Origin: Escherichia coli | Lineage (GTDB): Bacteria; Pseudomonadota; Gammaproteobacteria; Enterobacterales; Enterobacteriaceae | Length of the DNA stretch: 64,000 nt | Assembly (NCBI RefSeq): GCF_024700885.2 | Contig: NZ_CP117016.1 | Reading direction: 5' to 3' (one strand) | Part shown: positions 1 to 64,000 of the stretch, piece by piece | How positions within the stretch are numbered: position 1 is the stretch's first letter | Layout of the letters: every line of letters begins with the position of its first letter | Program-made: the position numbers and the translations under genes | The notes under the pieces: model-generated | The model's database searches: none | What the model saw: the letters and a program-made list of their open reading frames with translations, nothing else | Told to the model about the DNA's origin: nothing

Positions 1-2
1 AG

Positions 3-521
3 TTGCAGGGACTAGAAAAAACAGATTCTGGCATTCTGGCAACGCTGGACCGCCAGCGCAGCATCGAAGTGGATGCGGTAATTGCCGCCACCGGGCTGCG
101 CCCGGAAACCGCCCTGGCACGACGCGCAGGGCTGACGATTAATCGCGGCGTTTGCGTCGATAGTTATCTGCAAACCAGTAATGCCGATATTTATGCGCTG
201 GGCGATTGCGCGGAAATTAACGGTCAGGTATTGCCGTTCCTGCAACCGATTCAACTTAGCGCGATGGTGCTGGCAAAAAATCTTCTCGGCAATAACACGC
301 CGCTGAAACTCCCGTCGATGCTGGTGAAAATCAAAACGCCGGAATTACCGCTGCATCTGGCAGGCGAAACCCAGCGTCGGGATTTACGCTGGCAGATAAA
401 TACCGAACGCCAGGGAATGGTGGCGCGCGGTGTTGATGATGCCGACCAGCTTCGCGCCTTTGTGGTCAGTGAGGATCGGATGAAAGAGGCGTTTGGATTG
501 TTGAAAACGTTGCCGGTGTAG
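3..521 (+). CDS. norW: NADH:flavorubredoxin reductase NorW, C-terminal part (5' end outside window)
   Basis: ORF runs from the window edge to a stop at 521; the translation matches the NorW C-terminus as I recall it, and the gene is convergent with hypF as in the E. coli norVW-hypF arrangement. Confidence 0.8.
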
Positions 522-530
522 GCATGGTTT

Positions 531-557
531 TCTCCCTCGCCCAAAGGGCGAGGGGAC
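531..557. terminator. GC-rich hairpin between convergent norW and hypF (candidate bidirectional terminator)
   Basis: CTCCCTCGCCC-AAA-GGGCGAGGGGA inverted repeat read directly in the sequence. Confidence 0.5.
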
Positions 558-598
558 TGTCCGCGCTCTATTTACGCTTAGTTACGCCACATCCACCA

Positions 599-2839
599 CT
601 ATGCAGTATGCAGGATGCGCGCCGCAGCAATAACCCCCTGCCCCAGAGACAAGCCGCCATCACCCGCCGGTAAACTCTGTGGAAAGAGCAATGTGAAATC
701 AGCGAGATAATGCGCCAGACGTGCACGCAGCAATCGGTTATGAATAACCCCACCGCTAAATACCAGCGTAGTGATACCGCGCATCGTGGCCTGCTCACGC
801 ATCAACGCGGCAAAACCCTGCGCCAGCGCATCATGAAACGCCCACGCGCGTTGATTAACCGGTGCCTGCCAGTTCAGCCACTGCTGCCAGAAAGTGGCGA
901 GATCCAGTTGATTGTCCACCAGCGGCATCGTCACCGGATGCGTCACTCCGTCACATGAGGCTGCGAGCGCCTCCAGAGCACAAGCCGCTTCACCTTCATA
1001 ACTTAACGTGGCTGGCGCACAGCCCAGTGCCGCCGCCACAGCATCAAACAAACGCCCACACGACGACGCCAGCGGCGCGTTAATTCCACGCTCAATGGCC
1101 CGCGCCAGCACGCTCCAGTTTTGCTGTTGCACACTTGCCGTTTCAGGGTAATTCTGCCACTCCGGCACAAAGCGCAGGCACTGCGCCAGCAGGTTACGCC
1201 ACGGCTGCTTCGCCGCCAAATCGCCCCCAGCAAGCGCCACCGCTGGCAAGCCGCCCAGGTGCTGGCATTCGCGATAGTTCACCCGCAGGCACTCGCCGCC
1301 CCATAAAGCGCCGTTCTCCCCCATACCGATACCGTCGAGCGTCAACGCAATGACATCACCGCCATCCAGCGGCCAGTGATGTTCTGCCAGACACGCCGCT
1401 GCGTGGGCATGATGATGCAGCACCGTTTGTGTCGGCAGATTCATTTCGCTCGCCCACTGGCTGGAGACATAGCCCGGATGCGCGTCATGCACAACGTATT
1501 GCGGGGTGAAATCGTAGATGTTTTGCATCAGGCGTAACGCTTCGCGCCACTGCATCTGGATGCCATCGTCACTTAAATCGCCCAGATGCTGACTCAACAC
1601 CGCTTGTTCACCGCGCACCAGGCAGAAGGTATTTTTCAGATCCGCGCCGAGACACAGCACAGGCGGAACATTTTTAAAGCCCGGAGGCAAAGACAGCGCG
1701 TCCGGTACATACCCTCGCGAACGGCGCAGCATTTCGCCGCTTTCGCGCACCACTGAATCATCCATCCGCTGCACGATGTCGCGGTTATGTAGCAAGAATC
1801 CGTCGGCAATGCCCTGCAAATCCGCCAGCGCCTGTTCGTTGCTGATAGCCGGTGGTTTACCGCTCAGGTTGCCGGAGGTCATCACCAGCGGGCATTGCAG
1901 TTCCTGTAACAGCAAATGCTGGAGCGGGTTCGCAGGCAACATTACCCCGACTTCGTTAAGGCCAGGGGCGATATCATCACAAAGCTCAGGTACGTATTTT
2001 TTATCCACCAGCACAATCGGCGCGGCGGGCGTGGTAAGCAACTGGCGCGCAGCGTCTGGTAAACCTTCTGCCACTGGCAACATGACCGCCAGCGGTTTCG
2101 CCGGGCGATGTTTGCGCGCCCGAAGTGTCGCCACCGCGTTACTGTTACGCGCATCGCAGGCGAGATGAAATCCGCCAATCCCTTTGATGGCGACAATGTT
2201 GCCCATTTTTAACTGTGCGATAGCCGCCTGTAATGCCGCCTCTTGTTCTGCATGTTCACCATGACTTACCCATTCAAGATGTGGGCCACACTCCGGGCAG
2301 GCCACCGGCTGGGCGTGGAAGCGACGATCGAGCGGGTCGCGATATTCTTTGTCACAGGCCGGACACAGCGGAAACGCCGCCATCACGGTAAACGGGCGGT
2401 CGTAAGGCATCGCGCGAATAATGGTGAAACGTGGGCCGCAGTGGGTACAGTTGATAAACGGATAACGATAACGCCGCTCGCCCGGGGTATTCATTTCAGC
2501 AAGACAGGCAGGACAAGTCGCGGCATCGGGAACAATTTGCGTATTCATGACGCCGCCTGTGCTCTGACGGATAGTGAACTCGGTGGGCAGTTGTGACCAG
2601 ATAAACGGCTCACGCTCGACGCTATCAATACGCGCCAGCGGCGGGCAGTGCTGATGCAACTGCACAAGAAACGTTTCCGGGTCTTCCAGCAGCCGGACTT
2701 CTACGCCATCGCCGTCATTACAGACATCGCCGTGAAGATTTAATTGCTGTGCCAGCTGCCAGACAAACGGACGAAAACCGACGCCCTGCACTTTGCCACG
2801 AATACGCAGTTGGACACCGCAAGATGTGTTTTTTGCCAT
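599..2839 (-). CDS. hypF: Carbamoyltransferase HypF ([NiFe]-hydrogenase maturation)
   Basis: 746-aa ORF; N-terminus [25 protein letters not shown] (acylphosphatase-like), CxxC zinc-finger pairs and YrdC/Kae1-like regions; start taken at the internal Met matching the known HypF N-terminus. Confidence 0.93.
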
Positions 2840-2991
2840 TGAGTTATTCCCGCCATCATGAATTGCGTAACCCGCCCTGCCGGACACGACAGCGTCGTAT
2901 CCGGCAATCACAGGTCGGCGATACCGCCCGCTCCGTATTCTACGAATATTTCCGGGAATTCCTTTGATGCCAGAACAGTTCAGTAAGATTT

Positions 2992-3519
2992 TTAGAACAT
3001 CAGCGCCGTACGGCGACGTTTTTCTGCGCTCAGTTGTTCAAGTTTATTACGATCGACACAAATCAGCGCATGAGTCGGGCAAGCCGCCATACACGCCGGG
3101 CCGTCTTCACGATGGTTGCACAGGTCACATTTATTGGCTTCGGCTTTGTCAGCCCGTACATTCAGCCCCGCGCCGCTGTTGCGAATCACCGGACGTACCA
3201 CCACTTCCATCGCGCCATACGGGCAAGCCACAACGCAGGTTTTGCAACCAATACAACGTTCCTGCATCACATGAACAAACCCTTTATCACGACTGATAGC
3301 ACCATTCGGGCAGACGTTAGCGCACGGTGCATCTTCACACTGACGGCAAACTGTCGCCGTGGAAATGTTCACACCTTTAATGACATGGATACGCGGTAAA
3401 AATGTTTCCGGGGTCAGCGATGCACAGTCCTGATTTTCCTGATGAGAAACCACGCACGCCACTTCACAGGTACGGCAACCAATACATTTACTCGCGTCAG
3501 CAATGATGAAACGGTTCAT
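2992..3519 (-). CDS. hydN: Ferredoxin-like electron transport protein HydN (4Fe-4S clusters)
   Basis: 175-aa ORF with repeated CxxCxxCxxxCP motifs; directly upstream of hypF on the same strand. Confidence 0.9.
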
Positions 3520-3667
3520 CAAATTCTCCAGCAATGACAGTTAATGCGCCGATACATTCACAAATCATGCCAGTTTTTAATTTACTGTTATTTAAGGAAA
3601 TTAAATTCTGTAATGCAGGAAAAACGATGTCATCGACACTAGTGACGATGACATGTGATGACAATGT

Positions 3668-4678
3668 TTATTGCGAAAGGGCAATGAGTGAGTCACGGCG
3701 GATCAGTTTTCCGCTGAAGGTTTTCGGCGGTGAGAAATCCCCGCCATCGAGCATAAAAATCAGCCGTCCAATAATTTCCTGAATCATCTCAGTTACCGGA
3801 ATTTTTACGCTGGAGAGCGCCGGAACGGTGTAGGGGGCAATAGCGATATCATCGAATCCGATAACTGACACCTGCTCTGGCACCGCTACGCCGCGCTCGT
3901 GTAACGCTTTCATCGCACCTATCGCCATATCGTCGTTACTGGCAACTAACGCGCTAAATTTAGCCCCACGTTCGAGCAACATTTCTACCCCTTCGGCCCC
4001 GCTGGCAGGCGTCCATTTACCGTTAGCGATAAGTTTTTCATTGAGCGCAATACCATGCTGCGCCAGCGCGTCTTTATACCCGGCAAGACGTTCAACGCTG
4101 GTGGGGGAATCCATCGAACCGGTAAGGAAAGCAATCTCCTGATGTCCGGCGTTTATCAACTCTGCCACGGCGTTAAAGCTGGTCTGTTTATGATCGCACC
4201 AGACGCTATGGCTGCTGTTTTTGCGCAGGCGGCGATTAAGCACCATTATCGGCTGACTGTGTGCGTCAATGATGTCATCAATCTCATCCACGCTTAAAAA
4301 ACGCGGGTAAATCATAATGGCGTCGCAGCGCAAATCCAGCAGATACTGAATCGCCTGGCGCTCTTCTTCGGCGCTATGTTTACCATCTGCCAATAGCAAC
4401 TGTCGCCCTTTCTCTTCCGCCATTCGCGCGGCATGAAACAGTAATTCACTAAAATAAATGCCGTGGTAAAGCGTGTTGGTCACGACCAGCCCCAGCGTCT
4501 GAGTACTCTTCGCCGACAGATTGCGCGCCAGCAAGTTTGGACGGTAACCGCTCTCTTCTACCGCCTGAAACACGCGATCTTTAGTCTCCTGGCTGACGTA
4601 GCCATTACCTGAAAGCACGCGGGAAACGGTCGCTTTTGAAACCCCGGCGCGCTTCGCCACTTCCAGCATCGTCGTCAT
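3668..4678 (-). CDS. ascG: LacI-family repressor of the asc operon
   Basis: 336-aa ORF with N-terminal HTH (MTTMLEVAKRAGVSKATVSRVL) and periplasmic-binding-like sugar domain; divergent from ascF. Confidence 0.92.
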   Translation of the reverse strand: MTTMLEVAKRAGVSKATVSRVLSGNGYVSQETKDRVFQAVEESGYRPNLLARNLSAKSTQTLGLVVTNTLYHGIYFSELLFHAARMAEEKGRQLLLADGKHSAEEERQAIQYLLDLRCDAIMIYPRFLSVDEIDDIIDAHSQPIMVLNRRLRKNSSHSVWCDHKQTSFNAVAELINAGHQEIAFLTGSMDSPTSVERLAGYKDALAQHGIALNEKLIANGKWTPASGAEGVEMLLERGAKFSALVASNDDMAIGAMKALHERGVAVPEQVSVIGFDDIAIAPYTVPALSSVKIPVTEMIQEIIGRLIFMLDGGDFSPPKTFSGKLIRRDSLIALSQ

Positions 4679-4764
4679 CATTTTCATCCCTTTACACGCA
4701 ATCAACGCAGTGTACTGCACCGTTTGCCGATTGTCCTTGCGCAATCGGCGGGAAAAATATTCAG

Positions 4765-4778
4765 GTGACCGGTTTCAC
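4765..4778. promoter_or_regulatory. Imperfect LacI-type operator half-palindrome (GTGACCGGTTTCAC) in the ascG-ascF intergenic region
   Basis: Read in sequence; related to the perfect palindrome 75 bp downstream. Confidence 0.5.
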
Positions 4779-4839
4779 AAATATAAAAAATGAACAATTA
4801 ACTCTCTTGCTTATTTAGTGACAACTATTCATGATTTTG

Positions 4840-4853
4840 TGAAACCGGTTTCA
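4840..4853. promoter_or_regulatory. Perfect 14-bp palindrome TGAAACCGGTTTCA, candidate AscG operator
   Basis: Perfect dyad symmetry read in sequence, located between divergent ascG and ascF. Confidence 0.6.
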
Positions 4854-4937
4854 TAATTCCGTTTCAGCATCGGCATTTTTCCGTCACGTCGACTGATAAC
4901 AACTACATCTACCCTACTGATAACAGGATAAAATCCG

Positions 4938-7828
<2,891 letters not shown>

Positions 7829-7836
7829 GCAACCGT

Positions 7837-7916
7837 GCCGGATGCGGCGTGAATGCCTTATCCGGCCTACATAGTTCGTGCGACATGTAGGCCCGATAAG
7901 CATTGCGCATCGGGCA
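7837..7916. repeat. REP/BIME-type extragenic palindromic repeats
   Basis: GCCGGATGCGGCGTGAATGCCTTATCCGGCCTACA and a second inverted copy TGTAGGCCCGATAAGC, the classic E. coli REP consensus. Confidence 0.75.
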
Positions 7917-7985
7917 ATCTGGCGTTTGCTATCAGTTCTGATTCCCTCATCAAGAACATCCCTGTCCTGATTCCTTACTGAAAAA

Positions 7986-8456
7986 CTACTCTTCTTCCAC
8001 CGCTAACTGCGCGAATCCGCCATTCCCTTCCCAGCCTTCCAGTCGTTGATAAACGGTTTCTACCGCATCTTTAATCGGCTGGGTCATCGGGTAGTAAAAG
8101 CCGACGATATCCGGCTGGATGCCGAGGAAAATCACTTCGCCAATGTCTTCTTTCAACTGGTCGATAAGGTAGTTCAACGGCATGTTATGGGTAGTCATCA
8201 TAAACATCTCGTCGATGTCATCCGGGTCGATGATGCGGATCTCGCCGGGGTTTAGCCCCATATCCGTGGCGTCGACAATCAGCAGCCGCGTAGGGCGCAG
8301 TTCACGGATGGCGACGATGTCGTTTTCCGGTGCACTACCGCCGTCAATCACCACCCAGTGACCTTTCGGCGCGGCGGCGCACTTTTCCGCCAGTAGCGGG
8401 CCTGCGCCATCATCGCCCATCATGCTATTGCCAACACAGAGTAAAACGTCAGTCAC
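7986..8456 (-). CDS. hycI: Hydrogenase 3 maturation endopeptidase
   Basis: 156-aa ORF, last gene of the hyc operon. Confidence 0.9.
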   Translation of the reverse strand: MTDVLLCVGNSMMGDDGAGPLLAEKCAAAPKGHWVVIDGGSAPENDIVAIRELRPTRLLIVDATDMGLNPGEIRIIDPDDIDEMFMMTTHNMPLNYLIDQLKEDIGEVIFLGIQPDIVGFYYPMTQPIKDAVETVYQRLEGWEGNGGFAQLAVEEE

Positions 8457-8859
8457 GCAATCTCCTCACCATCAAATAGATGGCGTTTTCCTGATGAATA
8501 TCATGCAACATACTTAACAGCATTGTACTCCATTCTTTCTGCTGCGAAGTTTGCGCTGCCCGGGCTTTATCGAATGCGTTGGCCAACATCGGCACATGGT
8601 TAATGTCGATGACAATCTCACCATATTTCGGCACGCCTTCCATTTTGCGGCGGGCTTCGCTGCCCGCCTCCAGAGTGGCAATCCATGCCAGATATTCATC
8701 CCACGGACAGGTGAGCGCCGCTTCCAGGCAATCGATAACCCCAAGGTGGTGACCAATCGCCAGGCTGTAATAGACCACCTGCTGCGCCTCGGCGGGCGTG
8801 GCATCGTTCTCATCAATAAATTTACGGCTCAGTTGACTGAACACCACCTTTTCACTCAT
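8449..8859 (-). CDS. hycH: Formate hydrogenlyase maturation protein HycH
   Basis: 136-aa ORF in conserved hyc gene order. Confidence 0.9.
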
Positions 8860-9623
8860 CGGATACGCGCCTCTTCAACAACATGATTCAGATGGCTGAC
8901 AATCTCGTTCAGACGCGGATCGTTTTCCGCTTCCAGCCAGCGTGCAACCTGCTCTTCGCCCTGCCCTAACTGTGTCAGGAAGTCATCGGCAATCTGGCGA
9001 CCGTAACGGTAACCCGCCAGGCGGCGTGCTTCGCGATCCACTTTCACGCGCAGCGGCTGCACCATATCGCCATGCAGAATTTCTGCCGGTTGTTCATCCT
9101 GCTCACCCGGGCCACGGGCGTGAATTTTCTGCTCCAGCAGGCCGAGCGCCATTGCAAAGCCGTACAGCGTGGCGGCAGGCGTTGGCGGGCAGCCAGGGAT
9201 GTAGACATCTACCGGGACGATTTTATCCGTACCGCCCCACACGCAGTAGAGATCGTGGAAGATCCCGCCACTGTTACCGCAGGCACCGTAGGAGATACAG
9301 ATTTTCGGGTCCGGCGCGGACTGCCACGCACGCAGCGCAGGGGATCGCATTGCACGGGTGACCGCGCCGGTAAACAGTAAAATATCCGCATGACGCGGTG
9401 AAGGAACGACTTTAATGCCGAAGCGTTCTGCATCAAACAGCGGCGAAAGCGTGGCGAAAATTTCGATTTCGCAGCCGTTGCAGCCGCCGCAGTCCACGCG
9501 GTAAACGTAGGCAGAACGTTTGATTTTTTTCAGTAACGACGCCTTCATGCTGGCGATGGATTCATCCACCGTCATCGGGACCGGAATGCCGTTGGCGTCA
9601 CGGGGGCCTAATAAATTGCTCAT
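8856..9623 (-). CDS. hycG: Hydrogenase 3 small subunit (NuoB-like)
   Basis: 255-aa ORF with the cysteine pattern of NuoB-type Fe-S subunits. Confidence 0.9.
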
Positions 9624-10165
9624 CAGATGGCCTCTTTCATATGGCGAGTCAGTTCAATACGGTCGGACGGCACCAGGCATTTCTGGCGCTTACATTCCGG
9701 GCAAGTCTCAAAGCTTTCGCGGTGGTTTTCCGCGCGGCTGTCGCCGTTGTGCTTAAGCAGCGCAATGGCGTAGTCGATCTCTTTCTGAACGGCAAAAGGA
9801 CGATTGCAGACGCGGCAGTTGCACAGCGCGAAGCGGGACTGTTGCAGGAAGTCTTCTTTCTTCCACACCGCCAGTTCGTACTCTTGCGACAGTTTGATCG
9901 CCGCCGTCGGGCAAACTTCTTCGCAGCGTCCACAGAAGATGCAGCGCCCGAGATTAAACTCCCAGGCCAGCTCTCCTGTGGCGATGTCAGTTTCAACTGT
10001 TAAGGCGTTTGACGGGCAGGCATTGACGCAGGCCGCGCAGCCGATGCACTGCTGCGGGTTCTGCTCTGGCTTACCACGGAAGTTTTTATCAACCGCAATC
10101 GGCTCCAGCGGATAAGACGAGGTCGCCGTGCCGGTTTTGATAACTTTTTTGATAAAGGTAAACAT
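9623..10165 (-). CDS. hycF: Formate hydrogenlyase 4Fe-4S ferredoxin subunit
   Basis: 180-aa ORF with two CxxCxxCxxxCP motifs. Confidence 0.9.
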
Positions 10166-10174
10166 GGCGATTCC

Positions 10175-11884
10175 TTATTTCAGCGGCGAGTTTTTACGCT
10201 CAATGCTGTAGCGCTCGAGTTCTTTGTACGGCACCACTTTGCTCTTCTTCTTACGCACATCGACCACCGTCATGCGGTCGGTACAGGAGTAGCAAGGGTC
10301 CAGGCTACCGATAATCAGCGGCGCATCGGAAACGGTGTTGCCGCGCAGCATGTAGCGCAGGGTCGGCCAGTTCGCGTAGGTCGCCGCACGGCAGCGCCAG
10401 CGGTACAGCTTCTGGTTGTCGCCGGTCATGCTCCAGTGGATATCATCGCCGCGCGGCGCTTCGGCAAAGCCCAGCGCAAAACGGTGCGGAATATAGGTAA
10501 AACCTTCTACCATCAACGGACCGCCCGGCAGGTTATCCAGACCGTAGTCGATCATGTTCAGCGCGGTATAAACTTCGTTGATACGCACTTTCAGGCGCGA
10601 AATAACGTCGCAGCCCTGCTCGCTGTGGACTTCCATTGGCAGCAGGCCATAACCAACAAACGGGTGATCGGCACGGGTATCGCGAGCGTGTCCGCTGGCG
10701 CGGACCATCGGGCCAACGTTACTGAAGTCGCGGGCAATTTCCGGGTCCAGACGACCAATGCCGACGGTGCGCTGTTCCATGTTCGGTGTGCTCAGCAGCA
10801 CATCCACCAGCTCCTGCACTTCACGACGCATCTGTTGTGCCAGCTGGCGGGTCTGGATCATGTCGTCTTTCAGCAGATCGCGACGAATCCCGCCGATCAG
10901 GTTCAGGCCGTAGGTTTTACGTGCACCGGTAAGGATCTCTGCCATTTTCATGGAGGTTTCACGCACGCGGAAGAACTGCATAAAGCCGGAGTCGAAGCCG
11001 GTAAAGTGACAGGCGAGGCCGAGGTTGAGCAGATGCGAGTGCAGGCGTTCTACCTCCAGCAGAATGGCGCGGATCATCTGCGCACGTTCTGGCACCTGAA
11101 TACCCATCGCGTTTTCCACCGACGTGGTGTAGGCGGTGCTGTGAGCAAAGCCGCAGATCCCGCACACACGGTCAGAGAGGAAGGTCACTTCGTTGTAACC
11201 CATGCGGGTTTCCGCCAGTTTTTCCATGCCGCGATGGACATAGAACAGGCGGTAGTCGGCGTCGATAATGTTTTCGCCATCGACGAACAGACGGAAGTGA
11301 CCCGGTTCGTCGGAAGTGACGTGCAGCGGACCAATCGGCACGACGTTGTTTTTCTTGTCGCCCAGTTCGTTGATGAACTCGTAGGTTTCAGCATCGGTAG
11401 TCGGTGCCGGACGTTGACGATAATCCATGCTGTCTTTACGCAGCGGATAAAGTTCATCCGGCCAGTCATCCGGCAGCACCAGACGACGTTCATCCGGCAG
11501 CCCTACCGGAATCAAACCGTACATATCGCGCACTTCACGCTCGCCCCATACCGCCGCCGGAACGCGCGGCGTTACGGACGGATATTCCGGTTTGTTGGCG
11601 TCAACTTCAACGCGCACGGTTATCCAGCATTTGGTGCCCTTCTCCATCGACAGCACGTAATAAACGGCGTAATGACCATTCAGTTTGCGTTCGTCGTTAC
11701 CAAACAGCACCGACAGCCAGCCACCCTGCTTGTAATAGAGAAACTCCACTACTTCCGGCAGATAGTTCACCTTTACGGTGACAGTCAGCTGATCTTTGGT
11801 CTGCCAGGCGTGGTCCAGCACGACGCCCGGAAATGCCTCATTCAGCGCGGCGAGATAATGTTGACCTAATTTTTCTTCAGACAT
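10175..11884 (-). CDS. hycE: Hydrogenase 3 large [NiFe] subunit
   Basis: 569-aa ORF starting MSEEKLGQ, with NuoC/NuoD-like regions and a C-terminal DPCxxC nickel-binding motif. Confidence 0.92.
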   Translation of the reverse strand: MSEEKLGQHYLAALNEAFPGVVLDHAWQTKDQLTVTVKVNYLPEVVEFLYYKQGGWLSVLFGNDERKLNGHYAVYYVLSMEKGTKCWITVRVEVDANKPEYPSVTPRVPAAVWGEREVRDMYGLIPVGLPDERRLVLPDDWPDELYPLRKDSMDYRQRPAPTTDAETYEFINELGDKKNNVVPIGPLHVTSDEPGHFRLFVDGENIIDADYRLFYVHRGMEKLAETRMGYNEVTFLSDRVCGICGFAHSTAYTTSVENAMGIQVPERAQMIRAILLEVERLHSHLLNLGLACHFTGFDSGFMQFFRVRETSMKMAEILTGARKTYGLNLIGGIRRDLLKDDMIQTRQLAQQMRREVQELVDVLLSTPNMEQRTVGIGRLDPEIARDFSNVGPMVRASGHARDTRADHPFVGYGLLPMEVHSEQGCDVISRLKVRINEVYTALNMIDYGLDNLPGGPLMVEGFTYIPHRFALGFAEAPRGDDIHWSMTGDNQKLYRWRCRAATYANWPTLRYMLRGNTVSDAPLIIGSLDPCYSCTDRMTVVDVRKKKSKVVPYKELERYSIERKNSPLK

Positions 11885-11901
11885 GCTCAAACTCTCTTTA
11901 A

Positions 11902-12825
11902 TCACGCCGCCAGCAAGGAGACGAACGCTAAAAATGCAAAGCCAAACCCAGCCCAGGTAATGCGCGGAGTAATATCAAGACGCAGACGGGCCATGCTGTT
12001 TTCGAACAGCGCGATAACCAGGACGCCGACCACCAGTTTGACGATGGCAATCACCAGCGCCAGCAGCAGCCCACCGACGGTGAAGGTTTCCATTTGTCCC
12101 CACGGAATAAACACCCCGACGAACATCTGCAACACCACCAGCTGTTTCAGGCTGATACCCCATTTCATGACGCCAAAGCCGCTGCCGCTATACTCAGAGA
12201 GCGGACCTTCCTGCAACTCCTGCTCGGCTTCCGCCAGGTCGAACGGCAGTTTGCCCATTTCGATAAAGGTGGCGAATGCACAGGCACAAAGCGCCAGCAC
12301 CAGCGGGATGCTCTGGCTCAGCGGCCAGTGATAAACGGTGTCGGTGATGTTGCTGATGTTGGTGGAACCGGCAACCTGCGCCGCAACCCACAGACCAAGC
12401 AGCAGCATCGGTTCGACCAGCACGCCAAGCATCGCTTCACGGCTCGCGCCGATAGCGGTAAACGGGCTACCGGTATCCAGACCAGAAATGGCAAAGAAGA
12501 AACGCGCGATGGCAAAGAGATACAGTAAAGTGATCAAATCGCCCAGCTGCGGCAGCGGAGAACCAACGGTCACCACCGGCAGCGCAGTAGCGATAGTCAG
12601 CATGACGCCCACCATCACATACGGCGTCAGGCGGAACACCCAGCCGGAGGCATCCGGGCCAACGCTCTGGCGACCCAGCAGTTTGATAATGTCGCGATAC
12701 TCCTGCAACACGCCCGGCCCGCGACGGTTATGCAAGCGGGCGCGCGCCACGCGGGTTATACCGGAGAGCAGCGGCGCAACGGCAAATAACACCAGCGCCT
12801 GAATTAACGGATATAAAACACTCAT
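11902..12825 (-). CDS. hycD: Formate hydrogenlyase membrane subunit (NuoH-like)
   Basis: 307-aa polytopic membrane ORF. Confidence 0.9.
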   Translation of the reverse strand: MSVLYPLIQALVLFAVAPLLSGITRVARARLHNRRGPGVLQEYRDIIKLLGRQSVGPDASGWVFRLTPYVMVGVMLTIATALPVVTVGSPLPQLGDLITLLYLFAIARFFFAISGLDTGSPFTAIGASREAMLGVLVEPMLLLGLWVAAQVAGSTNISNITDTVYHWPLSQSIPLVLALCACAFATFIEMGKLPFDLAEAEQELQEGPLSEYSGSGFGVMKWGISLKQLVVLQMFVGVFIPWGQMETFTVGGLLLALVIAIVKLVVGVLVIALFENSMARLRLDITPRITWAGFGFAFLAFVSLLAA

Positions 12826-12827
12826 TC

Positions 12828-14654
12828 TCAGGCTCCTCGTGAAACAATAATCACCACCAGTACCGCCAGTTCAACCAGCGCCATCCGGCGGAACAGCAAC
12901 GCACTCCCCTCGCACTGCCAGCCCGGTACCAGCGACACCGGATTCAGCCATTTGCGCAGTTTCAGCACTGGCGCAAACGCCTGTTTCACCGGCATGGCAA
13001 AACCGTGAGCAGTAATCACCATTGATTTTTCATGGTCGTAGCCGCACACCCAGGCCGCGCCGCGGGAACGCGACGGCAAACGATCGCCTTTGCAAATCGC
13101 CATAATGATGAATGGCAGCAGCGGGCAGGCAATCAGCAGCAACGTGATCATGGGTTGAGAAACGGTGGTGTTAGCAGGCTCCAGCGGCAGAGGTACAGCA
13201 GCAGAGAGCATCGGCAGCAGCCACGGCGCAGCAACACCGCCAATTACGCAGCAAATCGCCAGTGCCACCACGCTTACGCTCATCAGGAGCGGCGCACTGG
13301 TGGCGTTTTCGGCTTCTTTGGTACGCGGCGCGCCGAGGAACGTGACGCCATAGACTTTCGCCATACACATCACCGCCAGCGCACCGGTAATTGCCAGACC
13401 CACAGCGAGCAGCGGCCCCAGCAGACGGGCAACAAACGCGCCACTATTGCTCAGTTTGAAGAAGGATTGATAGATAACCCATTCCCCGGCAAACCCGTTC
13501 AGCGGCGGCAGCGCAGCCATTGCCATCAGCCCGACTAACATGGCGATGGAGATAACCGGCATTTTCTTGCCAATACCACCGAGTTTTTCGATATCGCGAT
13601 GACCGGTACGGAACCAGACACTCCCCGCCCCGAGGAAAAGTACGCTTTTGAACAGGCTATGGTTAAGCAGATGGTACAGACCACCGACCAGGCCAAGAGC
13701 AATCAGCGCCGGTTGTTCGAGCGCGATACCCGTTACGCCAGCGCCCAGCCCCAGCAGGATAATGCCGATATTCTCCAGGGTGTGGTAAGCCAGCAAACGT
13801 TGGATATTATGTTCCATCAACGCATACAGACCGCCGACAAACGCGGTGATCATACCGAGCACCAGCAGCGCGATCCCCCACCACAGCGGTGCATTACCGC
13901 CCAGCAGTGACAGGGTTAAAATGCCCAGCAGGCCAATTTTCATGACTACCGTGGAAAACAACGCGGCAGCTGGCGCAGAGGCGTTAGCATGTGCCTGCGG
14001 CACCCAGCCGTGCAGCGGAATAATCCCGGCCAGCAGGCCAAAACCAATCACACCGAGCAGCCAGATATCGGAACCGAGCGGCAGCTGTTGCATACGCATA
14101 TCCAGCAGGCGCAGATCCAGCGTGCCGTAACGCTGCCACAGCAGCCAACAGGCAATCGCCAGCAGCAGAGTGCCAAGACGCCCCAGCGCAAACCACAGTT
14201 TGCCCTCTTTGCTGTTGCTGGTAAGGAACACCGCGCACAGGGCCATGATTTCGGCCATTACCACGAACATGCCGAGGTTGCTGGCAATGACGGCGCAGAC
14301 GGCGGCAGCCATCAACATATTGATCTGCAAGCCGTTGCACTTCACCTGCGCGTGGCGATGCCAGTCAATGTTATAGAGGCTGACAAACAGACCGCACAGA
14401 CCGAGCGTAATCAGCCAAATCGCGTTAAGCGGAGAGATTTGCACATCGTAGCTTACCAGCGACAGCGCACCGCTCACGCCAACCGCGCCAGTCAGTACAG
14501 TGAAGCCCGCGGCTGCCGTATACAGACTACCCACCGCGCCGCCAATTCCGGCTATCCAGCCGCTTAGCGCCTTTTGAAAAGAAAAGAGAAATGCCAGAAC
14601 AGCGGCGGCGACAAACCACGCCACGCCGCTATTGATCAGGGAAATTGCGCTCAT
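12828..14654 (-). CDS. hycC: Formate hydrogenlyase membrane subunit (NuoL/antiporter-like)
   Basis: 608-aa polytopic membrane ORF. Confidence 0.9.
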   Translation of the reverse strand: MSAISLINSGVAWFVAAAVLAFLFSFQKALSGWIAGIGGAVGSLYTAAAGFTVLTGAVGVSGALSLVSYDVQISPLNAIWLITLGLCGLFVSLYNIDWHRHAQVKCNGLQINMLMAAAVCAVIASNLGMFVVMAEIMALCAVFLTSNSKEGKLWFALGRLGTLLLAIACWLLWQRYGTLDLRLLDMRMQQLPLGSDIWLLGVIGFGLLAGIIPLHGWVPQAHANASAPAAALFSTVVMKIGLLGILTLSLLGGNAPLWWGIALLVLGMITAFVGGLYALMEHNIQRLLAYHTLENIGIILLGLGAGVTGIALEQPALIALGLVGGLYHLLNHSLFKSVLFLGAGSVWFRTGHRDIEKLGGIGKKMPVISIAMLVGLMAMAALPPLNGFAGEWVIYQSFFKLSNSGAFVARLLGPLLAVGLAITGALAVMCMAKVYGVTFLGAPRTKEAENATSAPLLMSVSVVALAICCVIGGVAAPWLLPMLSAAVPLPLEPANTTVSQPMITLLLIACPLLPFIIMAICKGDRLPSRSRGAAWVCGYDHEKSMVITAHGFAMPVKQAFAPVLKLRKWLNPVSLVPGWQCEGSALLFRRMALVELAVLVVIIVSRGA

Positions 14655-15262
14655 TTAGCCTCTCCACTTTGAGCCTGCTGAAACAAGGTGAGATCGCCAA
14701 AGTCCGTGTTAAAGGTCAGCTCACGCTTACGTTTGCTAACGCGGGCGATATCGGTGTTATCCACCAGATGCAGGGCTTTAGTCGGGCACATCCGCACGCA
14801 GGCCGGACCTTGTTCATCAAAACTGCAAAGGTCACATTTGACGGCGATCGCGCGAATACCTGGCACCCAGTCAAGCAATGTGCTGACACGCGCCGGAGCA
14901 GGCGGTGCCGGTGGCGCTTTCGGGGTATTGGCGTTTGCCGGAATATCCAGCGGACGGCTGCCGGAAAATTCAATTGCGCCAAACGGGCAGGCGATGCCGC
15001 ACAGTTTGCAGCTTACGCACAGACTTTCATTCAACTGCACGGCCCCATCAACGCGGGTGATGGCGTTAACCGGGCAAACCACCGCACAGGGCGCATCTTC
15101 ACAGTGGTGACAGAGCTGCGGCGCAGATTCTTTTTCATTGAGCATCACTCGCAGGCGCGGCATTGATTGCAGGCCGTGCTGGCGATGCGTCTCTGAACAG
15201 GCGGCCTCACAGGTGTGGCAGCCGATACAGAGCGTGGAGTCAGCAATTACAAAACGATTCAC
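14651..15262 (-). CDS. hycB: Formate hydrogenlyase 4Fe-4S ferredoxin subunit
   Basis: 203-aa ORF with multiple Cx2Cx2Cx3C motifs. Confidence 0.9.
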   Translation of the reverse strand: MNRFVIADSTLCIGCHTCEAACSETHRQHGLQSMPRLRVMLNEKESAPQLCHHCEDAPCAVVCPVNAITRVDGAVQLNESLCVSCKLCGIACPFGAIEFSGSRPLDIPANANTPKAPPAPPAPARVSTLLDWVPGIRAIAVKCDLCSFDEQGPACVRMCPTKALHLVDNTDIARVSKRKRELTFNTDFGDLTLFQQAQSGEAK

Positions 15263-15386
15263 CAGGCATTCCTCAGGTGATTGTCATTTTTGACGAAAAC
15301 ATGCCGATGAAATGTCATTTTCGACACTCATCGACACGCCCATCCCCAAACAGGCGTAACGCCTGCAAAACGGGCAAAGCCTCAGC

Positions 15387-15848
15387 TCATGCTGCCGGGC
15401 TTTGTCCCTTTACCAGTTGGCTTAAATTCACCGGCACATTGTTTTCAATGGCGGTGTATAAGCTGTCGTAAACGCCAGCGATTTTTTCGAGATAGTGTTC
15501 CAGAACCTGTTCGCGATCGCGGATGTTGACCTTGCCATCAATCATGCCGTCAATGCTCAGTTGCGCCTGCGCAATCCGCTGTTTGTCTTCACCATCTTTT
15601 GTTTCGACGTAATACTCGATGGTGTGGCTGTTAAAGCCATCCGCCAGGGTGACGTAAATGCGAAAATGTTCAAAAAGGACGAAACAGAGTTCTTTGTCCG
15701 GCGCGCAGCTCATGGCGTGATGCAGGCGCGCTTTCGATAACGTGATCCCCTGAACCAGCGAATTGCAGTAGATGTGCCACTGGTCCTGTAGGCGACGATG
15801 CCGCTGTGCGATGTAATCGGCTTTCTCGCTTATTTCCCAAATAGTCAT
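15387..15848 (-). CDS. hycA: Formate hydrogenlyase regulatory protein HycA
   Basis: 153-aa ORF, first gene of the hyc operon, divergent from hypA. Confidence 0.9.
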   Translation of the reverse strand: MTIWEISEKADYIAQRHRRLQDQWHIYCNSLVQGITLSKARLHHAMSCAPDKELCFVLFEHFRIYVTLADGFNSHTIEYYVETKDGEDKQRIAQAQLSIDGMIDGKVNIRDREQVLEHYLEKIAGVYDSLYTAIENNVPVNLSQLVKGQSPAA

Positions 15849-15885
15849 TGTCAGGTTACCCGTTTAACAGAGATGCCAGCTTTAA

Positions 15886-15900
15886 GCATTTTTTGTGCCA
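15886..15900 (-). promoter_or_regulatory. Sigma-54 type -24/-12 promoter element for the hyc operon
   Basis: Minus strand reads TGGCAC-AAAAA-ATGC, matching the GG-N10-GC sigma-54 consensus, upstream of hycA. Confidence 0.55.
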
Positions 15901-15950
15901 ACTTTTAATTTATTGTTATTAAAGCGATTTTTAAGCTAAAGATGAATTTC

Positions 15951-15990
15951 GTCGCCGTGTCGACGTGTCATTTCGACATCATCGACATTA
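15951..15990. promoter_or_regulatory. Candidate FhlA upstream activating sequences between hycA and hypA
   Basis: Clustered TGTCGAC / TTTCGACAT / ATCGACAT repeats between two divergent sigma-54 promoters; assignment to FhlA is inferred from the known regulation of these operons. Confidence 0.4.
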
Positions 15991-16013
15991 TTCACCGCAG
16001 GGATAATCAACAC

Positions 16014-16029
16014 TGGCACAATTATTGCT
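16014..16029 (+). promoter_or_regulatory. Sigma-54 type -24/-12 promoter element for the hyp operon
   Basis: TGGCAC-AATTA-TTGCT, about 30 bp upstream of the hypA start. Confidence 0.6.
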
Positions 16030-16059
16030 TGTAGCTGGCAATAGTTAATGGGAGGCGAT

Positions 16060-16410
16060 ATGCACGAAATAACCCTCTGCCAACGGGCACTGGAATTGAT
16101 CGAACAGCAGGCCGCAAAACACGGCGCAAAACGCGTAACTGGGGTCTGGCTCAAAATTGGCGCATTTTCTTGTGTCGAAACCAGCTCTCTTGCCTTTTGT
16201 TTTGATCTGGTTTGCCGCGGCAGCGTGGCGGAAGGTTGTAAACTGCACCTCGAAGAACAAGAGGCCGAATGCTGGTGTGAAACATGCCAACAGTATGTGA
16301 CGCTACTGACCCAGCGCGTCCGCCGCTGTCCACAGTGTCATGGTGACATGCTACAGATTGTGGCAGACGACGGTTTACAGATTCGGCGGATAGAAATAGA
16401 CCAGGAGTGA
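16060..16410 (+). CDS. hypA: Hydrogenase nickel-insertion protein HypA
   Basis: 116-aa ORF starting MHEITLCQ with CxxC...CxxC zinc motifs. Confidence 0.92.
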   Translation: MHEITLCQRALELIEQQAAKHGAKRVTGVWLKIGAFSCVETSSLAFCFDLVCRGSVAEGCKLHLEEQEAECWCETCQQYVTLLTQRVRRCPQCHGDMLQIVADDGLQIRRIEIDQE

Positions 16411-16413
16411 GCG

Positions 16414-17286
16414 ATGTGTACAACATGCGGTTGCGGTGAAGGCAACCTGTATATCGAGGGTGATGAACATAACCCTCATTCCGCGTTTCGTAGCGCGCCA
16501 TTTGCCCCGGCGGCACGCCCGAAGATGAAAATCACCGGCATTAAAACGCCTGAATTTACCCCCAGCCAGACTGAAGAAGGCGACCTGCATTACGGTCATG
16601 GCGAAGCGGGCACTCACGCGCCGGGCATGAGCCAGCGTCGGATGCTGGAAGTCGAAATTGACGTGCTGGACAAAAATAACCGTCTGGCTGAACGCAACCG
16701 CGCGCGCTTTGCTGCCCGCAAGCAACTGGTGCTCAACCTGGTTTCCAGCCCTGGTTCCGGTAAAACCACCCTGCTGACGGAAACCTTAATGCGCCTGAAA
16801 GACAGCGTTCCGTGCGCGGTTATTGAAGGCGATCAGCAAACCGTGAACGATGCCGCACGCATTCGCGCTACCGGCACACCAGCGATTCAGGTGAATACCG
16901 GTAAAGGCTGCCATCTTGACGCACAGATGATTGCCGACGCCGCACCGCGCCTGCCACTGGACGATAACGGTATTCTGTTTATCGAAAACGTCGGCAACCT
17001 CGTGTGCCCGGCGAGCTTCGATCTCGGTGAAAAACACAAAGTGGCGGTGCTTTCCGTTACCGAAGGTGAAGACAAACCGCTGAAATATCCGCATATGTTT
17101 GCCGCAGCTTCGCTGATGCTGCTCAACAAAGTTGACTTGCTGCCGTATCTCAACTTTGACGTTGAGAAGTGCATCGCCTGCGCCCGCGAAGTCAATCCAG
17201 AAATTGAAATCATCCTTATTTCCGCCACCAGCGGCGAAGGGATGGACCAGTGGCTGAACTGGCTGGAGACACAGCGATGTGCATAG
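16414..17286 (+). CDS. hypB: Hydrogenase nickel-incorporation GTPase HypB
   Basis: 290-aa ORF with N-terminal [10 protein letters not shown] metal-binding motif, His-rich stretch and GSGKTT P-loop. Confidence 0.92.
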
Positions 17287-17549
17287 GCGTTCCCGGGCAG
17301 ATCCGCACCATTGACGGCAACCAGGCGAAAGTCGACGTCTGCGGCATTCAGCGCGACGTCGATTTAACGTTAGTCGGCAGCTGCGATGAAAACGGTCAGC
17401 CACGCGTGGGCCAGTGGGTACTGGTTCACGTTGGCTTTGCCATGAGCGTAATTAATGAAGCCGAAGCGCGCGACACTCTCAACGCCTTACAAAACATGTT
17501 TGACGTTGAGCCGGATGTCGGTGCGCTGTTGTATGGCGAGGAAAAATAA
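17277..17549 (+). CDS. hypC: Hydrogenase maturation chaperone HypC
   Basis: 90-aa ORF starting MCIGVPGQI; start overlaps the hypB stop. Confidence 0.9.
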
Positions 17550-18670
17550 TGCGTTTTGTTGATGAATATCGCGCGCCGGAACAGGTGATGCAGTTAATTG
17601 AGCATCTGCGCGAACGTGCTTCACATCTCTCTTACACCGCCGAACGCCCTCTGCGGATTATGGAAGTGTGCGGTGGTCATACCCACGCCATTTTTAAATT
17701 CGGCCTCGACCAGTTGCTGCCGGAAAACGTTGAGTTTATCCACGGTCCCGGTTGCCCGGTGTGTGTACTGCCGATGGGTAGAATCGACACCTGCGTGGAG
17801 ATTGCCAGCCATCCGGAAGTCATCTTCTGTACCTTTGGCGACGCCATGCGCGTGCCGGGGAAACAGGGATCGCTGTTGCAGGCAAAAGCACGCGGTGCCG
17901 ATGTGCGCATCGTTTACTCGCCGATGGATGCGTTGAAACTGGCGCAGGAGAATCCAACCCGCAAAGTGGTGTTCTTCGGCTTAGGTTTTGAAACCACCAT
18001 GCCGACGACGGCCATCACTCTGCAACAGGCGAAAGCGCGTGATGTGCAGAATTTTTACTTCTTCTGCCAGCATATTACGCTTATCCCGACGCTGCGCAGT
18101 TTGCTGGAAGAGCCGGATAACGGTATCGACGCGTTTCTTGCGCCCGGTCACGTTAGTATGGTTATCGGCACTGATGCCTATAATTTTATCGCCAGCGATT
18201 TTCATCGTCCGCTGGTGGTCGCTGGTTTCGAACCCCTTGATCTACTGCAAGGCGTGGTGATGCTGGTGGAGCAGAAAATAGCGGCCCACAGCAAGGTAGA
18301 GAATCAGTATCGTCGGGTGGTGCCGGATGCCGGTAACCTGCTGGCGCAACAGGCGATTGCCGATGTGTTCTGTGTCAACGGCGACAGCGAATGGCGCGGC
18401 TTAGGCGTGATTGAATCTTCTGGTGTACACCTGACGCCGGATTATCAACGATTCGATGCCGAAGCGCATTTCCGCCCGGCACCGCAGCAGGTCTGCGATG
18501 ACCCGCGCGCACGTTGTGGCGAAGTATTAACGGGCAAATGTAAGCCGCATCAATGCCCGCTGTTTGGTAACACCTGTAATCCTCAAACCGCGTTTGGTGC
18601 GCTGATGGTTTCCTCCGAAGGAGCGTGCGCCGCGTGGTATCAGTATCGTCAGCAGGAGAGTGAAGCGTGA
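17549..18670 (+). CDS. hypD: Hydrogenase maturation protein HypD
   Basis: 373-aa ORF with conserved CGxH and CPVC motifs. Confidence 0.92.
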   Translation: MRFVDEYRAPEQVMQLIEHLRERASHLSYTAERPLRIMEVCGGHTHAIFKFGLDQLLPENVEFIHGPGCPVCVLPMGRIDTCVEIASHPEVIFCTFGDAMRVPGKQGSLLQAKARGADVRIVYSPMDALKLAQENPTRKVVFFGLGFETTMPTTAITLQQAKARDVQNFYFFCQHITLIPTLRSLLEEPDNGIDAFLAPGHVSMVIGTDAYNFIASDFHRPLVVAGFEPLDLLQGVVMLVEQKIAAHSKVENQYRRVVPDAGNLLAQQAIADVFCVNGDSEWRGLGVIESSGVHLTPDYQRFDAEAHFRPAPQQVCDDPRARCGEVLTGKCKPHQCPLFGNTCNPQTAFGALMVSSEGACAAWYQYRQQESEA

Positions 18671-19677
18671 ATAATATCCAACTCGCCCACGGTAGCGGCG
18701 GCCAGGCGATGCAGCAATTAATCAACAGCCTGTTTATGGAAGCCTTTGCCAACCCGTGGCTGGCAGAGCAGGAAGATCAGGCACGTCTTGATCTGGCGCA
18801 GCTGGTAGCGGAAGGCGACCGTCTGGCGTTCTCCACCGACAGTTACGTCATTGACCCGCTGTTCTTTCCTGGCGGTAATATCGGCAAGCTGGCGATTTGC
18901 GGCACAGCCAATGACGTTGCGGTCAGTGGCGCTATTCCGCGCTATCTCTCCTGTGGCTTTATCCTCGAAGAAGGATTGCCGATGGAGACACTGAAAGCCG
19001 TAGTGACCAGCATGGCAGAAACCGCCCGCGCGGCAGGCATTGCCATCGTCACTGGCGATACTAAAGTGGTGCAGCGCGGCGCGGCAGATAAACTGTTTAT
19101 CAACACCGCTGGCATGGGCGCAATTCCGGCGAATATTCACTGGGGAGCACAGACGCTAACCGCAGGCGATGTATTGCTGGTTAGCGGTACACTCGGCGAC
19201 CACGGGGCGACTATCCTTAACCTGCGTGAGCAGCTGGGGCTGGATGGCGAACTGGTCAGCGACTGCGCGGTGCTGACGCCGCTTATTCAGACGCTGCGTG
19301 ACATTCCCGGCGTGAAAGCGCTGCGTGATGCCACCCGTGGTGGTGTGAACGCGGTAGTTCATGAGTTCGCGGCAGCCTGCGGTTGCGGTATTGAAATTTC
19401 AGAAGCGGCACTGCCGGTTAAACCTGCTGTGCGCGGCGTTTGCGAACTGCTGGGACTGGACGCCCTTAACTTTGCCAACGAAGGCAAACTGGTGATCGCC
19501 GTTGAACGCAACGCGGCAGAGCAAGTGCTGGCAGCGTTACATTCCCATCCACTGGGAAAAGACGCGGCGCTGATTGGTGAAGTGGTGGAACGTAAAGGTG
19601 TTCGTCTTGCCGGTCTGTATGGCGTGAAACGAACCCTCGATCTACCGCACGCCGAACCGCTTCCGCGTATATGCTAA
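18667..19677 (+). CDS. hypE: Hydrogenase maturation carbamoyl dehydratase HypE
   Basis: 336-aa ORF, PurM-like fold signatures, C-terminal PRIC. Confidence 0.92.
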   Translation: MNNIQLAHGSGGQAMQQLINSLFMEAFANPWLAEQEDQARLDLAQLVAEGDRLAFSTDSYVIDPLFFPGGNIGKLAICGTANDVAVSGAIPRYLSCGFILEEGLPMETLKAVVTSMAETARAAGIAIVTGDTKVVQRGAADKLFINTAGMGAIPANIHWGAQTLTAGDVLLVSGTLGDHGATILNLREQLGLDGELVSDCAVLTPLIQTLRDIPGVKALRDATRGGVNAVVHEFAAACGCGIEISEAALPVKPAVRGVCELLGLDALNFANEGKLVIAVERNAAEQVLAALHSHPLGKDAALIGEVVERKGVRLAGLYGVKRTLDLPHAEPLPRIC

Positions 19678-19750
19678 TAAAATTCTAAATCTCCTATAGT
19701 TAGTCAATGACCTTTTGCACCGCTTTGCGGTGCTTTCCTGGAAGAACAAA

Positions 19751-21829
19751 ATGTCATATACACCGATGAGTGATCTCGGACAACAAGGGTTGTTCGACAT
19801 CACTCGGACACTATTGCAGCAGCCCGATCTGGCCTCGCTGTGTGAGGCTCTTTCGCAACTGGTAAAGCGTTCTGCGCTCGCCGACAACGCGGCTATTGTG
19901 TTGTGGCAAGCGCAGACTCAACGTGCGTCTTATTACGCATCGCGTGAAAAAGACACCCCCATTAAATATGAAGACGAAACTGTTCTGGCACACGGTCCGG
20001 TACGCAGCATTTTGTCGCGCCCTGATACGCTGCATTGCAGTTACGAAGAATTTTGTGAAACCTGGCCGCAGCTGGCCGCAGGTGGGCTATACCCAAAATT
20101 TGGTCACTATTGCCTGATGCCACTGGCGGCGGAAGGGCATATTTTTGGTGGCTGTGAATTTATTCGTTATGACGATCGCCCCTGGAGCGAAAAAGAGTTC
20201 AATCGTCTGCAAACATTTACGCAGATCGTTTCTGTCGTCACCGAACAAATCCAGAGTCGCGTCGTCAATAATGTTGACTATGAGTTGTTATGCCGGGAGC
20301 GCGATAACTTCCGCATCCTGGTTGCCATTACCAACGCGGTGCTTTCCCGCCTGGATATGGACGAACTGGTCAGCGAAGTCGCCAAAGAAATCCATTACTA
20401 CTTCGACATTGACGATATCAGCATCGTCTTACGCAGCCACCGTAAAAACAAACTCAACATCTACTCCACTCACTATCTTGATAAACAACATCCCGCCCAC
20501 GAACAGAGCGAAGTCGATGAAGCCGGAACCCTCACCGAACGCGTGTTCAAAAGCAAAGAGATGCTGCTGATTAACCTCCACGAGCGGGACGATTTAGCCC
20601 CCTATGAACGCATGTTGTTCGACACCTGGGGCAACCAGATTCAAACCTTGTGCCTGTTACCGCTGATGTCTGGCGACACCATGCTGGGCGTGCTGAAACT
20701 GGCGCAATGCGAAGAGAAAGTATTTACCACTACCAATCTGAGCTTACTGCGCCAGATTGCCGAACGTGTGGCAATCGCTGTCGATAACGCCCTCGCCTAT
20801 CAGGAAATTCATCGTCTGAAAGAACGGCTGGTTGATGAAAACCTCGCCCTGACCGAGCAGCTCAACAATGTTGATAGTGAATTTGGCGAGATTATTGGCC
20901 GCAGCGAAGCCATGTACAGCGTACTTAAACAAGTTGAAATGGTGGCGCAAAGTGACAGTACCGTGCTGATCCTCGGTGAAACTGGCACGGGTAAAGAGCT
21001 GATTGCCCGTGCTATCCATAATCTCAGTGGGCGTAATAATCGCCGCATGGTCAAAATGAACTGCGCGGCAATGCCTGCCGGATTGCTGGAGAGCGATCTG
21101 TTTGGTCATGAGCGTGGGGCTTTTACCGGTGCCAGCGCCCAGCGTATCGGTCGTTTTGAACTGGCGGATAAAAGCTCCCTGTTCCTCGACGAAGTGGGCG
21201 ATATGCCACTGGAGTTACAGCCGAAGTTGCTGCGTGTATTACAGGAACAGGAGTTTGAACGTCTCGGCAGCAACAAAATCATTCAGACGGACGTGCGTCT
21301 AATCGCCGCAACTAACCGCGATCTGAAAAAAATGGTCGCCGACCGTGAGTTCCGTAGCGATCTCTATTACCGCCTGAATGTATTCCCGATCCACCTGCCG
21401 CCACTACGCGAGCGTCCGGAAGATATTCCGCTGCTGGCGAAAGCCTTTACCTTCAAAATTGCCCGTCGTCTGGGGCGCAATATCGACAGCATTCCTGCCG
21501 AGACGCTGCGCACCTTGAGCAACATGGAGTGGCCGGGTAACGTACGCGAACTGGAAAATGTCATTGAGCGCGCGGTATTGCTAACACGCGGCAACGTGCT
21601 GCAGCTGTCATTGCCTGATATTGCTTTACCGGAGCCTGAAACGCCGCCTGCCGCAACGGTTGTCGCCCAGGAGGGCGAAGATGAATATCAGTTGATTGTT
21701 CGCGTGCTGAAAGAAACCAACGGCGTGGTTGCCGGGCCTAAAGGCGCTGCGCAACGTCTGGGGCTGAAACGCACGACCCTGCTGTCACGGATGAAGCGGC
21801 TTGGAATTGATAAATCGGCATTGATTTAA
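19751..21829 (+). CDS. fhlA: Formate hydrogenlyase transcriptional activator (sigma-54 dependent)
   Basis: 692-aa ORF starting MSYTPMSDLGQQ; GAF-type N-terminus, AAA+ sigma-54 interaction domain (GETGTGKE, GAFTGA) and C-terminal HTH. Confidence 0.93.
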   Translation: MSYTPMSDLGQQGLFDITRTLLQQPDLASLCEALSQLVKRSALADNAAIVLWQAQTQRASYYASREKDTPIKYEDETVLAHGPVRSILSRPDTLHCSYEEFCETWPQLAAGGLYPKFGHYCLMPLAAEGHIFGGCEFIRYDDRPWSEKEFNRLQTFTQIVSVVTEQIQSRVVNNVDYELLCRERDNFRILVAITNAVLSRLDMDELVSEVAKEIHYYFDIDDISIVLRSHRKNKLNIYSTHYLDKQHPAHEQSEVDEAGTLTERVFKSKEMLLINLHERDDLAPYERMLFDTWGNQIQTLCLLPLMSGDTMLGVLKLAQCEEKVFTTTNLSLLRQIAERVAIAVDNALAYQEIHRLKERLVDENLALTEQLNNVDSEFGEIIGRSEAMYSVLKQVEMVAQSDSTVLILGETGTGKELIARAIHNLSGRNNRRMVKMNCAAMPAGLLESDLFGHERGAFTGASAQRIGRFELADKSSLFLDEVGDMPLELQPKLLRVLQEQEFERLGSNKIIQTDVRLIAATNRDLKKMVADREFRSDLYYRLNVFPIHLPPLRERPEDIPLLAKAFTFKIARRLGRNIDSIPAETLRTLSNMEWPGNVRELENVIERAVLLTRGNVLQLSLPDIALPEPETPPAATVVAQEGEDEYQLIVRVLKETNGVVAGPKGAAQRLGLKRTTLLSRMKRLGIDKSALI

Positions 21830-21873
21830 CAGATGTGGTTATACTCGATCAACATTCAATGAAAGGAGGCAGT

Positions 21874-22302
21874 ATGGCAGTTTCAGCAAGAAATCAATTA
21901 ACCGGAACAGTTAGCGCAGTAGCAATGGGCGCTGTGAATGATGAAGTAGAACTGACGCTGGCAGGTGGTGCAAAACTGGTGGCAATTGTGACTCACAGCA
22001 GCCAGCAGGCTCTTGGTCTGGCAAAAGGGAAAGAAGCGATTGCCCTGATTAAAGCCCCGTGGGTCACGCTGGCAACGGAAGACTGTGGACTGAAATTCTC
22101 TGCTCGCAACCAGTTTGCTGGCAGCGTGTCGACAATCACCGAAGGCGCAGTGAACGCCACTGTCCATATCATAACGGATGCGGGTTTTGAAATTGTGGCA
22201 GTGGTAACAAATGAAAGTCAGGATGAAATGAAACTCACCACTGGCTCGCGCGTTATTGCATTGATCAAAGCATCAGCCATCCTGATTGCCACCAAAGCGT
22301 AA
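21874..22302 (+). CDS. Molbindin-like protein with two tandem TOBE (Mop) domains
   Basis: 142-aa ORF preceded by AGGAGG; two repeats of SARNQ(L/F)xGxV...ALIKA, the molybdate-binding Mop fold. Confidence 0.7.
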   Translation: MAVSARNQLTGTVSAVAMGAVNDEVELTLAGGAKLVAIVTHSSQQALGLAKGKEAIALIKAPWVTLATEDCGLKFSARNQFAGSVSTITEGAVNATVHIITDAGFEIVAVVTNESQDEMKLTTGSRVIALIKASAILIATKA

Positions 22303-22313
22303 ACGCCTTATTT

Positions 22314-22336
22314 GCCGGAGAGTATGGCTCTCCGGC
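22314..22336. terminator. Hairpin between the convergent molbindin gene and ygbA
   Basis: GCCGGAGAG-TATGG-CTCTCCGGC followed by a T-rich run. Confidence 0.6.
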
Positions 22337-22340
22337 AGAT

Positions 22341-22685
22341 TTATTTCTTTGGACGATATTTTTCTGGCAACTCCGGCACCGGACGCTTGTCATCGATGAG
22401 ATGACGCACGGTTAAGATCGGATGACGCCACAGCATTCTCGGCCCGGCCCAACGCATAATCTGTTTCATCTCTTCACGCTTTGCAGGCTGGTAACAGTGC
22501 ACCGGACACTGCTTACAGGCTGGTTTCTCTTCGCCGAACACACATTTATCCAGCCGCTTTTGCGCGTAGGCAAACAGCGCGTCGTAATGCTCCGGCTCCG
22601 CTGACGCCTGCGGGCATTTCGCTTGATAAAGATCGATCATTTTTTTAATCGTCAGTTTTTCACGAGAGATACGCTTGCCGGACAT
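22341..22685 (-). CDS. ygbA: Cysteine-rich small protein YgbA
   Basis: 114-aa ORF with several Cys pairs, in the conserved position between fhlA and mutS. Confidence 0.85.
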   Translation of the reverse strand: MSGKRISREKLTIKKMIDLYQAKCPQASAEPEHYDALFAYAQKRLDKCVFGEEKPACKQCPVHCYQPAKREEMKQIMRWAGPRMLWRHPILTVRHLIDDKRPVPELPEKYRPKK

Positions 22686-22971
22686 GCTGCCTCCACCTCA
22701 TTAAGATGCATTTATATTACAACTTAATCTTAAAGGGCACTATGACTCTAAAGAAGAAGGGTTCGCCAACTGATACAATTTTGCGTACTTGCTTCATAAG
22801 CATCACGCAAAAGCTGCAAAACAGCATCTTTCCCGGAATCACCATCAAGAACTCGCCGTTCGCTTCTTCCCCTGAAATGATTAACTCCGGTATCATGTGC
22901 GCCTTATGTGATTACAACGAAAATAAAAACCATCACACCTCATTTAATATCAGGGAACCGGACATAACCCC

Positions 22972-23021
22972 ATGAGTGCAATAGAAAATTTCGATGCCCA
23001 TACGCCCATGATGCAGCAGTA
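22972..23021 (+). pseudogene. mutS: Orphaned original 5' end of mutS (first 17 codons, [17 protein letters not shown]) displaced by the island
   Basis: Sequence encodes the native MutS N-terminus as I recall it and then diverges abruptly into AT-rich island DNA; the frame ends after 17 further island codons. Confidence 0.8.
22999..23021. repeat. Left copy of the imperfect direct repeat flanking the island (attL candidate)
   Basis: CATACGCCCATGATGCAGCAGTA; 19 of 23 positions match the right copy at 40836-40858, with an identical ATGATGCAGCA core. Confidence 0.65.
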
Positions 23022-23079
23022 CCATTTTTCTATGGTTAACCTGTTGAAATTTAGCAATAAAGTGTTTGGTAAGTAGACT

Positions 23080-23100
23080 CTGGTTTACTGATGGTATACA
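23080..23100. repeat. Tandem CTGGTTTAC / TGGTATACA motifs at the island left end (candidate integrase arm-type sites)
   Basis: The same TGGTATAC/TATACCAG motif recurs three times next to the integrase gene at the right end. Confidence 0.4.
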
Positions 23101-23365
23101 TAACATATAGTTATGTTAGCCAAGAACTCGAACTTAATGTGCCTAACTACAGAATGAAAAGTAACGTTGCGATACCGAAAAAATTTGGTGGCGTAAGGAA
23201 GGAATTGAAGTTCATTCATCTCCGTGAATATCTAAATCAATTTAATAACCAATTAAATAATTAGCTGGCTACAAATAACATTGATCTAATTCAATAATTT
23301 AGGATTATGTATTGGAGCTATTGAAAAAGTTGTGTTATAAAGGAAAAAAATCAAGGGAGATTAAA

Positions 23366-23635
23366 ATGTCTATCGATATCAATAAGTTAAAATCAAAATT
23401 AATTGAAGATTATAAATTCGCTGACGAGATTAGCGATGATGAAATCAATATAGTTTTAAGTGAAATACACAAAAAGGGTGCCTCAACACCAAAAGAAGTA
23501 GACGAAATTGTCTATACGGTATTAGAGGGTAAAAGGCATTATGCTTTCGAAAGTCTGGATACATCCAATACTACATCCCTTGCATTACAGTTAATTCAGG
23601 CGGCAAAGGTATATGCTCAAACACAAGGAAGATGA
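23366..23635 (+). CDS. Hypothetical small acidic protein
   Basis: 89-aa ORF from an ATG preceded by GGGAG; AT-rich island DNA; no recognisable motif. Confidence 0.45.
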   Translation: MSIDINKLKSKLIEDYKFADEISDDEINIVLSEIHKKGASTPKEVDEIVYTVLEGKRHYAFESLDTSNTTSLALQLIQAAKVYAQTQGR

Positions 23636-24401
23636 AAGCATTCACATAGAGAGTAAAAAAAAACTTGATATGGAATTGCAGTTTTTAATAGATGAGATGC
23701 AAGCTGGGAAGGATAAAAACACTATTCTTCCACTGTTGAATAAACTGCAATTACAGTTTTCGATCTATGTTACTGATTTTGAAAATTTCATCGTTCGAGT
23801 TTCAGAAAATGGGTATTATCGTTCAAAAGGTGAAATAAAAGATGTTTTAATTAGCGTAGAAAATTTTTTAAATTCAAATGCAGTTGTTGCAGAAGCAATA
23901 AATACAGTTTCAAGCATATTCAATTTACCCCAATGTTATCAAGAAGGAAATTTCATAACAACTGCTCAAATAATATTAAGAACACATCAGAAAGAAAAAG
24001 CCGAGGAATTATCTCAAATTTATAAGGATAAAGGATTATCAACAAATGGCTTTGATAGTAAAGAAAAAATTTATTTGAACAGACACGGGTTTGATATGAC
24101 CAGATTTATTTCGTTTATATTAGGATTAATTTGTATACTTTATTTTTTATATGAATACAATATAGGCAATATAAACAATGGTATAAGTTGGTTTAATTAT
24201 AGATTGTTTGTTCCAACTGGATTAGGAGCAATAATATTTTCACTATTTCCGACAACCATGCAATTAAAATTTAGAGCAGGAGTGACAGCCACTGGAATTG
24301 TCGCATTTATTATATTTTTTTATACTGTCAATCCAGCAAAAGTTCCTGATTTTCAACTTCATAATATTGATAGCAATCAATCATCAGAAAAAAACAACTG
24401 A
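23613..24401 (+). CDS. Hypothetical protein, soluble N-terminal domain with C-terminal transmembrane helices
   Basis: 262-aa ORF overlapping the upstream ORF by 23 nt; three hydrophobic helices in the last 90 residues. Confidence 0.5.
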   Translation: MLKHKEDESIHIESKKKLDMELQFLIDEMQAGKDKNTILPLLNKLQLQFSIYVTDFENFIVRVSENGYYRSKGEIKDVLISVENFLNSNAVVAEAINTVSSIFNLPQCYQEGNFITTAQIILRTHQKEKAEELSQIYKDKGLSTNGFDSKEKIYLNRHGFDMTRFISFILGLICILYFLYEYNIGNINNGISWFNYRLFVPTGLGAIIFSLFPTTMQLKFRAGVTATGIVAFIIFFYTVNPAKVPDFQLHNIDSNQSSEKNN

Positions 24402-24448
24402 TATCCAAGCGGATATCAGTTTAGATCTTAAAAGGAAAAAAATCCAAA

Positions 24449-24943
24449 GTGAAATTTATAGCATATGCGTTCTTGTCATTTACTATCGCACCAATAATTG
24501 GCATAATTATTGGAATTCCATTTGATAAATACTTACTCAAAAACTATCCAGTAGTTCTTTTCACAGTAATAATTATTTTCTCGTCCTTAGGAATCTACTC
24601 TCTTTACTTGTATAAAAAATCATACAAATATGTTAATGATGCTGTTTTAGCTATCTTTACTGGTTGGGTTGCATTGACATACTTACTCACGGGAGAAAAA
24701 ACAAGTGAGATAATCCCCTCGGAGAAACTAATTGAAACACACCCATTAATGTATTATCTAATAATATTAAAATTAACTATTGTTGCAAATGGGCTTTTGG
24801 CTAAGATATTTATTACATTAAACGAATTATATCATGCTCGTAAAGCTGAAAACAAAAGTGGGAAATATACTGATGTTTTAAAAATGACTATTTCCAGCAT
24901 TAAATCTTTTTTTAATTCTCAGAAGGACGGAGTCAAAAAGTAG
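24449..24943 (+). CDS. Hypothetical polytopic membrane protein
   Basis: 164-aa ORF with GTG start and about four hydrophobic helices. Confidence 0.45.
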   Translation: MKFIAYAFLSFTIAPIIGIIIGIPFDKYLLKNYPVVLFTVIIIFSSLGIYSLYLYKKSYKYVNDAVLAIFTGWVALTYLLTGEKTSEIIPSEKLIETHPLMYYLIILKLTIVANGLLAKIFITLNELYHARKAENKSGKYTDVLKMTISSIKSFFNSQKDGVKK

Positions 24944-25153
24944 AACAACCCCCATAGGAATTATTAATGCATTCATTGAAATAATAGCAGCAAAAACCAC
25001 TGCTAAATAATCATTCTTTGTGTCATAAAACAAAAACACAACAATATTTAAAAATAACACAAAGAGATAAAAAAGCATATCTTTAATATTCATAACAGCC
25101 TCCTTTTTTCTAATTTGATAATTTACAAATATCTTAATATAACGAAAAGTCAA
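24878..25153 (-). CDS. Hypothetical small membrane protein (uncertain)
   Basis: 91-aa hydrophobic ORF; its 3' end overlaps the preceding plus-strand ORF convergently, so one of the two may be spurious. Confidence 0.3.
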   Translation of the reverse strand: MTFRYIKIFVNYQIRKKEAVMNIKDMLFYLFVLFLNIVVFLFYDTKNDYLAVVFAAIISMNALIIPMGVVLLFDSVLLRIKKRFNAGNSHF

Positions 25154-25244
25154 CTTACCCGATAAAAAATAGTTATTAGAACACCTTAAACTGATAATTA
25201 CATTAATAAATGCGAGTGATGAAATTTTTGAGTGAGATCATAAA

Positions 25245-25568
25245 TTGTTGAGGCGTAAAGTTGTTGATATACCTGCTGTTCTGGTAAGTACTGCCATAAT
25301 AAAGGGCTGGTCTCCATCTGGTTTACTGCTTATATTTGTAGCTATGCTACTTAAGTGCTCTGTCGTTATATTGGGTATACATAATGCCCAAAAATCATTA
25401 TCGGATATTATTGAATCATCTAATAAGACGATGATTTTATTCACGAAAGATAATGCCAATGATGATGACGAAGCATTAACCAACCGTATTAATCAGATCA
25501 CAACCGAAGCTTTAACCAAACTCAGTAATAAAAAAGTTGATGCTGAAAAAACCTTGAATAAGCTCTAA
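25245..25568 (+). CDS. Hypothetical membrane-anchored protein (uncertain start, TTG)
   Basis: 107-aa ORF with one hydrophobic segment; an alternative 81-aa ORF exists on the opposite strand. Confidence 0.3.
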   Translation: MLRRKVVDIPAVLVSTAIIKGWSPSGLLLIFVAMLLKCSVVILGIHNAQKSLSDIIESSNKTMILFTKDNANDDDEALTNRINQITTEALTKLSNKKVDAEKTLNKL

Positions 25569-25876
25569 TGGTTGATTTTCATTGGTGTATCAGTCTGGTC
25601 TATGTTTGTTTTATATCAATTCAAAGATAACATAATCCCAGTTATTGAATTCGCCTATGAGCATATAAAGAGTTTCGTTACTTATTTATTAAGCAAGGGC
25701 TAACTCATCGAAGCTCCGCTTCTTTGAGTTCCCTTGTTTTTCGCCCTTCGGTTGAAAAAGAAAGTCAAAGTCTAACCTAACTCATTGACATGAATTGCAT
25801 TTCCACTATAAATATATAATGTGTTGCAAAGGAATTGCTTACTTTAAAGCGAATAAAAATATAAAAAGGAGTTTAT

Positions 25877-26260
25877 ATGGGTAAAATAATAACATTGTCG
25901 TATACAAATAATTTTAAGCCTATTAGCGATAATAAATCTCAATCATTGCGAATACACTGTGTAAGTGTACGATTAAATAAAGAAGAGTTAGAGCTTCTCA
26001 ATGCAAGCCGTGGTGATAAACGCAAAGGTGAATGGCTTCGCATGGCATCACTTCAAAAGCTTCCTCCGACCATTCCTACAATCAATTTAGAAGTTTGGCA
26101 ATCATTGTCTGATATATCTCAAAAGCTAAACCGTCTAATAATCCACCTTGATACTAAAAGCAGTAATAGTGAACTGACGAAAACAGAGATCTTCGCTGTT
26201 AAAAAGCAGATTAAAGAGCTTCGCTCATGTCTTACAGGTTCTGATCCGTCCGTAAGGTAG
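25877..26260 (+). CDS. MobC-like mobilisation (relaxosome accessory) protein
   Basis: 127-aa ORF with the MobC-type core HCVSVRLNKEELELLNA...GEWLRM, immediately upstream of a relaxase gene. Confidence 0.65.
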   Translation: MGKIITLSYTNNFKPISDNKSQSLRIHCVSVRLNKEELELLNASRGDKRKGEWLRMASLQKLPPTIPTINLEVWQSLSDISQKLNRLIIHLDTKSSNSELTKTEIFAVKKQIKELRSCLTGSDPSVR

Positions 26261-26268
26261 TTATTCGC

Positions 26269-27450
26269 ATGAAAGGAATGCAGAAGATCAAAAGGGGTAA
26301 GAGCTTCTCAGGTGTGGTTCTCTATGTGTTAAAGCCAGGCTCACACCATAGAACCGTTCCAGAAGTAATTGGTGGCAACATGACAGGTGATTGCTCACAA
26401 GAGTTAATCGACGAATTTAACCTTACGAAAGAGCTTCGCTCAGATGTGGCAAAACCTGTTTGGCACAATTCACTTCGATTACCCCAGGGAGAATCTCTTA
26501 CCAACGAACAATGGAAACGAATTGCTGACGATTACATGAAGCGAATGGGGTTCGGTGATACACACCTCCGTTGCTATGTTCTTCATGATGATCAGGCTGG
26601 TCAGCACATACACATTATTGCAAGTCGCATAGATCTCAATGGCGGGAAGCTCTACTTGGGTAGGAACGAAAACCTCATCAGCACCCGCATAATCAGTGAA
26701 CTCGAATTCGCTCATGGTCTGACAGTGACCAAGACAGCCTCTTCAATTGCACCAAAGCAACCGAAGCGGAAGAGAATCTCTCGCAACGAACAGATGCTAT
26801 CAGAACGAACTGGTGTTCCCTGCCCCAAGAAGTCCCTTCAACAGATCATAGATAAAAGTTTGGCAGATACACCTGACCTTTTAACTTTTATCAAGAGGCT
26901 GGAAGAAGCAGAAGTAGGCTGGACGGCGAATGTCGCAAGCACAGGTAAAATGAACGGGTTCTCTTTCGAATACACAGGAATAGCTTTCAAAGCTTCCCAG
27001 TTAGCCAAGAGCTATTCATGGGCAAATCTTCAAAAGCAGCTTAACTACAACCCGGATCACTTAGAAGCTCTGCGAAAGGATATACAGACCAAGGAAGTTC
27101 CTGCTCCTGTTCCTGTTCCTGTTCCTGTTCCTGTTCCTGTTCCTGTTCCTGTTCCTGCAGAACCGATAGCAAGAACGGCCGCCCAGATCGAAAGCATAAG
27201 TGAAAAAATTGCCGAACTGGAACTACGACTCAAAGAAGACAGAAGAAACGAAATCGTAGAAAAGATTCTTCAAAAGAATGCAGCCAAACAGCAAAAGCAT
27301 CTCAGGCTCACCGGCTGGATTCCCTTTTTACAACGGCTCATAGAGCTTCTCAGAAAATATGGAAGGAGCATCCTCCACAAGGTTCCTACAAACTTCTTAG
27401 AAGTCTATTCAACCCATCATCTGAAACCTACAAGAAAAATTCGTTTATAG
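26269..27450 (+). CDS. Mobilisation relaxase (MobA/VirD2-like nuclease domain) with internal (PV)n linker
   Basis: 393-aa ORF with N-terminal Tyr region (GVVLYVLKPG) and HDDQAGQHIHII three-histidine motif typical of relaxases. Confidence 0.75.
   Translation: MKGMQKIKRGKSFSGVVLYVLKPGSHHRTVPEVIGGNMTGDCSQELIDEFNLTKELRSDVAKPVWHNSLRLPQGESLTNEQWKRIADDYMKRMGFGDTHLRCYVLHDDQAGQHIHIIASRIDLNGGKLYLGRNENLISTRIISELEFAHGLTVTKTASSIAPKQPKRKRISRNEQMLSERTGVPCPKKSLQQIIDKSLADTPDLLTFIKRLEEAEVGWTANVASTGKMNGFSFEYTGIAFKASQLAKSYSWANLQKQLNYNPDHLEALRKDIQTKEVPAPVPVPVPVPVPVPVPVPAEPIARTAAQIESISEKIAELELRLKEDRRNEIVEKILQKNAAKQQKHLRLTGWIPFLQRLIELLRKYGRSILHKVPTNFLEVYSTHHLKPTRKIRL
27100..27153 (+). repeat. In-frame hexanucleotide tandem repeat (CCTGTT)n, nine units with seven perfect, encoding a Pro-Val/Pro-Ala linker
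   Basis: CCTGCT-(CCTGTT)x7-CCTGCA read directly inside the relaxase ORF. Confidence 0.9.
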
Positions 27451-27702
27451 ACAGCTAGTTATAAACACCTTTCGTAACATAACTTAATTACCTAGTGATA
27501 AATTTGTGTTTAGTCAAGAAAATATTGATCGTTATTACAGATCGATATCAATATTATGATAGCCTAAACCTATCGTAACTTAGACATCGATCGGTACAAG
27601 TGATTTTACTAAAGATAATTATTCATCGAGAATCCCTGAAAAGAGCCTGATGATTTTTAAGCAATAGCAGTATCAGGAACCGATTGTAAAAATGGAGTTA
27701 AT

Positions 27703-27981
27703 ATGAATAACGAAACCATTAAGTGTCCGTTCTGCTTCAAAGAGAGCCAGTTTGGTGTCCGTGTTTGTACCGGCTGTCATTCAACCATCAAATATGGCGA
27801 AGTTTCACCTTGGTTATCTTTACTAATAGGATTTATTTTATTAGCCATTGCTTACATCATACTTTATATAAGTCAAAGTTTTTTAGTAGCTCTCGTTATT
27901 CTTTTAACATTAATGATTTCTACAAGATTGTATATTCGTAAAAAATTTGCACACAGAGCAGTTTTCACTCACCAACATTAA
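27703..27981 (+). CDS. Hypothetical zinc-ribbon membrane protein
   Basis: 92-aa ORF with CPFC...CTGC at the N-terminus followed by two hydrophobic helices. Confidence 0.45.
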   Translation: MNNETIKCPFCFKESQFGVRVCTGCHSTIKYGEVSPWLSLLIGFILLAIAYIILYISQSFLVALVILLTLMISTRLYIRKKFAHRAVFTHQH

Positions 27982-27999
27982 GAACAAAAGGGATTTAAC

Positions 28000-28314
28000 A
28001 TGAAAGCATATGCTATGCTAACAATCATTCTTTCTACTTTTCTATTAACTGCATGTAATAGTGAACCAAGTCAAGATGATATCTACAATGCATTCAAAAG
28101 TGTTGTAGATAAAACCAATGCCAGCATGAAAGCTTTTGATTCAAGAGTGTCAGAAAAAGACCTTTTAAAAATCGATTATGTAAAAAAAGTAAGCTGTTCG
28201 GAAGAAGCAAACAATGTTTACAACTGCATTGTCGATGCTTCTATTAGCAACAATAAACAGACGAAACCAATTAAATTAGTTAAAGCTGATGGTGTCTGGA
28301 AAGAAGTTCAGTAG
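28000..28314 (+). CDS. Hypothetical lipoprotein
   Basis: 104-aa ORF with signal peptide and lipobox (LLTAC) at the N-terminus. Confidence 0.5.
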   Translation: MKAYAMLTIILSTFLLTACNSEPSQDDIYNAFKSVVDKTNASMKAFDSRVSEKDLLKIDYVKKVSCSEEANNVYNCIVDASISNNKQTKPIKLVKADGVWKEVQ

Positions 28315-28366
28315 TAGCCTATATCAAGAAGTCTCTTTTAGCCCCTGCACAGGGGCTTTTTATTGC

Positions 28367-28801
28367 CTATAACCTGACGGCTCTTACGCGAACTTCATGG
28401 GTTAACTCTTTCTCGATTACTTTCATTTCATATTGTGCTCTGACAGTAGCATAGATTTCTTCTGCCATTTCTTGATTGCTATCGATATAGTTAACGAGAG
28501 AGTTTAGCTCCCTGATAACAGCTTCCTTATTGTTTAATCGTTGTAGTAGATTGCTTGTTAGGCTTTTGTATACAGAGCTAAACATTGCCATGACATTGTC
28601 TATGTTACGATTTGATTTGGAATAAATTTTTTTAGGATAGAAATATTTTAAATGGTATCCCACAAAAATTAAGTAAAGCTGATATGAAAAACTTTTATCA
28701 TGTGGCTGATATCGTTTTGATATGTATTTATCTACAATGATAACAAGCTGTTCTTCCAGTGTCATCACTGAATTATAATTGGTTTTGTTCATAAGTTGCA
28801 T
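28367..28801 (-). CDS. Hypothetical protein
   Basis: 144-aa ORF in AT-rich island DNA; no recognisable motif. Confidence 0.4.
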   Translation of the reverse strand: MQLMNKTNYNSVMTLEEQLVIIVDKYISKRYQPHDKSFSYQLYLIFVGYHLKYFYPKKIYSKSNRNIDNVMAMFSSVYKSLTSNLLQRLNNKEAVIRELNSLVNYIDSNQEMAEEIYATVRAQYEMKVIEKELTHEVRVRAVRL

Positions 28802-28894
28802 CCTTGCAAAATTTGATTTTGTCTTCCTGACAATACATATATAATTACCACATATTTAAAAAACATCAATAGACAAAACCTATTGATGTCAAAA

Positions 28895-29308
28895 TTATTT
28901 TTTGTTTTTGGGAAAAATTTGATCTTCTCTAATACATTTACCATATGCAACCATTTGAAGATCTCTAACCATAAGTAGAAGCCTGTTATTTTCACTAACT
29001 AACCTCGAATTTTCTGTTTCTAATTTACTGATTTTATTCGAAGCATAGGCAAGACTTTGAGGACTTTTAATATGCTTAACAGTTTCACCTTTAGTTCTCT
29101 TTTTCTGCTGATATGCATAAGCTATTACTGTATGTCTTGAAAGAGCCTGTCTCGTTGGTTTTTTACCGAAATGATCCTCTACGGAATCACAAAGACTGAC
29201 CCAAGTTAAATCGCCTTCCCAGCCATTTATTTTATCGAGAACGAATTCAATATCTTCCTTGTTAAACTTTTTACTCATTATGTTCTCCTCTAAGATAATA
29301 ACTAACAA
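28895..29308 (-). CDS. Small coiled-coil protein co-operonic with the recombinase trio (real start possibly MSKKFNKED at 29278)
   Basis: 137-aa ORF overlapping the stop of the upstream recombinase; C-terminal heptad-like KISKLETENSRLVSENNRLLLMVRDLQ. Confidence 0.5.
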   Translation of the reverse strand: MLVIILEENIMSKKFNKEDIEFVLDKINGWEGDLTWVSLCDSVEDHFGKKPTRQALSRHTVIAYAYQQKKRTKGETVKHIKSPQSLAYASNKISKLETENSRLVSENNRLLLMVRDLQMVAYGKCIREDQIFPKNKK

Positions 29309-30917
29309 TATGATTTATAATTTTACTAACTTCTTGGATTTCCTTTTCAACATAATTCGCTTTCTGTGAATTATATTGGCTTCTGTATAAATTATTCTTT
29401 TCTTCAAGCGTTTGTAAATGGTCTTTAATTTTGCAAATAATATCATCCTTACTCCCTCCACCTAAATCAGAAATCATTTCATCAGCAAATAATACTCTTC
29501 GTTCGTTTTGTCGCAACTCCTCCCAAGTTCGGTTATCATACACATTATTTTGTTCAACATTTTTCCTCCCTGACCAAAAAGCTATTTCTATATCAGAGAG
29601 CATAGCTCTTTGAGCAAGAGTGTTTAAAAGATGTCTTGGCTGATGACTACTAAAAATCTCTTTCATACCATTGGGTTGTAATGTTTTATGTCGTTGAAAA
29701 AAATTTAAGGTAGTTTCTTTTTCTGACCTTTTTTTAAAATCAGCAATAAACATCTTTTTATTTGCGGGTAAGACACAGAATAAATCAATTCCTTTCTTTA
29801 AATGTAATTGATCTTTATTTAGGATTAACAATCTATTACTAAGGTTTATAGATTTTGAAAATTCATCCCAAGATTTTGTTTTATCGCTATAATTAAAAAC
29901 TTCATTCCAAAATTCTTTTGCACTAAGAATCCCACTCTCTACCCTCATTAATATATTTTTAGTTTTAACATTGAAGCAGTCCATACAGTTTAGATTTAAA
30001 AGCTTATACAACTTTGTATGAAAATATCGTCCATTCTCATCAGTCTCTAAACTCTTATAAAACTCCAATTCTCCTTTTTCTCGTAGGGTAGCTATGCACC
30101 TTGCCGTTTGTGATAATACCCTTAATCTTTTAATGGCTAATTTTGCTATTGAATGCATATTCCTTGGAATCCACTTTATACTTTCACCATAGCCTTTTGC
30201 ACTATGATAACGAATGCCATAGGAGCCTTTCCCCTCTATGTCGTTCCCTTCAACTTCACAATCCACCTCAAGACTCAGGACTTCTGATATTCGTGTTGGA
30301 GCACAAAGAAGCAGTGCGATGATAGATGTTGTAAATATATCTCTTTGGCTTTTATCATTAGAACTAAAAACCCTACCAACAAGATCTATGACTTCCTCTT
30401 CTGGTAACTTATTTTTAATTTCTTTTTGCCCTATAAGATCTCTTACAGCTTTATTTCTAATTATTCTAAGCCTGGAGTTAAACTTACTTAATTTTGGATT
30501 TATTATGTTATTTATAGCTAACACTTCTAAAATATTCTTTAATGCCTTTTCAATAGCCCCCGCACGACTATTAGAATATTTCTTTTCTACTTGGAATAAA
30601 ATGTTGTTGATAACCTCAGAATTAATATTAACAATATGTGGTTCTACATTCAAAGTGAAGAATGAACTTTCCATAATTTTTATGACCGCCAAATAAAGTA
30701 ATGATTTACTGAGATTAGGGAAACACTCTCTATATATAATAACCTTTGATAATTGTTGAAAATGCGCTCCCATGTCTTTATCTTTTTTTATATGATTGTT
30801 ATTTTTAAATGAAACCCCTCTACCCCATGACAAATCATCCCAATTTATAATATTTTCTTTTTTTGCCTGTATCCTTACTTCATTAGCTAAAACATCATAA
30901 TTATTATAATGACTCAT
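29271..30917 (-). CDS. Tyrosine recombinase family protein (third of three tandem paralogues)
   Basis: 548-aa ORF; candidate catalytic residues in order: R in CAPTRISEVLSL, HQPRHLL (HxxR), W in FWSGRK, Y in NNVYDNR. Confidence 0.6.
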   Translation of the reverse strand: MSHYNNYDVLANEVRIQAKKENIINWDDLSWGRGVSFKNNNHIKKDKDMGAHFQQLSKVIIYRECFPNLSKSLLYLAVIKIMESSFFTLNVEPHIVNINSEVINNILFQVEKKYSNSRAGAIEKALKNILEVLAINNIINPKLSKFNSRLRIIRNKAVRDLIGQKEIKNKLPEEEVIDLVGRVFSSNDKSQRDIFTTSIIALLLCAPTRISEVLSLEVDCEVEGNDIEGKGSYGIRYHSAKGYGESIKWIPRNMHSIAKLAIKRLRVLSQTARCIATLREKGELEFYKSLETDENGRYFHTKLYKLLNLNCMDCFNVKTKNILMRVESGILSAKEFWNEVFNYSDKTKSWDEFSKSINLSNRLLILNKDQLHLKKGIDLFCVLPANKKMFIADFKKRSEKETTLNFFQRHKTLQPNGMKEIFSSHQPRHLLNTLAQRAMLSDIEIAFWSGRKNVEQNNVYDNRTWEELRQNERRVLFADEMISDLGGGSKDDIICKIKDHLQTLEEKNNLYRSQYNSQKANYVEKEIQEVSKIINHIVSYYLRGEHNE

Positions 30918-32274
30918 TATTCATGCCCTCCTTGTTGAGCAATTCGATTATTTTATTTATTTTACATTCTAACATTGTGAATAAGTCCGTTAGGATTTCA
31001 AAGTCTGCTTGCTTCGTATAATCTGCTATTAATACTCCAGTAAGCTTTTTTATGATTATCAAATCGTCAACCAATCTAAGGGTAATGTCGTCACTGTTTT
31101 TTAAAAATGAGGAAATATAAGGGCTTACTAACTCATTTATTGCCTGATCTATTCTGAATGAAAACTCTTCATTGTTTTTTGCATACGACAATACTGATTT
31201 CAAATTGCTATGATCTAAAGCTTTTGCTATCGTACCTAATCCATAACCTTTAAGTGCAAGCCTTGTGGCTAATGTAACCCTAAGTTGCCGAGAGTTAATC
31301 TTTTTATTTTTATCTTTACTTACCCTTTGGCAAATGGCCTGAACCCTACCGGTTATCCTCTTAGAACTCATATGCAAATTGAAGAAGTTATTTTCATATA
31401 ATTTATCAAGTTTGTAAGTCGAGTTAAAAAAACAAGGATCAATAAAGAGGGGTAAATTGTTTAATTCATCTTCACTTAATATATCGCCTACCTCACCCTG
31501 CACAAAAACCTTAACTACTGATTTAAGCTCTGATAGTGAATTGAACAAATTATCCCCTATACGCAATTCGGAAAAATCAGTTCTGAAACTATCTCCTTGT
31601 TTTAATCTGGGTATGTTTAAAAAATTACCATTTTCTTTGATATAAAGATCCTTCCTTTTTAATTGAGCGATCTGCATTGGTCTTCGCCCCGAATATATCA
31701 TCAGCATGACTAAAAGGTAGTCATTCATAGTCATATTTCCATCATTGTATTCCTTTGTCATGCCCCCAATTAGGTTCTTCAGTTCGTATTCAGATAATGG
31801 TCTTAAAGACTCTTTTCGCTCAATATATGCAGTTGTCTTGTTGGGTTTAGTTACTTTCCATTTTAAAATCAAATCCAGCATTTCTTGATCTATGAATTCA
31901 TTATTTAACTCATAATGTTTTATTATAAAATACTTTAAACTTTCAACATGTGTATAGCTTATTTTATAATATGCATTGTAAAATCTATTTAGTAATCCAT
32001 AGTCAAATTTGTCCAACTTCCCTTGATTAAAAACAACGAGTTTTTTTATAGAAAAGAAAAACTTTCTCGCATAAGCTGAACTAAAATTCACAGCAGTATA
32101 GGCAAGGGTCTCTTTTATAGATGCTAATAAGATAGCATTAATGTTTCTTTCAAAATATGAGAAATTTAATTTAACATCTTTGCTGAGAAACCAAACACTA
32201 TCATGTAAACTAAAATTATTTCTGCTGTCTTTTGCCTTTAATACCAAGTAATTTTCTAACATTAATGCTTTCAT
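30904..32274 (-). CDS. Tyrosine recombinase-like protein with degenerate catalytic motifs (second of three)
   Basis: 456-aa ORF; SGRRPMQIAQL (box I Arg), SRQLRVTLATR, LDHSNLKSVLSYAKN; overlaps both neighbours. Confidence 0.5.
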   Translation of the reverse strand: MKALMLENYLVLKAKDSRNNFSLHDSVWFLSKDVKLNFSYFERNINAILLASIKETLAYTAVNFSSAYARKFFFSIKKLVVFNQGKLDKFDYGLLNRFYNAYYKISYTHVESLKYFIIKHYELNNEFIDQEMLDLILKWKVTKPNKTTAYIERKESLRPLSEYELKNLIGGMTKEYNDGNMTMNDYLLVMLMIYSGRRPMQIAQLKRKDLYIKENGNFLNIPRLKQGDSFRTDFSELRIGDNLFNSLSELKSVVKVFVQGEVGDILSEDELNNLPLFIDPCFFNSTYKLDKLYENNFFNLHMSSKRITGRVQAICQRVSKDKNKKINSRQLRVTLATRLALKGYGLGTIAKALDHSNLKSVLSYAKNNEEFSFRIDQAINELVSPYISSFLKNSDDITLRLVDDLIIIKKLTGVLIADYTKQADFEILTDLFTMLECKINKIIELLNKEGMNNESL

Positions 32275-33508
32275 CTATTTCTCCTTCAATTTTATTTATG
32301 ATTTCTTGATTCACTAAATCTGCCTCTTCAAAAGCTTTTAAAGTTTCTTCACTAATATAACGATTGTTATAAATCAAAGCCGTTTTGGAGTTCATTTTCC
32401 ACCCCATTCTTACGCATCTGATTCTATCTAATTGGGTCAATCTATATTGATCAGTGACTCCTATGTATTTTAAACTGTAAATATAGTTCCATGTGTGCCG
32501 TAGACAATGCCCTGTGAAATTTTGAAAAGATACTCCATTGAATTCAATTCTACTTATTTGCTTAATTACTTTATGATATGCACTTATTGACAGAGGAAAT
32601 CCTTCCGTAGGACCAGATTTTTGAGTAATAAATAAGTAATTATGATTTAAGCTTTTCGAATAGAAAGACCTATCATTGTCTATATATGAAGAGATTTGCA
32701 TAGACAATTTTTTGCTAATATTTAATTCTCGTTCAAATGTTTTAACAAGTGGTTGAAAAACTCTTGGGTCTGCTGGATCATTTATTCTTTTACAAACTTT
32801 CAGATATCTTTTTTCCTTGTTAAAATCAGTAATTTTCAAGTTCAATAGCTCACCCCCTCGCATTCCAGTTTCCTGAAGAATGAGGATTATGAGTTGATTT
32901 CTTTTACGGCAACTGATATCAACAAATGGATTGTATTGGCTTTCAGGTTCTATACATTGCAATAGAATGTCTAAGCTTTCTTTTTCTAATGATTTAAAAT
33001 CATTATTCAAATAGAATTGAGAGTTTAATTTTGGTTTATGTTTACGAAAAAGCAAACTAACACTTTTTGATATAATGTTTGTCTCATATATTGTAGTGCT
33101 AAAATATGATTCATAAATCCAAGAAATGTAGGAACTAATTACTGTCAATCTATAATGAAGATTTTCTTGATTGATCTTTTTATACTCTTTTATATCTATA
33201 ACTTTTTGTTTTTTATTTTTAACTCTAAGTTGTTCTGACAATGAATAGATTTCAGTAAAGCTAAGGAAGGTCTTAGATCTAATTCTTTCGATAAGATTTA
33301 TATTTGATTCTATTAGATAATTTTCAAAAGCAATCAAAGTGTAAGCATTTCTCAATACTGTATTAAATGACTTATTCTTTTGCTTATATAGCAAACTAAG
33401 ATATATATTTTGATAATACAATGGCAAACCGTTTTTTGAATCCAAAATCATACAAAATCTGCTTCCATCACTCGCCATTAACTTCTTTACTGAATATCTC
33501 CTATTCAT
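32216..33508 (-). CDS. Tyrosine recombinase family protein (first of three; start set at MNRRYSVKKL after a GGGGTGA RBS, ORF extends to 33547)
   Basis: GMRGGELLNL (box I Arg), HCLRHTW (HxxR), GWKMNS, ALIYNNRY (Tyr) in canonical order. Confidence 0.65.
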   Translation of the reverse strand: MNRRYSVKKLMASDGSRFCMILDSKNGLPLYYQNIYLSLLYKQKNKSFNTVLRNAYTLIAFENYLIESNINLIERIRSKTFLSFTEIYSLSEQLRVKNKKQKVIDIKEYKKINQENLHYRLTVISSYISWIYESYFSTTIYETNIISKSVSLLFRKHKPKLNSQFYLNNDFKSLEKESLDILLQCIEPESQYNPFVDISCRKRNQLIILILQETGMRGGELLNLKITDFNKEKRYLKVCKRINDPADPRVFQPLVKTFERELNISKKLSMQISSYIDNDRSFYSKSLNHNYLFITQKSGPTEGFPLSISAYHKVIKQISRIEFNGVSFQNFTGHCLRHTWNYIYSLKYIGVTDQYRLTQLDRIRCVRMGWKMNSKTALIYNNRYISEETLKAFEEADLVNQEIINKIEGEIDESINVRKLLGIKGKRQQK

Positions 33509-33626
33509 TATCACCCCATAATTTATTTTTTTATTTATAGGTAACATAATTTTTTAGCAAGTTACAAATTTATTTGCTATTATTTTCAATGACCTTATTA
33601 CTCGCGACTCTAATAAAGAATCGGCC

Positions 33627-33652
33627 ATATATTCACCTTAAGGTGAATATAT
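33627..33652. promoter_or_regulatory. Perfect palindrome ATATATTCACC-TTAA-GGTGAATATAT between the recombinase operon and the tRNA genes
   Basis: 11-bp arms with a 4-bp spacer read directly; function (operator or recombination site) not determined. Confidence 0.5.
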
Positions 33653-33680
33653 ATTCCCTCTTGACGCTCCAAAAAACAAT

Positions 33681-33757
33681 GCGGTAGTAGTTCAGTTGGT
33701 CAGAATATTCCCCTGTCACGGGAATGGTCGTGGGTTCGAGTCCCATCTATCGCGCCA
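33681..33757 (+). tRNA. tRNA-Asp (anticodon GUC), foreign island-borne copy
   Basis: Manual cloverleaf: acceptor GCGGTAG/CTATCGC, D stem GTTC/GAAT, anticodon stem TTCCC/GGGAA with loop CUGUCAC, T loop TTCGAGT, 3' GCCA; differs from my recollection of the host tRNA-Asp. Confidence 0.8.
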
Positions 33758-33761
33758 GAAA

Positions 33762-33836
33762 GGGCAATTAACTCATTGGTAGAGTGTATCTCTTACAAAG
33801 ATATGGCGGTTGGTTCGATTCCAACATTGCCCACCA
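33762..33836 (+). tRNA. tRNA-Val (anticodon UAC), foreign island-borne copy
   Basis: Manual cloverleaf: acceptor GGGCAAT/ATTGCCC, D stem ACTC/GAGT, anticodon stem TATCT/AGATA with loop CUUACAA, T stem GTTGG/CCAAC, 3' ACCA. Confidence 0.8.
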
Positions 33837-33847
33837 AAACATAAAAT

Positions 33848-33917
33848 GCGTCAGTATTTCAATGGTAGAATAAAACATTGCCAATGTTTAGGTGAGGGTT
33901 CGATCCCCCTATATTTA
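33848..33917 (+). pseudogene. Degenerate tRNA-like sequence with a Gly (GCC) anticodon arm
   Basis: Intact anticodon arm AAACA-TTGCCAA-TGTTT and a T-loop-like GGGTTCGATCCCC, but the acceptor strands GCGTCAG and ATATTTA cannot pair. Confidence 0.4.
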
Positions 33918-34104
33918 CTTTAGTTAGTAACTCATTGATATAAAATAAATAATAGAAAAGTGTAATTTGTTTTGTAAAGCACAAATAAGAAATTAGAAAA
34001 TATTTAAATGTACAGTGTACGAAAAATTAACCAACTATGTTAATGGCAACTATATGATGATAAAATTACTCATCTAACGATCTATATTATATGAGTAATG
34101 TTTC

Positions 34105-34680
34105 ATGGTACGAAAAATCTCTACATTTTTAAAGATAATAGGAGTTATAGGTTCTTTATGCGGGATTATTGCGACAGTATTCACAATCTATGCGTACTAC
34201 AACCCGACCTCCCCTTCTACTCAGAGATATGACAGTATTGTAGGAAGCTGGCTATCTGATTACTCTTACACCGTAAAAGGGAATACCGTTAGGGTTAATG
34301 GAAAAACGACCTTCTTCTCTAATGGAAAATACAACTTTCATGGCAGTATCTCTATTGACTCTAATGCTCCAGGTGACCATATATTAATAGATTATCTTTC
34401 TGATGGTGCTGGTGATTGGGAACTATATGATAATGAGTTAATTACATCATTAAATAGCCTAAAAACAAAACCTATGAAGCTGGCTTTAAATAACGAAGAT
34501 CTTGATCCACTGAAAATAGAGGTGATAAACAATAAAAAGTTACCAACTATTGAGGAGAATATGGCTGATGGGAAAAACCAATCCTATAAAATAATAAAAT
34601 CTTCAAAAAGCCAGTTAACATTGGAGGTTATTAACGAAATCGGAAGCAATTTCAACTTTACTATGCAAAAAACAAAATAG
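34105..34680 (+). CDS. Hypothetical membrane-anchored or secreted protein
   Basis: 191-aa ORF with an N-terminal hydrophobic segment followed by a Ser/Thr/Asn-rich domain. Confidence 0.45.
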   Translation: MVRKISTFLKIIGVIGSLCGIIATVFTIYAYYNPTSPSTQRYDSIVGSWLSDYSYTVKGNTVRVNGKTTFFSNGKYNFHGSISIDSNAPGDHILIDYLSDGAGDWELYDNELITSLNSLKTKPMKLALNNEDLDPLKIEVINNKKLPTIEENMADGKNQSYKIIKSSKSQLTLEVINEIGSNFNFTMQKTK

Positions 34681-34711
34681 AAATGATGGCGATCTGAAAT
34701 CGCCATCATTT
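34681..34711. terminator. Perfect 13-bp stem hairpin, bidirectional terminator between the convergent 191-aa ORF and the helicase gene
   Basis: AAATGATGGCGAT-CTGAA-ATCGCCATCATTT with A/T runs on both sides, filling the gap between two stop codons. Confidence 0.75.
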
Positions 34712-34712
34712 T

Positions 34713-36560
34713 TCAACCTTGATAATCTTCAGCCTCGATACCACAATAAGTTATCATGTTTGTTATTAACGGTATATCATTACAATTCTGCTTGAAAGAC
34801 CTGCCATAACTATTGTTTCTTATTTTACAACGAGTCATTAATACTTCTTCAATGGCTCTTGAAAATGCCACAAAGACTGTTTTTTGATTTTCTATTTGCT
34901 CTTCTTCTTTACCAAAATAGGCACCAGGTTCAAGCCCCACAACGATGACCTTCCTGAACTCTAACCCTTTACTTTTATGGATGGTCATAAGAGGTATTGT
35001 TTTATTGCCAAGTAATAAATCAATGGCTTCTGATGTGTTTTCTTTTACATCTAACTTATCGAGGTGGCGAGAAAGTAATTCTATGCTATATTCTAAAACA
35101 TTCCCACTCATATACTGCGGAAAGTAAGACTTTATTTTATCGACACCAAATATACTTAATAATGAATATAAATAATCGACAATTTCTCCTTTAATTACCC
35201 GATGAGATTTAATAAACTGGCTAAGTTCTTTTTCTAACCGTGTAACATCACCTCTTTTACTTACTCCTCTTATATTACATAGAAGCTCCATTGTAGTGGC
35301 CCAGCTTTCTATGGATTTTCTATTACAGACAAACATTAGCATTTGTAAAAGTAACTGTACTACAGCTTCATTTAAAAGATCCTGATACTCGTTCTCAAGG
35401 CGACATTGTATTTTCAAATATTGCAATGCTGAAATGATATCGTCTGTATATTGTTTAGCCGGGTTTCTTAGCAGTATACATATATCTCTTTCATTTACTC
35501 CTTCAGCAATCCATTGCTGGATACATAATGCTATATATGCCCCTTCAATACTACTTTCGTCAAATTGTAGTAACTTAGCTGAACCTTCATTTTCAATCAA
35601 CATCATATCAGGCTTTATATCAGCATGATTCATGAAAGCTTCCATCATGCGTTGATAATTTATGAGGTTTTTTAATGACCTTCTATTGCTAACTAATTCA
35701 TTAGATTGTTCGATTCCAAAATCTTTTTTAAACACATCAAAAGCATTGTGCATTGCACCTGCCCAACCCATTATTCTTTGTTTTGTATCACCGACTGCTG
35801 TTATTTTTATTTTTTTACCCAAGAAAATGCTCTTAAAAATCTCATATTGCCTATATGTTGTGTCCTGAAACTCATCGATAAAAGCATAGTCATATGTTGA
35901 ATTTATAGCATTAGATAAATATTGATTCCTACTAATAATATAATTAGCAAGAAAATTAATCATCTTGAATGAAATCCTTGATTTTGGTTTTAATAAGTGT
36001 AACCACACAAACCGTCTTATCCTGCCATCAACAGAATGTTCTAATGCTTTATTATAAGGAGTTACTATATAATTCTCTTCAAAATTATAAGGTTGTAATT
36101 TATTTAATTCTTCAGATGTTAAACCTTCAAAGCCTACGGCCTCTCTTTTAATTTCTTCAACTAAATCATTATTATTTGGAAAGATTATTTCATAGTCATT
36201 TGATGGACGATAAGATTCCGGAATAGTGCTTTTAAAGCGATCAACAATACTTTTACAGAATGCATCAAATGTTGTTGATTCAAATTTGTGTCTATATTTT
36301 GTATCAAGCCGTGAGTTTACTCTATCTTGAAGATTTTTGGCCGCATCTTTTTTAAAGGATAATGCAATTATTTTTTTATTGCTGCATTTTCCTGTCTCAA
36401 TCAAGAAACAAGCTTTCTGAGCCAATAATTCTGTTTTACCTGCACCGGGACCAGCAAGAACGAGATTATGCCCTGTACTATTTCGAATTACCCTCATAGC
36501 CTCGTCTTCTACTTCTTGGATATCCTTTAAAACCCAATCGGCATCTTTAATAGTCGGCAT
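34713..36560 (-). CDS. gajB: UvrD/PcrA-like superfamily 1 helicase, Gabija GajB-like
   Basis: 615-aa ORF with Walker A (LAGPGAGKTELL), DEFQDTT motif and C-terminal HKSKGLEF motif; start codon shares one nucleotide with the upstream ATPase stop. Confidence 0.65.
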   Translation of the reverse strand: MPTIKDADWVLKDIQEVEDEAMRVIRNSTGHNLVLAGPGAGKTELLAQKACFLIETGKCSNKKIIALSFKKDAAKNLQDRVNSRLDTKYRHKFESTTFDAFCKSIVDRFKSTIPESYRPSNDYEIIFPNNNDLVEEIKREAVGFEGLTSEELNKLQPYNFEENYIVTPYNKALEHSVDGRIRRFVWLHLLKPKSRISFKMINFLANYIISRNQYLSNAINSTYDYAFIDEFQDTTYRQYEIFKSIFLGKKIKITAVGDTKQRIMGWAGAMHNAFDVFKKDFGIEQSNELVSNRRSLKNLINYQRMMEAFMNHADIKPDMMLIENEGSAKLLQFDESSIEGAYIALCIQQWIAEGVNERDICILLRNPAKQYTDDIISALQYLKIQCRLENEYQDLLNEAVVQLLLQMLMFVCNRKSIESWATTMELLCNIRGVSKRGDVTRLEKELSQFIKSHRVIKGEIVDYLYSLLSIFGVDKIKSYFPQYMSGNVLEYSIELLSRHLDKLDVKENTSEAIDLLLGNKTIPLMTIHKSKGLEFRKVIVVGLEPGAYFGKEEEQIENQKTVFVAFSRAIEEVLMTRCKIRNNSYGRSFKQNCNDIPLITNMITYCGIEAEDYQG

Positions 36561-38548
36561 TAAAGTAATCCTCTTACTGTTTCGATAATTTCATTAAGAA
36601 CTTCAGGACTATCATCTCTTAACTTATCGTCTTCCATTTTTGATAGAACATAATTGTGCGATAATGGTTTACCTCTTCCTAAAAATAGGTAACGATACCA
36701 AAAATATTTTTCATAATCATCGAACTCACTAATATCAATATCTTTCTCTTCTTTTTTCAAAACTGCAGCAATTGCCGATTTAACTTTATTATCATATTCA
36801 TGATCGTCATCTTTTGGCAATCTTGGCCCACCATTTTTGGGAACAAATGTCTTATAATCCTCAAAGAATTTATTAAGCATTAGCCAATCTAAATCGTAGG
36901 GGTAAGAAAAATAAACATTATAATCTTTTAGACAATTAATCCATGCCGATTCATTATCTTGATCCTCATCCCATGTATGCATTTTTTCAAGCTCTTCATC
37001 ACTTAAAGTTCCTGAAGTAATACTTAACAATTCATTTTTATCTGCACCTATAGATATTAATTGTTTGACTGCATATTTAATTCTTCCCCAACCACCACCT
37101 CCTCCTCTCTTGAAATCATAGTCGAGAAGAGTCACATGTGGAATTGAAAGCTCATTGAGTAACTTCCAAAAATGATTAACATATCGCCCTCCTAATGGAG
37201 CAAATGTTATCAATGAAGTGTCAAGCTCTATACCATTTACTTGAGCTATTTTAGGTATTACTATTTCTTCGCTATCACCTTCACCAAGTATTACAACTTT
37301 TGCAAAATAAATTTCTGGATATGCCTTCACTGCTTCTTTTACATAAGTGAAAGTATCAACATTGTCTCCATCGTCTTCATCTTCGCTTGGTAATAATATT
37401 GGTTTGACAACAGTATTTTTATTATCATGTAGACGAAAATACCTTATATTTTCTGGTTCTACTCTATTGAGTAATGAAGGTGCGTGTGTTGTTAAAACAA
37501 CCTGTGCTCGATCATTCTCAGATATATCTTCACATAGTTTAACTATTCTTCCTAAATATTGGGGTGAAAGATGATTTTCTGGTTCTTCGATTAATATTAT
37601 CGTTAAATTTGGAGGATCTAATGCTTCTACTGATATTGATAATTCATTTTCTCCTGAATTAATGATCTCATCTTCAATATCAAATGCAGATTTGACTAAC
37701 GAAAGATAAAACAATGACTTCATACCATCACTCAATCTTTCAGTTGGTAATGGCTGAGTCACCGGAGTAGGCATAAATACAGTATCTATATGCTTTAATA
37801 CATCTTCTATTCCATTCATTACTGGCTGAATTTTAAGCTGTTCAAAATACCCTCCGCTAAAAAGAGTTTTCCAATTTCTGCCCAATGAAGATGTTATTGT
37901 CTGAACCCCAATTTCTTCTTGGAACTGGTTTCCGATTGATTCTGCAACCTCATCAACCGTTGAACTCATCTGTTCAGACCATTCAACTGCATTTATCAAA
38001 CGGTGCATGATGGTTCCGGCTGTTTGCTTCAGTTGTTGAGCAGGATCGCGATAAGCAGGGACATAATGAACATGGATTTTTGATCTTTCATATGCTGTAA
38101 TATTTTTTTCATATTCTCCTATTTCCCATACTAAATCACTATCTATATCCCCTTCTGCAAGATTAGTTTTTGTCCATTTAGCTTTTAATTTTGCTATACA
38201 GTATGGGATCTGGTCTGCTTCATTTGAGACCAAATGCTTAAAGAAATCAGCGACTGAATCGTCCTCACCATCTTGCAGATCTGCAAATTCAAATTTTACA
38301 CGAACTGATAATTCTCTTTCATCTTGAGTATCGATTTCATCTCCAGGAGGAACATAAAAATCATCAACTTGAACAATTCTATCGGAGCTTTTGACACCAA
38401 ACATCCTTGTCAATGCGAGGAGAACAGCCGTCTTACCTGTTCCATTCCCTCCAATTAAGCTGGTGAATGAATTTATATTTATAGTTTGCCCTACATTATC
38501 AAAGCTCTTAAAACCTTTGATCTCCATTTGTGTAATTTTCATTATCAC
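36560..38548 (-). CDS. gajA: OLD-family ATPase-TOPRIM nuclease, Gabija GajA-like
   Basis: 662-aa ORF with ABC-type Walker A (LIGGNGTGKTAVLL), Walker B and H-loop region (IILIEEPENHLSP) and a C-terminal TOPRIM-like VVILGEGDSEE. Confidence 0.65.
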   Translation of the reverse strand: MIMKITQMEIKGFKSFDNVGQTININSFTSLIGGNGTGKTAVLLALTRMFGVKSSDRIVQVDDFYVPPGDEIDTQDERELSVRVKFEFADLQDGEDDSVADFFKHLVSNEADQIPYCIAKLKAKWTKTNLAEGDIDSDLVWEIGEYEKNITAYERSKIHVHYVPAYRDPAQQLKQTAGTIMHRLINAVEWSEQMSSTVDEVAESIGNQFQEEIGVQTITSSLGRNWKTLFSGGYFEQLKIQPVMNGIEDVLKHIDTVFMPTPVTQPLPTERLSDGMKSLFYLSLVKSAFDIEDEIINSGENELSISVEALDPPNLTIILIEEPENHLSPQYLGRIVKLCEDISENDRAQVVLTTHAPSLLNRVEPENIRYFRLHDNKNTVVKPILLPSEDEDDGDNVDTFTYVKEAVKAYPEIYFAKVVILGEGDSEEIVIPKIAQVNGIELDTSLITFAPLGGRYVNHFWKLLNELSIPHVTLLDYDFKRGGGGGWGRIKYAVKQLISIGADKNELLSITSGTLSDEELEKMHTWDEDQDNESAWINCLKDYNVYFSYPYDLDWLMLNKFFEDYKTFVPKNGGPRLPKDDDHEYDNKVKSAIAAVLKKEEKDIDISEFDDYEKYFWYRYLFLGRGKPLSHNYVLSKMEDDKLRDDSPEVLNEIIETVRGLL

Positions 38549-39195
38549 CTCAATTGCTGTTTTAAAAAATTATAATCACTAATTATTTCTGCGTTTGTAA
38601 TGATTTCTTGTGAGCACAGCTTAAAACATTCTAAAAATATATTTTTATTATCGTTATGTTCCCAATGTTTTTTCAAAGCTTCTTCAATTGAAATCCAAAT
38701 AACTTGAAAATCGTTATTAGATATTTGGCTTGTTAAAACTGTTTCTTCCACACAAAGTATATGCCCTAAGATGACATCATCGTATATGTCAGTATCTGAA
38801 TCTCTAACTCCTAACCTTTTTATTTTCCTTTTTTGGATGATTTTATTTTTAACAATAAAAGGATGTTCTTCTATAAAATCGGTCAATGATGTAAAAGCCA
38901 AGCCACGAACCTGAGCACCATGCATTGAACTATTTACTTTATGGATATCTCTCCAAACTCGCAGATCACCTAATACATAGAGAACCCGCTGATTTCTCGC
39001 TTTCGTATCTTCTGCTTGGTATTGGATATAAGGTGGCCCTCCCCCATTTTGTCTATATCGGGCAAGGGTTTTGATGCTTATGCCAAGAAAGACAGAAGCA
39101 AGCTCACTATTTACAGTGGCAGAATCAGGCATTTGACCAAATAGTTTCCATACCTCTGAATACTCCCGCAAAACTTCCACCACACTCATCTTCAC
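38545..39195 (-). CDS. Uncharacterised protein with an N-terminal HTH-like motif, translationally coupled between the integrase and the ATPase (possible true start at ATG 39189)
   Basis: 216-aa ORF; ELASVFLGISIKTLARYRQNGGGPP resembles excisionase/AlpA-type HTH; its start overlaps the integrase stop and its stop overlaps the ATPase start (ATGA). Confidence 0.5.
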   Translation of the reverse strand: MKMSVVEVLREYSEVWKLFGQMPDSATVNSELASVFLGISIKTLARYRQNGGGPPYIQYQAEDTKARNQRVLYVLGDLRVWRDIHKVNSSMHGAQVRGLAFTSLTDFIEEHPFIVKNKIIQKRKIKRLGVRDSDTDIYDDVILGHILCVEETVLTSQISNNDFQVIWISIEEALKKHWEHNDNKNIFLECFKLCSQEIITNAEIISDYNFLKQQLR

Positions 39196-40655
39196 TCCCT
39201 CGTTTCAGGTAATGGAGGATACTTAGCCGAAGCAAGTAACACATTGTATAATTTAGGAGCAGTCATAAGCATATGCAACTCAATCCTTTGTAATGCTTCA
39301 AAAATCCGTTCTTGATCAGGTTCTGCATACCTTTCTGTTGGATCTGTTGTATTTCTGTGATTGAGCAGTCTCTTAACGACGGCATATGAAACAAGTTCTT
39401 CAGCAACCCTACCAAATGTCCTTCGTAGATCATGCATACCAAGCTTCAGGATTCCCGCCTCTTGGCAGATATATTCCCTTAGACTTTTACTATCGGAATA
39501 GTGACCAACTTTACTTCGAGAAGAACGGGCCGGGAAAACCCACTTCTGTTTGTCCTTCTGGGTTACCGTATCGTTTACTATGTCTCTTCTATCTTCCAAA
39601 ATTCTTTTGACAGCATCACAAATCGGAAGCTCGTGATCGTTTCGATTCTTAGTGTCGTAAAAACGGATAGTTCTGTTACTCAGGTCAACATAGCTTGTCG
39701 TTTTAGCTTCTTCCTTTGTAAGAGACTCTCGCCAACACAGAGAAGCTGTTTCTTCCTTACGAGCACCTAAGAGAACGGTAAGTAGCAGATAATCGCACCC
39801 AAGCCGGTTGAAGCTTCTCTTGTTGAACAATGCAGTCAAGAACCGACCAAGTGTATCCTTTGGTGATAAGGGGTTTCTGACACCTTTTGCCCGATAACTA
39901 TCCTCAAGCTCAGAACGTGTCCTAAACTTTTTCTGTACCTTTAAGATACTGAAAGGGTTGTAAGATAGAGAAGGTTGTCGTTGCTGGGTCTGAGCATTCC
40001 CAGCTTCAATCTCTATTGCGTGTTTTACAGCAACATTCGCCCACCTAAAGGTCTGTTCCGCTGCTGTTCTGGCTCTTGAAGCAATCTCATCAAACTTCCT
40101 AAGAATTTCATTACCAGTAAGATCTTTAACTCGCAAACCAGCCCACTCAGAAAGCCTGTTTTCTGCTTTATCTAATACAGCCAAGGTGTTGGGTTTAGCT
40201 GGTTTCGCTCTACCCAGCAGATGCTGGCGGTATTGTGCAAACACTTCACTGATAGTGAGTTCAGAAGCATCGGACTCCCGTTTTATTTTGTTAGGGTTCC
40301 TTTTGGTCAACTTCATGGTTTGAACTAAATTGCGAGCAACCTCGCGGGCTTGATCGATGTTAGCGAAATCAGAGACATTGCCAATTGTAGACCTGATAAC
40401 CTCAGATGGGGATTTTCCCCCTGTCTTAGGGCGATTGCCAGGAGAAGAGACTCGTCGCTGAACGATATAGGTCTTTTTCGTTGCACTGATTTTGACACCA
40501 AAACCAACGGGTGAATCCCGGTGATTATCAGTGATAAGATACGGTTTTCGCTCTGGATTGGGTAAGTAGACTACTCTGCCTTGCGGATCAAGGCTCGGTT
40601 TCACGTCGATAGATAACTTATTGATTATAATCGACTGATTGAGTGTCATTTTCAT
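39192..40655 (-). CDS. Tyrosine integrase, P4-like family with N-terminal arm-binding domain (ORF extends to 40763; start set at MKMTLNQ)
   Basis: Box I LLGARKEETASL, HDLRRTFG (HxLR) and C-terminal NHRNTTDPTERY; lies at the island border next to the target gene. Confidence 0.8.
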   Translation of the reverse strand: MKMTLNQSIIINKLSIDVKPSLDPQGRVVYLPNPERKPYLITDNHRDSPVGFGVKISATKKTYIVQRRVSSPGNRPKTGGKSPSEVIRSTIGNVSDFANIDQAREVARNLVQTMKLTKRNPNKIKRESDASELTISEVFAQYRQHLLGRAKPAKPNTLAVLDKAENRLSEWAGLRVKDLTGNEILRKFDEIASRARTAAEQTFRWANVAVKHAIEIEAGNAQTQQRQPSLSYNPFSILKVQKKFRTRSELEDSYRAKGVRNPLSPKDTLGRFLTALFNKRSFNRLGCDYLLLTVLLGARKEETASLCWRESLTKEEAKTTSYVDLSNRTIRFYDTKNRNDHELPICDAVKRILEDRRDIVNDTVTQKDKQKWVFPARSSRSKVGHYSDSKSLREYICQEAGILKLGMHDLRRTFGRVAEELVSYAVVKRLLNHRNTTDPTERYAEPDQERIFEALQRIELHMLMTAPKLYNVLLASAKYPPLPETRE

Positions 40656-40660
40656 CGATG

Positions 40661-40716
40661 TATACCAGTGGTTCAAGTGTGTATACCAGATAGTAGCTAG
40701 AATACTTCTGGTATAC
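40661..40716. promoter_or_regulatory. Three copies of TATACCAG, including a 10-bp inverted repeat GTATACCAGA...TCTGGTATAC, between the integrase start and mutS
   Basis: Read directly; candidate integrase operator or arm sites, overlapping a possible -10 (TAGAAT) for the rewired mutS. Confidence 0.5.
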
Positions 40717-40787
40717 AAATTTATGGGTTTATGTGAGTTTAAAGGGGTATCACTTGGGGCCACATAAGTACTCAGAAGACTTTAAAA

Positions 40788-43370
40788 ATGAGTAAAATCA
40801 ATATGAAAGAGTCTGCAAGCAAGGATCTATCAGACCACACTCCTATGATGCAGCAATATCTCAAGCTGAAAGCCCAGCATCCCGAGATCCTGCTGTTTTA
40901 CCGGATGGGTGATTTTTATGAACTGTTTTATGACGACGCAAAACGCGCGTCGCAACTGCTGGATATTTCACTGACCAAACGCGGTGCTTCGGCGGGAGAG
41001 CCGATCCCGATGGCGGGGATCCCCTACCATGCGGTGGAAAACTACCTCGCCAAACTGGTGAATCAGGGCGAGTCCGTTGCCATCTGCGAACAAATTGGCG
41101 ATCCGGCGACCAGCAAAGGTCCGGTTGAGCGCAAAGTTGTGCGTATCGTTACGCCAGGCACCATCAGCGATGAAGCCCTGTTGCAGGAGCGTCAGGACAA
41201 CCTGCTGGCGGCTATCTGGCAGGACAGCAAAGGTTTCGGCTACGCGACGCTGGATATCAGTTCCGGGCGTTTTCGCCTGAGCGAACCGGCTGACCGCGAA
41301 ACGATGGCGGCAGAGCTGCAACGCACTAATCCGGCAGAGCTGTTGTATGCAGAAAATTTCGCCGAGATGTCGCTGATTGAAGGTCGTCGCGGACTGCGCC
41401 GTCGCCCGCTATGGGAGTTTGAAATCGACACCGCGCGCCAGCAGTTGAATCTGCAATTTGGCACCCGCGATCTGGTCGGTTTTGGCGTCGAGAACGCGCC
41501 GCGCGGACTTTGTGCTGCCGGTTGTCTGTTGCAGTATGCGAAAGATACCCAACGTACGACTCTGCCGCATATTCGTTCCATCACCATGGAACGTGAGCAG
41601 GACAGCATCATTATGGATGCCGCGACGCGTCGTAATCTGGAAATCACCCAGAACCTGGCGGGTGGTGCGGAAAATACGCTGGCTTCTGTGCTCGACTGCA
41701 CCGTCACGCCGATGGGCAGCCGTATGCTGAAACGCTGGCTGCATATGCCAGTGCGCGATACCCGCGTCTTGCTTGAGCGCCAGCAAACTATTGGCGCATT
41801 GCAGGATTTCACCGCCGAGCTGCAGCCGGTACTGCGTCAGGTCGGCGACCTGGAACGTATTCTGGCGCGTCTGGCTTTACGAACTGCTCGCCCACGCGAT
41901 CTGGCCCGTATGCGTCACGCTTTCCAGCAACTGCCGGAGCTGCGTGCGCTATTAGAAAATGTCGATAGCGCTCCGGTACAGGCGCTGCGTGAAAAAATGG
42001 GCGAGTTTGCCGAGCTGCGCGATCTGCTGGAGCGAGCAATCATCGACACACCGCCAGTGCTGGTACGCGACGGTGGTGTTATCGCACCGGGCTATAACGA
42101 AGAGCTGGATGAGTGGCGCGCGCTGGCTGACGGCGCGACCGATTATCTGGAGCGTCTGGAAGTCCGCGAGCGTGAACGTACTGGCCTGGACACCCTGAAA
42201 GTCGGCTTTAACGCGGTTCATGGTTATTACATTCAGATCAGCCGTGGACAAAGCCATCTGGCACCCATCAATTACATGCGTCGCCAGACGCTGAAAAACG
42301 CCGAGCGCTACATTATTCCAGAGCTAAAAGAGTACGAAGACAAAGTTCTCACTTCAAAAGGCAAAGCACTGGCACTGGAAAAACAGCTTTATGAAGAGTT
42401 GTTCGACCTGCTGTTGCCGCATCTGGAAGCGTTGCAACAGAGCGCGAGCGCGCTGGCGGAACTCGACGTGCTGGTGAACCTGGCAGAACGGGCCTATACG
42501 CTGAACTACACCTGCCCGACCTTTATTGATAAACCGGGTATTCGCATCACCGAAGGCCGCCATCCGGTGGTTGAACAGGTGCTGAATGAGCCGTTTATCG
42601 CCAACCCGCTGAACCTGTCGCCGCAGCGTCGCATGTTGATCATTACCGGTCCGAATATGGGCGGTAAAAGTACCTATATGCGCCAGACCGCACTGATTGC
42701 GCTGATGGCCTACATCGGCAGCTATGTACCGGCACAAAAAGTCGAGATTGGACCTATCGATCGCATCTTTACCCGCGTAGGGGCAGCGGATGATCTGGCA
42801 TCCGGGCGTTCAACCTTTATGGTGGAAATGACCGAAACCGCCAATATTTTACATAACGCCACCGAGTACAGTCTGGTGCTGATGGATGAGATTGGGCGCG
42901 GGACGTCCACTTACGATGGTCTGTCGCTGGCGTGGGCGTGCGCGGAAAATCTGGCGAATAAGATTAAAGCGTTGACACTGTTTGCCACCCACTATTTCGA
43001 GCTGACCCAGTTACCGGAGAAAATGGAAGGCGTCGCCAACGTGCATCTCGATGCGCTGGAGCACGGCGACACCATTGCCTTTATGCACAGCGTGCAGGAT
43101 GGCGCGGCGAGCAAAAGCTACGGCCTGGCGGTTGCAGCTCTGGCAGGCGTGCCAAAAGAGGTTATTAAGCGCGCACGGCAAAAACTGCGTGAGCTGGAAA
43201 GCATTTCGCCGAACGCCGCCGCTACGCAAGTGGATGGTACGCAAATGTCTTTGCTGTCAGTGCCAGAAGAAACGTCGCCTGCGGTCGAGGCACTGGAAAA
43301 CCTCGACCCGGATTCACTGACTCCGCGTCAGGCGCTGGAGTGGATTTATCGCTTGAAGAGTCTGGTGTAA
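40788..43370 (+). CDS. mutS: DNA mismatch repair protein MutS with an island-encoded replacement N-terminus
   Basis: 860-aa ORF; matches the MutS sequence as I recall it from HTPMMQQYL onward (Walker [10 protein letters not shown] present), but the first 16 residues [16 protein letters not shown] are encoded by island DNA. Confidence 0.93.
40836..40858. repeat. Right copy of the imperfect direct repeat flanking the island (attR candidate), inside the mutS coding sequence
   Basis: CACACTCCTATGATGCAGCAATA; 19 of 23 positions match 22999-23021. Confidence 0.65.
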
Positions 43371-43375
43371 TAACA

Positions 43376-43404
43376 ATTCCCGATAGTCTTTTGCTATCGG
43401 GAAT
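43376..43404. terminator. Hairpin downstream of mutS
   Basis: ATTCCCGATAG-TCTTTTG-CTATCGGGAAT, an 11-bp perfect stem. Confidence 0.55.
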
Positions 43405-43475
43405 ATTAACGACAACTGACGAATCAAATAAAAACACCCTGTATAATAGGAAATCTTATTTTACAGGGTAAAACC

Positions 43476-44132
43476 ATGCCATCTACACGCTATCAAAAAA
43501 TTAATGCCCATCACTATCGTTATATATGGGCCGTTGGTGATATTCATGGTGACTATCAATTATTACAATCCCGCTTACATCAACTCTCTTTTTGCCCTGA
43601 AACCGACTTACTTATTTCTGTCGGCGATAATATTGATCGTGGGCCGGAGAGTCTTAACGTACTACGCCTGTTAAACCAGCCCTGGTTTACATCGGTTAAA
43701 GGCAACCATGAAGCGATGGCGCTTGATGCATTCGAAACTGGCGATGGAAATATGTGGCTTGCCAGCGGCGGCGACTGGTTCTTTGAATTAAATGAGACGG
43801 AACAACAAGAAGCAATAAATCTGTTGCTGAAATTTCATCGCCTTCCACATATTATTGAAATCACTAACGATATAATAAAATATGTCATCGCACATGCAGA
43901 TTATCCGGGGAATGAATATCTCTTTGGCAAAGAAATAGCGGAGAGAGAACTACTCTGGCCTGTTGATCGTGTGCAGAAATCGCTTAATGGCGAGTTACAA
44001 CAAATAAACGGCGCTGATTATTTTATATTTGGACATATGATGTTTGATAACATTCAGACGTTCGCAAACCAGATTTATATTGATACCGGATCGCCGAAAA
44101 GCGGGCGGCTGTCATTTTATAAAATAAAGTAG
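43476..44132 (+). CDS. pphB: Serine/threonine protein phosphatase 2
   Basis: 218-aa ORF with calcineurin-like metallophosphatase motifs (GDIHG, GDNIDRG, GNHE). Confidence 0.9.
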   Translation: MPSTRYQKINAHHYRYIWAVGDIHGDYQLLQSRLHQLSFCPETDLLISVGDNIDRGPESLNVLRLLNQPWFTSVKGNHEAMALDAFETGDGNMWLASGGDWFFELNETEQQEAINLLLKFHRLPHIIEITNDIIKYVIAHADYPGNEYLFGKEIAERELLWPVDRVQKSLNGELQQINGADYFIFGHMMFDNIQTFANQIYIDTGSPKSGRLSFYKIK

Positions 44133-44133
44133 T

Positions 44134-44159
44134 CTCATGCTTCTTCTGTGAAGCATGAG
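44134..44159. terminator. Hairpin between convergent pphB and ygbI
   Basis: CTCATGCTTC-TTCTGT-GAAGCATGAG, 10-bp stem. Confidence 0.55.
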
Positions 44160-44182
44160 TAACCCGGTGTTATTGCAGGCCA

Positions 44183-44980
44183 TTATTCATTTTTCGCTAC
44201 CAGCAAAGAGAGATCCTGCTTCGCCAGCGCGCGACTGGCACTCTCCGGCAAACCGTCGTCTGTAATAATCTGATCAAACTCGCTTAATGGTAACGCCAGC
44301 CATGTCGCCACCTGACCATATTTCGTCGCATCACAGACCAAAACTCGCTGGCGGCTGGCACTGGCAATCGCCCGTTTCACCGTGACTTTATCTTCCGCTG
44401 GCGTAGAAATCCCCCGCACACTCCATGACGATGCAGAAATAAAAGCCTGATCAATCATCAGGCTGCGCAGCATGGTCGCAGCGGCTTCCCCGACACAGGA
44501 ACGGTTTTCCCGACACACTGCACCGCCAGTGTGAATAATTGTGCAATTACTGTTGTCGAGCAAGTAGTCCGCAATAACGAAATCGTTTGTGACCACAGTC
44601 AGTGACTCCATGTGAATCAGATGCTGTGCTATCGCTAGCGTGGTCGTTCCCGCATCCAGATAGATACAACTTCCCGGCTGAACAAGACTTGCCGCCAGCT
44701 TGCCAATAGCCGCTTTTTGCGTCATTGCCAGCGCAGTTTTTACCTGATGAGAAGGTTCATGCGCCACGCGTCCCGGAGACTGGACGCCTCCGGACACCAG
44801 CACAACGGCTCCCTGCTGCTCCAGTTTTTGTAAATCCCGACGAATGGTCATATGTGACACATTCATTCTGTCCGTTAGTTCAGCAATACTGACAATGCCT
44901 TTTTCAGCTACCATCTCAAGGATGATTTGGCGACGCTCTACGGGTATCAACTTTTGCTCCTTCCTTTGTCCTGCTGACAT
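44183..44980 (-). CDS. ygbI: DeoR-family transcriptional regulator
   Basis: 265-aa ORF with N-terminal HTH and DeoR-type sugar-binding C-terminus; divergent from ygbJ. Confidence 0.85.
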   Translation of the reverse strand: MSAGQRKEQKLIPVERRQIILEMVAEKGIVSIAELTDRMNVSHMTIRRDLQKLEQQGAVVLVSGGVQSPGRVAHEPSHQVKTALAMTQKAAIGKLAASLVQPGSCIYLDAGTTTLAIAQHLIHMESLTVVTNDFVIADYLLDNSNCTIIHTGGAVCRENRSCVGEAAATMLRSLMIDQAFISASSWSVRGISTPAEDKVTVKRAIASASRQRVLVCDATKYGQVATWLALPLSEFDQIITDDGLPESASRALAKQDLSLLVAKNE

Positions 44981-45145
44981 TCTACGCTATTTGCCTGCGA
45001 AACGTGCGCGGCGCAACTAACGCTTAGTTCACATAAAATAACACACAATGTTAATTTTTGTGAATCAGCTCACCATATCGTTATCTTTCAGCGCTTATAT
45101 TCACAATATCAAACAAAATATCACTTAAATTAACAAGGAGAGCAG

Positions 45146-46054
45146 ATGAAAACGGGATCTGAGTTTCATGTCGGTATCGTTGGCTTAGGGTCAATGGGAA
45201 TGGGAGCAGCACTGTCATGTGTCCGCGCAGGTCTTTCTACCTGGGGCGCAGACCTGAACAGCAATGCCTGCGCTACGTTGAAAGAGGCAGGTGCTTGCGG
45301 GGTTTCTGATAACGCCGCGACGTTTGCCGAAAAACTGGACGCTCTGCTGGTGCTGGTGGTCAATGCGGCCCAGGTTAAACAGGTGCTGTTTGGTGAAACA
45401 GGCGTTGCACAACATCTGAAACCCGGTACGGCAGTAATGGTTTCTTCCACTATCGCTAGTGCTGATGCGCAAGAAATTGCTACCGCTCTGGCTGGATTCG
45501 ATCTGGAAATGCTGGATGCGCCAGTTTCTGGTGGTGCAGTAAAAGCCGCTAACGGTGAAATGACTGTCATGGCCTCCGGTAGCGATATTGCCTTTGAACG
45601 ACTGGCACCCGTGCTGGAAGCCGTTGCCGGAAAAGTTTATCGCATAGGTGCAGAACCGGGACTAGGTTCGACCGTAAAAATTATTCACCAGTTGTTAGCG
45701 GGCGTACATATTGCTGCCGGAGCCGAAGCGATGGCACTTGCAGCCCGTGCGGGGATCCCGCTGGATGTGATGTATGACGTCGTGACCAATGCCGCCGGAA
45801 ATTCCTGGATGTTCGAAAACCGGATGCGTCATGTGGTGGATGGCGATTACACCCCGCATTCAGCCGTCGATATTTTTGTTAAGGATCTTGGTCTGGTTGC
45901 CGATACAGCCAAAGCCCTGCACTTCCCGCTGCCATTGGCCTCAACAGCATTGAATATGTTCACCAGCGCCAGTAACGCGGGTTACGGGAAAGAAGACGAT
46001 AGCGCAGTTATCAAGATTTTCTCTGGCATCACTCTACCGGGAGCGAAATCATGA
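45146..46054 (+). CDS. ygbJ: 3-hydroxyisobutyrate dehydrogenase-family oxidoreductase (threonate/tetronate pathway)
   Basis: 302-aa ORF with N-terminal Rossmann motif GIVGLGSMGMG. Confidence 0.85.
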   Translation: MKTGSEFHVGIVGLGSMGMGAALSCVRAGLSTWGADLNSNACATLKEAGACGVSDNAATFAEKLDALLVLVVNAAQVKQVLFGETGVAQHLKPGTAVMVSSTIASADAQEIATALAGFDLEMLDAPVSGGAVKAANGEMTVMASGSDIAFERLAPVLEAVAGKVYRIGAEPGLGSTVKIIHQLLAGVHIAAGAEAMALAARAGIPLDVMYDVVTNAAGNSWMFENRMRHVVDGDYTPHSAVDIFVKDLGLVADTAKALHFPLPLASTALNMFTSASNAGYGKEDDSAVIKIFSGITLPGAKS

Positions 46055-47313
46055 TCAAGATTGGCGTTATCGCCGATGATTTTACCGGCGCGACGGATAT
46101 CGCCAGTTTTCTGGTGGAAAACGGTCTACCAACGGTACAAATTAACGGTGTTCCAACAGGTAAAATGCCGGAAGCAATCGACGCACTGGTGATCAGCCTG
46201 AAAACGCGTTCCTGTCCGGTGGTTGAAGCCACACAGCAATCGCTGGCGGCTCTGAGCTGGTTGCAACAGCAAGGTTGCAAACAGATCTATTTCAAATACT
46301 GCTCTACTTTCGACAGTACGGCGAAAGGTAATATCGGCCCGGTTACCGATGCATTAATGGATGCTCTCGACACGCCGTTTACGGTCTTCTCTCCGGCCCT
46401 GCCGGTCAACGGACGTACGGTTTATCAGGGGTATTTGTTCGTAATGAATCAACTGCTGGCCGAATCTGGGATGCGCCATCACCCGGTAAATCCCATGACC
46501 GACAGCTATCTTCCCCGTCTGGTTGAAGCGCAATCCACAGGGCGCTGCGGCGTCGTTTCGGCACATGTTTTCGAACAAGGTGTGGATGCCGTTCGTCAAG
46601 AGCTGGCTCGCTTACAGCAAGAGGGCTACCGCTACGCGGTGCTTGATGCGCTGACCGAACACCATCTGGAAATTCAGGGAGAAGCCTTGCGCGATGCCCC
46701 ACTGGTAACGGGCGGTTCTGGTCTGGCGATTGGCCTTGCCCGGCAGTGGGCGCAAGAAAACGGTAACCAGGCTCGCAAAGCAGGGCATCCGCTCGCTGGG
46801 CGCGGCGTAGTGCTCTCCGGTTCATGCTCTCAAATGACCAACCGCCAGGTAGCACATTACCGTCAAATTGCACCAGCCCGTGAAGTTGATGTGGCACGCT
46901 GCCTCTCAATTGAAACTCTGGCCGCTTATGCACACGAACTGGCAGAGTGGGTTCTGGGCCAGGAAAGTGTACTTGCTCCACTGGTTTTTGCCACCGCCAG
47001 CACTGACGCATTGGCAGCAATTCAACAGCAATACGGTGCACAAAAAGCCAGTCAGGCAGTAGAAACACTGTTTTCTCAACTAGCGACGCGGTTAGCCGCG
47101 GAAGGCGTGACACGCTTTATTGTCGCAGGCGGTGAGACCTCCGGCGTAGTCACACAGAGCCTGGGAATAAAAGGGTTTCATATTGGCCCAACCATTTCCC
47201 CCGGCGTGCCGTGGGTAAACGCACTGGATAAGCCTGTCTCACTCGCCCTTAAATCTGGCAACTTCGGTGATGAAGCCTTTTTTTCACGAGCCCAAAGAGA
47301 GTTTTTATCATGA
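46051..47313 (+). CDS. ygbK: Four-carbon acid sugar kinase family protein
   Basis: 420-aa ORF in the conserved ygbJKLMN order. Confidence 0.85.
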   Translation: MIKIGVIADDFTGATDIASFLVENGLPTVQINGVPTGKMPEAIDALVISLKTRSCPVVEATQQSLAALSWLQQQGCKQIYFKYCSTFDSTAKGNIGPVTDALMDALDTPFTVFSPALPVNGRTVYQGYLFVMNQLLAESGMRHHPVNPMTDSYLPRLVEAQSTGRCGVVSAHVFEQGVDAVRQELARLQQEGYRYAVLDALTEHHLEIQGEALRDAPLVTGGSGLAIGLARQWAQENGNQARKAGHPLAGRGVVLSGSCSQMTNRQVAHYRQIAPAREVDVARCLSIETLAAYAHELAEWVLGQESVLAPLVFATASTDALAAIQQQYGAQKASQAVETLFSQLATRLAAEGVTRFIVAGGETSGVVTQSLGIKGFHIGPTISPGVPWVNALDKPVSLALKSGNFGDEAFFSRAQREFLS

Positions 47314-47948
47314 GCGATTTCGCAAAAGTAGAGCAGTCTTTGCGAGAGGAGATGACGCGGATTGCCAGTTCATTCTTTCAGCGCGGCTATGCAACCGGTT
47401 CGGCTGGCAATCTGTCGCTGCTTTTACCTGACGGGAATTTACTGGCGACACCGACAGGTTCATGCCTGGGCAATCTCGATCCGCAGCGGCTTTCCAAAGT
47501 CGCCGCGGATGGCGAATGGTTAAGTGGTGACAAACCCTCGAAAGAGGTGCTCTTTCATCTGGCGCTGTATCGCAACAATCCGCGCTGTAAAGCGGTGGTG
47601 CATTTGCACAGCACATGGTCGACGGCGCTTTCCTGCCTGCAAGGGCTGGACAGCAGCAACGTTATTCGTCCGTTCACACCATACGTGGTGATGCGGATGG
47701 GAAATATCCCGCTGGTGCCTTATTACCGACCGGGCGATAAACGCATCGCACAGGATCTGGCGGAACTGGCAGCAGACAATCAGGCTTTTTTACTGGCAAA
47801 TCATGGCCCAGTGGTTTGCGGTGAAAGCCTGCAAGAAGCCGCCAACAATATGGAAGAGCTGGAGGAAACGGCAAAGCTGATTTTTATTCTCGGTGACCGC
47901 CCGATCCGTTATCTGACCGCAGGTGAAATTGCGGAATTAAGGAGTTAA
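47310..47948 (+). CDS. ygbL: Class II aldolase/adducin-family protein
   Basis: 212-aa ORF. Confidence 0.85.
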
Positions 47949-47952
47949 TGCA

Positions 47953-48729
47953 ATGCCTCGTTTTGCAGCTAATTTATCCATGATGTTCACCGAAGTGCCT
48001 TTTATTGAACGCTTCGCCGCAGCGCGAAAAGCCGGGTTCGATGCTGTGGAATTTCTGTTTCCCTATAACTACTCCACCCTGCAAATCCAAAAGCAACTGG
48101 AGCAAAACCATCTGACACTGGCGCTGTTCAATACCGCTCCCGGAGATATTAATGCGGGGGAATGGGGATTATCCGCCCTTCCCGGACGTGAGCACGAAGC
48201 ACACGCAGACATCGACCTGGCACTGGAATATGCATTGGCGCTCAATTGTGAACAAGTCCATGTGATGGCAGGCGTCGTGCCCGCTGGCGAAGATGCTGAA
48301 CGGTACAGGGCAGTATTTATCGATAATATCCGCTACGCTGCCGACCGCTTTGCACCACACGGCAAGCGAATATTAGTTGAAGCACTCAGCCCCGGCGTTA
48401 AGCCTCATTATCTCTTCTCCAGCCAGTATCAGGCACTGGCTATTGTTGAAGAAGTTGCGCGAGATAACGTGTTTATTCAACTAGATACTTTTCATGCGCA
48501 AAAAGTAGATGGCAACCTGACGCATTTAATCCGCGACTACGCCGGGAAATATGCGCACGTACAAATTGCCGGACTACCTGATCGACATGAACCGGACGAT
48601 GGAGAAATCAACTATCCGTGGCTGTTCCGCCTGTTCGATGAGGTGGGATATCAGGGCTGGATCGGTTGTGAATATAAACCTCGTGGCCTCACCGAAGAAG
48701 GGCTTGGCTGGTTTGACGCCTGGCGCTAA
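47953..48729 (+). CDS. ygbM: Hydroxypyruvate isomerase-like (TIM-barrel sugar isomerase) protein
   Basis: 258-aa ORF. Confidence 0.85.
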
Positions 48730-48817
48730 TTCGTTAAATCCCTAATTACAACGTACCCATACATCCCCCCATCTACGGATGGGGTAGGTTAACTATAACT
48801 TTCAGACAGGGTTTCCC

Positions 48818-50182
48818 ATGTCCACAATTACATTGTTATGCATTGCGTTAACTGGCGTAATCATGCTGTTGCTGCTGGTCATCAAGGCAAAGGTACAACC
48901 ATTCGTTGCTCTGCTCCTCGTCAGCCTGTTAGTCGCACTTGCGGCGGGTATACCAGCGGGCGAAGTGGGTAAAGTGATGATCGCCGGGATGGGCGGTGTG
49001 CTTGGTTCCGTCACTATTATTATTGGTCTGGGCGCTATGCTGGGGCGTATGATCGAACACTCTGGTGGTGCAGAGTCACTGGCTAATTATTTCAGTCGCA
49101 AGTTAGGTGACAAACGAACTATCGCTGCGCTGACTCTGGCAGCGTTCTTCCTCGGTATTCCCGTCTTCTTTGATGTCGGCTTTATTATTCTTGCGCCAAT
49201 CATTTACGGTTTTGCCAAGGTTGCCAAAATATCGCCACTCAAATTTGGCCTGCCTGTCGCTGGAATCATGCTAACTGTTCATGTGGCGGTACCGCCGCAT
49301 CCAGGCCCTGTCGCCGCAGCGGGGTTACTCCACGCAGACATCGGCTGGCTAACCATCATCGGTATTGCGATTTCTATTCCAGCAGGGATTGTTGGCTACT
49401 TTGCAGCGAAAATAATCAATAAGCGCCAATATGCGATGTCGGTGGAAGTACTGGAACAGATGCAACTGGCTCCGGCCAGTGAGGAAGGCGCGACAAAATT
49501 AAGCGATAAAATAAATCCACCGGGCGTCGCGCTGGTCACCTCGCTAATTGTTATTCCTATCGCGATTATCATGGCGGGTACGGTTTCCGCAACACTGATG
49601 CCGCCTTCGCATCCCCTGCTTGGTACGCTACAGCTGATCGGCTCACCAATGGTAGCTCTAATGATTGCGCTGGTGCTGGCATTCTGGTTATTGGCTTTAC
49701 GTCGCGGCTGGAGCTTACAACACACCAGCGACATTATGGGCTCAGCCCTTCCCACTGCGGCGGTAGTGATTTTGGTTACTGGTGCTGGAGGGGTATTTGG
49801 CAAAGTGCTGGTGGAATCGGGCGTCGGCAAAGCCCTTGCCAACATGCTACAAATGATTGACCTGCCTCTGTTACCAGCCGCATTTATTATTTCACTGGCG
49901 CTGCGTGCATCGCAGGGGTCAGCAACCGTAGCAATCCTGACAACCGGCGGGTTACTCTCAGAAGCGGTGATGGGATTGAATCCGATTCAGTGCGTATTGG
50001 TGACGCTGGCAGCCTGCTTTGGTGGGCTTGGCGCGTCACATATTAATGACTCAGGGTTCTGGATTGTGACCAAATATCTGGGGTTGTCGGTAGCAGACGG
50101 TCTGAAAACCTGGACAGTGTTAACGACCATTCTCGGTTTTACCGGATTCTTAATTACCTGGTGCGTATGGGCGGTAATTTGA
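48818..50182 (+). CDS. ygbN: GntP-family permease
   Basis: 454-aa polytopic membrane ORF. Confidence 0.85.
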   Translation: MSTITLLCIALTGVIMLLLLVIKAKVQPFVALLLVSLLVALAAGIPAGEVGKVMIAGMGGVLGSVTIIIGLGAMLGRMIEHSGGAESLANYFSRKLGDKRTIAALTLAAFFLGIPVFFDVGFIILAPIIYGFAKVAKISPLKFGLPVAGIMLTVHVAVPPHPGPVAAAGLLHADIGWLTIIGIAISIPAGIVGYFAAKIINKRQYAMSVEVLEQMQLAPASEEGATKLSDKINPPGVALVTSLIVIPIAIIMAGTVSATLMPPSHPLLGTLQLIGSPMVALMIALVLAFWLLALRRGWSLQHTSDIMGSALPTAAVVILVTGAGGVFGKVLVESGVGKALANMLQMIDLPLLPAAFIISLALRASQGSATVAILTTGGLLSEAVMGLNPIQCVLVTLAACFGGLGASHINDSGFWIVTKYLGLSVADGLKTWTVLTTILGFTGFLITWCVWAVI

Positions 50183-50190
50183 CCTTAATA

Positions 50191-50218
50191 AAAAGGTCCG
50201 ATGGGCATCGGACCTTTT
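50191..50218. terminator. Bidirectional hairpin between ygbN and the decarboxylase cluster
   Basis: AAAAGGTCCGAT-GGGC-ATCGGACCTTTT. Confidence 0.65.
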
Positions 50219-50220
50219 AT

Positions 50221-50457
50221 TTAGCGCTTACCTTCCGCCAGCAGCGGCGGGATGCTCGGCACCATCGGCGCGTCATCAATATCTTTCTGCGTCATGCGGA
50301 ACGCTTCGGGATAATGTTCGCGGCTGGTGCGGCGTAGCGGTTCGGTATCGCGCCAGGTATAGAGGCAATGCTGGCACTGATAGATCGTCCAGACATCTTT
50401 TACCGGCGATTTCGCCATCACTTCAATCTGTTCATCAGCACAACGTGGACAAATCAT
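50221..50457 (-). CDS. Small zinc-ribbon subunit of a non-oxidative hydroxyarylic acid decarboxylase (subunit D type)
   Basis: 78-aa ORF with CPRC...CQHC, downstream of UbiD-like and UbiX-like genes. Confidence 0.7.
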   Translation of the reverse strand: MICPRCADEQIEVMAKSPVKDVWTIYQCQHCLYTWRDTEPLRRTSREHYPEAFRMTQKDIDDAPMVPSIPPLLAEGKR

Positions 50458-50467
50458 CTTGTTCTCC

Positions 50468-51895
50468 TTATTTACGTGCGGCCAGCATAGCGGTCAGTTT
50501 TTCAGCCCAGGCTTTGGTTTCCGGTAAATCCACCACCGGCTGGCTGTAGTGACCACGGTTGTCCGGGGCGACAGGCGTGGTGGCGTCGATAATCAGCTTG
50601 TCGGTGATACCGGCCGGGCTTGAGCCGGGGTCGAGTTCCAGCACGGACATATTCGGCAACTGCACCAAATCCCCTGCCGGGTTCACTTTCGAAGAGAGCG
50701 CCCACATCACCTGCGGCAGGTTGAACGGATCAACGTCTTCATCGACCATAATCACCATCTTCACGTAGCCCAGACCGTGTGGCGTGGTCATCGCACGCAG
50801 GCCCACCGCGCGGGCAAAGCCACCGTAGCGTTTTTTGGTGGAGATAATCGCCAGCAGGCCGTGGGTGTACATGGCGTTCACCGCCTGCACTTCCGGGAAC
50901 TCGGCTTTCAGTTGCTGATACAGCGGCACGCAGGTGGCTGGCCCCATCAGGTAGTCGATTTCTGTCCACGGCATGCCGAGGTACAGCGATTCGAAAATCG
51001 GCCTGGTGCGGTAAGAGACTTTATCGATACGCACCACGGTCATGTTACGCCCGCCGGAGTAGTGCCCGGTAAACTCACCGAACGGCCCTTCGATTTCGCG
51101 TTTACGGCTTTCGATGACCCCTTCGAGGATCACCTCCGAGCCCCACGGCACATCAAAACCGGTCAATGGCGCGGTGGCGATCGGATACGGGCTTTCGCGC
51201 AGCGCGCCTGCCATTTCATACTCAGACTGATCGTATTTCAGCGGCGTGGCCCCCATCAGGGTGATGATCGGATCGTTACCGAGCGTGATTGCAATCGGCA
51301 GATCTTCACCGCGCTCTTCTGCTTTATGCAGATGCAGGGCGATATCGTGCATCGGCACCGGTTGCAGGCCGAGCTTACGCTTGCCCTTCACTTCCATGCG
51401 GTAGATGCCGACGTTCTGCTTGCCGAAGTTATCCGGATCAAGCGGATCGCGGGAAACCACGCACGCTTTGTCGAGATAGAAACCGCCATCGCCATCGTTT
51501 AAACGAAACAGCGGCAGGATATCGAACAGGTTGATCTCGTCGCCATCGACGGTGTTCTGCGCCCAGGCTGGATTGGCGCGGCGCTCCGGGGCAATCGGGA
51601 AGTTATCCCAGCGGCGGATAAACTCATCAATCTGCTTTTTGACCGGGGTGTTTGGCGGCAGGCCGAGGGAAATCGCGTGGTTCTGCCAGGAACCGATGGT
51701 ATTCATCGCCACACGGGCATCGGTAAAGCCGCGAATATTATCAAACCACAGCGCGGGCGCGCCGTCGCCGATACGCCCGGTGGCGTTAGCTGCTGCTGCC
51801 AGATCCGGTTCCGCGTTCACCTCTTCGCTGATTTTCAGTAACTGTCCGTGGTCATCAAGCGCCTGTAAAAAGCTGCGTAAATCATCAAATGCCAT
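50468..51895 (-). CDS. UbiD-family (prenylated-FMN dependent) decarboxylase, subunit C type
   Basis: 475-aa ORF with UbiD-like length and sequence character. Confidence 0.8.
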   Translation of the reverse strand: MAFDDLRSFLQALDDHGQLLKISEEVNAEPDLAAAANATGRIGDGAPALWFDNIRGFTDARVAMNTIGSWQNHAISLGLPPNTPVKKQIDEFIRRWDNFPIAPERRANPAWAQNTVDGDEINLFDILPLFRLNDGDGGFYLDKACVVSRDPLDPDNFGKQNVGIYRMEVKGKRKLGLQPVPMHDIALHLHKAEERGEDLPIAITLGNDPIITLMGATPLKYDQSEYEMAGALRESPYPIATAPLTGFDVPWGSEVILEGVIESRKREIEGPFGEFTGHYSGGRNMTVVRIDKVSYRTRPIFESLYLGMPWTEIDYLMGPATCVPLYQQLKAEFPEVQAVNAMYTHGLLAIISTKKRYGGFARAVGLRAMTTPHGLGYVKMVIMVDEDVDPFNLPQVMWALSSKVNPAGDLVQLPNMSVLELDPGSSPAGITDKLIIDATTPVAPDNRGHYSQPVVDLPETKAWAEKLTAMLAARK

Positions 51896-52488
51896 TATTC
51901 ATTCTCCTGAGAAAAATTCCGGACCTGCGGCAATCCTTGCCAGCGCCTGGCGTGGGGATGTTCGAGGCCAAATTGATCCAGCACGCGGGCTACCACGTGG
52001 TGGACAATGTCATCTACCGTTTCGGGATGGTTATAAAAGGCAGGCATCGGCGGCACCATCGCCACGCCCATGCGTGAAAGTGCGAGCATATTTTCGAGAT
52101 GGATGGTGCTAAGCGGCATTTCACGCGGCACCAGCACTAGTTTGCGGCCTTCTTTGAGCACGACGTCCGCCGCGCGCCCTACCAGGCCATCGGCGTAACC
52201 GGCACGGATACCGGCGAGCGTTTTCATACTGCACGGAATAACGATCATGCCGTCGGTACGAAAGGAACCTGAGGAGATGGTCGCCGCCTGATCCGCCGGG
52301 TTATGACTGAAGTCTGCGAGGGCAGCAACATCGCGAGCGCTGTAAGGCGTTTCCAGTTCAATGGTGGTTTTCGCCCACTTCGACATCACCAGATGAGTCT
52401 CGACATTCGGCATCTCCCGCAGCGCTTGCAGTAATGCCACCCCAAGAGGCGCACCGGTAGCCCCTGTCATCCCGACGATCAGTCTCAT
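51895..52488 (-). CDS. UbiX/Pad1-family flavin prenyltransferase, subunit B type
   Basis: 197-aa ORF starting MRLIVGMTGATGAP, a typical UbiX N-terminus. Confidence 0.8.
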   Translation of the reverse strand: MRLIVGMTGATGAPLGVALLQALREMPNVETHLVMSKWAKTTIELETPYSARDVAALADFSHNPADQAATISSGSFRTDGMIVIPCSMKTLAGIRAGYADGLVGRAADVVLKEGRKLVLVPREMPLSTIHLENMLALSRMGVAMVPPMPAFYNHPETVDDIVHHVVARVLDQFGLEHPHARRWQGLPQVRNFSQENE

Positions 52489-52601
52489 TGTTTATTCTCT
52501 TAATTGTTCGTATACGAACGTTATTATTAAAATACGCCTCTGTTTTCATCGCGGCAAGCACTGAAAAGTAACAACATCTTCTTCGTCACTGAAAAACCGC
52601 T

Positions 52602-53042
52602 ATGATAGCCACAGATAGTTTGCCCGGAGTTTACATGGCGTTACGAAATAAAGCGTTCCATCAGTTACGACAGCTTTTTCAGCAGCACACGGCTCGCTGG
52701 CAGCACGAGTTACCTGACCTCACCAAACCACAGTACGCGGTGATGCGCGCCATTGCTGATAAGCCTGGTATCGAACAGGTGGCACTGATGGAAGCAGCAG
52801 TCAGCACCAAAGCAACGCTGGCAGAAATGCTGGCAAGAATGGAAAATCGTGGCTTAGTCAGACGAGAACATGACACCGCTGATAAGCGGCGACGCTTTGT
52901 CTGGCTGACTGCCGAAGGAGAAAAGGTACTTGCTGCGGCGATACCGATTGGTGACAGCGTGGATGAGGAATTTTTGGGGCGTTTGAGTGCAGAAGAGCAG
53001 GAGCTGTTTATGCAGCTGGTGCGCAAGATGATGAACGCATAG
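52602..53042 (+). CDS. MarR/SlyA-family transcriptional regulator (start may be the internal Met at 52635)
   Basis: 146-aa ORF with winged-helix region, divergent from the decarboxylase operon. Confidence 0.75.
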   Translation: MIATDSLPGVYMALRNKAFHQLRQLFQQHTARWQHELPDLTKPQYAVMRAIADKPGIEQVALMEAAVSTKATLAEMLARMENRGLVRREHDTADKRRRFVWLTAEGEKVLAAAIPIGDSVDEEFLGRLSAEEQELFMQLVRKMMNA

Positions 53043-53110
53043 GGGGCAAATTTCCGGATGCGACGCTATCGCGTCTTATCCAGACTACAAATACACCGAC
53101 TCACCAACCG

Positions 53111-53147
53111 AAAGAAAAAAGGCCAGCCTCGCTTGAGACTGGCCTTT
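53111..53147 (-). terminator. rpoS terminator hairpin
   Basis: GGCCAGCCTCGCTTGAGACTGGCC preceded on the plus strand by an A run (a T run on the transcript). Confidence 0.6.
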
Positions 53148-53162
53148 CTGACAGATGCTTAC

Positions 53163-54155
53163 TTACTCGCGGAACAGCGCTTCGATATTCAGCCCCTGCG
53201 TTTGCAGGATTTCGCGCAAACGGCGCAGGCCTTCAACCTGAATCTGGCGAACACGTTCACGGGTGAGGCCAATTTCACGACCTACATCTTCCAGTGTTGC
53301 CGCTTCGTACCCCAGCAAACCGAATCGACGTGCCAGTACTTCACGCTGTTTGGCGTTCAGCTCGAACAGCCATTTGACGATGCTCTGCTTCATATCGTCA
53401 TCTTGCGTGGTATCTTCCGGACCGTTCTCTTTTTCATCGGCCAGGATGTCCAGCAACGCTTTTTCGGAATCACCACCTAGCGGGGTGTCTACCGAGGTAA
53501 TGCGCTCGTTAAGACGAAGCATACGGCTGACGTCATCAACTGGCTTATCCAGTTGCTCTGCGATCTCTTCCGCACTTGGTTCGTGGTCCAGTTTATGGGA
53601 CAACTCGCGTGCGGTTCGCAGGTAAACGTTCAGCTCCTTTACGATGTGAATCGGCAAACGAATAGTACGGGTTTGGTTCATAATCGCCCGTTCGATCGTC
53701 TGGCGAATCCACCAGGTTGCGTATGTTGAGAAGCGGAAACCACGTTCCGGGTCAAACTTCTCTACCGCGCGGATCAGCCCCAGGTTGCCCTCTTCGATCA
53801 GGTCCAGCAACGCCAGACCACGATTGCCATAACGGCGGGCAATTTTTACCACCAGACGCAAGTTACTCTCGATCATCCGGCGGCGGGAGGCAACATCTCC
53901 ACGCAGTGCGCGACGCGCAAAATAAACTTCTTCTTCGGCCGTTAACAGTGGTGAATAACCAATCTCACCAAGGTAAAGCTGAGTCGCGTCCAACACACGC
54001 TGTGTGGCTCCCTGCGATAACAGTTCCTCTTCGGCCAAATCGTTATCACTGGGTTCCTCTTCTACTAAGGCCTTTTCGTCAAAAACCTCAACTCCGTTCT
54101 CATCAAATTCCGCATCTTCATTTAAATCATGAACTTTCAGCGTATTCTGACTCAT
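53163..54155 (-). CDS. rpoS: RNA polymerase sigma factor RpoS (sigma-38)
   Basis: 330-aa ORF starting [21 protein letters not shown], with sigma-70 family regions 2-4. Confidence 0.95.
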
Positions 54156-54217
54156 AAGGTGGCTCCTACCCGTGATCCCTTGACGGAACATTCAAGCAAA
54201 AGCCTGGTTCCGCCGAT

Positions 54218-55357
54218 TTATCGCTGCGGCAAATAACGCAGCGGGTTTACGGATTTCCCCTTGTAACGAATTTCAAAATGCAAGCGTGTTGAACTGGTTC
54301 CGGTGCTACCCATGGTTGCTATTTTTTGCCCCGCCTTCACTTCTTGTTGTTCCCGGACCAGCATTGTGTCGTTATGGGCGTAGGCACTCAGGTAATCATC
54401 ATTATGTTTGATGATAATCAGATTACCGTAGCCGCGCAGCGCGTTACCGGCATAAACAACGCGGCCATCTGCGGTCGCGATAATTGCCTGTCCTTTGCTG
54501 CCTGCGATATCAATCCCCTTGTTGCCCCCCTCAGAAGCGCCAAAGGTTTCGATCACTTTGCCCTCAGTCGGCCAGCGCCAGGTGGAGATAGGCGTACTGG
54601 TTGATGTACTGCTGACAGTCGGCTCGGTTGTGCTTGCTGTTGGCACCGTTACAGGCGCTGTGACCGTGGTCGCAGTTGGCTTGTTGTTCGGCAACATTTT
54701 GTTAGCACTCTGTTCACCCGAAGACTCAGAATACGTAATTGTCGGTTGCGACGCAACAGCAACGGTGGAATTTTGTGCAGGCTTGATCACAACTCCTTGC
54801 TCTGCTGCGTCGGCCTGGGTAATGGCATTTCCGCCAGTGATTGGCGTACCGGAAGCATTACCCACCTGCAAGGTCTGACCAACGTTCAGCGCGTATGGTG
54901 CCTGAATATTGTTGCGCTGAGCAAGGTCACGGAAATCGTTGCCAGTAATCCAGGCGATATAGAAAAGTGTGTCGCCTTTTTTCACGGTATAGGTACTGCC
55001 GCTATAACTGCCTTTCGGAATGTTCCCATACTGACGGTTATAGACGATGCGTCCGTTTTCCATCTGTACCGGCTGCTGAGCTACTGGCTGCACCGGCTGG
55101 ATTTGCGGTTGTTGAGTGGCCTGAATTTGTGGCTGCTGTACCGGCTGAATTTGCGGTTGCTGAGCTGTAGACGTCGTTCCCATTTTCGGCGGCGGCGTAA
55201 TCAACATACCAGAATTGGTATTTGCAGGCGCATTGCCATTAACGGAGCTGACCGGTGCCGGTGGATTTGAAGTGTCAGAACAGCCTGCCAGCCATAGCGA
55301 AACCAGTGACAAAGCCGCAATGCGGCGAACGGTGAATTTTGGGCTTCCCGCGCTCAT
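54218..55357 (-). CDS. nlpD: Murein hydrolase activator lipoprotein NlpD (LysM plus M23 peptidase-like)
   Basis: 379-aa ORF with lipobox LAGCS, Gln/Pro-rich repeats, LysM and M23-like C-terminus. Confidence 0.93.
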
Positions 55358-55496
55358 TTATCCCCCAGGAAAAATTGGTTAATAACCAGTGACATAATTA
55401 CCGTGCAAGGCACCATACTGAACACTGGAAAAGATGTTCACGATACGCTGACCTGCGGCAAAATAACCAGGAAAAATCCAGGTATTTCCTCACGTT

Positions 55497-56858
<1,362 letters not shown>

Positions 56859-56878
<20 letters not shown>

Positions 56879-57908
56879 AATCACCTGTTGTGTTGATAAG
56901 TTCCCTGACAACGCTGGTTGCAAAACTACCCGCCGGAAGCCAGAAACGGATTTCTACGGTGACGTCATCCCACCAGTTCCAGCTTAATTGTTGCGGATAC
57001 AGCAGCATCGCTCTGCGCGCTGCTTCAACTTTTTCGCGCACCAGTAAGGCTTGTAATTCAGTTTCTTCGGCGATAGCTGCTTGTTCGAATGCCAGCGCTT
57101 CACGCTGAGTTCCCCATTCACCACTGCCCGGCAATGCGGCGGTTATCATCAGCTCTTTATCGTTGACGCGACGCTGTAATTCCGCCAGTTCTTCGGTGGT
57201 TGCAACAAACCAGCTACCACGTCCGGCTAATTGTAGCGCATCGCCGTCAACAACTTGATTAACGTCTGCTTTTTTGAGGCGCTCAGCAACAATCTGATTA
57301 AACAACGCACTGCGGGCGGCCGACAACCAAAAACTCCGTTTATTGCGATCGCGCACCGGAGTATTGGTTTGCGCCCAGCGCAGCGCGCCCTGCAAGTTGC
57401 TACCGCCAATCCCAAAACGTTGGGCACCAAAATAGTTAGGCACGCCTTTTACGCAAATATCGATCAGACGTTGTTCAACGTCATCGCGATTGCTCACTTC
57501 GCGCAGAACCAGGGTAAAGGCGTTACCTTTCAGCGCGCCTAAACGCAGCTTGCGCTTGTGCCGCGCATACTCCAGCACCTGGCAGCCTTCCAGTTGAAAG
57601 GCGCTCAGATCGGGCATTTCCTTGCCCGGCACGCGAGCGCATAACCACTGTTCCGTAACAGCATGTTTGTCTTTTTGCCCAGCGAAGCTGACTTCACGGG
57701 CATGAATTTTAAGGAATTTTGCCAGTGCATCCGCCACAAAACGGGTATTGCAGCCGTTTTTGAGGATTCTAACCAGAATATGCTCACCTTCACCATCAGG
57801 CTCAAAGCCCAAATCTTCCACCACCACAAAGTCTTCCGGATTGGCTTTCAGCAGCCCGGTGCCTTGCGGTTTACCGTGGAGGTAAGTGAGATTATCAAAC
57901 TCAATCAT
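56859..57908 (-). CDS. truD: tRNA pseudouridine(13) synthase TruD
   Basis: 349-aa ORF in conserved position upstream of surE. Confidence 0.9.
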
Positions 57909-58384
57909 TTTGTTGCCTTAATGAGTAGCGCCACCGCTTCACAGGCAATCCCTTCCCCACGTCCGGTAAATCCAAGTTTTTCCGTAGTAGTGGCTTTCAC
58001 GTTAACATCATCCATATGGCAGCCGAGATCTTCGGCAATAAACACGCGCATTTGTGGAATGTGCGGCAACATCTTCGGTGCCTGAGCGATGATAGTGACA
58101 TCGACGTTGCCAAGGGTATAACCCTTCGCCTGAATACGACGCCAGGCTTCGCGTAGCAGCTCGCGGCTATCGGCACCTTTAAATGCCGGATCGGTATCCG
58201 GGAACAGTTTGCCGATATCCCCCAGCGCCGCCGCGCCAAGCAATGCATCGGTCAACGCATGGAGCGCCACGTCGCCATCAGAATGCGCCAGCAATCCTTT
58301 TTCGTAAGGAATGCGTACGCCACCAATGATAATTGGGCCTTCACCGCCAAAGGCGTGTACGTCAAAACCGTGTCCAATTCGCAT
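57905..58384 (-). CDS. ispF: 2-C-methyl-D-erythritol 2,4-cyclodiphosphate synthase
   Basis: 159-aa ORF starting [13 protein letters not shown]. Confidence 0.93.
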
Positions 58385-59094
58385 TATGTATTCTCCTGAT
58401 GGATGGTTCGGGTGAGGTAAAACTCGGCCAGTGCCAAATCTTCCGGTCGCGTGACTTTAATGTTATCCGCGCGGCCTTCGACCAACTGCGGATGGAATCC
58501 GCAATATTCCAGCGCCGAGGCTTCGTCGGTAATGGTAGCGCCTTCATTTAGAGCGCGCGTCAGGCAGTCATGTAACAGCTCGCGAGGGAAAAATTGCGGC
58601 GTCAGCGCGTGCCATAAGCCGTTGCGATCAACGGTATGAGCAATGGCATTTTTGCCCGGTTCGGCACGTTTCATCGTATCGCGCACTGGTGCGGCGAGGA
58701 TCCCCCCCGTGCGGCTGGTTTCGCTCAACGCCAACAATCGCGCGAGGTCATCCTGATGCAGACAAGGACGAGCGGCGTCATGCACCAATACCCACTGCGC
58801 GTCGCCAGCGGCTTTCAGACCTGCCAGCACCGAATCGGCACGCTCATCACCGCCATCTACAACGGTGATTTGCGGATGATTCGCCAGAGGAAGTTGTGCA
58901 AAACGGCTATCGCCAGGACTTATGGCAATGACGACACGTTTCACCCGGGGATGCGCCAGCAGCGCATGCACCGAGTGTTCAAGAATGGTTTGATTACCGA
59001 TTGAGAGATATTGCTTAGGACATTCCGTTTGCATTCGACGGCCAAATCCGGCCGCCGGAACCACGGCGCAAACATCCAAATGAGTGGTTGCCAT
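58384..59094 (-). CDS. ispD: 2-C-methyl-D-erythritol 4-phosphate cytidylyltransferase
   Basis: 236-aa ORF with PAAGxGxRM motif. Confidence 0.93.
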
Positions 59095-59112
59095 GTTAAT
59101 TCCCGGGCTGAT

Positions 59113-59424
59113 TTATCGATTGTTTTGCCCCGCAGACTGTGCGCGCTTCGACGCGTCAGGCACCAGACGATAAAAAGTTTCGCCCGGCCTGGTCATGCTG
59201 AGTTCATTACGCGCACGCTCTTCGAGCGCCTCCTGGCCGCCATTGAGATCGTCAATTTCGGCAAAAAGTTGATCGTTTCGCGCTTTAAGTTTCGCGTTTG
59301 TAGCTTGCTGTGCCGCCACATCATCATTGACGCGGGTATAGTCATGTATACCGTTCTTACCGAACCACAGCGAATACTGTAGCCAGACCAGAATAGCCAG
59401 CAACAGCAGCGTTAGTTTACCCAT
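59113..59424 (-). CDS. ftsB: Cell division protein FtsB
   Basis: 103-aa ORF with N-terminal TM helix and coiled coil. Confidence 0.9.
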
Positions 59425-59617
59425 CCTGCCCCCTGAAAAACGGCATCATCATCCCATGCATCCGAAGACGACTCTACATCCTCTGTTGGGGATACCGCGA
59501 CAACGCGGGCAAATGTACCACATTTGTCCATTGTTACGTATACCCAGGGCGTGCAGAACATAATCTCATTATTAGTTACGGTTTGAATTATGAACAGAGG
59601 AGACAAGAAAGTACAAA

Positions 59618-59941
59618 TTAGCCCAGTAGCCACATAAACAGTGCGCCAAACATAATGCCTACTGTCATCAGGGTGAAAACAATACTGTAGCGTAGCTTTC
59701 CGTCCATCAATGAATGCAGCGCAATCCCCACCACTACCGCGACGGGCATCAGCGCCAGAAAGAAAGGCCAGGTGTAGATAAAGAAGAACAGCGTGTTAGA
59801 GCCATAAATCAACATCGGCATCGCCAGCGCAAATAACCAGGAGATAAAACCGACCACGGCACCAGGCAGTGACCATGTGGTTTCTTCATCCTCAGTAAGG
59901 CTGTCGTTATTTGTTAGTGTAATGTTATGGCTATTACGCAT
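59618..59941 (-). CDS. ygbE: Inner membrane protein YgbE (DUF3561)
   Basis: 107-aa hydrophobic ORF between ftsB and cysC. Confidence 0.85.
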   Translation of the reverse strand: MRNSHNITLTNNDSLTEDEETTWSLPGAVVGFISWLFALAMPMLIYGSNTLFFFIYTWPFFLALMPVAVVVGIALHSLMDGKLRYSIVFTLMTVGIMFGALFMWLLG

Positions 59942-59990
59942 ATTTGATCCTGTTACTTTGACGAACCGGGCATGGAAACCCGGTGGTGTC

Positions 59991-60596
59991 TCAGGATCTG
60001 ATAATATCGTTCTGTCTCAACAGATCTAATAATTGCTGTACCAAATTTGTTACTAATTGTTCACCATTGAGATGAATTTCTGCCGATTCAGGCGCTTCGT
60101 AAACAGAATCTATTCCCGTAAAGTTACGCAGTTCACCGGCACGCGCTTTCTTATATAAGCCTTTTGGATCGCGGGCTTCGCAAATCGCCAGCGGTGTATC
60201 GACAAACACTTCGATAAAGCGCCCTTCTCCTACGCGTTCGCGAACCATCTGGCGTTCGGCGCGGTGTGGCGAGATGAATGCGGTCAGCACCACCAGTCCG
60301 GCTTCAACCATCAAATTCGCCACTTCACCGACGCGACGGATATTCTCTTTACGATCGGCATCGCTAAAACCGAGATCGCTGCATAATCCGTGGCGAACAT
60401 TGTCGCCATCCAGCAGATACGTACTGACGCCGAGTTTATGTAACGCCTCCTCCAGCGCCCCGGCGACCGTTGATTTACCGGACCCGGAGAGGCCGGTAAA
60501 CCACAGCACTACACCACGATGACCGTGGTGTAGCTCGCGTTGTTGCACAGTGACCGGATGGCTATGCCAGACGACGTTTTCGTCATGCAGCGCCAT
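59991..60596 (-). CDS. cysC: Adenylylsulfate kinase
   Basis: 201-aa ORF with P-loop GLSGSGKST. Confidence 0.93.
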
Positions 60597-62023
60597 TATT
60601 TATCCCCCAGCAAATCGCGCGCGCCCCAGTGCGGAAAGTGGCGACGAACCAGGGCATTCAATTCCAGTTCGAATGCACTGAATTCAGATGGCGCAGCAGT
60701 TGCCTGGCTAACTGGCTCGTGCACCATACCGGCACCCACGGTCACATTGCTCAGGCGATCGATAAAAATCAGCCCACCGGTAACCGGGTTTTGCTGATAA
60801 CGATCTAACACCAGTGGCTCGTCAAAAGTGAGATCCACCAGGCCGATGCCGTTCAGCGGCAGGTTTTCAACTTCGCGTTGGGTAAGGTTATTAATATCAA
60901 CCTGATAACGAATGCCATCAACACGAGCACGCGTCTTCTTACCGGCAATTTTGATGTCGTAACTCTGGCCTGGGGAAAGCGGCTGTTCCGCCATCCATAC
61001 CACATCCACCGACGCGCTCTGCACAGCCGGTAACGCTTCGTCTGCCGCCAGCAGCAGATCGCCACGGCTGATGTCGATCTCATCCGTTAGCACCAGGGTG
61101 ATCGCTTCTTCGGCAAAGGCTTCTTCGCGATCGCCATCAAAAGTCACGATCCGCGCGACGTTTGATTCCACACCAGAGGGCAGCACTTTGACACGTTGCC
61201 CGACTTCCACTCGACCGGATGCCAGCGTTCCGGCGTAGCCACGAAAATCGAGATTCGGGCGATTAACGTACTGCACCGGGAAGCGCATTGGCTGGGCATC
61301 CACCACTCGCTGGATCTCCACGGTTTCCAGCACTTCGAGCAGTGTCGGACCGCTGTACCACGGCATACTTTCACTTTGCGAAGCCACGTTGTCGCCTTCC
61401 AGTGCAGAGAGCGGCACAAAGCGGATATCCAGATTACCCGGCAGCTGCCCGGCAAACGTCAGATAATCTTCGCGAATACGGGTGAACGTCTCTTCACTGT
61501 AACCCACCAGATCCATTTTGTTGATCGCCACGACCAGATGTTTGATCCCCAACAGTGTGGAGATAAAACTGTGACGACGGGTTTGATCGAGCACGCCTTT
61601 ACGGGCGTCGATCAGTAAGATCGCCAGTTCGCATGTCGATGCGCCGGTCGCCATATTGCGGGTGTACTGCTCGTGCCCAGGGGTGTCGGCGATAATAAAT
61701 TTGCGCTTCTCGGTAGAGAAATAACGGTAAGCCACGTCAATGGTGATGCCCTGTTCGCGCTCAGCTTGCAGGCCGTCCACCAGCAGTGCCAGATCCAGTT
61801 TTTCGCCCTGGGTGCCGTGACGTTTACTGTCGTTATGCAGCGATGAGAGCTGATCTTCGTAGATTTGGCGGGTATCGTGCAGCAGGCGACCAATCAGGGT
61901 ACTTTTGCCGTCATCGACGCTACCACAGGTCAGAAAACGCAGCAGGCTTTTATGTTGTTGCGCAATCATCCAGGCTTCGACGCCGCCTTCATTGGCGATT
62001 TGTTGTGCTAGTGCGGTGTTCAT
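60596..62023 (-). CDS. cysN: Sulfate adenylyltransferase subunit 1 (GTPase)
   Basis: 475-aa ORF with GTPase motifs ([18 protein letters not shown]). Confidence 0.93.
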
Positions 62024-62024
62024 C

Positions 62025-62933
62025 TTAAAAATACCCCTGACGTTTTTTCAGCTCCATAGACCCCGCCTGGTCGCGGTCAATCACGCGGCCCTGACGTTCA
62101 CTGGTGGTGGAAACCAGCATCTCTTCGATGATCTCCGGCAGTGTTTGTGCATTTGACTCCACCGCGCCGGTCAGCGGCCAGCAGCCCAGCGTACGGAAAC
62201 GCACCATCCGTTTTTTAATCACTTCGCCCGGTTGCAGGTCGATACGGTTGTCATCAATCATCATCAACATACCGTCGCGTTCCAGAACCGGACGTTCCGC
62301 AGCGAGATACAGCGGCACAATGTCGATATTTTCCAGCCAGATGTATTGCCAGATATCCTGCTCGGTCCAGTTAGAGAGCGGGAAGACGCGGATGCTTTCG
62401 CCTTTGTTAATTTGCCCGTTGTAGTTGTGCCACAGCTCCGGGCGCTGATTTTTCGGATCCCAGCGATGGAAGCGGTCACGGAAAGAGTAAATTCGCTCTT
62501 TAGCGCGGGATTTCTCTTCGTCACGGCGCGCACCACCGAAGGCGGCATCAAAACCGTATTTGTTCAGCGCCTGTTTCAGGCCTTCAGTTTTCATAATATC
62601 GGTATGTTTCGCGCTGCCGTGCACGAATGGATTAATCCCCATCGCCACGCCTTCCGGGTTTTTATGCACCAGCAGCTCGCAGCCGTAGGCTTTCGCCGTA
62701 CGATCGCGGAACTCATACATCTCGCGGAATTTCCAGCCGGTATCGACATGCAGCAACGGGAAAGGCAGCGTACCTGGATAAAACGCCTTGCGCGCCAGAT
62801 GCAACATGACGCTGGAATCTTTACCGATAGAGTAGAGCATCACCGGATTTGAGAATTCTGCCGCCACCTCGCGAATAATGTGGATGCTTTCCGCCTCCAG
62901 TTGCCGCAGGTGAGTAAGTCGTTTTTGATCCAT
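62025..62933 (-). CDS. cysD: Sulfate adenylyltransferase subunit 2
   Basis: 302-aa ORF with PAPS-reductase-like fold. Confidence 0.93.
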
Positions 62934-63184
62934 AACCGTTCCTTTGCAATACCGCTATTTTCTTGCCATCAGATGTTTCGACTATAGGGAGCGTAAGAGA
63001 ACGAATGAAATTACCAATTAGAATGAGTAGTTCCTTAACGGAATAACGATTTGGCAAAGCTAATATCAAAAAGTGCTTAAGGCACCGGATTTCGGGCGTT
63101 TAGGAAGATTTGAAATTGTTTTAGCGCAGCGGCAGTTTCATACTATGGCGGTAAAAAAATTTGCATGGTATTTAAGGACTCACT

Positions 63185-64000
63185 ATGTTTTCCGCATTGC
63201 GCCACCGTACCGCTGCCCTGGCGCTCGGCGTATGCTTTATTCTCCCCGTACACGCCTCGTCACCTAAACCTGGCGATTTTGCTAATACCCAGGCACGACA
63301 TATTGCTACTTTCTTTCCGGGACGCATGACCGGAACTCCTGCAGAAATGTTATCTGCCGATTATATTCGCCAACAGTTTCAGCAAATGGGTTATCGCAGT
63401 GATATTCGGACATTTAATAGTCGGTATATTTATACCGCCCGCGATAATCGCAAGAGCTGGCATAACGTGACGGGAAGTACGGTGATTGCCGCTCATGAAG
63501 GCAAAGCGCCGCAGCAGATCATCATTATGGCGCATCTGGATACTTACGCCCCGCTGAGCGATGCTGACGCCGATGCCAATCTCGGCGGGCTGACGTTACA
63601 AGGAATGGATGATAATGCCGCAGGTTTAGGTGTCATGCTGGAACTGGCAGAACGCCTGAAAAATACGCCTACCGAGTATGGTATTCGATTTGTGGCGACC
63701 AGTGGTGAAGAGGAAGGGAAATTAGGTGCTGAGAATTTACTCAAGCGGATGAGTGACACCGAAAAGAAAAATACGCTGCTGGTGATTAATCTCGATAACT
63801 TAATTGTTGGCGATAAATTGTATTTCAACAGTGGTGTAAAAACCCCTGAAGCAGTAAGGAAATTAACGCGCGACAGGGCACTGGCAATTGCGCGTAGTCA
63901 TGGAATTGCCGCAACGACCAATCCGGGTTTGAATAAAAATTATCCGAAGGGTACTGGCTGTTGTAATGACGCCGAAGTTTTCGACAAAGCCGGTATTGCC
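63185..64000 (+). CDS. iap: Alkaline phosphatase isozyme conversion aminopeptidase (3' end outside window)
   Basis: ORF starting MFSALRHRTAALALGV (signal peptide) and running to the window edge; position after cysD matches the E. coli order. Confidence 0.85.
   Translation, partial: MFSALRHRTAALALGVCFILPVHASSPKPGDFANTQARHIATFFPGRMTGTPAEMLSADYIRQQFQQMGYRSDIRTFNSRYIYTARDNRKSWHNVTGSTVIAAHEGKAPQQIIIMAHLDTYAPLSDADADANLGGLTLQGMDDNAAGLGVMLELAERLKNTPTEYGIRFVATSGEEEGKLGAENLLKRMSDTEKKNTLLVINLDNLIVGDKLYFNSGVKTPEAVRKLTRDRALAIARSHGIAATTNPGLNKNYPKGTGCCNDAEVFDKAGIA

Follow-up and report, generated by a model that had tools for sequence, protein, structure and literature searches.

The segment 25690-27450 of the analysed window (the whole stretch of 64,000 nucleotides, from an Escherichia coli chromosome) very probably represents the DNA-processing (mobilisation) module of an integrative mobilisable element, as suggested by the predicted functions of its two genes and by a conserved candidate origin of transfer (oriT) in front of them. 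The island that carries it would most likely be an ordinary helper-dependent mobilisable island. This kind of system is already well known; the useful point is that the mob module is located on a GInt backbone, which has been described as non-mobilisable. The term 'integrative mobilisable element', already chosen in the initial annotation of this DNA, fits because integrases are present and T4SS/T4CP genes were not found. The features referred to below are:

22998..23021, plus strand: left direct repeat, imperfect, 24 bp, within the original 5' end of mutS; flanks the 17.8-kb insertion
23312..25703, plus strand: variable cargo, on the side of oriT that is predicted to lead; 4-5 ORFs, small or membrane, without a family match
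25692..25704, minus strand: conserved core of the candidate oriT; top strand AGCAAGGGCTAAC, bottom strand 5'-GTTAGCCCTTGCT-3', the proposed nick region, 3' of the hairpin
25694..25736, unstranded: candidate oriT hairpin; outer arms CAAGGG / CCCTTG, inner arms 25702-25714 / 25718-25730, loop TCC
25737..25759, unstranded: second hairpin; a T-run and an A-run flank GCCCTTCGG
25760..25813, plus strand: repeats and promoter-like stretch; AAAGTC repeats, second CTAACTCAT copy, TTGACA (25785-25790)-N16-TATAAA (25807-12)
25877..26260, plus strand: predicted relaxosome accessory protein, MobC/NikA type, 127 aa, with a predicted ribbon-helix-helix N-terminus
26269..27450, plus strand: predicted relaxase, MOBP type, 393 aa; N-terminal HUH nuclease domain, TraI-middle-like region, (VP)n linker and C-terminal helix
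27097..27157, plus strand: (GTTCCT)10 tandem repeat coding for the Val-Pro linker of the relaxase; copy number differs among homologues
28895..33547, minus strand: ginD-ginC-ginB-ginA-type operon (GInt recombination module), from ORF layout, family searches and catalogue relatives
38545..40763, minus strand: second integration module; a 216-aa ORF and a 523-aa tyrosine recombinase, adjoining mutS
40835..40858, plus strand: right direct repeat, 20/24 identical to the left copy, within the reconstituted mutS

Relaxase and accessory protein

Two adjacent ORFs, proposed earlier as a MobC-like protein and a relaxase, were confirmed at 25877-26260 and 26269-27450. The second was identified, from its homology and predicted fold, as an intact relaxase, probably of MOBP type. 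It matched Pfam PF03432 (Relaxase, MobA/VirD2-like nuclease domain) at E=1e-26 over residues 19-151, covering the full model (1-132). Its AlphaFold model, with a pLDDT of 84-95 for residues 11-150, had as top PDB fold match the MobA relaxase domain of R1162 (2NS6; probability 1.00, TM 0.51), and a direct sequence search of both proteins against PDB chains gave no relevant match. In an alignment with 10 homologues, which reached down to 41% identity and included plasmid MobA proteins, Y19, H66, S68, H106, H113 and H115 were invariant and D108 was nearly so. The three-histidine motif noted earlier (HDDQAGQHIHII, residues 106-117) and the catalytic Tyr are thus both present and conserved. In the profile search that had been suggested for assigning the MOB family, the best NCBIfam matches were Bacteroid_MobB (9e-20) and TraI_MobP_relax (1.8e-18), the latter with 66.8 bits, under the curated cut-off of 250 bits. 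MobA of pGNB2 (42.5% identity over residues 6-256) is the nearest typed plasmid relative, and MOB-suite classes it as MOBP and mobilizable.

The ORF 25877-26260 is assigned by transitive homology to the relaxosome accessory proteins of MobC/NikA type, because its homologues match NikA-like or MobC. Among the 48 homologues aligned (phmmer, E<1e-7), 26 matched NikA-like (PF21983) and 14 matched MobC (PF05713) at E<=1e-3. The label 'MobC-like' has to be qualified, as the protein itself had no significant Pfam match (best NikA-like, E=0.64; no match to MobC). It has 329 relatives at E<=1e-3, and the consensus of its homologues contains an NLNQ motif. By tblastn, it was 46% identical to the mobC region of pGNB2 over the aligned segment. 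The top fold match was PcfF, a weak one (E=0.17, probability 0.8).

Candidate origin of transfer

The imperfect hairpin noticed earlier at 25702-25730 is real, looks functional and forms the inner part of the longer hairpin at 25694-25736. The inner inverted repeat has 13-nt arms with 85% complementarity and a 3-nt loop, and the 80-nt stretch with both hairpins folds with z = -3.8 on either strand; none of 200 shuffles folded equally well. Covariation was found at seven pairs, with 19 cells changed on both sides, and none of 500 shuffles reached the observed score; the signal collapsed in controls with slid partners, and the stem changes are compensatory. Among 61 unique relatives, 62% form a perfect stem of at least 5 bp from the same anchor base, vs 4% of shuffles, and this base is constant across 26 different 5'-arm sequences. 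Rfam has no family at the hairpin, its sole matches being tRNAs.

The hairpin begins inside the TAAC of a conserved 13-mer core with the pattern AGCAAGG[GT][CG]TAA[CT], which stands 174 nt upstream of the accessory gene in the window. Of 86 related loci, 69 have a copy of the core (exact or with one mismatch) on the relaxase strand no more than 5 kb in front of the relaxase, and in 60 the distance is at most 800 nt; in ten loci, it lies 1-4 kb upstream of the mob genes. Elsewhere, the motif gave only 15 matches vs a chance expectation of about 16 over the whole 1.3 Mb. The arrangement of core and hairpin persists down to 37% relaxase identity, and the core is retained in plasmids and islands of Pseudomonas, Acidithiobacillus, Gallionella and Desulfacinum and in IncQ-3 plasmids. 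About ten loci (L005, L019-L025; relaxase 51-57% identical) have a different hairpin and lack the core.

A 12-mer, TTACACCTTGCT, has been named the IncQ-3 oriT, although only as 'putative' and assigned by homology (PMC7557826). The reverse complement of the window core, TTAGCCCTTGCT (bottom strand, 25703-25692), agrees with it at 10 of 12 bases, and the reverse complement of the pGNB2 version of the core is exactly this 12-mer. The exact pGNB2-type core is present in L006, L067-L069, L071, L072 and L074. By this correspondence, the predicted cis site (13-mer plus covarying hairpin) is homologous to the putative IncQ-3 oriT. A full-text search of the literature with the oriT core strings gave unrelated primer matches only; the IncQ-3 link was found by a separate search. 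The nick sequence (C/T)ATCCTG(C/T), which contains the canonical MOBP hexamer ATCCTG, is absent from 25570-25876 on both strands, and the conserved core reads ...CCCTTGCT instead. AGCAAGG[GT][CG]TAA[CT] followed by a hairpin is a compact oriT signature that could be used for finding related origins in genomes.

The non-coding DNA between the hairpin and the genes is also conserved. The second hairpin is invariant in the related loci L002-L004 and similar in most enterobacterial loci, and positions 25731-25800 are nearly invariant where the mob genes are 66-82% identical. The stretch 25760..25813, putatively the binding sites of the accessory protein together with the mob promoter, is likewise nearly invariant in L002-L004 despite neighbouring genes that are 66-82% identical. 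TTGACA is kept in most enterobacterial loci; a strict promoter scan made no call at TTGACA-N16-TATAAA. The repeat CTAACTCAT, which had been read together with the hairpin as fitting an oriT, occurs at 25700, 25777 and 31128 (0.31 copies expected in the window; three copies reached in none of 100 shuffles). Distant relatives retain the first copy alone, as it coincides in part with the oriT core and the 5' arm. The second, adjoining the -35-like TTGACA, is retained in close relatives only, and the repeats were therefore rejected as iterons. Thus the hairpin part of the earlier oriT proposal stands, now joined to the 13-mer, and the repeat is not a general feature. A 43-aa ORF (25572-25703) that overlaps the core was rejected as a gene, as RefSeq does not annotate it and the DNA upstream of the core is unconserved.

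These observations support the hairpin region as the best oriT candidate. The same structure might instead be an intrinsic terminator only, shielding the mob operon from the cargo genes, with the true oriT elsewhere or absent: TTGTTTTT comes after the stem, the cargo ORFs 23312-25568 are transcribed toward it, a consensus terminator scan reports a terminator-like site in the inner stem only (25710-25722), and a T-run comes after the hairpin in most enterobacterial loci. However, a terminator does not need a fixed 13-mer, and the core is kept without a T-run after the hairpin in the copies from Pseudomonas, Acidithiobacillus, Gallionella, Desulfacinum and IncQ-3. Since the core also lies always on the relaxase strand and corresponds to the published IncQ-3 oriT core, a role in termination alone is considered very unlikely. 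Together, the two hairpins do look like an intrinsic terminator for the cargo genes, and the hairpin with its T-run probably also ends their transcription, so that a dual role as oriT and terminator is likely. A transfer origin downstream of the relaxase is harder still to credit and extremely improbable. The conserved non-coding block with GATC-rich inverted repeats at 27505-27600 is invariant in L002-L004 though the flanking genes differ, and it holds a 27-nt imperfect inverted repeat; but it folds no better than shuffles (z about -1.3 to -1.6), it travels with a downstream 92-aa ORF present in only a subset of loci, and nothing corresponds to it in the plasmid relatives, which carry the upstream core. 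This block is more likely a promoter or operator of the downstream genes.

The island and its integration modules

The module is part of an island with defence genes inserted at the start of mutS, and 25570-27460 is 100% identical in strains CFSAN061761 and MLI114. The initial annotation had assumed a simpler element. Its mobilisable type fits, since the island has its own integrases, relaxase and candidate oriT, but the single 17.8-kb insertion also holds a GInt operon, a second integrase and a Gabija system besides the mob module. The 24-bp repeats bracket the entire insertion, with 7 kb (tRNAs, Gabija and the second integrase) separating ginA from the right repeat. An internal third copy of the att repeat, sought in order to divide the insertion into two elements, was not found at up to 5 mismatches. 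The earlier observation that conjugative transfer genes are absent was borne out: searches of NCBIfam and other families gave no T4SS or T4CP match among the island ORFs, and the identical island has no conjugation gene in its RefSeq annotation.

The four gin-operon ORFs (32216-33547, 30904-32274, 29271-30917 and 28895-29308) are all on the minus strand and overlap. The GinA- and GinB-type proteins match tyrosine recombinase models, and the GinC- and GinD-type proteins had no family match. The ginC/ginD-type proteins of L002-L004 appear in the published GInt catalogue, in which near-identical relatives form ginC-ginD blocks, and this catalogue includes proteins 79-89% identical to the ginD-type protein of the window. 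The conserved mob/oriT module follows ginD and sits on a conserved backbone. The pair of 216-aa ORF and tyrosine recombinase also adjoins mutS in L018 and L021, where the mob module is present and the gin operon is absent. The cargo ORFs (23312-25568) gave nothing with PADLOC or NCBIfam; elsewhere the cargo slot holds a retron Ec48 (L003), an HNH nuclease (L004) or ThiF/MPN genes (L002).

Proposed transfer mechanism

In the proposed mechanism, the island would excise as a circle by means of the gin operon and/or the mutS-side integrase, and the accessory protein would bind the repeats that separate the hairpins from the promoter. Nicking by the relaxase would follow on the bottom strand, immediately 3' of the hairpin and within 5'-GTTAGCCCTTG|CTT-3', with Tyr19 becoming attached to the 5' end. 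Export of the strand would use a coupling protein and a mating pore from a co-resident conjugative plasmid. The variable defence cargo (23312-25703) would be the first part to reach the recipient, and the mob genes would be the last. The nick position and strand follow from geometry only (the RP4 layout), by which a bottom-strand nick is more likely; the enterobacterial core copies lie in a quasi-palindrome and alone do not settle the strand.

It could be argued that the module is a non-functional relic whose genes are intact while excision or a compatible helper is lacking, and that the island spreads only vertically, by transduction or by transformation. Pseudomonas GInts could not be transferred (Bardaji et al.), and of five IncQ-3 plasmids tested with an RK2 helper, two were transferred conjugally and three were not (PMC7557826). 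Moreover, an IS1 interrupts the ginC-type gene of strain CFSAN061761, and a related module was found in only 135 of 5426 E. coli genomes. On the other hand, neither ORF is truncated, the catalytic residues are invariant, and the non-coding oriT/promoter stretch is better conserved than the genes. The mob module is also present at several places in the chromosome (ygbA/mutS, ssrA and others) and across many genera, with differing cargo, a pattern which argues for ongoing horizontal movement under selection. A relic is therefore considered unlikely, and a working mobilisation module remains the preferred reading.

A wider proposal is slightly more likely than not: a large enterobacterial GInt lineage would carry an IncQ-3-like mobC-relaxase-oriT module in its conserved backbone directly after ginD, its members being helper-dependent conjugative hitchers with a swappable leading-region defence cassette. 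If true, this would supply the long-missing transfer mechanism of GInts, previously described as non-mobilisable with their transfer route unknown, and would correct the view that GInt-type elements are without mobilisation functions. It would also explain how recurrent E. coli defence islands at the ygbA/mutS and ssrA hotspots, with retron Ec48, Gabija or HNH cargo, could move between cells. Such islands would be tied to specific helpers, as IncQ-3-like MOBP relaxosomes usually rely on pores of IncP type.

Comparison with known systems

With the IncQ-3 plasmids (pGNB2, pBRST7.6 and relatives, with mobC, mobA/repB and oriT), the window shares the order oriT core-hairpin-mobC-relaxase on one strand. 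The relaxase is 42.5% identical over its N-terminal 250 aa, and the 10/12 match of the oriT core is in the corresponding position and orientation. It differs in that the relaxase carries no fused RepB primase, its C-terminal part being a (VP)n linker and a long helix, in that the module is chromosomal, on an integrating element, and has no repA/repC genes or oriV, and in a longer hairpin, behind which come a T-run and a second hairpin.

TraI-TraJ of RP4/R751 (IncP, MOBP11) share the three relaxase motifs (Tyr; H-x-S; HxDx4HxH) at equal spacing, the motif spacing of RP4 TraI being the one used for the comparison. Both systems have the gene of a small DNA-binding accessory protein immediately in front of the relaxase gene, with transcription leading away from oriT. 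The RP4/R751 oriT has a variable inverted repeat 5' of a conserved nick region (PMC3772185), a layout shared by the candidate oriT of the window. In contrast to RP4/R751, the window has no (C/T)ATCCTG(C/T) in 25570-25876 and no Tra2/Mpf or TraG genes, and the similarity of its relaxase is under the curated NCBIfam cut-off (66.8 vs 250 bits).

GInts have been reported as 'putatively non-mobilizable' (PMC10214605) and as having 'unclear mechanisms of mobilization' (PMC10121019), the label 'IME__GInt' being given in the supplementary tables only of the latter. The island shares with published GInts a variable cargo and the four-gene operon, which encodes two tyrosine recombinases, one large recombinase-like protein that matches no family and one small protein; it differs from them in the conserved mob/oriT module after ginD and in the second, mutS-specific integrase. 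Relaxase-encoding IMEs (Guedon et al. 2017) and 'iMOB' islands likewise combine integrase, relaxase and oriT without a mating pore, although the window uses a GInt operon and a second integrase rather than a single Int/Xis pair. It has been reported that defence genes generally cluster beside oriT, opposite the relaxase, in the predicted leading region (preprint 10.64898/2026.01.13.699239), and the defence cargo of the window, as in 'iMOB' islands, lies beside the candidate oriT on the non-relaxase side.

Mobilisation module and its distribution

The island between ygbA and mutS (RefSeq annotation) carries a mobilisation (mob) module, made up of a putative oriT, a mobC-type accessory gene and a relaxase gene, and by its sequence is most likely a MOBP-type integrative mobilisable element. 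Such a module had been proposed in the initial annotation from the DNA alone; the proposal was correct and is well supported by comparative evidence, from which we infer the function of the module throughout. In agreement with the accompanying statement that conjugative transfer genes are missing, no ORF of the island matched a coupling protein or a T4SS component. In RefSeq the two mob ORFs are named 'hypothetical protein' and 'relaxase/mobilization nuclease domain-containing protein'. The E. coli chromosomes of CFSAN061761 and MLI114 were 100% identical to 25570-27460, and diverged copies (73-93% identity), all chromosomal, were present in 135 of 5426 complete E. coli genomes. Upstream regions were compared among 80 relaxase-relative loci fetched from 100,044 species genomes, to which E. 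coli and plasmid loci were added. The main features are as follows.

22972-23021 and 40788-40858: mutS junctions, the island lying inside the mutS 5' end
23312-25703: variable cargo, 4-5 small, partly membrane ORFs (107, 262, 164 and 107 aa)
25692-25704: 13-mer core of the putative oriT
25877-26260: accessory ORF, mobC-type, 127 aa
26269-27450: relaxase ORF, 393 aa
27097-27157: (GTTCCT)10 microsatellite, encoding the (Val-Pro)n linker of the relaxase
27505-27600: non-coding, 3' of the relaxase gene, with three GATC, two ATCGAT and a 27-nt imperfect inverted repeat
28895-33547, minus strand: ginD-C-B-A-type operon
33681-33910: tRNA-Asp(GTC), tRNA-Val(TAC) and a truncated third tRNA gene, just upstream of ginA
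34713-38548: complete Gabija system (GajB, 34713-36560, E=4e-198; GajA, 36560-38548, E=2e-240)

Relaxase and accessory protein

The relaxase covered the whole Pfam model Relaxase (PF03432, E=1e-26), and was placed in no named equivalog because its best NCBIfam models, Bacteroid_MobB and TraI_MobP_relax, both scored far below their curated cut-offs. Alignment with nine homologues, the most distant of them 41% identical, showed residues Y19, H66, S68, H106, H113 and H115 to be invariant; the plasmid MobA proteins of pGNB2 and a Pseudomonas plasmid were among these homologues. The three-histidine motif noticed earlier (HDDQAGQHIHII) corresponds to the His triad of motif III. The AlphaFold model was confident at residues 11-150, and its sole significant PDB neighbour was the minimal relaxase domain of R1162 MobA (2NS6). 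Among plasmids, the nearest relatives were pGNB2-type IncQ-3 plasmids (42.5% identity, residues 6-256), whose relaxases carry a RepB primase fusion that is absent here; MOB-suite called pGNB2 mobilizable with a MOBP relaxase. Further along the chain follow a TraI-middle-like region, the Val-Pro linker and a long helix, and the linker is hypervariable in length, since the (GTTCCT)n copy number differs among homologues.

Searches of Pfam, NCBIfam and PDB sequences gave no significant match for the accessory protein, so the label 'MobC-like' can serve as a description but failed the direct HMM test. A full HMMER scan across 1.84 billion representatives gave 329 relatives, and when the 48 that were aligned (consensus R-x-HCVSVRLN-x2-EL-x2-LD...GEWLR, then LAR-x3-NLNQ) were scanned individually, 26 matched NikA-like and 14 MobC models. 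Because of these matches the protein is assigned, at the level of sequence, to the ribbon-helix-helix relaxosome accessory family as a diverged member. The best PDB neighbour of its structural model, a weak match, was the pCF10 accessory factor PcfF.

Conserved core and variable hairpin of the putative oriT

In 69 of 86 loci the core AGCAAGG[GT][CG]TAA[CT] occurred on the same strand as the relaxase gene and no more than 5 kb upstream of it, and in 60 loci the distance was at most 800 nt; relaxase identity in these loci ranged from 82% to 37%. In ten loci it lay 1-4 kb upstream of the mob genes. Its 15 matches elsewhere in 1.3 Mb equalled the yield of shuffled sequence for the whole set. The hosts include Enterobacterales, Pseudomonas, Acidithiobacillus, Gallionella, Halothiobacillus and Desulfacinum. 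The pGNB2 version, AGCAAGGTGTAA, is the reverse complement of TTACACCTTGCT, the conserved putative oriT 12-mer of all 29 IncQ-3 plasmids, for two of which conjugal transfer has been shown (Piotrowska et al., PMC7557826). The window version, TTAGCCCTTGCT, matches this 12-mer at 10 of 12 positions, with the same position and orientation relative to mobC.

The hairpin that had been suggested as an oriT (25702-25730) is real and forms the inner portion of a 43-nt hairpin. Across the loci, the TAAC of the core is the constant start point of a hairpin. The stem itself varies, with at least 26 distinct 5'-arm sequences among relatives (for example AACTCAGC/GCTGAGTT, AACTGAGC/GCTCAGTT, AATTCGGC/GCCGAATT and GACTAAGAGAAGC/GCTTCTCTTAGTC). 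Of 61 unique sequences, 62% had a perfect stem of at least 5 bp anchored at the same exact base, whereas only 4% of shuffles had one. In the window, both strands of the hairpin region folded far better than shuffles. Among 17 equal-length enterobacterial copies, 7 of 19 stem pairs had changes on both sides, and the covariation score was higher than in any of the 500 shuffles or of the slid controls. The non-coding stretch 25731-25800 is near-invariant within E. coli, whereas the mob genes of the same loci are only 66-82% identical.

A second hairpin, composed of a T-run and an A-run, directly follows the 43-nt hairpin, and the structure could be read as a terminator only. Hairpin and T-run probably do terminate cargo transcripts, but this reading cannot account for a fixed 13-mer that is shared with plasmids lacking the T-run. 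The other candidate site was the GATC-rich block at 27505-27600, parts of which are invariant in the relative loci L002 to L004 against 66-82% identity of the neighbouring genes; however, it is confined to close relatives and its fold is not unusually good. We read this block as a regulatory region for downstream genes, and it may be a Dam-sensitive promoter/operator of a 92-aa zinc-finger-like membrane ORF. The core and hairpin upstream of the accessory gene are the preferred putative oriT. The mob module may also be inactive, which is the less likely case. In a sub-lineage with relaxases 51-57% identical (L019-L025 and L005), the AGCAAGG..TAAC core is missing and another hairpin precedes the accessory gene, e.g. 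AGGTATAC...GTATAACT, which may represent a second oriT specificity in the family.

Predicted nick strand and transfer direction

In distant relatives the only conserved sequence lies to the 5' side of the hairpin on the top strand; on the bottom strand the order reads hairpin, then GTTAGCCCTTGCT. The nicked strand of known MOBP and MOBQ origins has a conserved nick region preceded on its 5' side by a variable inverted repeat (PMC3772185). From this geometry and the one-sided conservation together, the bottom strand would be the one nicked, a few bases 3' of the hairpin and possibly at CCTTG|C, which is similar but not equal to ATCCTG|C. With such a nick, the DNA left of oriT would be the leading region and the mob genes would enter last. 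The predicted leading region coincides exactly with a variable slot: the window has uncharacterised small ORFs there, L002 has ThiF/MPN genes, L003 has retron Ec48 and L004 has an HNH nuclease. In line with this, a recent general report describes the defence genes of conjugative and mobilisable islands as grouped beside oriT, opposite the relaxase. The cargo ORFs of the window had no match in PADLOC or NCBIfam; since sister islands carry known defence systems in the same slot, 23312-25703 is a candidate for an uncharacterised cassette with a defence or anti-defence role.

Island structure and relation to GInts

Relative to K-12, the island is a 17.8-kb insertion (23022-40834) flanked by an imperfect 24-bp direct repeat located in the first 50 nt of mutS. 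The left junction retains the native mutS start codon and about 16 codons, and the new mutS 5' end comes from the island. Because the mutS ORF (40788-43370, 860 aa) thereby has a different, island-derived N-terminal peptide and upstream region, MutS expression may be altered in carriers. The order from the left is cargo, oriT, mobC-type gene, relaxase, three small genes and the gin operon, followed by two tRNA genes and a truncated third (Rfam 34 bits), GajA/GajB, a 216-aa ORF and a 523-aa tyrosine recombinase adjoining mutS. L003 and L004 lack the tRNA cluster at the corresponding position, so it is an insertion. Gabija, with the gin operon on one side and the mutS-side integrase on the other, occupies a second variable slot, which in L003 holds Qat genes.

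The gin operon follows the mob module in about 29 fetched loci at several chromosomal sites, while in L018 and L021 the module is paired only with the mutS-side integrase; the window island may be one composite element or two in tandem. A published ginC-ginD block catalogue lists proteins identical to the ginC- and ginD-type proteins of L003, and also the ginD-type proteins of L004 and L002; the ginD-type protein of the window is 79-89% identical to those of L003 and L004. GInts were described earlier as not transferable in the laboratory and 'putatively non-mobilizable'. An E. coli defence-island survey, in which mutS/ygbA is hotspot 8 with 2% occupancy, counts them in its text among islands with 'unclear mechanisms of mobilization', and only its supplementary tables label some islands 'IME__GInt'; the co-occurrence of GInt and mob module is therefore already catalogued, yet undescribed. 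The modest gain here is that enterobacterial GInt-type defence islands now have a proposed mechanism of transfer and an oriT signature.

A perfect palindrome, ATATATTCACCTTAAGGTGAATATAT (33626-33651), lies about 80 nt upstream of ginA and is kept in L003 and L004; sequence similarity between the loci stops just past it, and a role as a terminal or regulatory site of the GInt is possible. In CFSAN061761 (L001, 24087-24784) an IS1A copy disrupts the ginC-type gene, the rest of the island being identical; in the window, as in MLI114, this ORF is intact (548 aa).

Follow-up and report, generated by a model that had tools for sequence, protein, structure and literature searches.

A hypervariable in-frame hexanucleotide repeat in the linker of a chromosomal MobA/VirD2-like relaxase from an Escherichia coli island

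By its gene order, part of the locus described here resembles the GInts, whose defining operon codes for two RHRY tyrosine recombinases together with a large recombinase-like and a small protein (PMC5385486, PMC10214605). GInts carry defence systems in E. coli (PMC10121019), and they are apparently without a mobilisation system (PMC10214605, PMC5385486). Among mobilisation proteins, the closest described relatives are MobA of R1162/RSF1010 and other relaxases of Pfam family PF03432, with which the relaxase studied here shares an N-terminal relaxase domain, a tyrosine (Y19) and a histidine triad (H106, H113 and H115). The likeness extends to the surroundings of the gene, as it is preceded by a small, putatively accessory ORF and by an intergenic region containing a hairpin. 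However, the protein is only about 42-43% identical to relaxases of IncQ-like small plasmids over aa 6-256. In contrast to MobA-type relaxases, it has a short helical C-terminus with no primase or other large domain, it carries a linker encoded by a variable-number tandem repeat (VNTR), and in E. coli it is exclusively chromosomal. No description of this locus, or of a repeat or VNTR in a relaxase, was found in the literature search.

The relaxase gene and its island

The window, that is, the whole stretch of 64,000 nucleotides of E. coli DNA that was analysed, contains a low-GC (30-40%) island of about 18 kb between ygbA (beside hyc/hyp/fhlA) and mutS, and the relaxase gene lies in this island (Table 1). 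The product matches PF03432 (MobA/VirD2-like relaxase) from aa 19 to aa 151 over the full profile (positions 1-132; 95.2 bits against a cut-off of 24.6), and RefSeq annotates the ORF as a relaxase/mobilization nuclease domain-containing protein. All of 79 aligned sequences have Y19 and H115, and at least 90% of them have H106 and H113; by analogy with the family, Y19 would be the catalytic tyrosine, and H106, H113 and H115 the metal-binding triad. All matches of the ORF to NCBIfam relaxase models are below the cut-offs, and that to TraI/MobA(P) (NF041893) reaches 66.8 bits where 250 are needed, which places the protein outside this class. No relaxase was returned when solved structures in the PDB were searched by sequence. 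Searching the PDB with the whole two-part model by Foldseek gave the relaxase domain of MobA from R1162 (2ns6) as the top match with a probability of 0.97, but with an E value of 0.015 and a TM-score of 0.39 (target). Judged by its sequence, the ORF is a PF03432 relaxase outside every curated subfamily. The gene is 100% identical in the strains CFSAN061761 and MLI114. Of 5426 complete E. coli genomes, 126-131 (about 2.4%) carry a member of its family, all 133 places matched in E. coli being chromosomal, and the plasmid collection offers nothing closer than 56% identity.

The 127-aa ORF directly upstream of the relaxase gene was found in the same place in every locus for which neighbours were listed. 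No Pfam or NCBIfam family was found for its product, which may be a relaxosome accessory protein. Upstream of this ORF sits a candidate oriT, at which TTCGCCCT seems to resemble the nick region of R1162 (CGCCCT). At 25025-25074, in a region of 30% GC upstream of the mobilisation genes, an A-rich sequence of 21 bp is repeated in tandem (2.4 copies, 68% matches).

The recombinase module downstream of the relaxase gene encodes proteins of 443 aa and 456 aa, both with PF00589, then one of 548 aa without a family and one of 137 aa. By gene order, this arrangement fits the GInt definition. Relaxase and recombinase module are also found together at a different site in Klebsiella, at tRNA-Leu in E. 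coli, and beside a distant relaxase homologue. GInts and SEs have been published as putatively non-mobilisable, and a relaxase-linked GInt-like lineage may merit attention. In CFSAN061761 the gene for the 548-aa recombinase-like protein is interrupted by IS1 (L001, 19388-20085). This IS1 is absent from the window at about 29590; therefore, the window represents another strain with the same island. Beyond the module, a tRNA-Asp(GTC) and tRNA-Val(TAC) pair may mark the junction of two elements or may consist of island-borne tRNAs. The Gabija genes are followed by a 216-aa ORF without a family and then by a tyrosine recombinase gene (39192-40763) abutting mutS.

Table 1. Coordinates of the repeat array, the relaxase gene and neighbouring features (window numbering unless a locus is named)
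Feature	Position	Strand	Remarks
Candidate oriT	25691-25755	+	Imperfect hairpin of about 22 bp (AAGCAAGGGCTAACTCATCGAAGC / GCTTCTTTGAGTTCCCTTGTTT), then TTCGCCCT; inverted repeats I2 and I5
127-aa ORF	25877-26260	+	Directly upstream of the relaxase gene
Relaxase ORF, MobA/VirD2-like	26269-27450	+	393 aa; Pfam PF03432
Predicted folded N-terminal part, aa 1-271	26269-27081	+	AlphaFold pLDDT mostly 78-95; conserved in the family at large
Relaxase core, about aa 10-150, plus second subdomain, aa 172-271	within 26269-27081	+	
Array CCTGCT-(CCTGTT)8-CCTGCA	27100-27159	+	Codes PA(PV)8PA, relaxase aa 278-297
Single CCTGCT unit	27100-27105	+	5' edge of the array
Eight perfect CCTGTT units	27106-27153	+	Core; the part changing between islands (4, 5, 8, possibly 18)
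Single CCTGCA unit	27154-27159	+	3' edge of the array
Predicted C-terminal long helix, aa 301-363	27169-27357	+	AlphaFold pLDDT about 60-76
Four-gene recombinase module	28895-33547	-	A few kb downstream of the relaxase gene
tRNA-Asp(GTC) and tRNA-Val(TAC)	33681-33836		Inside the low-GC island, between integrase module and Gabija part
Gabija, gajA and gajB	34713-38548	-	PADLOC: GajB 658 bits, GajA 798 bits
Recombinase module at other loci	L015 12587-17200; L020 15129-19900; L143 13289-17863		

The hexamer array and its copy number

The array consists of ten hexamers. Position 27100 is codon position 1 of the relaxase ORF, so that the array is in frame, and the peptide across it reads KEV-PA-(PV)8-PA-EPIA. 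An earlier note on this DNA had placed an in-frame microsatellite in a relaxase gene, and both the reading frame and the PF03432 match agree with it. The note had counted nine hexamers, seven of them perfect, at 27100-27153; the start and the nine units hold, but eight CCTGTT units are perfect, and a tenth Pro-X unit, CCTGCA, extends the array to 27159. TRF calls the array at 27097-27157 (period 6, 10.2 copies, 96% matches) with a score of 115, the highest in the whole window, and no other perfect hexamer run of at least three copies exists within the 64 kb. A three-unit pattern with at most one mismatch has seven matches, all of them in the array, against 0.00 expected from 100 dinucleotide-preserving shuffles. 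The array thus shows the identical head-to-tail DNA units beyond chance that characterise a coding VNTR or microsatellite.

Codon use in the tract is uniform: Pro is CCT in 10 of 10 codons and Val is GTT in 8 of 8, compared with 4 of 14 and 7 of 16, respectively, in the rest of the relaxase gene. Under independent codon choice such uniformity has a probability of about 5e-9. The array has therefore grown by duplication of its units, and an origin by selection on the protein with no such duplication was rejected on the uniformity of the codons. The alleles from E. coli, Klebsiella and metagenomes are built from blocks of just two unit types, CCTGCT for Pro-Ala and CCTGTT for Pro-Val, and they end in a fixed terminal unit, CCTGCA or CCTGTA. 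One C-to-T variant unit may have expanded within an older Pro-Ala array, and the two edge units of the window's array are what would be expected from such an expansion.

The island of the window was compared with islands at the same chromosomal site, ygbA/mutS. Eight CCTGTT units are present in the window, in CFSAN061761 and in MLI114 (reference). Five are present in GCA_003980375.1, which is 99.74% identical over 15.1 kb outside the repeat, and in a 2-kb metagenome contig with 1 mismatch in 1.7 kb. Four are present in two ENA assemblies, the identity being 99.70% over 15.1 kb for L004 and 98.9% over 21 kb, including chromosomal flanks, for L003 (ENA). In the comparisons of roughly 15 kb of the same island, the repeat is the only indel besides one single-base gap. 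The earlier note had suggested that linker length may vary between isolates, and had named an identical repeat number in all homologous islands as the finding that would speak against this; instead, the same island carries 4, 5 or 8 units at one site with about 99.7% identity around them. A count of 18 units comes from the metagenome contig OLIQ01000713.1 (L014), with 1 mismatch in 13.3 kb downstream, and is uncertain, as this is a short-read metagenome contig in which the relaxase gene is cut by an IS. This contig was the sole match in an exact-pattern metagenome scan for the left flank, and it ends about 220 bp from the array. The end of an IS3-family element truncates its relaxase gene at the equivalent of window position 27006 or so, about 100 bp upstream of the repeat, so that the longest PV array seen stands in a truncated copy.

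Larger differences were found among sister alleles in complete E. coli genomes, which carry (CCTGCT)n arrays coding for 5 to 35 Pro-X dipeptides. UTME-12, LD91-1, UTME-9 and W409 have 19, 14, 11 and 10 dipeptides, respectively, and differ from one another by 0-3 mismatches in 1425 bp, while UTME-14 and UTME-10 have 5 each (counts by match length). ECONIH4 and AH04 have 9 and 12 dipeptides with 0 mismatches in 1418 bp; 401656 (35 dipeptides) and MS15046 (19) show not one mismatch in 1316 bp and about 19 in 25 kb. The comparison across related islands, which had been proposed as a check, therefore finds sister alleles 3, 8 and 16 units apart with 0 mismatches in 1316-1425 bp of gene and flanking sequence. 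The changes always involve whole units, and the gene is in frame and intact at every length, as the earlier note had anticipated for hexamer slippage; whole-unit copy-number differences between otherwise near-identical sequences are what defines a coding VNTR. Meanwhile, clonal sets of genomes (AH02/AH04/CT01, E14/E15/E16/E32 and four CUVET19 genomes) each keep a single length, and the array thus shows no instability over very short times. From these alleles, the array appears to change far faster than point substitutions accumulate in the gene, yet it is steady among isolates of one clone.

The tract is shared beyond E. coli. The best 120 protein homologues span Escherichia, Klebsiella, Salmonella, Citrobacter, Enterobacter and others; in 113 of them at least three dipeptides (6-22 aa) stand at the shared position, and in the remaining seven one or two. 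A Salmonella homologue (L019, OX345050.1) that is 56% identical has (CCAGTG)10-CCAGCA at 2746-2811, at the same site as the array, and this codes (PV)10PA, the Pro-X peptide repeat being built from another hexamer. OX345050.1, a linear contig of 3.6 kb, bears a plasmid label, and the relaxase gene on it is unannotated. Since the hexamer is CCAGTG, the Pro-X repeat either persisted through a full turnover of its units or arose twice, and in both cases the comparison of sequences suggests that the protein benefits from a Pro-X spacer, a hint of some protein-level selection that speaks against full neutrality.

Linker, mechanism and alternative explanations

A search of 1.84 billion representative proteins gave 4182 matches to the relaxase. 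The best 150 of them range from 300 to 1000 aa in total length; they align almost only with aa 1 to about 265 of the query, and their C-termini are unrelated. In the AlphaFold model, which was built with a 79-sequence alignment, the protein is folded to about aa 270, and aa 271-304 stand out as the one long segment in which pLDDT falls below 50 and no secondary structure is modelled, low pLDDT being no more than a proxy for disorder. The Pro-X tract starts a few residues past the family-conserved part. The helix at the C-terminus has a W-x-PF...ELL..YG.SIL motif, which is conserved within the subfamily and recognisable in two distant homologues (P0126 and P0127) whose linkers are non-repetitive. 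Because of this homology boundary, the low-pLDDT stretch and the conserved helix motif, the tract is predicted to separate two modules, i.e. the relaxase part and the C-terminal helix. The view of the array as a linker following the relaxase domain is supported by both the alignment boundary and the modelled coil, and the position between modules, with no predicted structure, is that of an interdomain Pro-rich spacer. The tract is probably an extended, polyproline-II-like spacer, and the C-terminal helix may be a partner-binding or oligomerisation module.

We consider it likely, with a probability of roughly 0.8, that the array represents a hexanucleotide VNTR which is hypervariable, never leaves the frame and codes for a length-tolerant spacer. 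Loops of six bases are too large for efficient recognition by MutS in E. coli. The number of units would change by strand slippage in replication, and the 6-bp loops would escape MutS repair, leading to instability even in repair-proficient strains; for the longest arrays (about 200 bp), unequal recombination may add to slippage. Every change would add or remove Pro-X dipeptides and never break the frame, and the (Pro-Val/Pro-Ala)n spacer would tether the catalytic relaxase to the conserved C-terminal helix, which would likely serve in oligomerisation or in docking to the coupling protein. Since natural alleles span 1 to 35 dipeptides in intact genes, the length of the spacer appears to be weakly constrained. 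The length polymorphism is probably near-neutral rather than a switch, although alleles at either extreme of length might be defective. Phase variation at a contingency locus was rejected, since the unit length, 6 bp, is divisible by three and every allele keeps the frame and an intact ORF; contingency through promoter spacing was rejected because the region contains no promoter.

The repetitive DNA could instead be maintained because rapid changes in the length of the spacer are adaptive and not neutral, each change fitting the reach of the relaxase to the coupling proteins of a helper or evading something in recipients. The Pro-X repeat lies at the exact same position across the enterobacterial subfamily, the 56% identical homologue has built it from a different hexamer, and the range of alleles is very wide (1-35 dipeptides); moreover, the islands occur in several genera and insertion sites and therefore must meet different helpers. 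However, CCTGYT arrays of up to 24 units are found in unrelated proteins of unrelated bacteria among the matches listed, and the occurrence of the same arrays in many unrelated proteins suggests that mutational origin and tolerance are sufficient. In addition, the linkers of distant relatives are non-repetitive and of assorted lengths at this site, and in the few groups examined the repeat length is unlinked to lineage. Selection on spacer length is thus unlikely as the main explanation. Also doubtful, and if anything a little more so, is that the repeat is maintained as a device of evolvability, whereby fast and reversible changes in tether length would retune a helper-dependent island to the conjugative machinery of its host. 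If this were true, the arrays built from CCTGCT, CCTGTT and CCAGTG in diverged homologues would reflect selection for repetitiveness itself.

A function of the array as DNA is very improbable, whether as a cluster of binding sites, as a promoter or terminator acting on genes downstream, or as a hotspot of recombination. The only hint in this direction is the uniformity of the array at the DNA level. No promoter-like sites were found in a scan of 26800-27800, the only terminator-like sites near the array are about 200 bp off and on the other strand, and neither DNA strand folds better than its shuffles (z of -0.22 and +0.56; no hairpin); on the negative scans and the folding, a DNA-level function of the array was rejected. 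In addition, the array is in frame and codes for Pro-X in all homologues, and the different hexamer in the Salmonella homologue, with the same peptide, argues that the peptide was kept and not the DNA word. Collapse or expansion of the repeat in sequencing or assembly can hardly explain the variation, even though the 18-unit count stems from a metagenome contig that was assembled from short reads and ends about 220 bp away and the protein database, mostly of short-read assemblies, has a maximum of 11 dipeptides against 35 in complete genomes, since arrays of 36-60 bp are well inside read length, the same counts were obtained from separate assemblies (8 from two complete genomes, 5 and 4 each from two sources), clonal complete genomes agree, and all differences are exact multiples of 6.

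If the array is a length-tolerant VNTR, its change at a rate above that of point substitutions could separate recent transmission chains of the Gabija-carrying islands. Meanwhile, the intact relaxase genes with 1 to 35 Pro-X dipeptides constitute a natural series of linker lengths, which predicts that the catalytic part and the C-terminal helix act as tethered independent modules. The difference between the database maximum and complete genomes also implies that short-read assemblies under-represent long alleles. Two proteins that are 98% identical to the window protein and differ from it mainly in repeat number (P0001 and P0003) each form a single-member cluster in the 90%-identity database, in which the window's own sequence is absent. 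Length variants of the repeat thus seem to be split, not grouped, by clustering at 90% identity, and alleles differing mainly in repeat number appear there as separate single-member clusters.

Comparison with known linkers and repeats

At the protein level, the tract resembles several known linkers in which Pro alternates strictly with another residue and which join parts that fold independently. The N-terminal (Ala-Pro)n extension of myosin essential light chain is an alternating Pro-X run, the (Glu-Pro)/(Lys-Pro) segment of TonB and the Ala/Pro linkers of the E2 subunits of 2-oxoacid dehydrogenases are Pro-X spacers of the same kind, and the proline-rich region of pneumococcal PspA shares the Pro-X character and gave a weak NCBIfam match. 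Alternating Pro-X segments in such proteins are extended and semi-rigid. The sole matches to the tract in a PDB sequence search were the myosin light chain and PKS and FAS linkers, with E values of 0.2-0.9, which are not significant. However, the linkers of myosin, PspA, TonB and E2 usually keep one length within a species, and their codons are mixed, whereas the relaxase tract is made of identical DNA units and has a 35-fold span of length between alleles.

At the DNA level, the unit is found well beyond this gene. A scan of species-representative genomes found three CCTGYT units followed by CCTGYA at no fewer than 120 loci, and among the matches listed (L022-L141), the CCTGYT arrays are 4-24 units long and lie in many unrelated genes from bacteria that are themselves unrelated; by inspection, these genes include those for secreted cytochrome-c-like (lipo)proteins, an FtsY-like protein and a sortase-like protein. 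No relaxase homologue is among the listed matches, and the scan is not informative on the taxonomic spread of the window relaxase. On the basis of these coding sequences, the Pro-Ala hexamer microsatellite appears to be a general type of bacterial linker.

The hexanucleotide VNTRs used in E. coli MLVA (e.g. the CVN loci) likewise have perfect 6-bp units and whole-unit polymorphism between strains, and, like the relaxase array, they keep their length within clones and vary from lineage to lineage. In contrast to them, the relaxase array belongs to an accessory island carried by about 2.4% of complete E. coli genomes and is no generic typing locus; given this prevalence, it is unlikely to be identical with a named MLVA locus. 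It also differs from contingency loci in that it cannot switch its gene off. The array of the relaxase gene is therefore real and strikingly polymorphic, but mechanistically an ordinary coding microsatellite.

Follow-up and report, generated by a model that had tools for sequence, protein, structure and literature searches.

A relaxase-linked cassette of a zinc-ribbon membrane protein and a lipoprotein in a GInt-like Escherichia coli island: a candidate for control of conjugative DNA traffic

The two small genes analyzed here, which encode a membrane protein with a predicted zinc ribbon and two transmembrane (TM) helices (hereinafter Zn) and a lipoprotein (hereinafter Lip), are real genes under purifying selection. 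They represent a conserved envelope cassette, here reduced to two genes, that is a relaxase-linked part of the backbone of its element rather than cargo. Most plausibly, this cassette controls conjugative DNA traffic at the cell envelope. The mechanism that we favor, with a probability of roughly 35%, would be exclusion of conjugative transfer at the host-envelope conjugation interface.

The analyzed stretch of DNA (64,000 nucleotides; hereinafter the window) belongs to the E. coli chromosome, and the two genes lie within an island of about 31% GC located between ygbA and mutS. The island contains a MobC-like gene, a MOBP relaxase, a ginABCD-like recombinase operon, Gabija, and a second integrase (Table 1). 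The ginDCBA-like operon fits the published descriptions (PMC5385486; PMC10121019) in gene architecture and protein sizes, and the island is a putative GInt-type element; the 548-aa GinC-like protein has no Pfam match, the same as published for GinC (PMC5385486). The relaxase and the tyrosine recombinases are the combination that is characteristic of integrative mobilizable elements (IMEs), and no T4SS gene is present among the 17 CDSs of the island in the RefSeq annotation. The helical protein encoded convergently to Lip (h144) has no Pfam or PDB match; it shows the tightest co-variation with Lip (Spearman rho 0.83) and may belong to the same module. Downstream of Lip there is a hairpin (AGCCCCTG-CACA-GGGGCT) followed by a T-run, a terminator-like sequence that would close the Zn-Lip transcription unit and faces h144; six terminator-like sites were observed in the region compared with 0.6 expected from shuffled sequences. 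Shine-Dalgarno-like sequences accompany both Zn (GGAG) and Lip (AAGGGA), and the sequence upstream of Zn contains no match to the sigma-70 promoter consensus.

Table 1. Features of the region around the Zn and Lip genes, in window coordinates
Feature	Positions	Strand	Evidence or remark
MobC/NikA-like protein, 127 aa	25877-26260	+	Mobilization gene directly upstream of the relaxase gene
MOBP-type relaxase, 393 aa	26269-27450	+	Pfam Relaxase PF03432, E = 5e-27; NCBIfam TraI/MobA(P), 1.8e-18
Conserved non-coding block (relaxase stop to Zn start)	27505-27640		Alignment of 8 loci
Inverted repeat I1 within the block, arms	27536-27562 and 27570-27596		
Zn-2TM protein, 92 aa	27703-27981	+	ATG start; ORF list and RefSeq CDS
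Lip lipoprotein precursor, 104 aa	28000-28314	+	ATG start; ORF list and RefSeq CDS
Intrinsic-terminator-like hairpin and T-run	28340-28366 (hairpin 28340-28357)	+	Sequence
Helical protein h144, 144 aa	28367-28801	-	Convergent to Lip; always flanks Lip
ginDCBA-like operon	28895-33547	-	137-aa GinD-like, 548-aa GinC-like, tyrosine recombinases of 456 and 443 aa; RefSeq and ORFs

The ends of the RefSeq CDSs for the two genes (WP_071995492.1 and WP_032230118.1, in the 100% identical strain MLI114) coincide with the ORF ends in the window. The preliminary description of this DNA, made from the sequence alone, had proposed a 92-aa protein with an N-terminal CxxC...CxxC motif and two TM helices, followed 18 bp later by a 104-aa lipoprotein. 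The ORF, the RefSeq CDS, and the AlphaFold2 (AF2) model agree with the first part of this proposal; for the second part, exactly 18 bases separate the Zn stop from the Lip start, and the lipobox cysteine (C19) is invariant in 43 homologues.

The cysteine pattern of Zn is C8-P-F-C11...C22-T-G-C25, with the two hydrophobic helices following it; the residues that are invariant in 28 homologues are C8, P9, F10, C11, G18, C22, C25, Y31, G32, and F88. In the AF2 model (mean pLDDT 82), ribbon strands 5-7, 14-16, and 28-31 flank both CxxC knuckles, helices span residues 36-57 and 60-81, and a C-terminal strand spans residues 86-89. Both the sequence and the model thus present two CxxC knuckles on beta-hairpins, as in C4 zinc ribbons, and metal binding is predicted; the scores against the Pfam and NCBIfam zinc-ribbon models are under the cut-off, and searches of Pfam, NCBIfam, PADLOC, and PDB yielded no match. 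Zn is predicted, with the help of the model, to consist of an N-terminal C4 ribbon, a TM hairpin with a periplasmic turn of about two residues, and a basic C-terminal tail. The tail ends in a conserved beta-strand (R-A-V-F). The basic tail (RLYIRKKFAHR) and the uncharged turn (SQSF) lead, by the positive-inside rule, to a predicted N-in/C-in topology in the inner membrane, such that the ribbon and the C-terminal strand, which are the conserved parts, would face the cytoplasm. The TM hairpin is hypervariable among homologues.

The N-terminus of Lip (MKAYAMLTIILSTFLL-T-A-C19) comprises a K-rich n-region and a hydrophobic core followed by the lipobox L-T-A-C19, which conforms to the signal peptidase II pattern [LVI][ASTVI][GAS]C; the Leu that precedes the invariant cysteine is nearly invariant. 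Positions +2 and +3 are occupied by Asn20 and Ser21, with no Asp at +2, in agreement with the Lol-avoidance rule of E. coli, and Lip is predicted to be sorted to the outer membrane. The mature protein of about 85 aa carries a conserved Cys66/Cys76 pair and models as a long helix with a four-stranded antiparallel sheet, a generic cystatin/NTF2-like arrangement. Nothing above threshold was detected for Lip in Pfam, NCBIfam, PHROGs, or PADLOC, and PDB sequence searches were empty. The NCBI name of Lip, 'cell wall-binding protein', is unsupported by any of the family scans that we ran. Distant relatives of Lip occur in ordinary, housekeeping chromosomal contexts, so the Lip fold is not dedicated to mobile elements.

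Both ORFs are more than a chance occurrence because they lie in stop-codon-rich DNA (about 32-37% GC), have homologues, and show low median pairwise dN/dS values (0.20 for Zn and 0.13 for Lip). Each gene has more than 100 homologous clusters across Enterobacterales; Lip is present in about 2% of the complete E. coli genomes and some Zn homologue in about 9%. Plant, environmental, and commensal Enterobacterales alike carry the cassette. A tblastn search with Lip produced no matches in 72,556 plasmids, megablast of the region against plasmids produced none either, and both Zn and Lip are absent from 50,697 phage records (tblastn). Neither protein has a PADLOC match, and the PHROG matches are weak and limited to the ribbon or the signal peptide. 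Literature searches with the protein accessions of Zn and Lip returned nothing.

Comparison of gene neighborhoods argues that the cassette is part of the element backbone. The broad Lip alignment lacked any conserved stretch, and a search for related loci with a narrower alignment yielded 14 loci. In all 13 species-level loci with a visible upstream flank, the gene order is relaxase, Zn, (BamE-like lipoprotein), Lip, and the convergent 144-aa gene, and the same order is found in four further E. coli islands. This order is maintained in two loci with a different integration module (L017 and L018), and the cassette accompanies the relaxase also in elements without gin genes. Since the order is constant while the integration module and the flanking defense cargo (Gabija, Qat, HerA, TIR/caspase, Kiwa, or Hxs) change, the pair belongs to the relaxase-linked backbone. 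The preliminary description had correctly placed the pair on a mobile element, had suggested a role in entry exclusion or envelope modification, which is possible, and had made the linkage of the two genes depend on their co-occurrence in other genomes, which is indeed conserved in the 13 informative loci and the four E. coli islands. Its notion of a gene pair needs amendment: the pairing itself recurs, but the usual unit consists of three genes, and the BamE-like lipoprotein gene in the middle has been lost from the pair in the window. The BamE-like label reflects a motif resemblance together with the Phyre2 result published for SEN1984 (PMC10655114); against Pfam PF04355, the middle gene product scores 13.9 bits (E = 0.049), under the cut-off of 23.2. 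In two loci (L027 and L028), a DUF4755 membrane protein replaces both Zn and the BamE-like protein. Zn alleles are shuffled against the otherwise co-varying module (rho 0.29 between Zn and Lip and 0.44 between Zn and the relaxase) and do not track the relaxase clade (L012 and L023 compared with L003 and L007). A specific Zn-Lip complex is therefore not indicated.

The Zn family also extends beyond this cassette. At a distance of 4-18 bp, a Zn gene adjoins a lipoprotein gene in three kinds of conjugation-dependent elements, namely GInt/IME, ROD21-like MobQ islands (5/5 loci examined), and plasmids of 30-45 kb with DotA/TraY and type-4 pilin genes. The partner lipoprotein of the distant Zn homologues belongs to a different family in each kind of element, that of the plasmid type being 99 aa long. 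Homology among the three partners was rejected, given that hhalign aligns only their signal peptides. The published gene list of ROD21, an EARL-family island of Salmonella Enteritidis, has the MobQ gene SEN1980, SEN1981a for a membrane protein, SEN1982 for a lipoprotein, and SEN1984 for a BamE-like lipoprotein (PMC10655114). Judging from its annotation and its place in the gene order, SEN1981a appears to be a true homologue of Zn, and the Zn copies from E. coli ROD21-like islands match the Zn profile with E-values of 1e-43 to 2e-46. As in the window, the ROD21 membrane protein adjoins a lipoprotein, of the 'SEN1982 family', and a relaxase gene. The ROD21-like islands also encode, nearby, a BamE-like homologue of the middle lipoprotein of the three-gene cassette. 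Unlike the window, the order is inverted (lipoprotein followed by Zn), the relaxase is MobQ rather than MOBP, and the partner lipoprotein (176-183 aa) has no detectable homology to Lip. SEN1981a, SEN1982, and SEN1984 are themselves uncharacterized, so this comparison transfers no function.

Between the relaxase and Zn genes, there is a non-coding block of which about 125 bp form a nested inverted repeat, with conservation exceeding that of the Zn and Lip genes. Its layout is ACAGATCGAT-N11-TGATAG-N7-9-CTATCA-N11-12-ATCGATCGGT, with three GATC sites inside, and a conserved flank, CAAG(C/T)(A/G)ATTTTACTAAAG, lies 3' of the inverted repeat. An exact 26-mer of the block was found in 15 loci, and a diverged copy is located upstream of the DUF4755 gene in L027; the sequence upstream of mobC is conserved far less. 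No Rfam family matched in the region. As judged from the sequence, the block may be an oriT or an operator for the cassette. Comparison of oriT motifs with the MOBP plasmids pWES-1 and pHNGDW697-2 detected only a shared 11-mer upstream of mobC, which is not decisive. The small plasmid OX345050, considered as an independent test of the block, is uninformative, being a linear fragment (3.5 kb) from another such element.

Under the favored mechanism, Lip on the outer membrane would hinder mating-pair contact or the periplasmic part of the incoming transfer apparatus, in the manner of surface exclusion, and the zinc ribbon and C-terminal strand of Zn would block or abort entry of the DNA or relaxase at the cytoplasmic face of the inner membrane, in the manner of entry exclusion. 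Specificity could be set by the variable TM hairpin together with the interchangeable lipoprotein partners. A helper-dependent island would gain in that redundant or competing acquisitions are prevented and the choice of incoming conjugative elements is biased. This mechanism is consistent with the selection on both genes, their constant backbone position in the 13 loci and four islands, the recurrence of the Zn-lipoprotein pairing in three kinds of conjugation-dependent elements, and the restriction of Zn and Lip to such elements, with none in the phage records and no PADLOC match. The hypervariable hairpin and the allele shuffling resemble the diversification of exclusion groups. Precedents include the orphan lipoprotein Sfx on IMEs and mbeD of ColE1 (PMC11493245), traS/traT of F, and SXT Eex.

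Several observations argue against exclusion. Neither Zn nor Lip resembles a known exclusion protein in sequence or in any specific feature of its fold, and the TraT, TraS, TrbK, Eex, and ExcA families were absent from the Pfam and NCBIfam scans of both proteins even at E <= 1 or 0.1. The island lacks a T4SS, so any target would be on some helper element. Zn alleles do not co-evolve with Lip, and the two proteins may act independently rather than as a complex; Zn exposes almost nothing to the periplasm. Finally, DUF4755 can take the place of Zn and the BamE-like gene, and distant Lip relatives are found in ordinary chromosomal contexts.

The main competing explanation, which we regard as possible if doubtful, is that the cassette is a donor-side transfer accessory, with the ribbon of Zn anchoring the relaxosome or relaxase at the inner membrane or on the coupling protein of a helper, and Lip and the BamE-like protein remodeling or stabilizing the envelope apparatus or pilus of the helper, by analogy with SGI1, which replaces T4SS subunits. 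The location of the cassette directly 3' of the relaxase gene in all GInt/IME loci, and near the 3' side of mobQ in ROD21-like islands, fits this explanation, as do the predicted cytoplasmic location of the conserved parts of Zn and the presence of PilV, type-4 pilin, TraD, and DotA/TraY in other Zn-bearing elements; if the upstream block is an oriT, the cassette lies right at the origin of transfer. However, small plasmids with related MOBP relaxases are mobilized with mobC and the relaxase only, without the cassette genes, and the Zn allele does not follow the clade to which the relaxase belongs. Moreover, Lip is no more similar to VirB8-like proteins than it is to cystatins and many NTF2-like proteins, and it is a short lipoprotein rather than a bitopic VirB8.

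Anti-phage superinfection exclusion or envelope defense appears unlikely. In this scenario, Lip would act like Cor and Llp, which mask or inactivate a receptor in the outer membrane, and the hairpin of Zn would stop genome injection at the inner membrane in the manner of Imm or HK97 gp15; a small inner-membrane hairpin with a small outer-membrane lipoprotein is indeed the classical superinfection-exclusion architecture, and these islands carry defense genes (Gabija here; Qat, HerA, Kiwa, or TIR in relatives). Yet none of the 50,697 phage genomes, the usual home of such genes, encodes Zn or Lip, the proteins have neither a PADLOC match nor a meaningful PHROG match that would place them in a known family of this kind, the cassette holds an invariant backbone position in contrast to the variable true defense cargo, and the conserved parts of Zn are predicted to be cytoplasmic. 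It is quite improbable that the cassette is a host-interaction or general envelope-fitness factor, the lipoproteins of which modify the carrier's surface or the robustness of its envelope independently of DNA transfer. According to a report cited in PMC10655114 and PMC6968874, transposon insertion in SEN1982, which encodes the lipoprotein paired with the ROD21 Zn homologue, attenuates mouse organ colonization, and distant Lip relatives reside in housekeeping contexts, but SEN1982 and Lip share no detectable homology beyond the signal peptide, carriers are not confined to any one lifestyle (plant, environmental, and commensal alike), and the relaxase linkage across unrelated islands would be left unexplained.

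Still less probable, and in our view very unlikely, is an addiction or immunity module, in which Zn would be a holin-like membrane toxin kept inactive so as to stabilize the island (in size and 2-TM topology, it resembles small membrane toxins and class II holins), or the lipoproteins would be orphan immunity proteins against toxins acting in the periplasm, such as T6SS effectors or colicins, a common role of small alpha/beta periplasmic lipoproteins: no cognate toxin, effector, or antitoxin is found near the Zn and Lip genes in the ORF list or RefSeq annotation, the conserved ribbon and C-terminal strand are atypical of pore-forming toxins, and the weak match of the ROD21-type lipoprotein to the NCBIfam model 'putative T6SS immunity periplasmic lipoprotein' (E = 0.0016, far below the cut-off) spans residues 3-45, that is, only the signal peptide region. 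A lysis cassette (holin and spanin) was rejected: the PHROG spanin match covers only the signal peptide, and there is no endolysin and no phage homologue.

To return to conjugative exclusion, the broadest formulation, which is speculative and doubtful, is that the Zn hairpin and its interchangeable lipoproteins (NTF2-like Lip, SEN1982-type, 99-aa plasmid type, BamE-like, and DUF4755) make up an unrecognized envelope module that controls conjugative traffic and is common to helper-dependent elements with no relation to one another (GInt/IMEs, ROD21-like islands, and TraY/pilin plasmids). At its fullest, this would be a new class of exclusion acting through a zinc ribbon from the cytoplasmic face of the inner membrane, with the upstream block as oriT and the cassette as the first DNA to enter the new host. 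Helper-dependent islands (IMEs, GInts, and ROD21-like) hold much of the defense, virulence, and resistance cargo of Enterobacterales; little is understood of their interplay with helper plasmids, and Sfx is a very recent first example of exclusion by a mobilizable element. A conserved, uncharacterized cassette located beside the relaxase in two unrelated island families is a concrete candidate for an island-helper interaction, and the upstream block, which is strongly conserved, may be an oriT or an operator. Should the cassette be no more than a fitness lipoprotein pair, the result would be an ordinary one.

Among the known systems, GInts of the Tn6571 family resemble the island in that a ginABCD-like operon flanks the cargo on one side, and IMEs resemble it in possessing a relaxase without a T4SS. 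Published GInts are described as putatively non-mobilizable, with no mention of a relaxase or an envelope cassette (PMC5385486); the enterobacterial GInt-type islands carry a complete relaxase module. Sfx is an orphan outer-membrane surface-exclusion lipoprotein of IncC plasmids and some IMEs without a cognate T4SS, and has been shown to exclude helper-plasmid-mediated transfer (PMC11493245). Compared by description, Sfx differs from Lip in its size (286 aa), its location beside traN, and its target, TraN of IncC-like plasmids; it is plasmid-borne, whereas Lip has no plasmid homologues (tblastn, 72,556 plasmids), and no Zn-type partner of Sfx is described. With VirB8, cystatin, and NTF2-like periplasmic domains, Lip shares generic fold similarity only (4-19% identity); VirB8, the product of a T4SS operon, is bitopic in the inner membrane and has a periplasmic NTF2-like domain of about 140 aa, whereas Lip is shorter (85 aa), anchored by a lipid, and encoded outside such an operon. 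No sequence or fold relationship was found between Zn or Lip and the known exclusion proteins TraS/TraT, SXT/R391 Eex, and IncP TrbK, the genes of which sit inside T4SS operons and which target their own TraG or TraN, and TraT is an oligomeric protein of about 244 aa, compared to the monomer-sized 85-aa domain of Lip. To our knowledge, no Eex protein bears a zinc ribbon. The organization is similar: in the F plasmid, traS, encoding an inner-membrane protein, adjoins traT, encoding an outer-membrane lipoprotein, and Zn-Lip likewise combines the gene of a small polytopic inner-membrane protein with that of a predicted outer-membrane lipoprotein on a conjugation-related element. SXT Eex has its specificity determinants in the cytoplasm, where the ribbon and the C-terminal strand of Zn are also predicted to lie.

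The open reading frames described previously, which encode a 92-aa zinc-ribbon membrane protein (hereafter Zn) and, after a gap of 18 bp, a 104-aa lipoprotein (Lip), were recovered with these ends in the ORF listing and the sequence (see the table). Each is preceded by a Shine-Dalgarno-like sequence, and in strain MLI114 (100% identical) both are RefSeq CDSs with the same ends, annotated as "hypothetical protein". The domain features proposed in the preliminary description also hold: Zn begins MNNETIK-CPFC-...-CTGC-... and continues through a pair of hydrophobic segments into a basic C-terminal tail, and Lip starts with MKAYAMLTIILSTFLLTA followed by C, a canonical lipobox. Across Enterobacterales, 103 homologue clusters were found for Zn and 319 for Lip (E <= 1e-3), with median pairwise dN/dS values of 0.20 and 0.13, respectively, over 18 orthologous loci. 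Zn and Lip are genuine genes under selection.

Features of the Zn-Lip island (window positions)
Feature	Position	Strand	Remarks
Several hypothetical genes			Island left end, upstream of the mob genes
MobC/NikA-like gene and MOBP-type relaxase			Next after the hypotheticals; Pfam Relaxase 5e-27
Conserved non-coding block	27505-27640		~125 bp, inside the 252-bp relaxase-Zn spacer
Zn-Lip pair	27703-28314	+	Directly after the relaxase
Zn	27703-27981	+	92 aa
Lip	28000-28314	+	104 aa
GC-rich hairpin and T-run	28340-28357		3' of Lip; terminator-like
h144	28367-28801	-	144 aa; convergent to Lip
Four-gene block		-	137, 548, 456 and 443 aa; after h144
tRNA-Asp(GTC) and tRNA-Val(TAC)	33681-33836		In low-GC DNA of the island, immediately 5' of the ginA-like gene; also RefSeq-annotated; may be cargo or the attachment site of a nested element
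191-aa gene, then Gabija gajB/gajA	within 34105-40763		After the tRNAs
216-aa gene and 523-aa integrase	within 34105-40763		Island right end, abutting mutS

The pair resides in an island located between ygbA and mutS in the E. coli chromosome, and GC content falls from ~54% to ~31% across roughly 23-40.8 kb of the window. In its architecture, the four-gene block matches that published for ginDCBA of GInts, the Tn6571-family islands that carry defence genes in E. coli (PMC5385486, PMC10121019). The ginABCD-like operon (three recombinase-fold genes and a small gene) shares the island with the MobC-like gene and the MOBP relaxase (25877-33547). Given that no T4SS genes are present in the island, it is a helper-dependent mobilizable element. 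GInts are considered putatively non-mobilizable, with no known transfer route (PMC5385486); the island appears, by architecture, to be a GInt-type integrative mobilizable element (IME), and its relaxase module would contradict this view. Within the relaxase gene, at ~27100-27165, a short tandem repeat codes for a (Pro-Val)n run; this run has another length in the homologue from locus L032 and may be a length-variable linker.

Profiles of each protein were used to scan the E. coli islands L002-L004 and L007 and 14 species-dereplicated loci from Citrobacter, Kluyvera, Dickeya, Pluralibacter, Phytobacter, Superficieibacter and others. Co-occurrence of the two genes in other genomes, on which the earlier proposal depended, is conserved: wherever the upstream flank is present (13/13 species-level and 4 E. 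coli loci), the order is MobC-like gene, relaxase, Zn, a BamE-like lipoprotein of 128-132 aa, Lip and the convergent h144. The middle gene is missing only from the window's island and from the Dickeya locus L010, so the Zn-Lip junction in the window represents its clean loss. The pair is thus what remains of an envelope cassette that is conserved, under selection and placed in the backbone beside the relaxase. The flanking cargo varies by island (Gabija, Qat, HerA, TIR/caspase and kinases, Kiwa, Hxs, resistance genes); the cassette is constant. In two of the compared loci, L017 and L018 (10536-12656), the mob genes, cassette and h144 are joined to the 216-aa/523-aa integrase pair without gin genes; thus the cassette travels with the relaxase rather than with one integration system, and the window's island may be composite or nested. 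Lip is encoded in 111 of 5,426 complete E. coli genomes, always in the chromosome and at several sites, and was not found among 72,556 plasmids.

In an alignment of 43 Lip relatives (down to ~25% identity), C19, P23, C76 and W100 are invariant and L16, S24, K63 and C66 nearly so; the family signature is C-x-x-E-P-S-x-x-D-I just past the lipid-modified Cys, followed by VKK-x-x-C ... Y-x-C ... and a closing dGW. In the AlphaFold2 model, which is confident (pLDDT 88.8), a long helix (25-46) lies against an antiparallel sheet of four strands. Residue +2 of a mature lipoprotein governs its sorting to the outer membrane (the Lol rule), and in Lip this residue is Asn, so Lip is predicted to reside in the outer membrane. 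No Pfam or NCBIfam family covers Lip, and the NCBI label "cell wall-binding protein" found no support in any scan run. Among 28 Zn homologues, C8, P9, F10, C11, G18, C22, C25, Y31, G32 and F88 are invariant. The Zn model (pLDDT 82) consists of three short ribbon strands, helices 36-57 and 60-81 with a turn of two residues between them, and strand 86-89 at the C terminus; structure searches with Zn retrieved generic zinc ribbons only. The uncharged turn and basic tail suggest, by the positive-inside rule, that both termini are cytoplasmic. Accordingly, the conserved parts would be the cytoplasmic ribbon (56-91% identity) and tail, whereas the transmembrane hairpin is hypervariable (19-57%). In locus L008 (6587-6883, minus strand), a 98-aa ORF with CPFC...CRSC and two TM helices adjoins a 40%-identical Lip homologue; its architecture is Zn-like but it has no detectable homology to Zn (profile E = 1.6), and it may represent an independent recruitment or chance.

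Pairing of the Zn family with a lipoprotein recurs in conjugation-dependent elements of three kinds. In E. coli, about 400 genomes match just the 77 nt coding for the ribbon; the islands concerned are identified as ROD21-like (EARL) by the NCBI name of the partner, "SEN1982 family lipoprotein". Each of the five ROD21-like loci examined has a lipoprotein gene (176-183 aa) and, 10 bp further on, a Zn homologue of 91 aa (profile E 1e-43 to 2e-46), which one variable cargo gene separates from the MobQ relaxase; these islands also encode TraD, a type-4 pilin and PilV shufflon genes. For ROD21 itself, the literature lists SEN1980 as MobQ, SEN1981a as a membrane protein, SEN1982 as a lipoprotein and SEN1984 as a BamE-like lipoprotein, none of them characterised (PMC10655114). 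In UPEC 536, the lipoprotein-Zn pair is adjoined by a BamE-like homologue with a frameshift and by a membrane protein of the DUF4755 family. On plasmids of 30-45 kb from Klebsiella, Citrobacter and Enterobacter, typed as non-mobilizable, a lipoprotein of 96-99 aa precedes a more distant Zn homologue (28-31% identity) by 4-5 bp. The same plasmids carry a single DotA/TraY gene as well as genes for type-4 pilins; those at L024-L026 look like helper-dependent elements supplying replacement parts for an IncI-type (MPF-I) apparatus. In plasmids of this set (L024-L026, Klebsiella NZ_CP124876.1; L025), H-NS and an LPD7 protein are encoded alongside the lipoprotein-then-Zn pair. The three partner lipoproteins share no detectable similarity past the signal peptide. 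In a metagenomic GInt/IME variant (L027 4388-5333, L028 1276-2221), a DUF4755 2-TM protein takes the place of Zn and the BamE-like gene, followed by a 35%-identical Lip. In ROD21-like islands, too, the lipoprotein-Zn pair has a DUF4755 homologue beside it (L005 7557-8030), and together these arrangements point to a wider set of interchangeable envelope genes.

The block in the relaxase-Zn spacer exceeds the genes on either side in conservation: 15 loci whose coding regions have dS > 1 share one exact 26-mer, and a diverged copy lies upstream of the DUF4755 gene in L027. It consists of a nested inverted repeat, ACAGATCGAT ... TGATAG - loop - CTATCA ... ATCGATCGGT, then a conserved 3' flank, and holds three GATC sites (GATC/ATCGAT palindromes); neither an Rfam match nor a consensus sigma-70 promoter was found in it. 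Conservation is much lower in the region 5' of mobC, where an oriT usually lies. In its layout, an inverted repeat with a conserved 3' flank behind it, the block resembles typical oriTs and could be one, and the cassette would then enter a recipient ahead of all other DNA; it could also be an operator, perhaps Dam-sensitive.

Pairwise identities of the relaxase, BamE-like lipoprotein, Lip and h144 co-vary across loci (Spearman 0.68-0.83), whereas those of Zn do not (0.12-0.48), and one Lip type is found with either of two strongly divergent Zn alleles. Such a pattern speaks against a sequence-specific complex of Zn and Lip and fits allele swapping at the Zn position. h144, which has no family or structure match, always adjoins Lip and co-varies with it (rho 0.83) more tightly than Zn does; it may belong to the same functional module.

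We infer a role of the cassette at the conjugation interface, and an exclusion-type function is tentatively favoured (probability about 0.35), given that orphan exclusion lipoproteins have been demonstrated on IMEs and that ColE1 mbeD has a mild inhibitory effect on transfer between homologous ColE1 plasmids (PMC11493245). The hypervariable hairpin and swappable lipoprotein partners, which look like specificity diversification, point the same way. The main rival, in which a donor-side accessory would anchor the relaxosome to the membrane or reshape the helper apparatus, is possible but less probable; small plasmids with related relaxases mobilize without these genes, which favours exclusion. 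Anti-phage exclusion appears improbable: Zn and Lip are absent from phages (no match to either among 50,697 phage records), and known defence catalogues contain neither. A contribution to host or envelope fitness is more doubtful still, although SEN1982 transposon mutants were reported to be attenuated in mice (PMC10655114, PMC6968874) and some distant Lip relatives occupy ordinary chromosomal contexts. Addiction or immunity is the least probable reading. Tested by homology, the pair belongs to none of the known exclusion, defence or T4SS protein families.

We rate the cassette as a putative mobile-element envelope or exclusion-type module made of unrecognised protein families; it is widespread, conserved and cheap to test, its function being wholly inferential. 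Its closest true relatives appear to be SEN1981a, SEN1982 and SEN1984 of ROD21, equally uncharacterised. In F, traS/traT combine an inner-membrane protein with an outer-membrane lipoprotein; the predicted locations of Zn in the inner and Lip in the outer membrane match this two-part arrangement, which further favours exclusion.

What the first reader, a model, noticed from the sequence alone, without database searches (positions are those of the whole stretch)
28895..33547. Three tandem tyrosine recombinase paralogues plus a small coiled-coil protein
Three consecutive, overlapping minus-strand ORFs (443, 456 and 548 aa) each carry tyrosine-recombinase-like catalytic residues (box I Arg, HxxR, terminal Tyr), with the middle one degenerate. 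They are followed by an overlapping 137-aa coiled-coil ORF. The arrangement resembles recombinase-in-trio elements or Tn554-type tnpA-tnpB-tnpC modules, but the sizes and the third recombinase do not fit either cleanly. Since a separate P4-type integrase already sits at the island border, this is a second, independent recombination module, possibly a nested element or a DNA-rearrangement switch.
Basis: partly seen in the sequence, partly recalled or inferred. Interest (0 to 1): 0.7.

Follow-up and report, generated by a model that had tools for sequence, protein, structure and literature searches.

The report
GInt recombinase operon inside defence island
The four genes are the known "GInt" mobility operon (three tyrosine recombinases plus a small helper protein), here sitting unusually in the middle of an E. 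coli anti-phage island that also has its own integrase and a relaxase gene, next to a conserved DNA site that looks like its recombination site.

Summary

The family is known. [quoted passage not shown] Relatives 97% identical in DNA are already listed as ginC-ginD blocks in Idola et al. 2023. Hochhauser et al. 2023 list mutS-ygbA as defence hotspot #8.

The layout is not canonical. The operon lies mid-island in a 17.8-kb Gabija-carrying island with a relaxase gene. That island is inserted in the 5' end of mutS and has its own non-P4 border integrase.

About 130 bp upstream of ginA is a conserved site: a palindrome, a hypervariable 6-nt spacer and a third arm. In this window a foreign 251-bp tRNA fragment sits exactly in the spacer. 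I infer that this is the Gin attachment site in its joined form. No split form was found in about 20 loci.

RIT, Tn554, SE, GMT and inversion-switch readings are rejected. Interest is modest.

The parts
32216..33547 (-). ginA (P1): tyrosine recombinase, 443 aa ORF (RefSeq start 33508, 430 aa)
   Evidence: PF00589 7.8e-13; box I aligns with XerH; invariant R230 K269 H347 R350 W383 Y393.
30904..32274 (-). ginB (P2): tyrosine recombinase, 456 aa; His of HxxR not conserved
   Evidence: PF00589 1.5e-12; NF041502 integrase_1, 2.2e-65, below cut-off; invariant R198 R332 H355 Y364.
29271..30917 (-). ginC (P3): large divergent tyrosine recombinase, 548 aa, no Pfam hit, full catalytic set
   Evidence: Relatives WP_078207318 and WP_001547657 are listed as GinC in Idola 2023 Additional file 10.
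28895..29308 (-). ginD (P4): small accessory protein (127 aa from ATG 29278), helical head plus long C-terminal helix
   Evidence: Relatives WP_078207319 and WP_001547656 appear in the ginC-ginD list.
28862..28890 (-). Terminator-like hairpin (13-pair stem plus T-run) directly after the ginD stop; conserved in all Enterobacterales gin islands
   Evidence: (sequences printed).
33627..33652 (.). R1|R2: perfect 26-bp palindrome ATATATTCACCTT|AAGGTGAATATAT, centre 132 bp upstream of the RefSeq ginA start
   Evidence: unique in the window, 0 expected; invariant, arm changes mirrored; always 104-148 bp from ginA.
33654..33903 (+). Foreign insert in the spacer (the 251-bp indel 33654-33904): promoter-like TTGACG, tRNA-Asp (33681-33757), tRNA-Val (33762-33836), and a truncated tRNA with GCC anticodon (33855-33910) lacking its acceptor stem. 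Flanked by spacer-like hexamers TTCCCT (33654-33659) and TCCCCC (33904-33909).
   Evidence: 251-bp indel; L031 precursor with spacer TCCCCC; foreign; present in 4 of 5426 E. coli.
33904..33921 (.). Spacer TCCCCC plus R3 arm TATATTTACTTT (reverse complement resembles R2)
   Evidence: the first spacer position shows all four bases between invariant arms.
33922..33990 (.). Conserved AT-rich non-coding stretch beyond R3; cargo 2 diverges after about 33990. Candidate GInt '3' end'.
28367..28801 (-). P5, 144 aa, unknown function. Always follows ginD in Enterobacterales, but also present in gin-less islands, so it belongs to the island backbone.
25688..27450 (+). Mobilisation block: oriT-like nested hairpin (25694-25736), MobC-like gene 25877-26260, relaxase 26269-27450
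   Evidence: TraI/MobA(P) 1.8e-18; z -4.2.
34713..38548 (-). Cargo 2: Gabija (GajB 34713-36560, GajA 36560-38548)
   Evidence: GajA 1.9e-240, GajB 2.6e-198.
38545..40763 (-). 216-aa gene plus border tyrosine integrase (RefSeq 39195-40655), specific for mutS; not P4-type
23005..23021 (+). Island-distal att core CCCATGATGCAGCAGTA within the displaced native mutS 5' end (22973-23021)
40842..40858 (+). Integrase-proximal att core CCTATGATGCAGCAATA inside the rebuilt mutS (40788-43370)
   Evidence: the Yersinia island has the same pair.

Best explanation
Identity (shown). [quoted passage not shown] All three large proteins are tyrosine recombinases that keep their nucleophile Tyr and both catalytic Arg. 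GinD is a small helical, probably DNA-binding, protein with a coiled-coil stalk. The operon is intact, under purifying selection, and ends in its own terminator.

From published experiments on Pseudomonas GInts: all four products are needed to excise the element as a circle and to integrate it site-specifically by about 6-nt staggered exchange.

Context (shown). The operon is not at an island end. It lies in the middle of a 17.8-kb low-GC island with a relaxase gene and an oriT-like hairpin, which is inserted in the 5' end of mutS. The island is bounded by CCYATGATGCAGCARTA repeats and has its own border integrase. Gin-less islands with that integrase sit at the same site, so the integrase, not Gin, accounts for the mutS insertion.

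Inferred. The tripartite site about 130 bp upstream of ginA (R1|R2 palindrome, 6-nt spacer, inverted arm R3) is the Gin system's attachment site in its joined (attI) form. Read from that site, the island has the canonical GInt order: gin operon, cargo, short AT-rich end. The island would then be a circle-capable element with two independent attachment sites. The 251-bp tRNA fragment in the spacer would be a scar of an earlier Gin-mediated integration into a tRNA T-arm, followed by imprecise excision. That would also be how such elements pick up cargo.
For: Identity: architecture and domains; P3 fold and motifs; P1 and P2 motifs. Relatives 97% identical in DNA, and L003-type relatives, are listed among the ginC-ginD synteny blocks found by PSI-BLAST from P. 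stutzeri GinC/GinD (definitions). Distant homologues from the same alignment sit in canonical GInt positions: after nrdA in Pseudomonas, beside an RNR gene in Sphingobium, and after ssb on pETN48 with Avs4 cargo. These are the targets reported. Function maintained: dN/dS 0.09-0.26; terminator.

Context: att cores and the mutS rebuild; gin-less islands at the same site; mosaic reassortment of the gin block; Hochhauser hotspot #8 and the 'IME__GInt' label.

Site: unique palindrome. It is conserved, with mirrored arm changes, in E. coli, Yersinia, Pantoea, Dickeya, Photorhabdus, a Citrobacter MAG and metagenomes. It is absent from gin-less islands. It is always 104-148 bp from ginA, a similar distance to the host gene to ginA gap in canonical GInts. 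The first spacer position has four states between more than 50 invariant columns; Bardaji et al. report that excision creates variants in the 6-nt overlap. The tRNA insert lies exactly in the spacer, flanked by TTCCCT and TCCCCC, and the precursor L031 has spacer TCCCCC.
Against: No locus among about 20 shows the site split by integration. Use of this site by Gin is therefore inferred, not observed, and the site could be an operator or a resolution site. Its sequence is unrelated to the published Pseudomonas GInt att cores. Searches for matching end motifs in canonical GInts did not beat shuffles. The defining GInt layout, with gin at the island's 5' border, is not met here. Published descriptions say GinC lacks the first Arg or the catalytic Tyr, whereas this family keeps them. 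Either those alignments were off or this clade differs. Related leuX-type copies are often frameshifted or hit by IS elements, which shows the operon can be dispensable once an island is fixed. No experiment was possible.
Confidence: 0.55

Rival explanations
1. Autonomous minimal GInt nested in the island. The 5.1-kb block from the ginD stop to about 33990 is a self-contained, cargo-less GInt that inserted into a specific site of the mobilizable-island backbone between P5 and the integrase-proximal region. It moves independently of the island.
For: The gin block behaves as a cassette. GinA-D diverge together but out of step with P5, the relaxase and the border integrase. Homology with leuX-type islands (85% DNA identity over P5) stops right at the ginD stop. 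Gin-less islands of the same family exist. A Pseudomonas copy between nrdA and nrdB may be nearly cargo-less.
Against: No direct or inverted repeats above chance flank the block in any of 11 islands. The R1/R2/R3 site is intact on one side only. In this clade the operon is always accompanied by the mutS-type border integrase. No copy of this block was found elsewhere in 5,426 E. coli genomes or on plasmids.
Confidence: 0.15
2. Domesticated maintenance module. The Gin proteins act on R2-spacer-R3 as a resolution or regulatory site of the excised circular island (multimer resolution, or control of excision with the border integrase), not as an integration system. R1|R2 is an operator bound by GinD.
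For: The site is always found in the joined form. The palindrome with mirrored arm changes suits a dimeric DNA-binding protein, and GinD has a helical head plus a coiled coil. There is obligate linkage with the border integrase and relaxase.
Against: Three recombinases plus a helper is excessive for resolution. A res site or operator should not have a hypervariable centre, nor capture foreign DNA precisely within it. In tested GInts the four genes drive integration and excision.
Confidence: 0.15
3. Decaying relic. The operon is a remnant of a GInt that fused with the island. It is no longer active and is carried passively.
For: leuX-type copies are frequently frameshifted or interrupted by IS elements. 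The island's position is explained by the border integrase alone.
Against: In the window all four ORFs are intact with conserved catalytic residues. dN/dS is 0.09-0.26 even at saturated dS. The non-coding site is conserved across genera.
Confidence: 0.08
4. Invertible-DNA switch, or a RIT/Tn554-type element.
For: Multiple adjacent tyrosine recombinases superficially resemble RIT trios. The small fourth protein resembles TnpC in size and coiled coil, a similarity also noted in the literature.
Against: Orientation and spacing are constant in more than 20 loci. There are no long inverted repeats bounding the module. RIT has three genes and no small fourth gene. Tn554 has two recombinases. The proteins are catalogued with GinC/GinD, which cluster apart from SE Tfp/Srap.
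Confidence: 0.03

Closest known systems
[quoted passage not shown] 2017
   Same: Four co-oriented, overlapping genes: two Pfam-recognisable tyrosine recombinases, a large divergent third one usually annotated hypothetical, and a ~130-aa helper with a C-terminal coiled coil. Close relatives are catalogued as GinC/GinD. Defence cargo is carried, and target choice falls at the ends of housekeeping genes in relatives (nrdA, ssb).
   Different: The operon is internal, 5.9 kb and 7.3 kb from the island ends, not at the 5' border. The island has its own border integrase, which explains the insertion site, plus a relaxase gene and an oriT-like hairpin, whereas GInts are described as putatively non-mobilizable. 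The candidate attachment site is present in joined form. GinC here keeps the full catalytic set, whereas it is reported as lacking the first Arg or the Tyr.
Strand-biased circularizing integrative elements (SE: intA-tfp-intB-srap), Idola et al. 2023
   Same: A four-gene module of tyrosine-recombinase-fold proteins plus a small coiled-coil helper; imperfect inverted terminal motifs around a 6-bp spacer; 6-bp 'footprints' that vary with the target.
   Different: The gene order differs (in SE the non-catalytic Tfp is second and the large catalytic IntB is third). SE proteins form separate similarity clusters from GinC/GinD. The proteins here are listed with GInt.
Gamma-Mobile-Trio (GMT: GmtY-GmtZ-GmtX) islands, Mahata et al.
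   Same: A multi-recombinase module that mobilises defence-rich islands in Gammaproteobacteria; insertion sites contain inverted repeats around a spacer; a circular intermediate.
   Different: GMT has three genes, not four. P1 hits the GmtY model only weakly (27 bits against a cut-off of 340). P3 has no Phage_Integr_2 or GmtZ hit. The GMT module lies at the island border.
Tn554 (tnpA-tnpB-tnpC)
   Same: [quoted passage not shown]
   Different: Tn554 has two recombinases rather than three and is a Firmicutes element.
RIT (recombinase-in-trio) elements
   Same: Three adjacent, overlapping tyrosine recombinase genes.
   Different: RIT has no small fourth gene, its proteins are smaller and similar in size, and it is bounded by long inverted repeats (my recollection of Ricker et al. 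2013; not tested against reference sequences). No such repeats occur here.

Membership tests
GInt (ginABCD operon) | Operon of three tyrosine-recombinase-like genes followed by a small helper gene, co-oriented | tested here: met
GInt (ginABCD operon) | Sequence homology of the third and fourth products to reference GinC/GinD | tested here: met
   Indirect but specific. WP_078207318/WP_078207319 (NZ_CP018970, 97.3% DNA identity to the window) and WP_001547657/WP_001547656 are in the published ginC-ginD list. Homologues in the same alignment occupy canonical GInt sites. Not compared directly with the P. stutzeri proteins, which the tools could not fetch.
GInt (island architecture) | gin operon delimits the 5' end of the island, with attL just upstream of ginA | tested here: not met
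   The island ends are at 23021 and 40842. ginA starts at 33547, with Gabija and the border integrase between it and mutS.
GInt (island architecture) | Cargo starts at the ginD stop; short AT-rich, poorly conserved 3' end; 10-17 nt imperfect direct repeats at the borders | tested here: inconclusive
   Non-gin genes follow ginD, but the first (P5) is conserved backbone. A conserved AT-rich stretch lies beyond R3. The 17-nt imperfect repeats bound the whole island but are attributable to the border integrase.
GInt (function) | All four genes required for excision as a circle and for site-specific integration | not testable with these tools
   Requires genetics and PCR. Only purifying selection and a candidate site could be shown.
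SE (intA-tfp-intB-srap) | Second gene encodes a non-catalytic Tfp of at least 550 aa; third encodes a large catalytic IntB; Tfp/Srap sequence cluster | tested here: not met
   The second protein is 456 aa and keeps R, R, H and Y. The proteins are catalogued in the GinC/GinD cluster, which is separate from Tfp/Srap.
GMT | GmtY, GmtZ (Phage_Integr_2) and GmtX trio at the island border | tested here: not met
   The GmtY model scores 27 bits against a cut-off of 340. P3 and P4 have no NCBIfam or Pfam hit. There are four genes, placed internally.
RIT | Exactly three recombinases bounded by long inverted repeats | tested here: not met
   A fourth conserved gene is present. No long bounding inverted repeats. 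RitA/B/C profiles were not available.
Tn554 | tnpA, tnpB and tnpC: two recombinases plus TnpC | tested here: not met
   Three recombinases are present. Direct comparison with TnpA/B/C sequences was not possible.
Integrative mobilizable element (the surrounding island) | Integrase and att repeats plus relaxase/oriT, without a conjugation apparatus | tested here: met
   Border integrase and 17-nt repeats; relaxase hit 1.8e-18 and an oriT-like hairpin; no mating-pair genes among the ORFs.

The most novel reading that the evidence does not exclude
The island carries two independent attachment systems. One is a mutS-specific integrase with its att site. The other is a complete GInt system whose attachment site (R2, a 6-nt spacer, R3) is caught in the joined state. 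The foreign tRNA-Asp/tRNA-Val/truncated tRNA fragment lodged exactly in the spacer would be a natural record of Gin-mediated integration into a tRNA T-arm followed by imprecise excision. That would be the first sequence-level evidence for how GInts acquire cargo next to their attachment site, a step that Bardaji et al. state is without empirical evidence. It would also show that a GInt can be mobilised through a relaxase and oriT carried on the same island.
Probability: 0.3. Interest if true: 0.6.

Novelty: new variant of a known kind. Interest (0 to 1): 0.36.

Why it matters
GInts and their relatives (SE, GMT, Tn554) are poorly understood movers of resistance, virulence and anti-phage genes. 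Their attachment sites, their cargo-capture mechanism and their route between cells are open questions.

This locus does not reveal a new kind of system. It does offer a tractable E. coli example in which three things hold:

- The gin operon is intact, and all three recombinases look catalytically competent, contrary to published statements about GinC.
- A sharply defined candidate recombination site is conserved across at least six genera, with a hypervariable crossover region and one captured foreign fragment.
- The operon is permanently associated with a second integrase and a relaxase, which suggests how 'non-mobilizable' GInts can travel.

If the site assignment is right, it makes GInt site recognition and cargo capture directly testable.

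Tried and rejected
1. Tandem of two elements using the same mutS att site. No third copy of the core occurs in any of eight islands, at 13 or more of 17 matches.
2. Direct repeats flanking a cargo-less gin cassette. The best matches are at shuffle level in 11 islands. The apparent AACCTATTGAT repeat was a chance match.
3. The 11-mer TAACTCATYGA (3 copies against 0.06 expected) as a module-boundary site. The copy near R3 is not conserved in other islands. The other two belong to the oriT-like segment, which is also present in the gin-less L006.
4. Split forms of the R1/R2/R3 site. Scans of species-representative genomes and of metagenomes found only joined forms.
5. Matching end motifs in canonical GInts (pETN48, Pseudomonas, Sphingobium). 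Not above shuffles.
6. Sequence-only searches for P3 against Pfam, NCBIfam, PHROGs, PADLOC and the PDB found nothing. Only structure and alignment revealed the fold.
7. Promoter scan. Counts equal chance.
8. GinD fold search. Only weak matches, Z no higher than 5.3.
9. Phage origin of the tRNA fragment. Only weak tRNA-Asp similarity to jumbo phages.
10. Presence of the module's DNA on plasmids. None; only ~30%-identical GinC relatives are found there.
Full report
OBSERVATION. The window contains a low-GC island (about 31% against about 55% in the flanks). Within it, one search lists four overlapping minus-strand ORFs at the stated coordinates: P1 32216-33547 (443 aa), P2 30904-32274 (456 aa), P3 29271-30917 (548 aa) and P4 28895-29308 (137 aa; 127 aa from the ATG that RefSeq uses). 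Pfam finds Phage_integrase in P1 (7.8e-13) and P2 (1.5e-12), but nothing in P3, even when 30 homologues are scanned one by one. A profile search of the PDB also found nothing.

P1, P2 AND P4. P1 keeps R230, K269, H347xxR350, W383 and Y393. P2 keeps R198, R332, H355 and Y364 but has lost the His of HxxR. P4 is modelled (pLDDT 82) as a small helical head plus a ~40-residue helix. It gives only weak matches to small DNA-binding domains. dN/dS is 0.09-0.26 for all four genes.

WHAT IT IS. NCBIfam gave a weak GmtY hit for P1. That led to the literature on multi-recombinase elements. The architecture is that of GInts. [quoted passage not shown] All four genes are required for excision as a circle and for integration (Bardaji et al. 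2017).

Membership is supported by a published catalogue. Additional file 10 of Idola et al. 2023 lists ginC-ginD synteny blocks found by PSI-BLAST from P. stutzeri GinC/GinD. It contains WP_078207318.1 and WP_078207319.1 from NZ_CP018970.1, which is 97.3% identical in DNA to this module. It also contains WP_001547657.1 and WP_001547656.1, the P3 and P4 orthologues of locus L003.

Distant members of my P3 alignment occupy classical GInt positions. One lies after nrdA in Pseudomonas, one beside an RNR gene in Sphingobium, and one after ssb on the IncF plasmid pETN48 with Avs4 cargo. These are the targets reported by Bardaji et al.. Hochhauser et al. 2023 already list GInts ('Tn6571-family') as defence carriers in E. 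coli, define mutS-ygbA as hotspot #8 (27 of 1,322 genomes occupied), and use the label 'IME__GInt' in their tables. So the kind is known.

THE SURROUNDINGS. The window is an E. coli chromosome, 100% identical to strain MLI114. Homology with island-free genomes ends at 23021, inside a displaced native mutS 5' end ([17 protein letters not shown]). At the other end the island supplies a new mutS N-terminus. The two ends carry the imperfect repeat CCYATGATGCAGCARTA.

Starting from the distal (ygbA-side) att core, the island contains, in order:
- unknown cargo (23.3-25.6 kb);
- an oriT-like hairpin (z -4.2), a MobC-like gene and a relaxase;
- small ORFs;
- P5, then ginD, ginC, ginB and ginA;
- the site described below;
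- Gabija;
- a 216-aa gene and a border tyrosine integrase next to mutS.

The same layout, with different cargo (DRT3, Qat, retron Ec48, DUF4297-HerA, Hachiman, Pycsar), occurs in other E. coli, Yersinia and Pantoea. Two E. coli islands at the same mutS site have the border integrase, the relaxase and a P5 homologue (41-42% identity) but no gin operon. The border integrase therefore accounts for the mutS insertion, and P5 belongs to the backbone.

About 85 further E. coli genomes carry a second island type at tRNA-Leu. It has a genuine P4-type integrase, AlpA, a 30-37% identical gin operon (often frameshifted or hit by IS elements), and an 84% identical P5. GinA-D diverge together but out of step with P5, the relaxase and the integrase. 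The operon therefore reassorts as a cassette, whose ginD-side edge is at the ginD stop.

A CANDIDATE RECOMBINATION SITE. A perfect 26-bp palindrome, ATATATTCACCTT|AAGGTGAATATAT (33627-33652), lies upstream of ginA. It is unique in the window, with 0 expected by chance. In tRNA-less islands it is followed by A, a 6-nt C-rich spacer, and TATATTTACCTT. The reverse complement of that last arm resembles the second arm of the palindrome.

I found the same arrangement in Yersinia, Pantoea, Dickeya, Photorhabdus, a Citrobacter MAG and 12 metagenome contigs. Substitutions in one arm are mirrored in the other. The palindrome centre is always 104-148 bp from ginA, and a mutS-type integrase lies on the far side wherever the contig extends. 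The site is absent from gin-less islands.

Across 17 distinct sequences the arms are nearly invariant, while the first spacer position shows all four bases. Within the seven E. coli-type sites it is the only four-state column among more than 50 invariant ones. In tested GInts, strand exchange uses about 6-nt staggered cuts and creates variants in that overlap.

In the window and three other E. coli genomes, a foreign 251-bp segment lies exactly in the spacer. It holds tRNA-Asp, tRNA-Val and a tRNA with a GCC anticodon that is truncated after its T-arm. The segment is flanked by TTCCCT and TCCCCC. The metagenome contig L031 is the tRNA-less form of the same lineage and has spacer TCCCCC. The fragment is not E. 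coli-like.

I read this site as the Gin attachment site with its two ends joined. Starting from it, the island has the canonical GInt order: gin operon, cargo, short AT-rich end (33910 to about 33990). The tRNA piece would be a scar of integration into a tRNA T-arm followed by imprecise excision.

LIMITS. No locus shows the site split. End-motif searches in canonical GInts were not significant. The site is unrelated in sequence to the Pseudomonas att cores. An operator or resolution-site role therefore remains possible. My confidence is about 0.9 that this is a gin operon. It is about 0.45 that R2-spacer-R3 is its recombination site, and about 0.35-0.4 for the tRNA-scar reading.

REJECTED. A tandem of two mutS-att elements. 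A repeat-flanked cassette. RIT, Tn554, SE and GMT membership. An inversion switch (constant orientation; no bounding inverted repeats).

DISCREPANCY WITH THE LITERATURE. GinC is described as lacking the first Arg, or the RHRY motif and catalytic Tyr. In my alignment, which includes a canonical Pseudomonas GInt, all of these residues are invariant.

VERDICT. This is a known mobility operon in a non-canonical, composite setting. It is of modest interest, and it provides a concrete, testable candidate for the GInt attachment site and for cargo capture.

Noticed in passing
window 22973-23021 and 40788-40860: The island is inserted inside the 5' end of mutS. The native first 16 codons are left behind at the far end, and the island supplies a new, longer N-terminus ([24 protein letters not shown]...; ORF of 860 aa) and presumably a new promoter for this mismatch-repair gene. 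Whether MutS expression or activity changes, with possible mutator effects, is unknown.
   Followed up: partly
window 23312-25568: Cargo bay 1 holds four ORFs (107, 262, 164 and 107 aa) with no NCBIfam hit. I did not scan them against PADLOC. Sister islands carry retron Ec48, DUF4297-HerA, DUF4209 or Pycsar in this position, so these ORFs are candidates for an undescribed anti-phage system.
   Followed up: no
window 25688-25790: Nested-hairpin segment (CAAGGGCTAACTCA..GAAGC-TCC-GCTTC..TGAGTTCCCTTG) upstream of the MobC-like and relaxase genes. DNA fold z = -4.2. The first 25 nt are 92-96% conserved in Pantoea and Citrobacter islands and in the gin-less L006. Probably the oriT. L002 has two copies flanking a cargo gene.
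   Followed up: partly
window 25701, 25778, 33928: The 11-mer TAACTCATYGA occurs three times on the same strand (0.06 expected): twice in the oriT-like segment and once just beyond R3. The third copy is not conserved in other islands, so its meaning is unclear.
   Followed up: partly
window 33681-33910: tRNA-Asp(GTC), tRNA-Val(TAC) and a truncated tRNA(GCC) lie in a 31% GC island. They are unlike E. coli tRNA genes and only weakly like jumbo-phage tRNA-Asp. They are present in 4 of 5,426 E. coli genomes, and the two intact ones score 67-68 bits in Rfam. Whether they are expressed is unknown.
   Followed up: partly
window 38545-39195: A 216-aa gene always follows the border integrase. Its N-terminal part is conserved across islands (homology resumes about 38870) and its C-terminal part varies. 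It has no family hit and may be a recombination directionality factor or a cargo-boundary gene.
   Followed up: no
window 34105-34680: A 191-aa ORF with a hydrophobic N-terminus lies between the gin site and Gabija. It is also present in Dickeya (L016 5533-6108) next to the same site, and has no family hit.
   Followed up: no
L015 (Kangiella metagenome contig) 1639-12466: Two complete gin operons (397/513/735/141 aa and 367/515/684/132 aa) lie head-to-head, about 300 bp apart. This arrangement is not described in the papers I read.
   Followed up: no
L010 15860-17162; L011 13983-19196: In the tRNA-Leu (leuX) island family the gin operon is often damaged: ginB is frameshifted in L010, and IS1 and IS3 insertions disrupt ginC and ginB in L011. 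P5 and the relaxase stay intact.
   Followed up: partly
alignment A1 (GinC family), distant ~700-aa members: Distant ~700-aa GinC homologues carry an extra C-terminal Cys/His-rich motif (GxCxH..PCxK..CxxCxE) that is absent from the 548-aa E. coli protein. It may be a zinc ribbon.
   Followed up: no

Follow-up and report, generated by a model that had tools for sequence, protein, structure and literature searches.

What role does a perfect palindrome play when it lies between an operon of recombinase genes and a group of tRNA genes, inside a genomic island of Escherichia coli? We addressed this question in a 64-kb stretch of an E. coli chromosome (the window), which is 100% identical to CFSAN061761 and MLI114 over the query used. 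Our analysis points to a probable answer: the palindrome would serve to bind recombinases within a gin attachment site that is uninterrupted, and strands would be exchanged beside it and not inside it.

The island, its recombinases, and the palindrome

The window contains a tract of ~30% G+C (~22.8 to 40.8 kb) within DNA of ~53% G+C, and comparison with the empty K-12 site delimits a 17.8-kb island (about 23022-40834) in the 5′ end of mutS (Table 1). The direct repeat at its ends is imperfect, 24 bp long, and corresponds to mutS codons 9 to 17; a search of the window for a third copy (tandem elements) found two copies only. Compared with K-12, the first ~9 codons of mutS are replaced, the island supplying a new MutS N-terminus (22973-23021, 40788-40858), while the old mutS start codon and promoter are stranded at the island's other end. 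In order, the left half of the island holds open reading frames (ORFs) without known function, mobC and a relaxase gene, small ORFs, and a minus-strand operon for proteins of 430, 456, 548, and 127 amino acids (aa); the right half holds the palindrome, the tRNAs, a 191-aa ORF, the Gabija genes (GajB, GajA), a 216-aa ORF, and a tyrosine recombinase gene beside mutS. This mutS-type integrase was found in 107 of 5426 E. coli genomes. UPEC132 has the same mutS repeat together with the integrase and the relaxase but lacks the gin operon, and its left end has ATACAT repeats in common with the gin-bearing islands; such repeats also link the left end of the present island to a gin-less island (L014). 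Given this common left end and the presence of only two mutS repeats in the window, we regard the 17.8-kb island as one unit, inserted by the mutS-type integrase. Read from sequence, the gin module is thus nested in an island that is held by a separate integrase of the mutS type. A nested gin element with an attL and attR of its own was rejected, as there are no conserved half-sites at the island ends or after ginD, and PIME elements (bioRxiv 2026.01.12.698999) were set aside as a separate island family. Hochhauser et al. (2023) apply the label “IME__GInt” to relaxase-linked GInt islands and list the mutS-ygbA locus as hotspot 8, occupied in 27 of 1322 genomes.

Other parts of the island also vary or recur among its relatives. 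ATACAT-type repeats at 23079-23105, ~60 to 85 bp inside the left end, occur in gin-bearing and gin-less mutS islands and are candidate arm-type sites of the mutS-type integrase. A ~75-bp block upstream of mobC and the relaxase gene (25691-25764) is kept in all mutS islands examined, including the one without gin, and is a candidate oriT; the palindrome was rejected for this role because the relaxase and mobC lie ~6 kb off and have this conserved block of their own beside them. Four ORFs at 23312-25568, candidates for defence genes not yet characterised, have no Pfam or PADLOC match; their slot is filled in sister islands by retron Ec48, an ABC-three-component system, or a TIR protein. The Gabija position is taken in sister islands by DRT3, QatABCD, or other genes. 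Between the convergent 191-aa ORF and gajB lies a hairpin with perfect 13-bp arms (34681-34711, AAATGATGGCGAT-CTGAA-ATCGCCATCATTT) that looks like a bidirectional terminator.

The four-gene operon resembles ginABCD. A first-pass annotation of this DNA had described its large products as a trio of recombinases, and closer inspection confirms this: two are PF00589 proteins, and the third is recognizable from invariant residues and from the match of its AlphaFold model to Cre, IntI, and XerH. This third protein, GinC, has no Pfam match and a PDB sequence search was also empty; in a 31-sequence alignment its R209, K241, H425, R428, H429, and Y460 (R, K, HxxR, H, Y) are invariant, and the model (pLDDT 80) matches the three proteins just named and Tn1549 Int with a Foldseek probability of 1.00. 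GinB matches the gamma-mobile-trio GmtY family only weakly (26.8 bits, cut-off 340). The hairpin after ginD is likely the operon's terminator, and the downstream 144-aa gene is therefore probably its own transcription unit. In CFSAN061761 (L001 8880-9577), an IS1 splits the third recombinase gene, which is intact in the window.

With one genome scanned per species, 79 gin loci came to light. Homologues of all four proteins stand in the same order in ~70 of them, and the fourth gene is conserved in ~60. The Pseudomonas and Yersinia loci have no relaxase and begin right after the ssb stop codon (…GATATTCCGTTCTGA/TAG), and both this target and its repeat (CCGTTCT…) appear among the GInts in Table S3 of the 2017 description of these elements (PMC5385486); this correspondence suggests that our operon belongs to the GInt (Tn6571) family. 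The Gin proteins are 24 to 38% identical to those of the ssb-inserted Pseudomonas and Yersinia loci. Within an Enterobacterales subclade, the gin operon is linked to a relaxase, mobC, and a ~140-aa protein. In six ssb GInts (L054, L051, L067, L062, L069, L075), the junction reads TTCTGAG-ATTGAC-CTTAGAA, inverted 7-bp arms around 6 bp, which may be the core site of plain ssb GInts.

The palindrome occupies 33627-33652 and reads ATATATTCACCTTAAGGTGAATATAT, or by halves ATATATTCACC-TTAA-GGTGAATATAT. It had been annotated as perfect, and this was borne out over its full length: because the central TTAA is itself self-complementary, all 26 of 26 bp pair and the element is a zero-loop dyad with 13-bp arms, whose symmetry is lost at the neighbouring bases (33626 C, 33653 A). 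Nowhere else in the 64 kb is there a zero-loop dyad whose arms reach 10 bp, and no second copy of the palindrome was found in the window with up to three mismatches allowed. Its reported placement between the recombinase operon and the tRNAs also stands. The upstream recombinase ORF has its first in-frame ATG 80 bp away (33547), and the ginA start at 33508, which has a Shine-Dalgarno sequence (GGGGTGAT) and is the RefSeq start, is 119 bp away; on the other side, ~28 to 29 bp (28 nt by our count) separate it from the tRNA-Asp start predicted by ARAGORN at 33681.

Table 1. Positions of island, operon, and attachment-site features in the 64-kb window
Feature	Position	Strand	Basis or remark
Left imperfect direct repeat in mutS 5′ coding region	22998-23021	+	K-12 empty-site comparison
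Terminator-like hairpin after ginD, CATCAATAG-7-CTATTGATG then T6	28858-28888	-	Read from sequence
ginABCD-like operon	28895-33508	-	Overlapping ends
GinD, 127 aa	28895-29278	-	Small fourth protein
GinC, 548 aa	29271-30917	-	AlphaFold/Foldseek recombinase fold
GinB, 456 aa	30904-32274	-	PF00589; NCBIfam integrase_1
GinA, 430 aa	32216-33508	-	PF00589; R, K, HxxR, W, Y kept
ginA-side conserved flank	33509-33626	-	GGCCG, arm-like TAATAAGGTCATTG, TTTGTAACTTGC motif, likely ginA promoter
Arm 1, ginA-proximal palindrome half, ATATATTCACCTT	33627-33639	+
Arm 2, outer palindrome half, AAGGTGAATATAT	33640-33652	-	Touches putative crossover spacer
Left hybrid spacer, ATTCCC	33653-33658	+	Alignment with tRNA-less relatives; 5/6 match to right spacer
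Putative captured block, three tRNAs	33659-33902	+	ARAGORN, Rfam
tRNA-Asp(GTC)	33681-33757	+	ARAGORN
tRNA-Val(TAC)	33762-33836	+	ARAGORN
tRNA-Gly(GCC)-like, T-arm cut off where spacer and arm 3 begin	33848-33908	+	Missed by ARAGORN; Rfam 34.4 bits
Right spacer, ATCCCC	33903-33908	+	Putative 6-bp overlap of uninterrupted site; doubles as tRNA-Gly T-loop/stem
Arm 3, CTATATTTACTTT, inverted relative to arm 2	33909-33921	+	Half-site match 10/13 here, 11/13 in most relatives
Distal AT-rich conserved flank	33922-33985	.	Similarity to relatives with different cargo stops at ~33985
GajB	34713-36560	-	Complete Gabija system with GajA
GajA	36560-38548	-
mutS-type integrase, tyrosine recombinase	39192-40763	-
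Right copy of mutS repeat	40835-40858	+	mutS-type integrase gene adjoins

Three arms, a variable spacer, and conserved flanks

We compared the locus with relatives to find what accompanies the palindrome. Of the 16 E. coli genomes with this island type, 12 lack the tRNA block, and in those 12 the palindrome stands directly before A-N-C-C-C-C. More generally, in tRNA-less relatives the dyad is followed by 6 bp (A-N-C/T-C-C-C) and then by CTATATTTAC(C/T)TT. The third arm of these relatives, CTATATTTACYTT, is an imperfect copy of the palindrome half-site, inverted relative to the adjacent arm, so that arm 2 (AAGGTGAATATAT) and, 6 bp further on, CTATATTTACCTT complement each other at 11 of 13 positions. 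Looking for a second half-site copy had been proposed, and the search of the island succeeded: conserved copies are confined to the three clustered arms, the sole one outside the palindrome being arm 3, which the tRNA block has moved by 250 bp to its present place. The 6-bp position, occupied by the right spacer in the window, reads ATCCCC, ACCCCC, AGCCCC, AACCCC, AGTCCC, AATCCT, or AACCTC in relatives. Among 11 close relatives, the 26-bp dyad is constant and arm 3 differs at one position, and the spacer takes five forms (the first five of those listed).

Conservation around this site extends ~118 to 140 bp on the ginA side and ~64 to 80 bp on the distal side. Column identity on the ginA side averages 94% in relatives that share only ~74% identity in their gin genes. 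Both flanks hold inverted TTTACAAA / TTTGTAA motifs, and the TTTGTAACTTGC motif of the ginA-side flank is the inverted counterpart of a distal TTTACAAAA. The distal flank further contains GTAACTCATTGAT (33927-33939) and GTGTAATTTGTTTTGTAAAG (33960-33979). On its minus strand, from 33978 to 33949, a promoter-like TTTACA-18-TATTAT points to ginA across the joint. An outward counterpart, promoter-like TTAGCA-18-TATTAT on the plus strand (33554-33583), lies in the ginA-side flank and points through the palindrome to the tRNAs and cargo.

The arms are conserved well beyond the close relatives. Arm 1 is constant in all E. coli, Dickeya, and metagenome relatives, and the dyad of L004 is 100% identical despite gin genes that are only ~74% identical. 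In Yersinia L007 and in the Salmonella L012 clade, arm 1 and arm 2 change symmetrically: the Yersinia dyad reads ATATTTTCACC-TTAA-GGTGAAAATAT, and in the Yersinia ruckeri site (AAGGTAAATATAG-AGGATT-ATATTTTCACCTTAAGGTGAAAATAT) a symmetric A/T swap leaves the dyad perfect. A Salmonella/Citrobacter/Photorhabdus clade has a 34-bp perfect dyad with an identical core, and in Pectobacterium L009 arm 1 is degenerate and arms 2 and 3 are retained. The three-arm layout stands at an equal distance from ginA in Dickeya, Y. ruckeri, Pectobacterium, and the Salmonella/Citrobacter/Photorhabdus clade, and other clades have different perfect dyads at -118 to -158 from ginA. A functionless palindrome arising by chance in AT-rich DNA, as might be expected of an island of ~30% G+C with many TATA-like runs, is effectively refuted by these conservation data, and we give it practically no weight. 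Perfect dyads with arms of at least 11 bp were expected only 0.06 times per island in 300 first-order Markov simulations of the island, in which a 13-bp-arm dyad arose once; the dyad is 100% conserved against ~74% in neighbouring genes; and the substitutions in other genera are symmetric. Judged by its pattern of conservation, the palindrome is a real, conserved, functional DNA element.

That function could in principle be exerted by a folded strand, as an RNA or single-stranded DNA stem-loop that acts as an insulator or terminator against read-through into ginA or as a processing signal, making it the AT-rich counterpart of the hairpin in plain GInts. Plain ssb GInts do carry, at -95 to -135 from ginA, GC-rich hairpins with T-runs behind them, the palindrome has a predicted fold of ~-15 to -17 kcal/mol (z-scores of -3 to -4), and its position relative to ginA is conserved. 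However, the stem is AT-rich (of the 11 bp that flank the central TTAA, only 3 are G-C pairs), no T-run adjoins it in either direction, and a scan of 33400-34150 returned no terminator-like sites. Within the relaxase-bearing clade, moreover, the centre of the dyad is self-complementary in seven of eight families (CTTAAG, GACGTC, CACGTG, CAGCTG, CTGCAG, TCTAGA, TTATATAA); a hairpin loop does not need this, and it speaks instead for DNA being recognized as a double strand. In arm 3 there is a further copy of the half-site that belongs to no hairpin. We therefore rate a structural hairpin as quite unlikely. The corresponding hairpin of ssb-inserted GInts, which lies ~45 bp in from the end, looks terminator-like, and the role of the dyad is for this reason not simply transferable from the rest of the family.

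A second use of double-stranded symmetry is regulatory. The first-pass annotation had offered an operator for the operon as one possibility, and a dimeric regulator on the dyad could indeed control the gin operon or the outward promoter with no part in strand exchange. A strongly conserved, perfect zero-loop dyad near the 5′ end of an operon, with symmetric base changes that preserve it, is what such a regulator would be expected to bind; the outward promoter-like site would be transcribed across the dyad; and the GInt paper describes transcription both ways over this end (PMC5385486). In addition, L019 and L040 have a second, similar dyad (CACCTATATATAGGTG) at about -45 from ginA near the ribosome-binding site, besides the upstream CACCTTATATAAGGTG. 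Against this reading, a simple (and weak) consensus scan found no promoter-like hexamers overlapping the palindrome, whose centre is ~85 to 95 bp upstream of the likeliest ginA promoter/start region; no helix-turn-helix or other DNA-binding regulator was recognized among the neighbouring proteins; the spacing between the TTCAC motifs varies by clade (0, 6, or 10 bp); and an operator leaves unexplained both the third arm across a variable 6-bp spacer and two breakpoints at the dyad edge, which are described below. An operator alone is thus the weaker alternative, and an improbable one. The second dyad of L019 and L040 suggests that a dyad-binding protein also regulates transcription in that clade, and it makes a regulatory side-effect of recombinase binding at the dyad plausible. 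Against binding by the Gin recombinases, an identical half-site is common to clades whose Gin proteins are just 30 to 35% identical, where tight co-evolution of the arms with a single recombinase would have led one to expect otherwise, and dyad type showed no clean correlation with Gin protein identity.

The tRNA block and the position of strand exchange

In the window, a 250-bp block (33653-33902) sits exactly between dyad and spacer, flanked by ATTCCC on the left (…GAATATAT|ATTCCC|TCTTGACG) and ATCCCC on the right (…GGGTTCG|ATCCCC|CTATATTTAC). Two of its three tRNA genes are intact. The Rfam match of the third (33855-33910) covers model positions 8 to 63 of 71, and so this tRNA is cut in its T-arm at the spacer. 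From the sequence of these junctions, the two tRNA genes beside the palindrome look like foreign DNA captured at the site. Searches of a phage collection and of a plasmid collection for the source of the block returned only generic tRNA-Asp similarity below 80%, and a scan of viral contigs for exact patterns from the block returned nothing; two matches in viral contigs to the 16-mer TTCACCTTAAGGTGAA were unrelated and attributed to chance. A TTGACG at 33661 was considered as the -35 element of a tRNA promoter and rejected as too near tRNA-Asp.

A comparison of two Salmonella loci, L010 and L011, supplies a second, independent breakpoint in the same spacer. These loci have the same gin genes and the same dyad (ATAATATCCCTCTAGAGGGATATTAT) and diverge inside the spacer (ACGATA in L010, AGGATT in L011), past which L011 continues into an AT-rich flank and L010 into a truncated fimbrial gene. 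Both breakpoints would put strand exchange beside the palindrome and not within it. The suggestion in the first-pass annotation that the palindrome might be the core recombination site for the trio is consequently supported in kind, but the likely exchange point is the outer, tRNA-side 6-bp spacer and not the palindrome interior. The latter location would make the palindrome a symmetric 10-6-10 exchange or cleavage site, ATATATTCAC-CTTAAG-GTGAATATAT, used by one recombinase, for example in multimer resolution of the excised circle, inversion, or hairpin formation. The arrangement fits a canonical tyrosine-recombinase core with a 6-bp overlap, an X-6-X reading, in which the central 6 bp are palindromic, is possible for every dyad family, and three recombinase-like proteins may carry out more than one reaction. 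Yet no breakpoint was seen at the dyad centre, both of those observed being at the outer spacer; among close relatives it is the centre that is constant and the outer spacer that varies; and a palindromic overlap lacks directionality. We consider cleavage within the palindrome very unlikely, marginally more so than a hairpin function.

We therefore return to the palindrome as a binding element beside the point of exchange. We infer that the Gin tyrosine recombinases are the proteins involved and that they would bind the palindrome as two back-to-back arms, within a single uninterrupted GInt-type attachment site equivalent to the attI of GInts and the attS of SE elements (strand-biased circularizing integrative elements). 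The functional core would consist of arm 2, the 6-bp overlap, and arm 3, and arm 1 would be an additional inverted copy right behind arm 2; for arm 1, to which the site owes its palindromic form, a role is proposed by analogy with multi-arm recombinase sites. The AT-rich flanks, whose inverted motifs lie ~70 bp away in both directions, are probably bound by accessory subunits. The strands would be cut and exchanged in the overlap next to the palindrome, staggered by 6 nt, and any DNA bearing a similar 6-mer could act as exchange partner. The tRNA block would then be a trace of earlier gin activity. In the order of events that we infer, a first exchange with the T-arm of a tRNA-Gly gene (…GGTTCG-ATCCCC…) and a second with a look-alike 6-mer, ATTCCC, upstream of tRNA-Asp would together have trapped host or phage DNA within the site. 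Under this scenario, the donor tRNA-Asp/Val/Gly cluster would be preceded by ATTCCCTCTTGACG, and its tRNA-Gly, still intact, would read …GGTTCGATCCCC….

The gin site is intact because the mutS-type integrase holds the island in mutS. Copies integrated through the gin site were sought in metagenomes with the 24-bp dyad core, and all eight contigs have arm 3 or the tRNA block beside the dyad; the same is true of all genomic copies of this clade, none of which is integrated through the site. Gin activity in this clade is accordingly deduced from the two footprints only.

Relation to known recombination systems and meaning for defence islands

The GInt family is already known, and what is new here is in the details: the three-arm dyad site, its intact state under another integrase, and the putatively captured tRNAs. 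In the published account of GInts, strand exchange is modelled with a 6-nt stagger, circle excision and integration each need all four gin genes, attI sites drift with use, and no common self-recognition feature was found (PMC5385486). Our locus shares with GInts a four-gene operon for three tyrosine-recombinase-like proteins and a small protein in the same order, an attachment site just upstream of ginA with an AT-rich other end, a 6-nt overlap with imperfect hybrid junction repeats (deduced here from the footprints ATTCCC/ATCCCC and ACGATA/AGGATT), a spacer whose variation resembles the drift of attI, and a cargo of defence genes in E. coli. It differs in the placement of the operon, which in known GInts is at the 5′ end of the element beside attL, whereas here ginA is ~7.3 kb from the nearer island end. 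The site here is uninterrupted and internal, with both element-type arms present, and the island has a separate integrase and a relaxase. A perfect dyad abutting the crossover and a three-arm layout are undescribed for GInts, and in our alignment GinC retains the first arginine.

SE elements, whose attS has the form C′-6 bp-C (Idola et al. 2023, PMC10214605), offer a second comparison. The joined ends of SEs are defined by imperfect inverted repeats around a 6-bp spacer (PMC10214605); these repeats are 13 to 19 bp long, the spacer records earlier targets, and a multirecombinase operon stands beside one end, all of which resembles the present site. However, the SE gene order is intA-tfp-intB-srap, with a noncatalytic tfp product where the second protein here belongs to PF00589, and the published analysis puts SE and GInt proteins in separate clusters. 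SEs are also described as nonmobilizable, and an additional inverted arm is undescribed there. Tn554 (tnpA, tnpB, tnpC) is similar in having two large tyrosine recombinases with a small GinD-related protein, a 6-bp core carried from the previous site, and imperfect inverted ends; it differs in having two recombinases, not three, in its Gram-positive hosts, and in being known as an integrated transposon and not as an intact joint within another element. A RIT element was rejected, as this needs three recombinases of ~315 to 410 aa, long terminal inverted repeats, and no fourth gene, against the proteins of 430, 456, and 548 aa and the fourth gene found here; our half-site search found no terminal inverted repeats flanking the gin operon.

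Extra binding elements are familiar from simpler sites. Native FRT consists of three 13-bp elements, integron attI1 has extra IntI1-binding repeats, and the dif site of XerC/XerD has two different arms around 6 bp. Like the present site, these combine two inverted arms and a 6- to 8-bp overlap with one or more extra binding elements beside the core. The third element of FRT directly repeats its neighbour, whereas the additional arm here is inverted and contiguous and so creates a perfect palindrome, and the proteins are unrelated beyond their fold.

One further reading is more speculative, and we think it has only a slim chance of being right: the Gin trio and its three-arm site might form a second, independent recombination system, a capture and docking platform in widespread mobilizable defence islands. 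If so, the island would be able to integrate into, or take DNA from, replicons with a matching 6-mer, including phage or foreign tRNA genes, and this could help to explain variable defence cargo that starts within ~100 bp of the site. In a more radical variant, one of the three recombinases may cleave the palindrome itself symmetrically.

GInt-type modules are present in a sizeable share of E. coli genomes, with distant matches to the gin-adjacent backbone in 835 of 5426 complete genomes. Islands that carry gin ferry antiphage systems: Gabija in this case, whereas sister islands have DRT3, Qat, retron Ec48, and TIR proteins. The site model would explain the presence of two intact tRNA genes inside a defence island, and a three-arm site with a putatively mapped crossover spacer and natural footprints gives biochemistry a concrete substrate. 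It also raises the idea that such islands own two alternative routes of integration.
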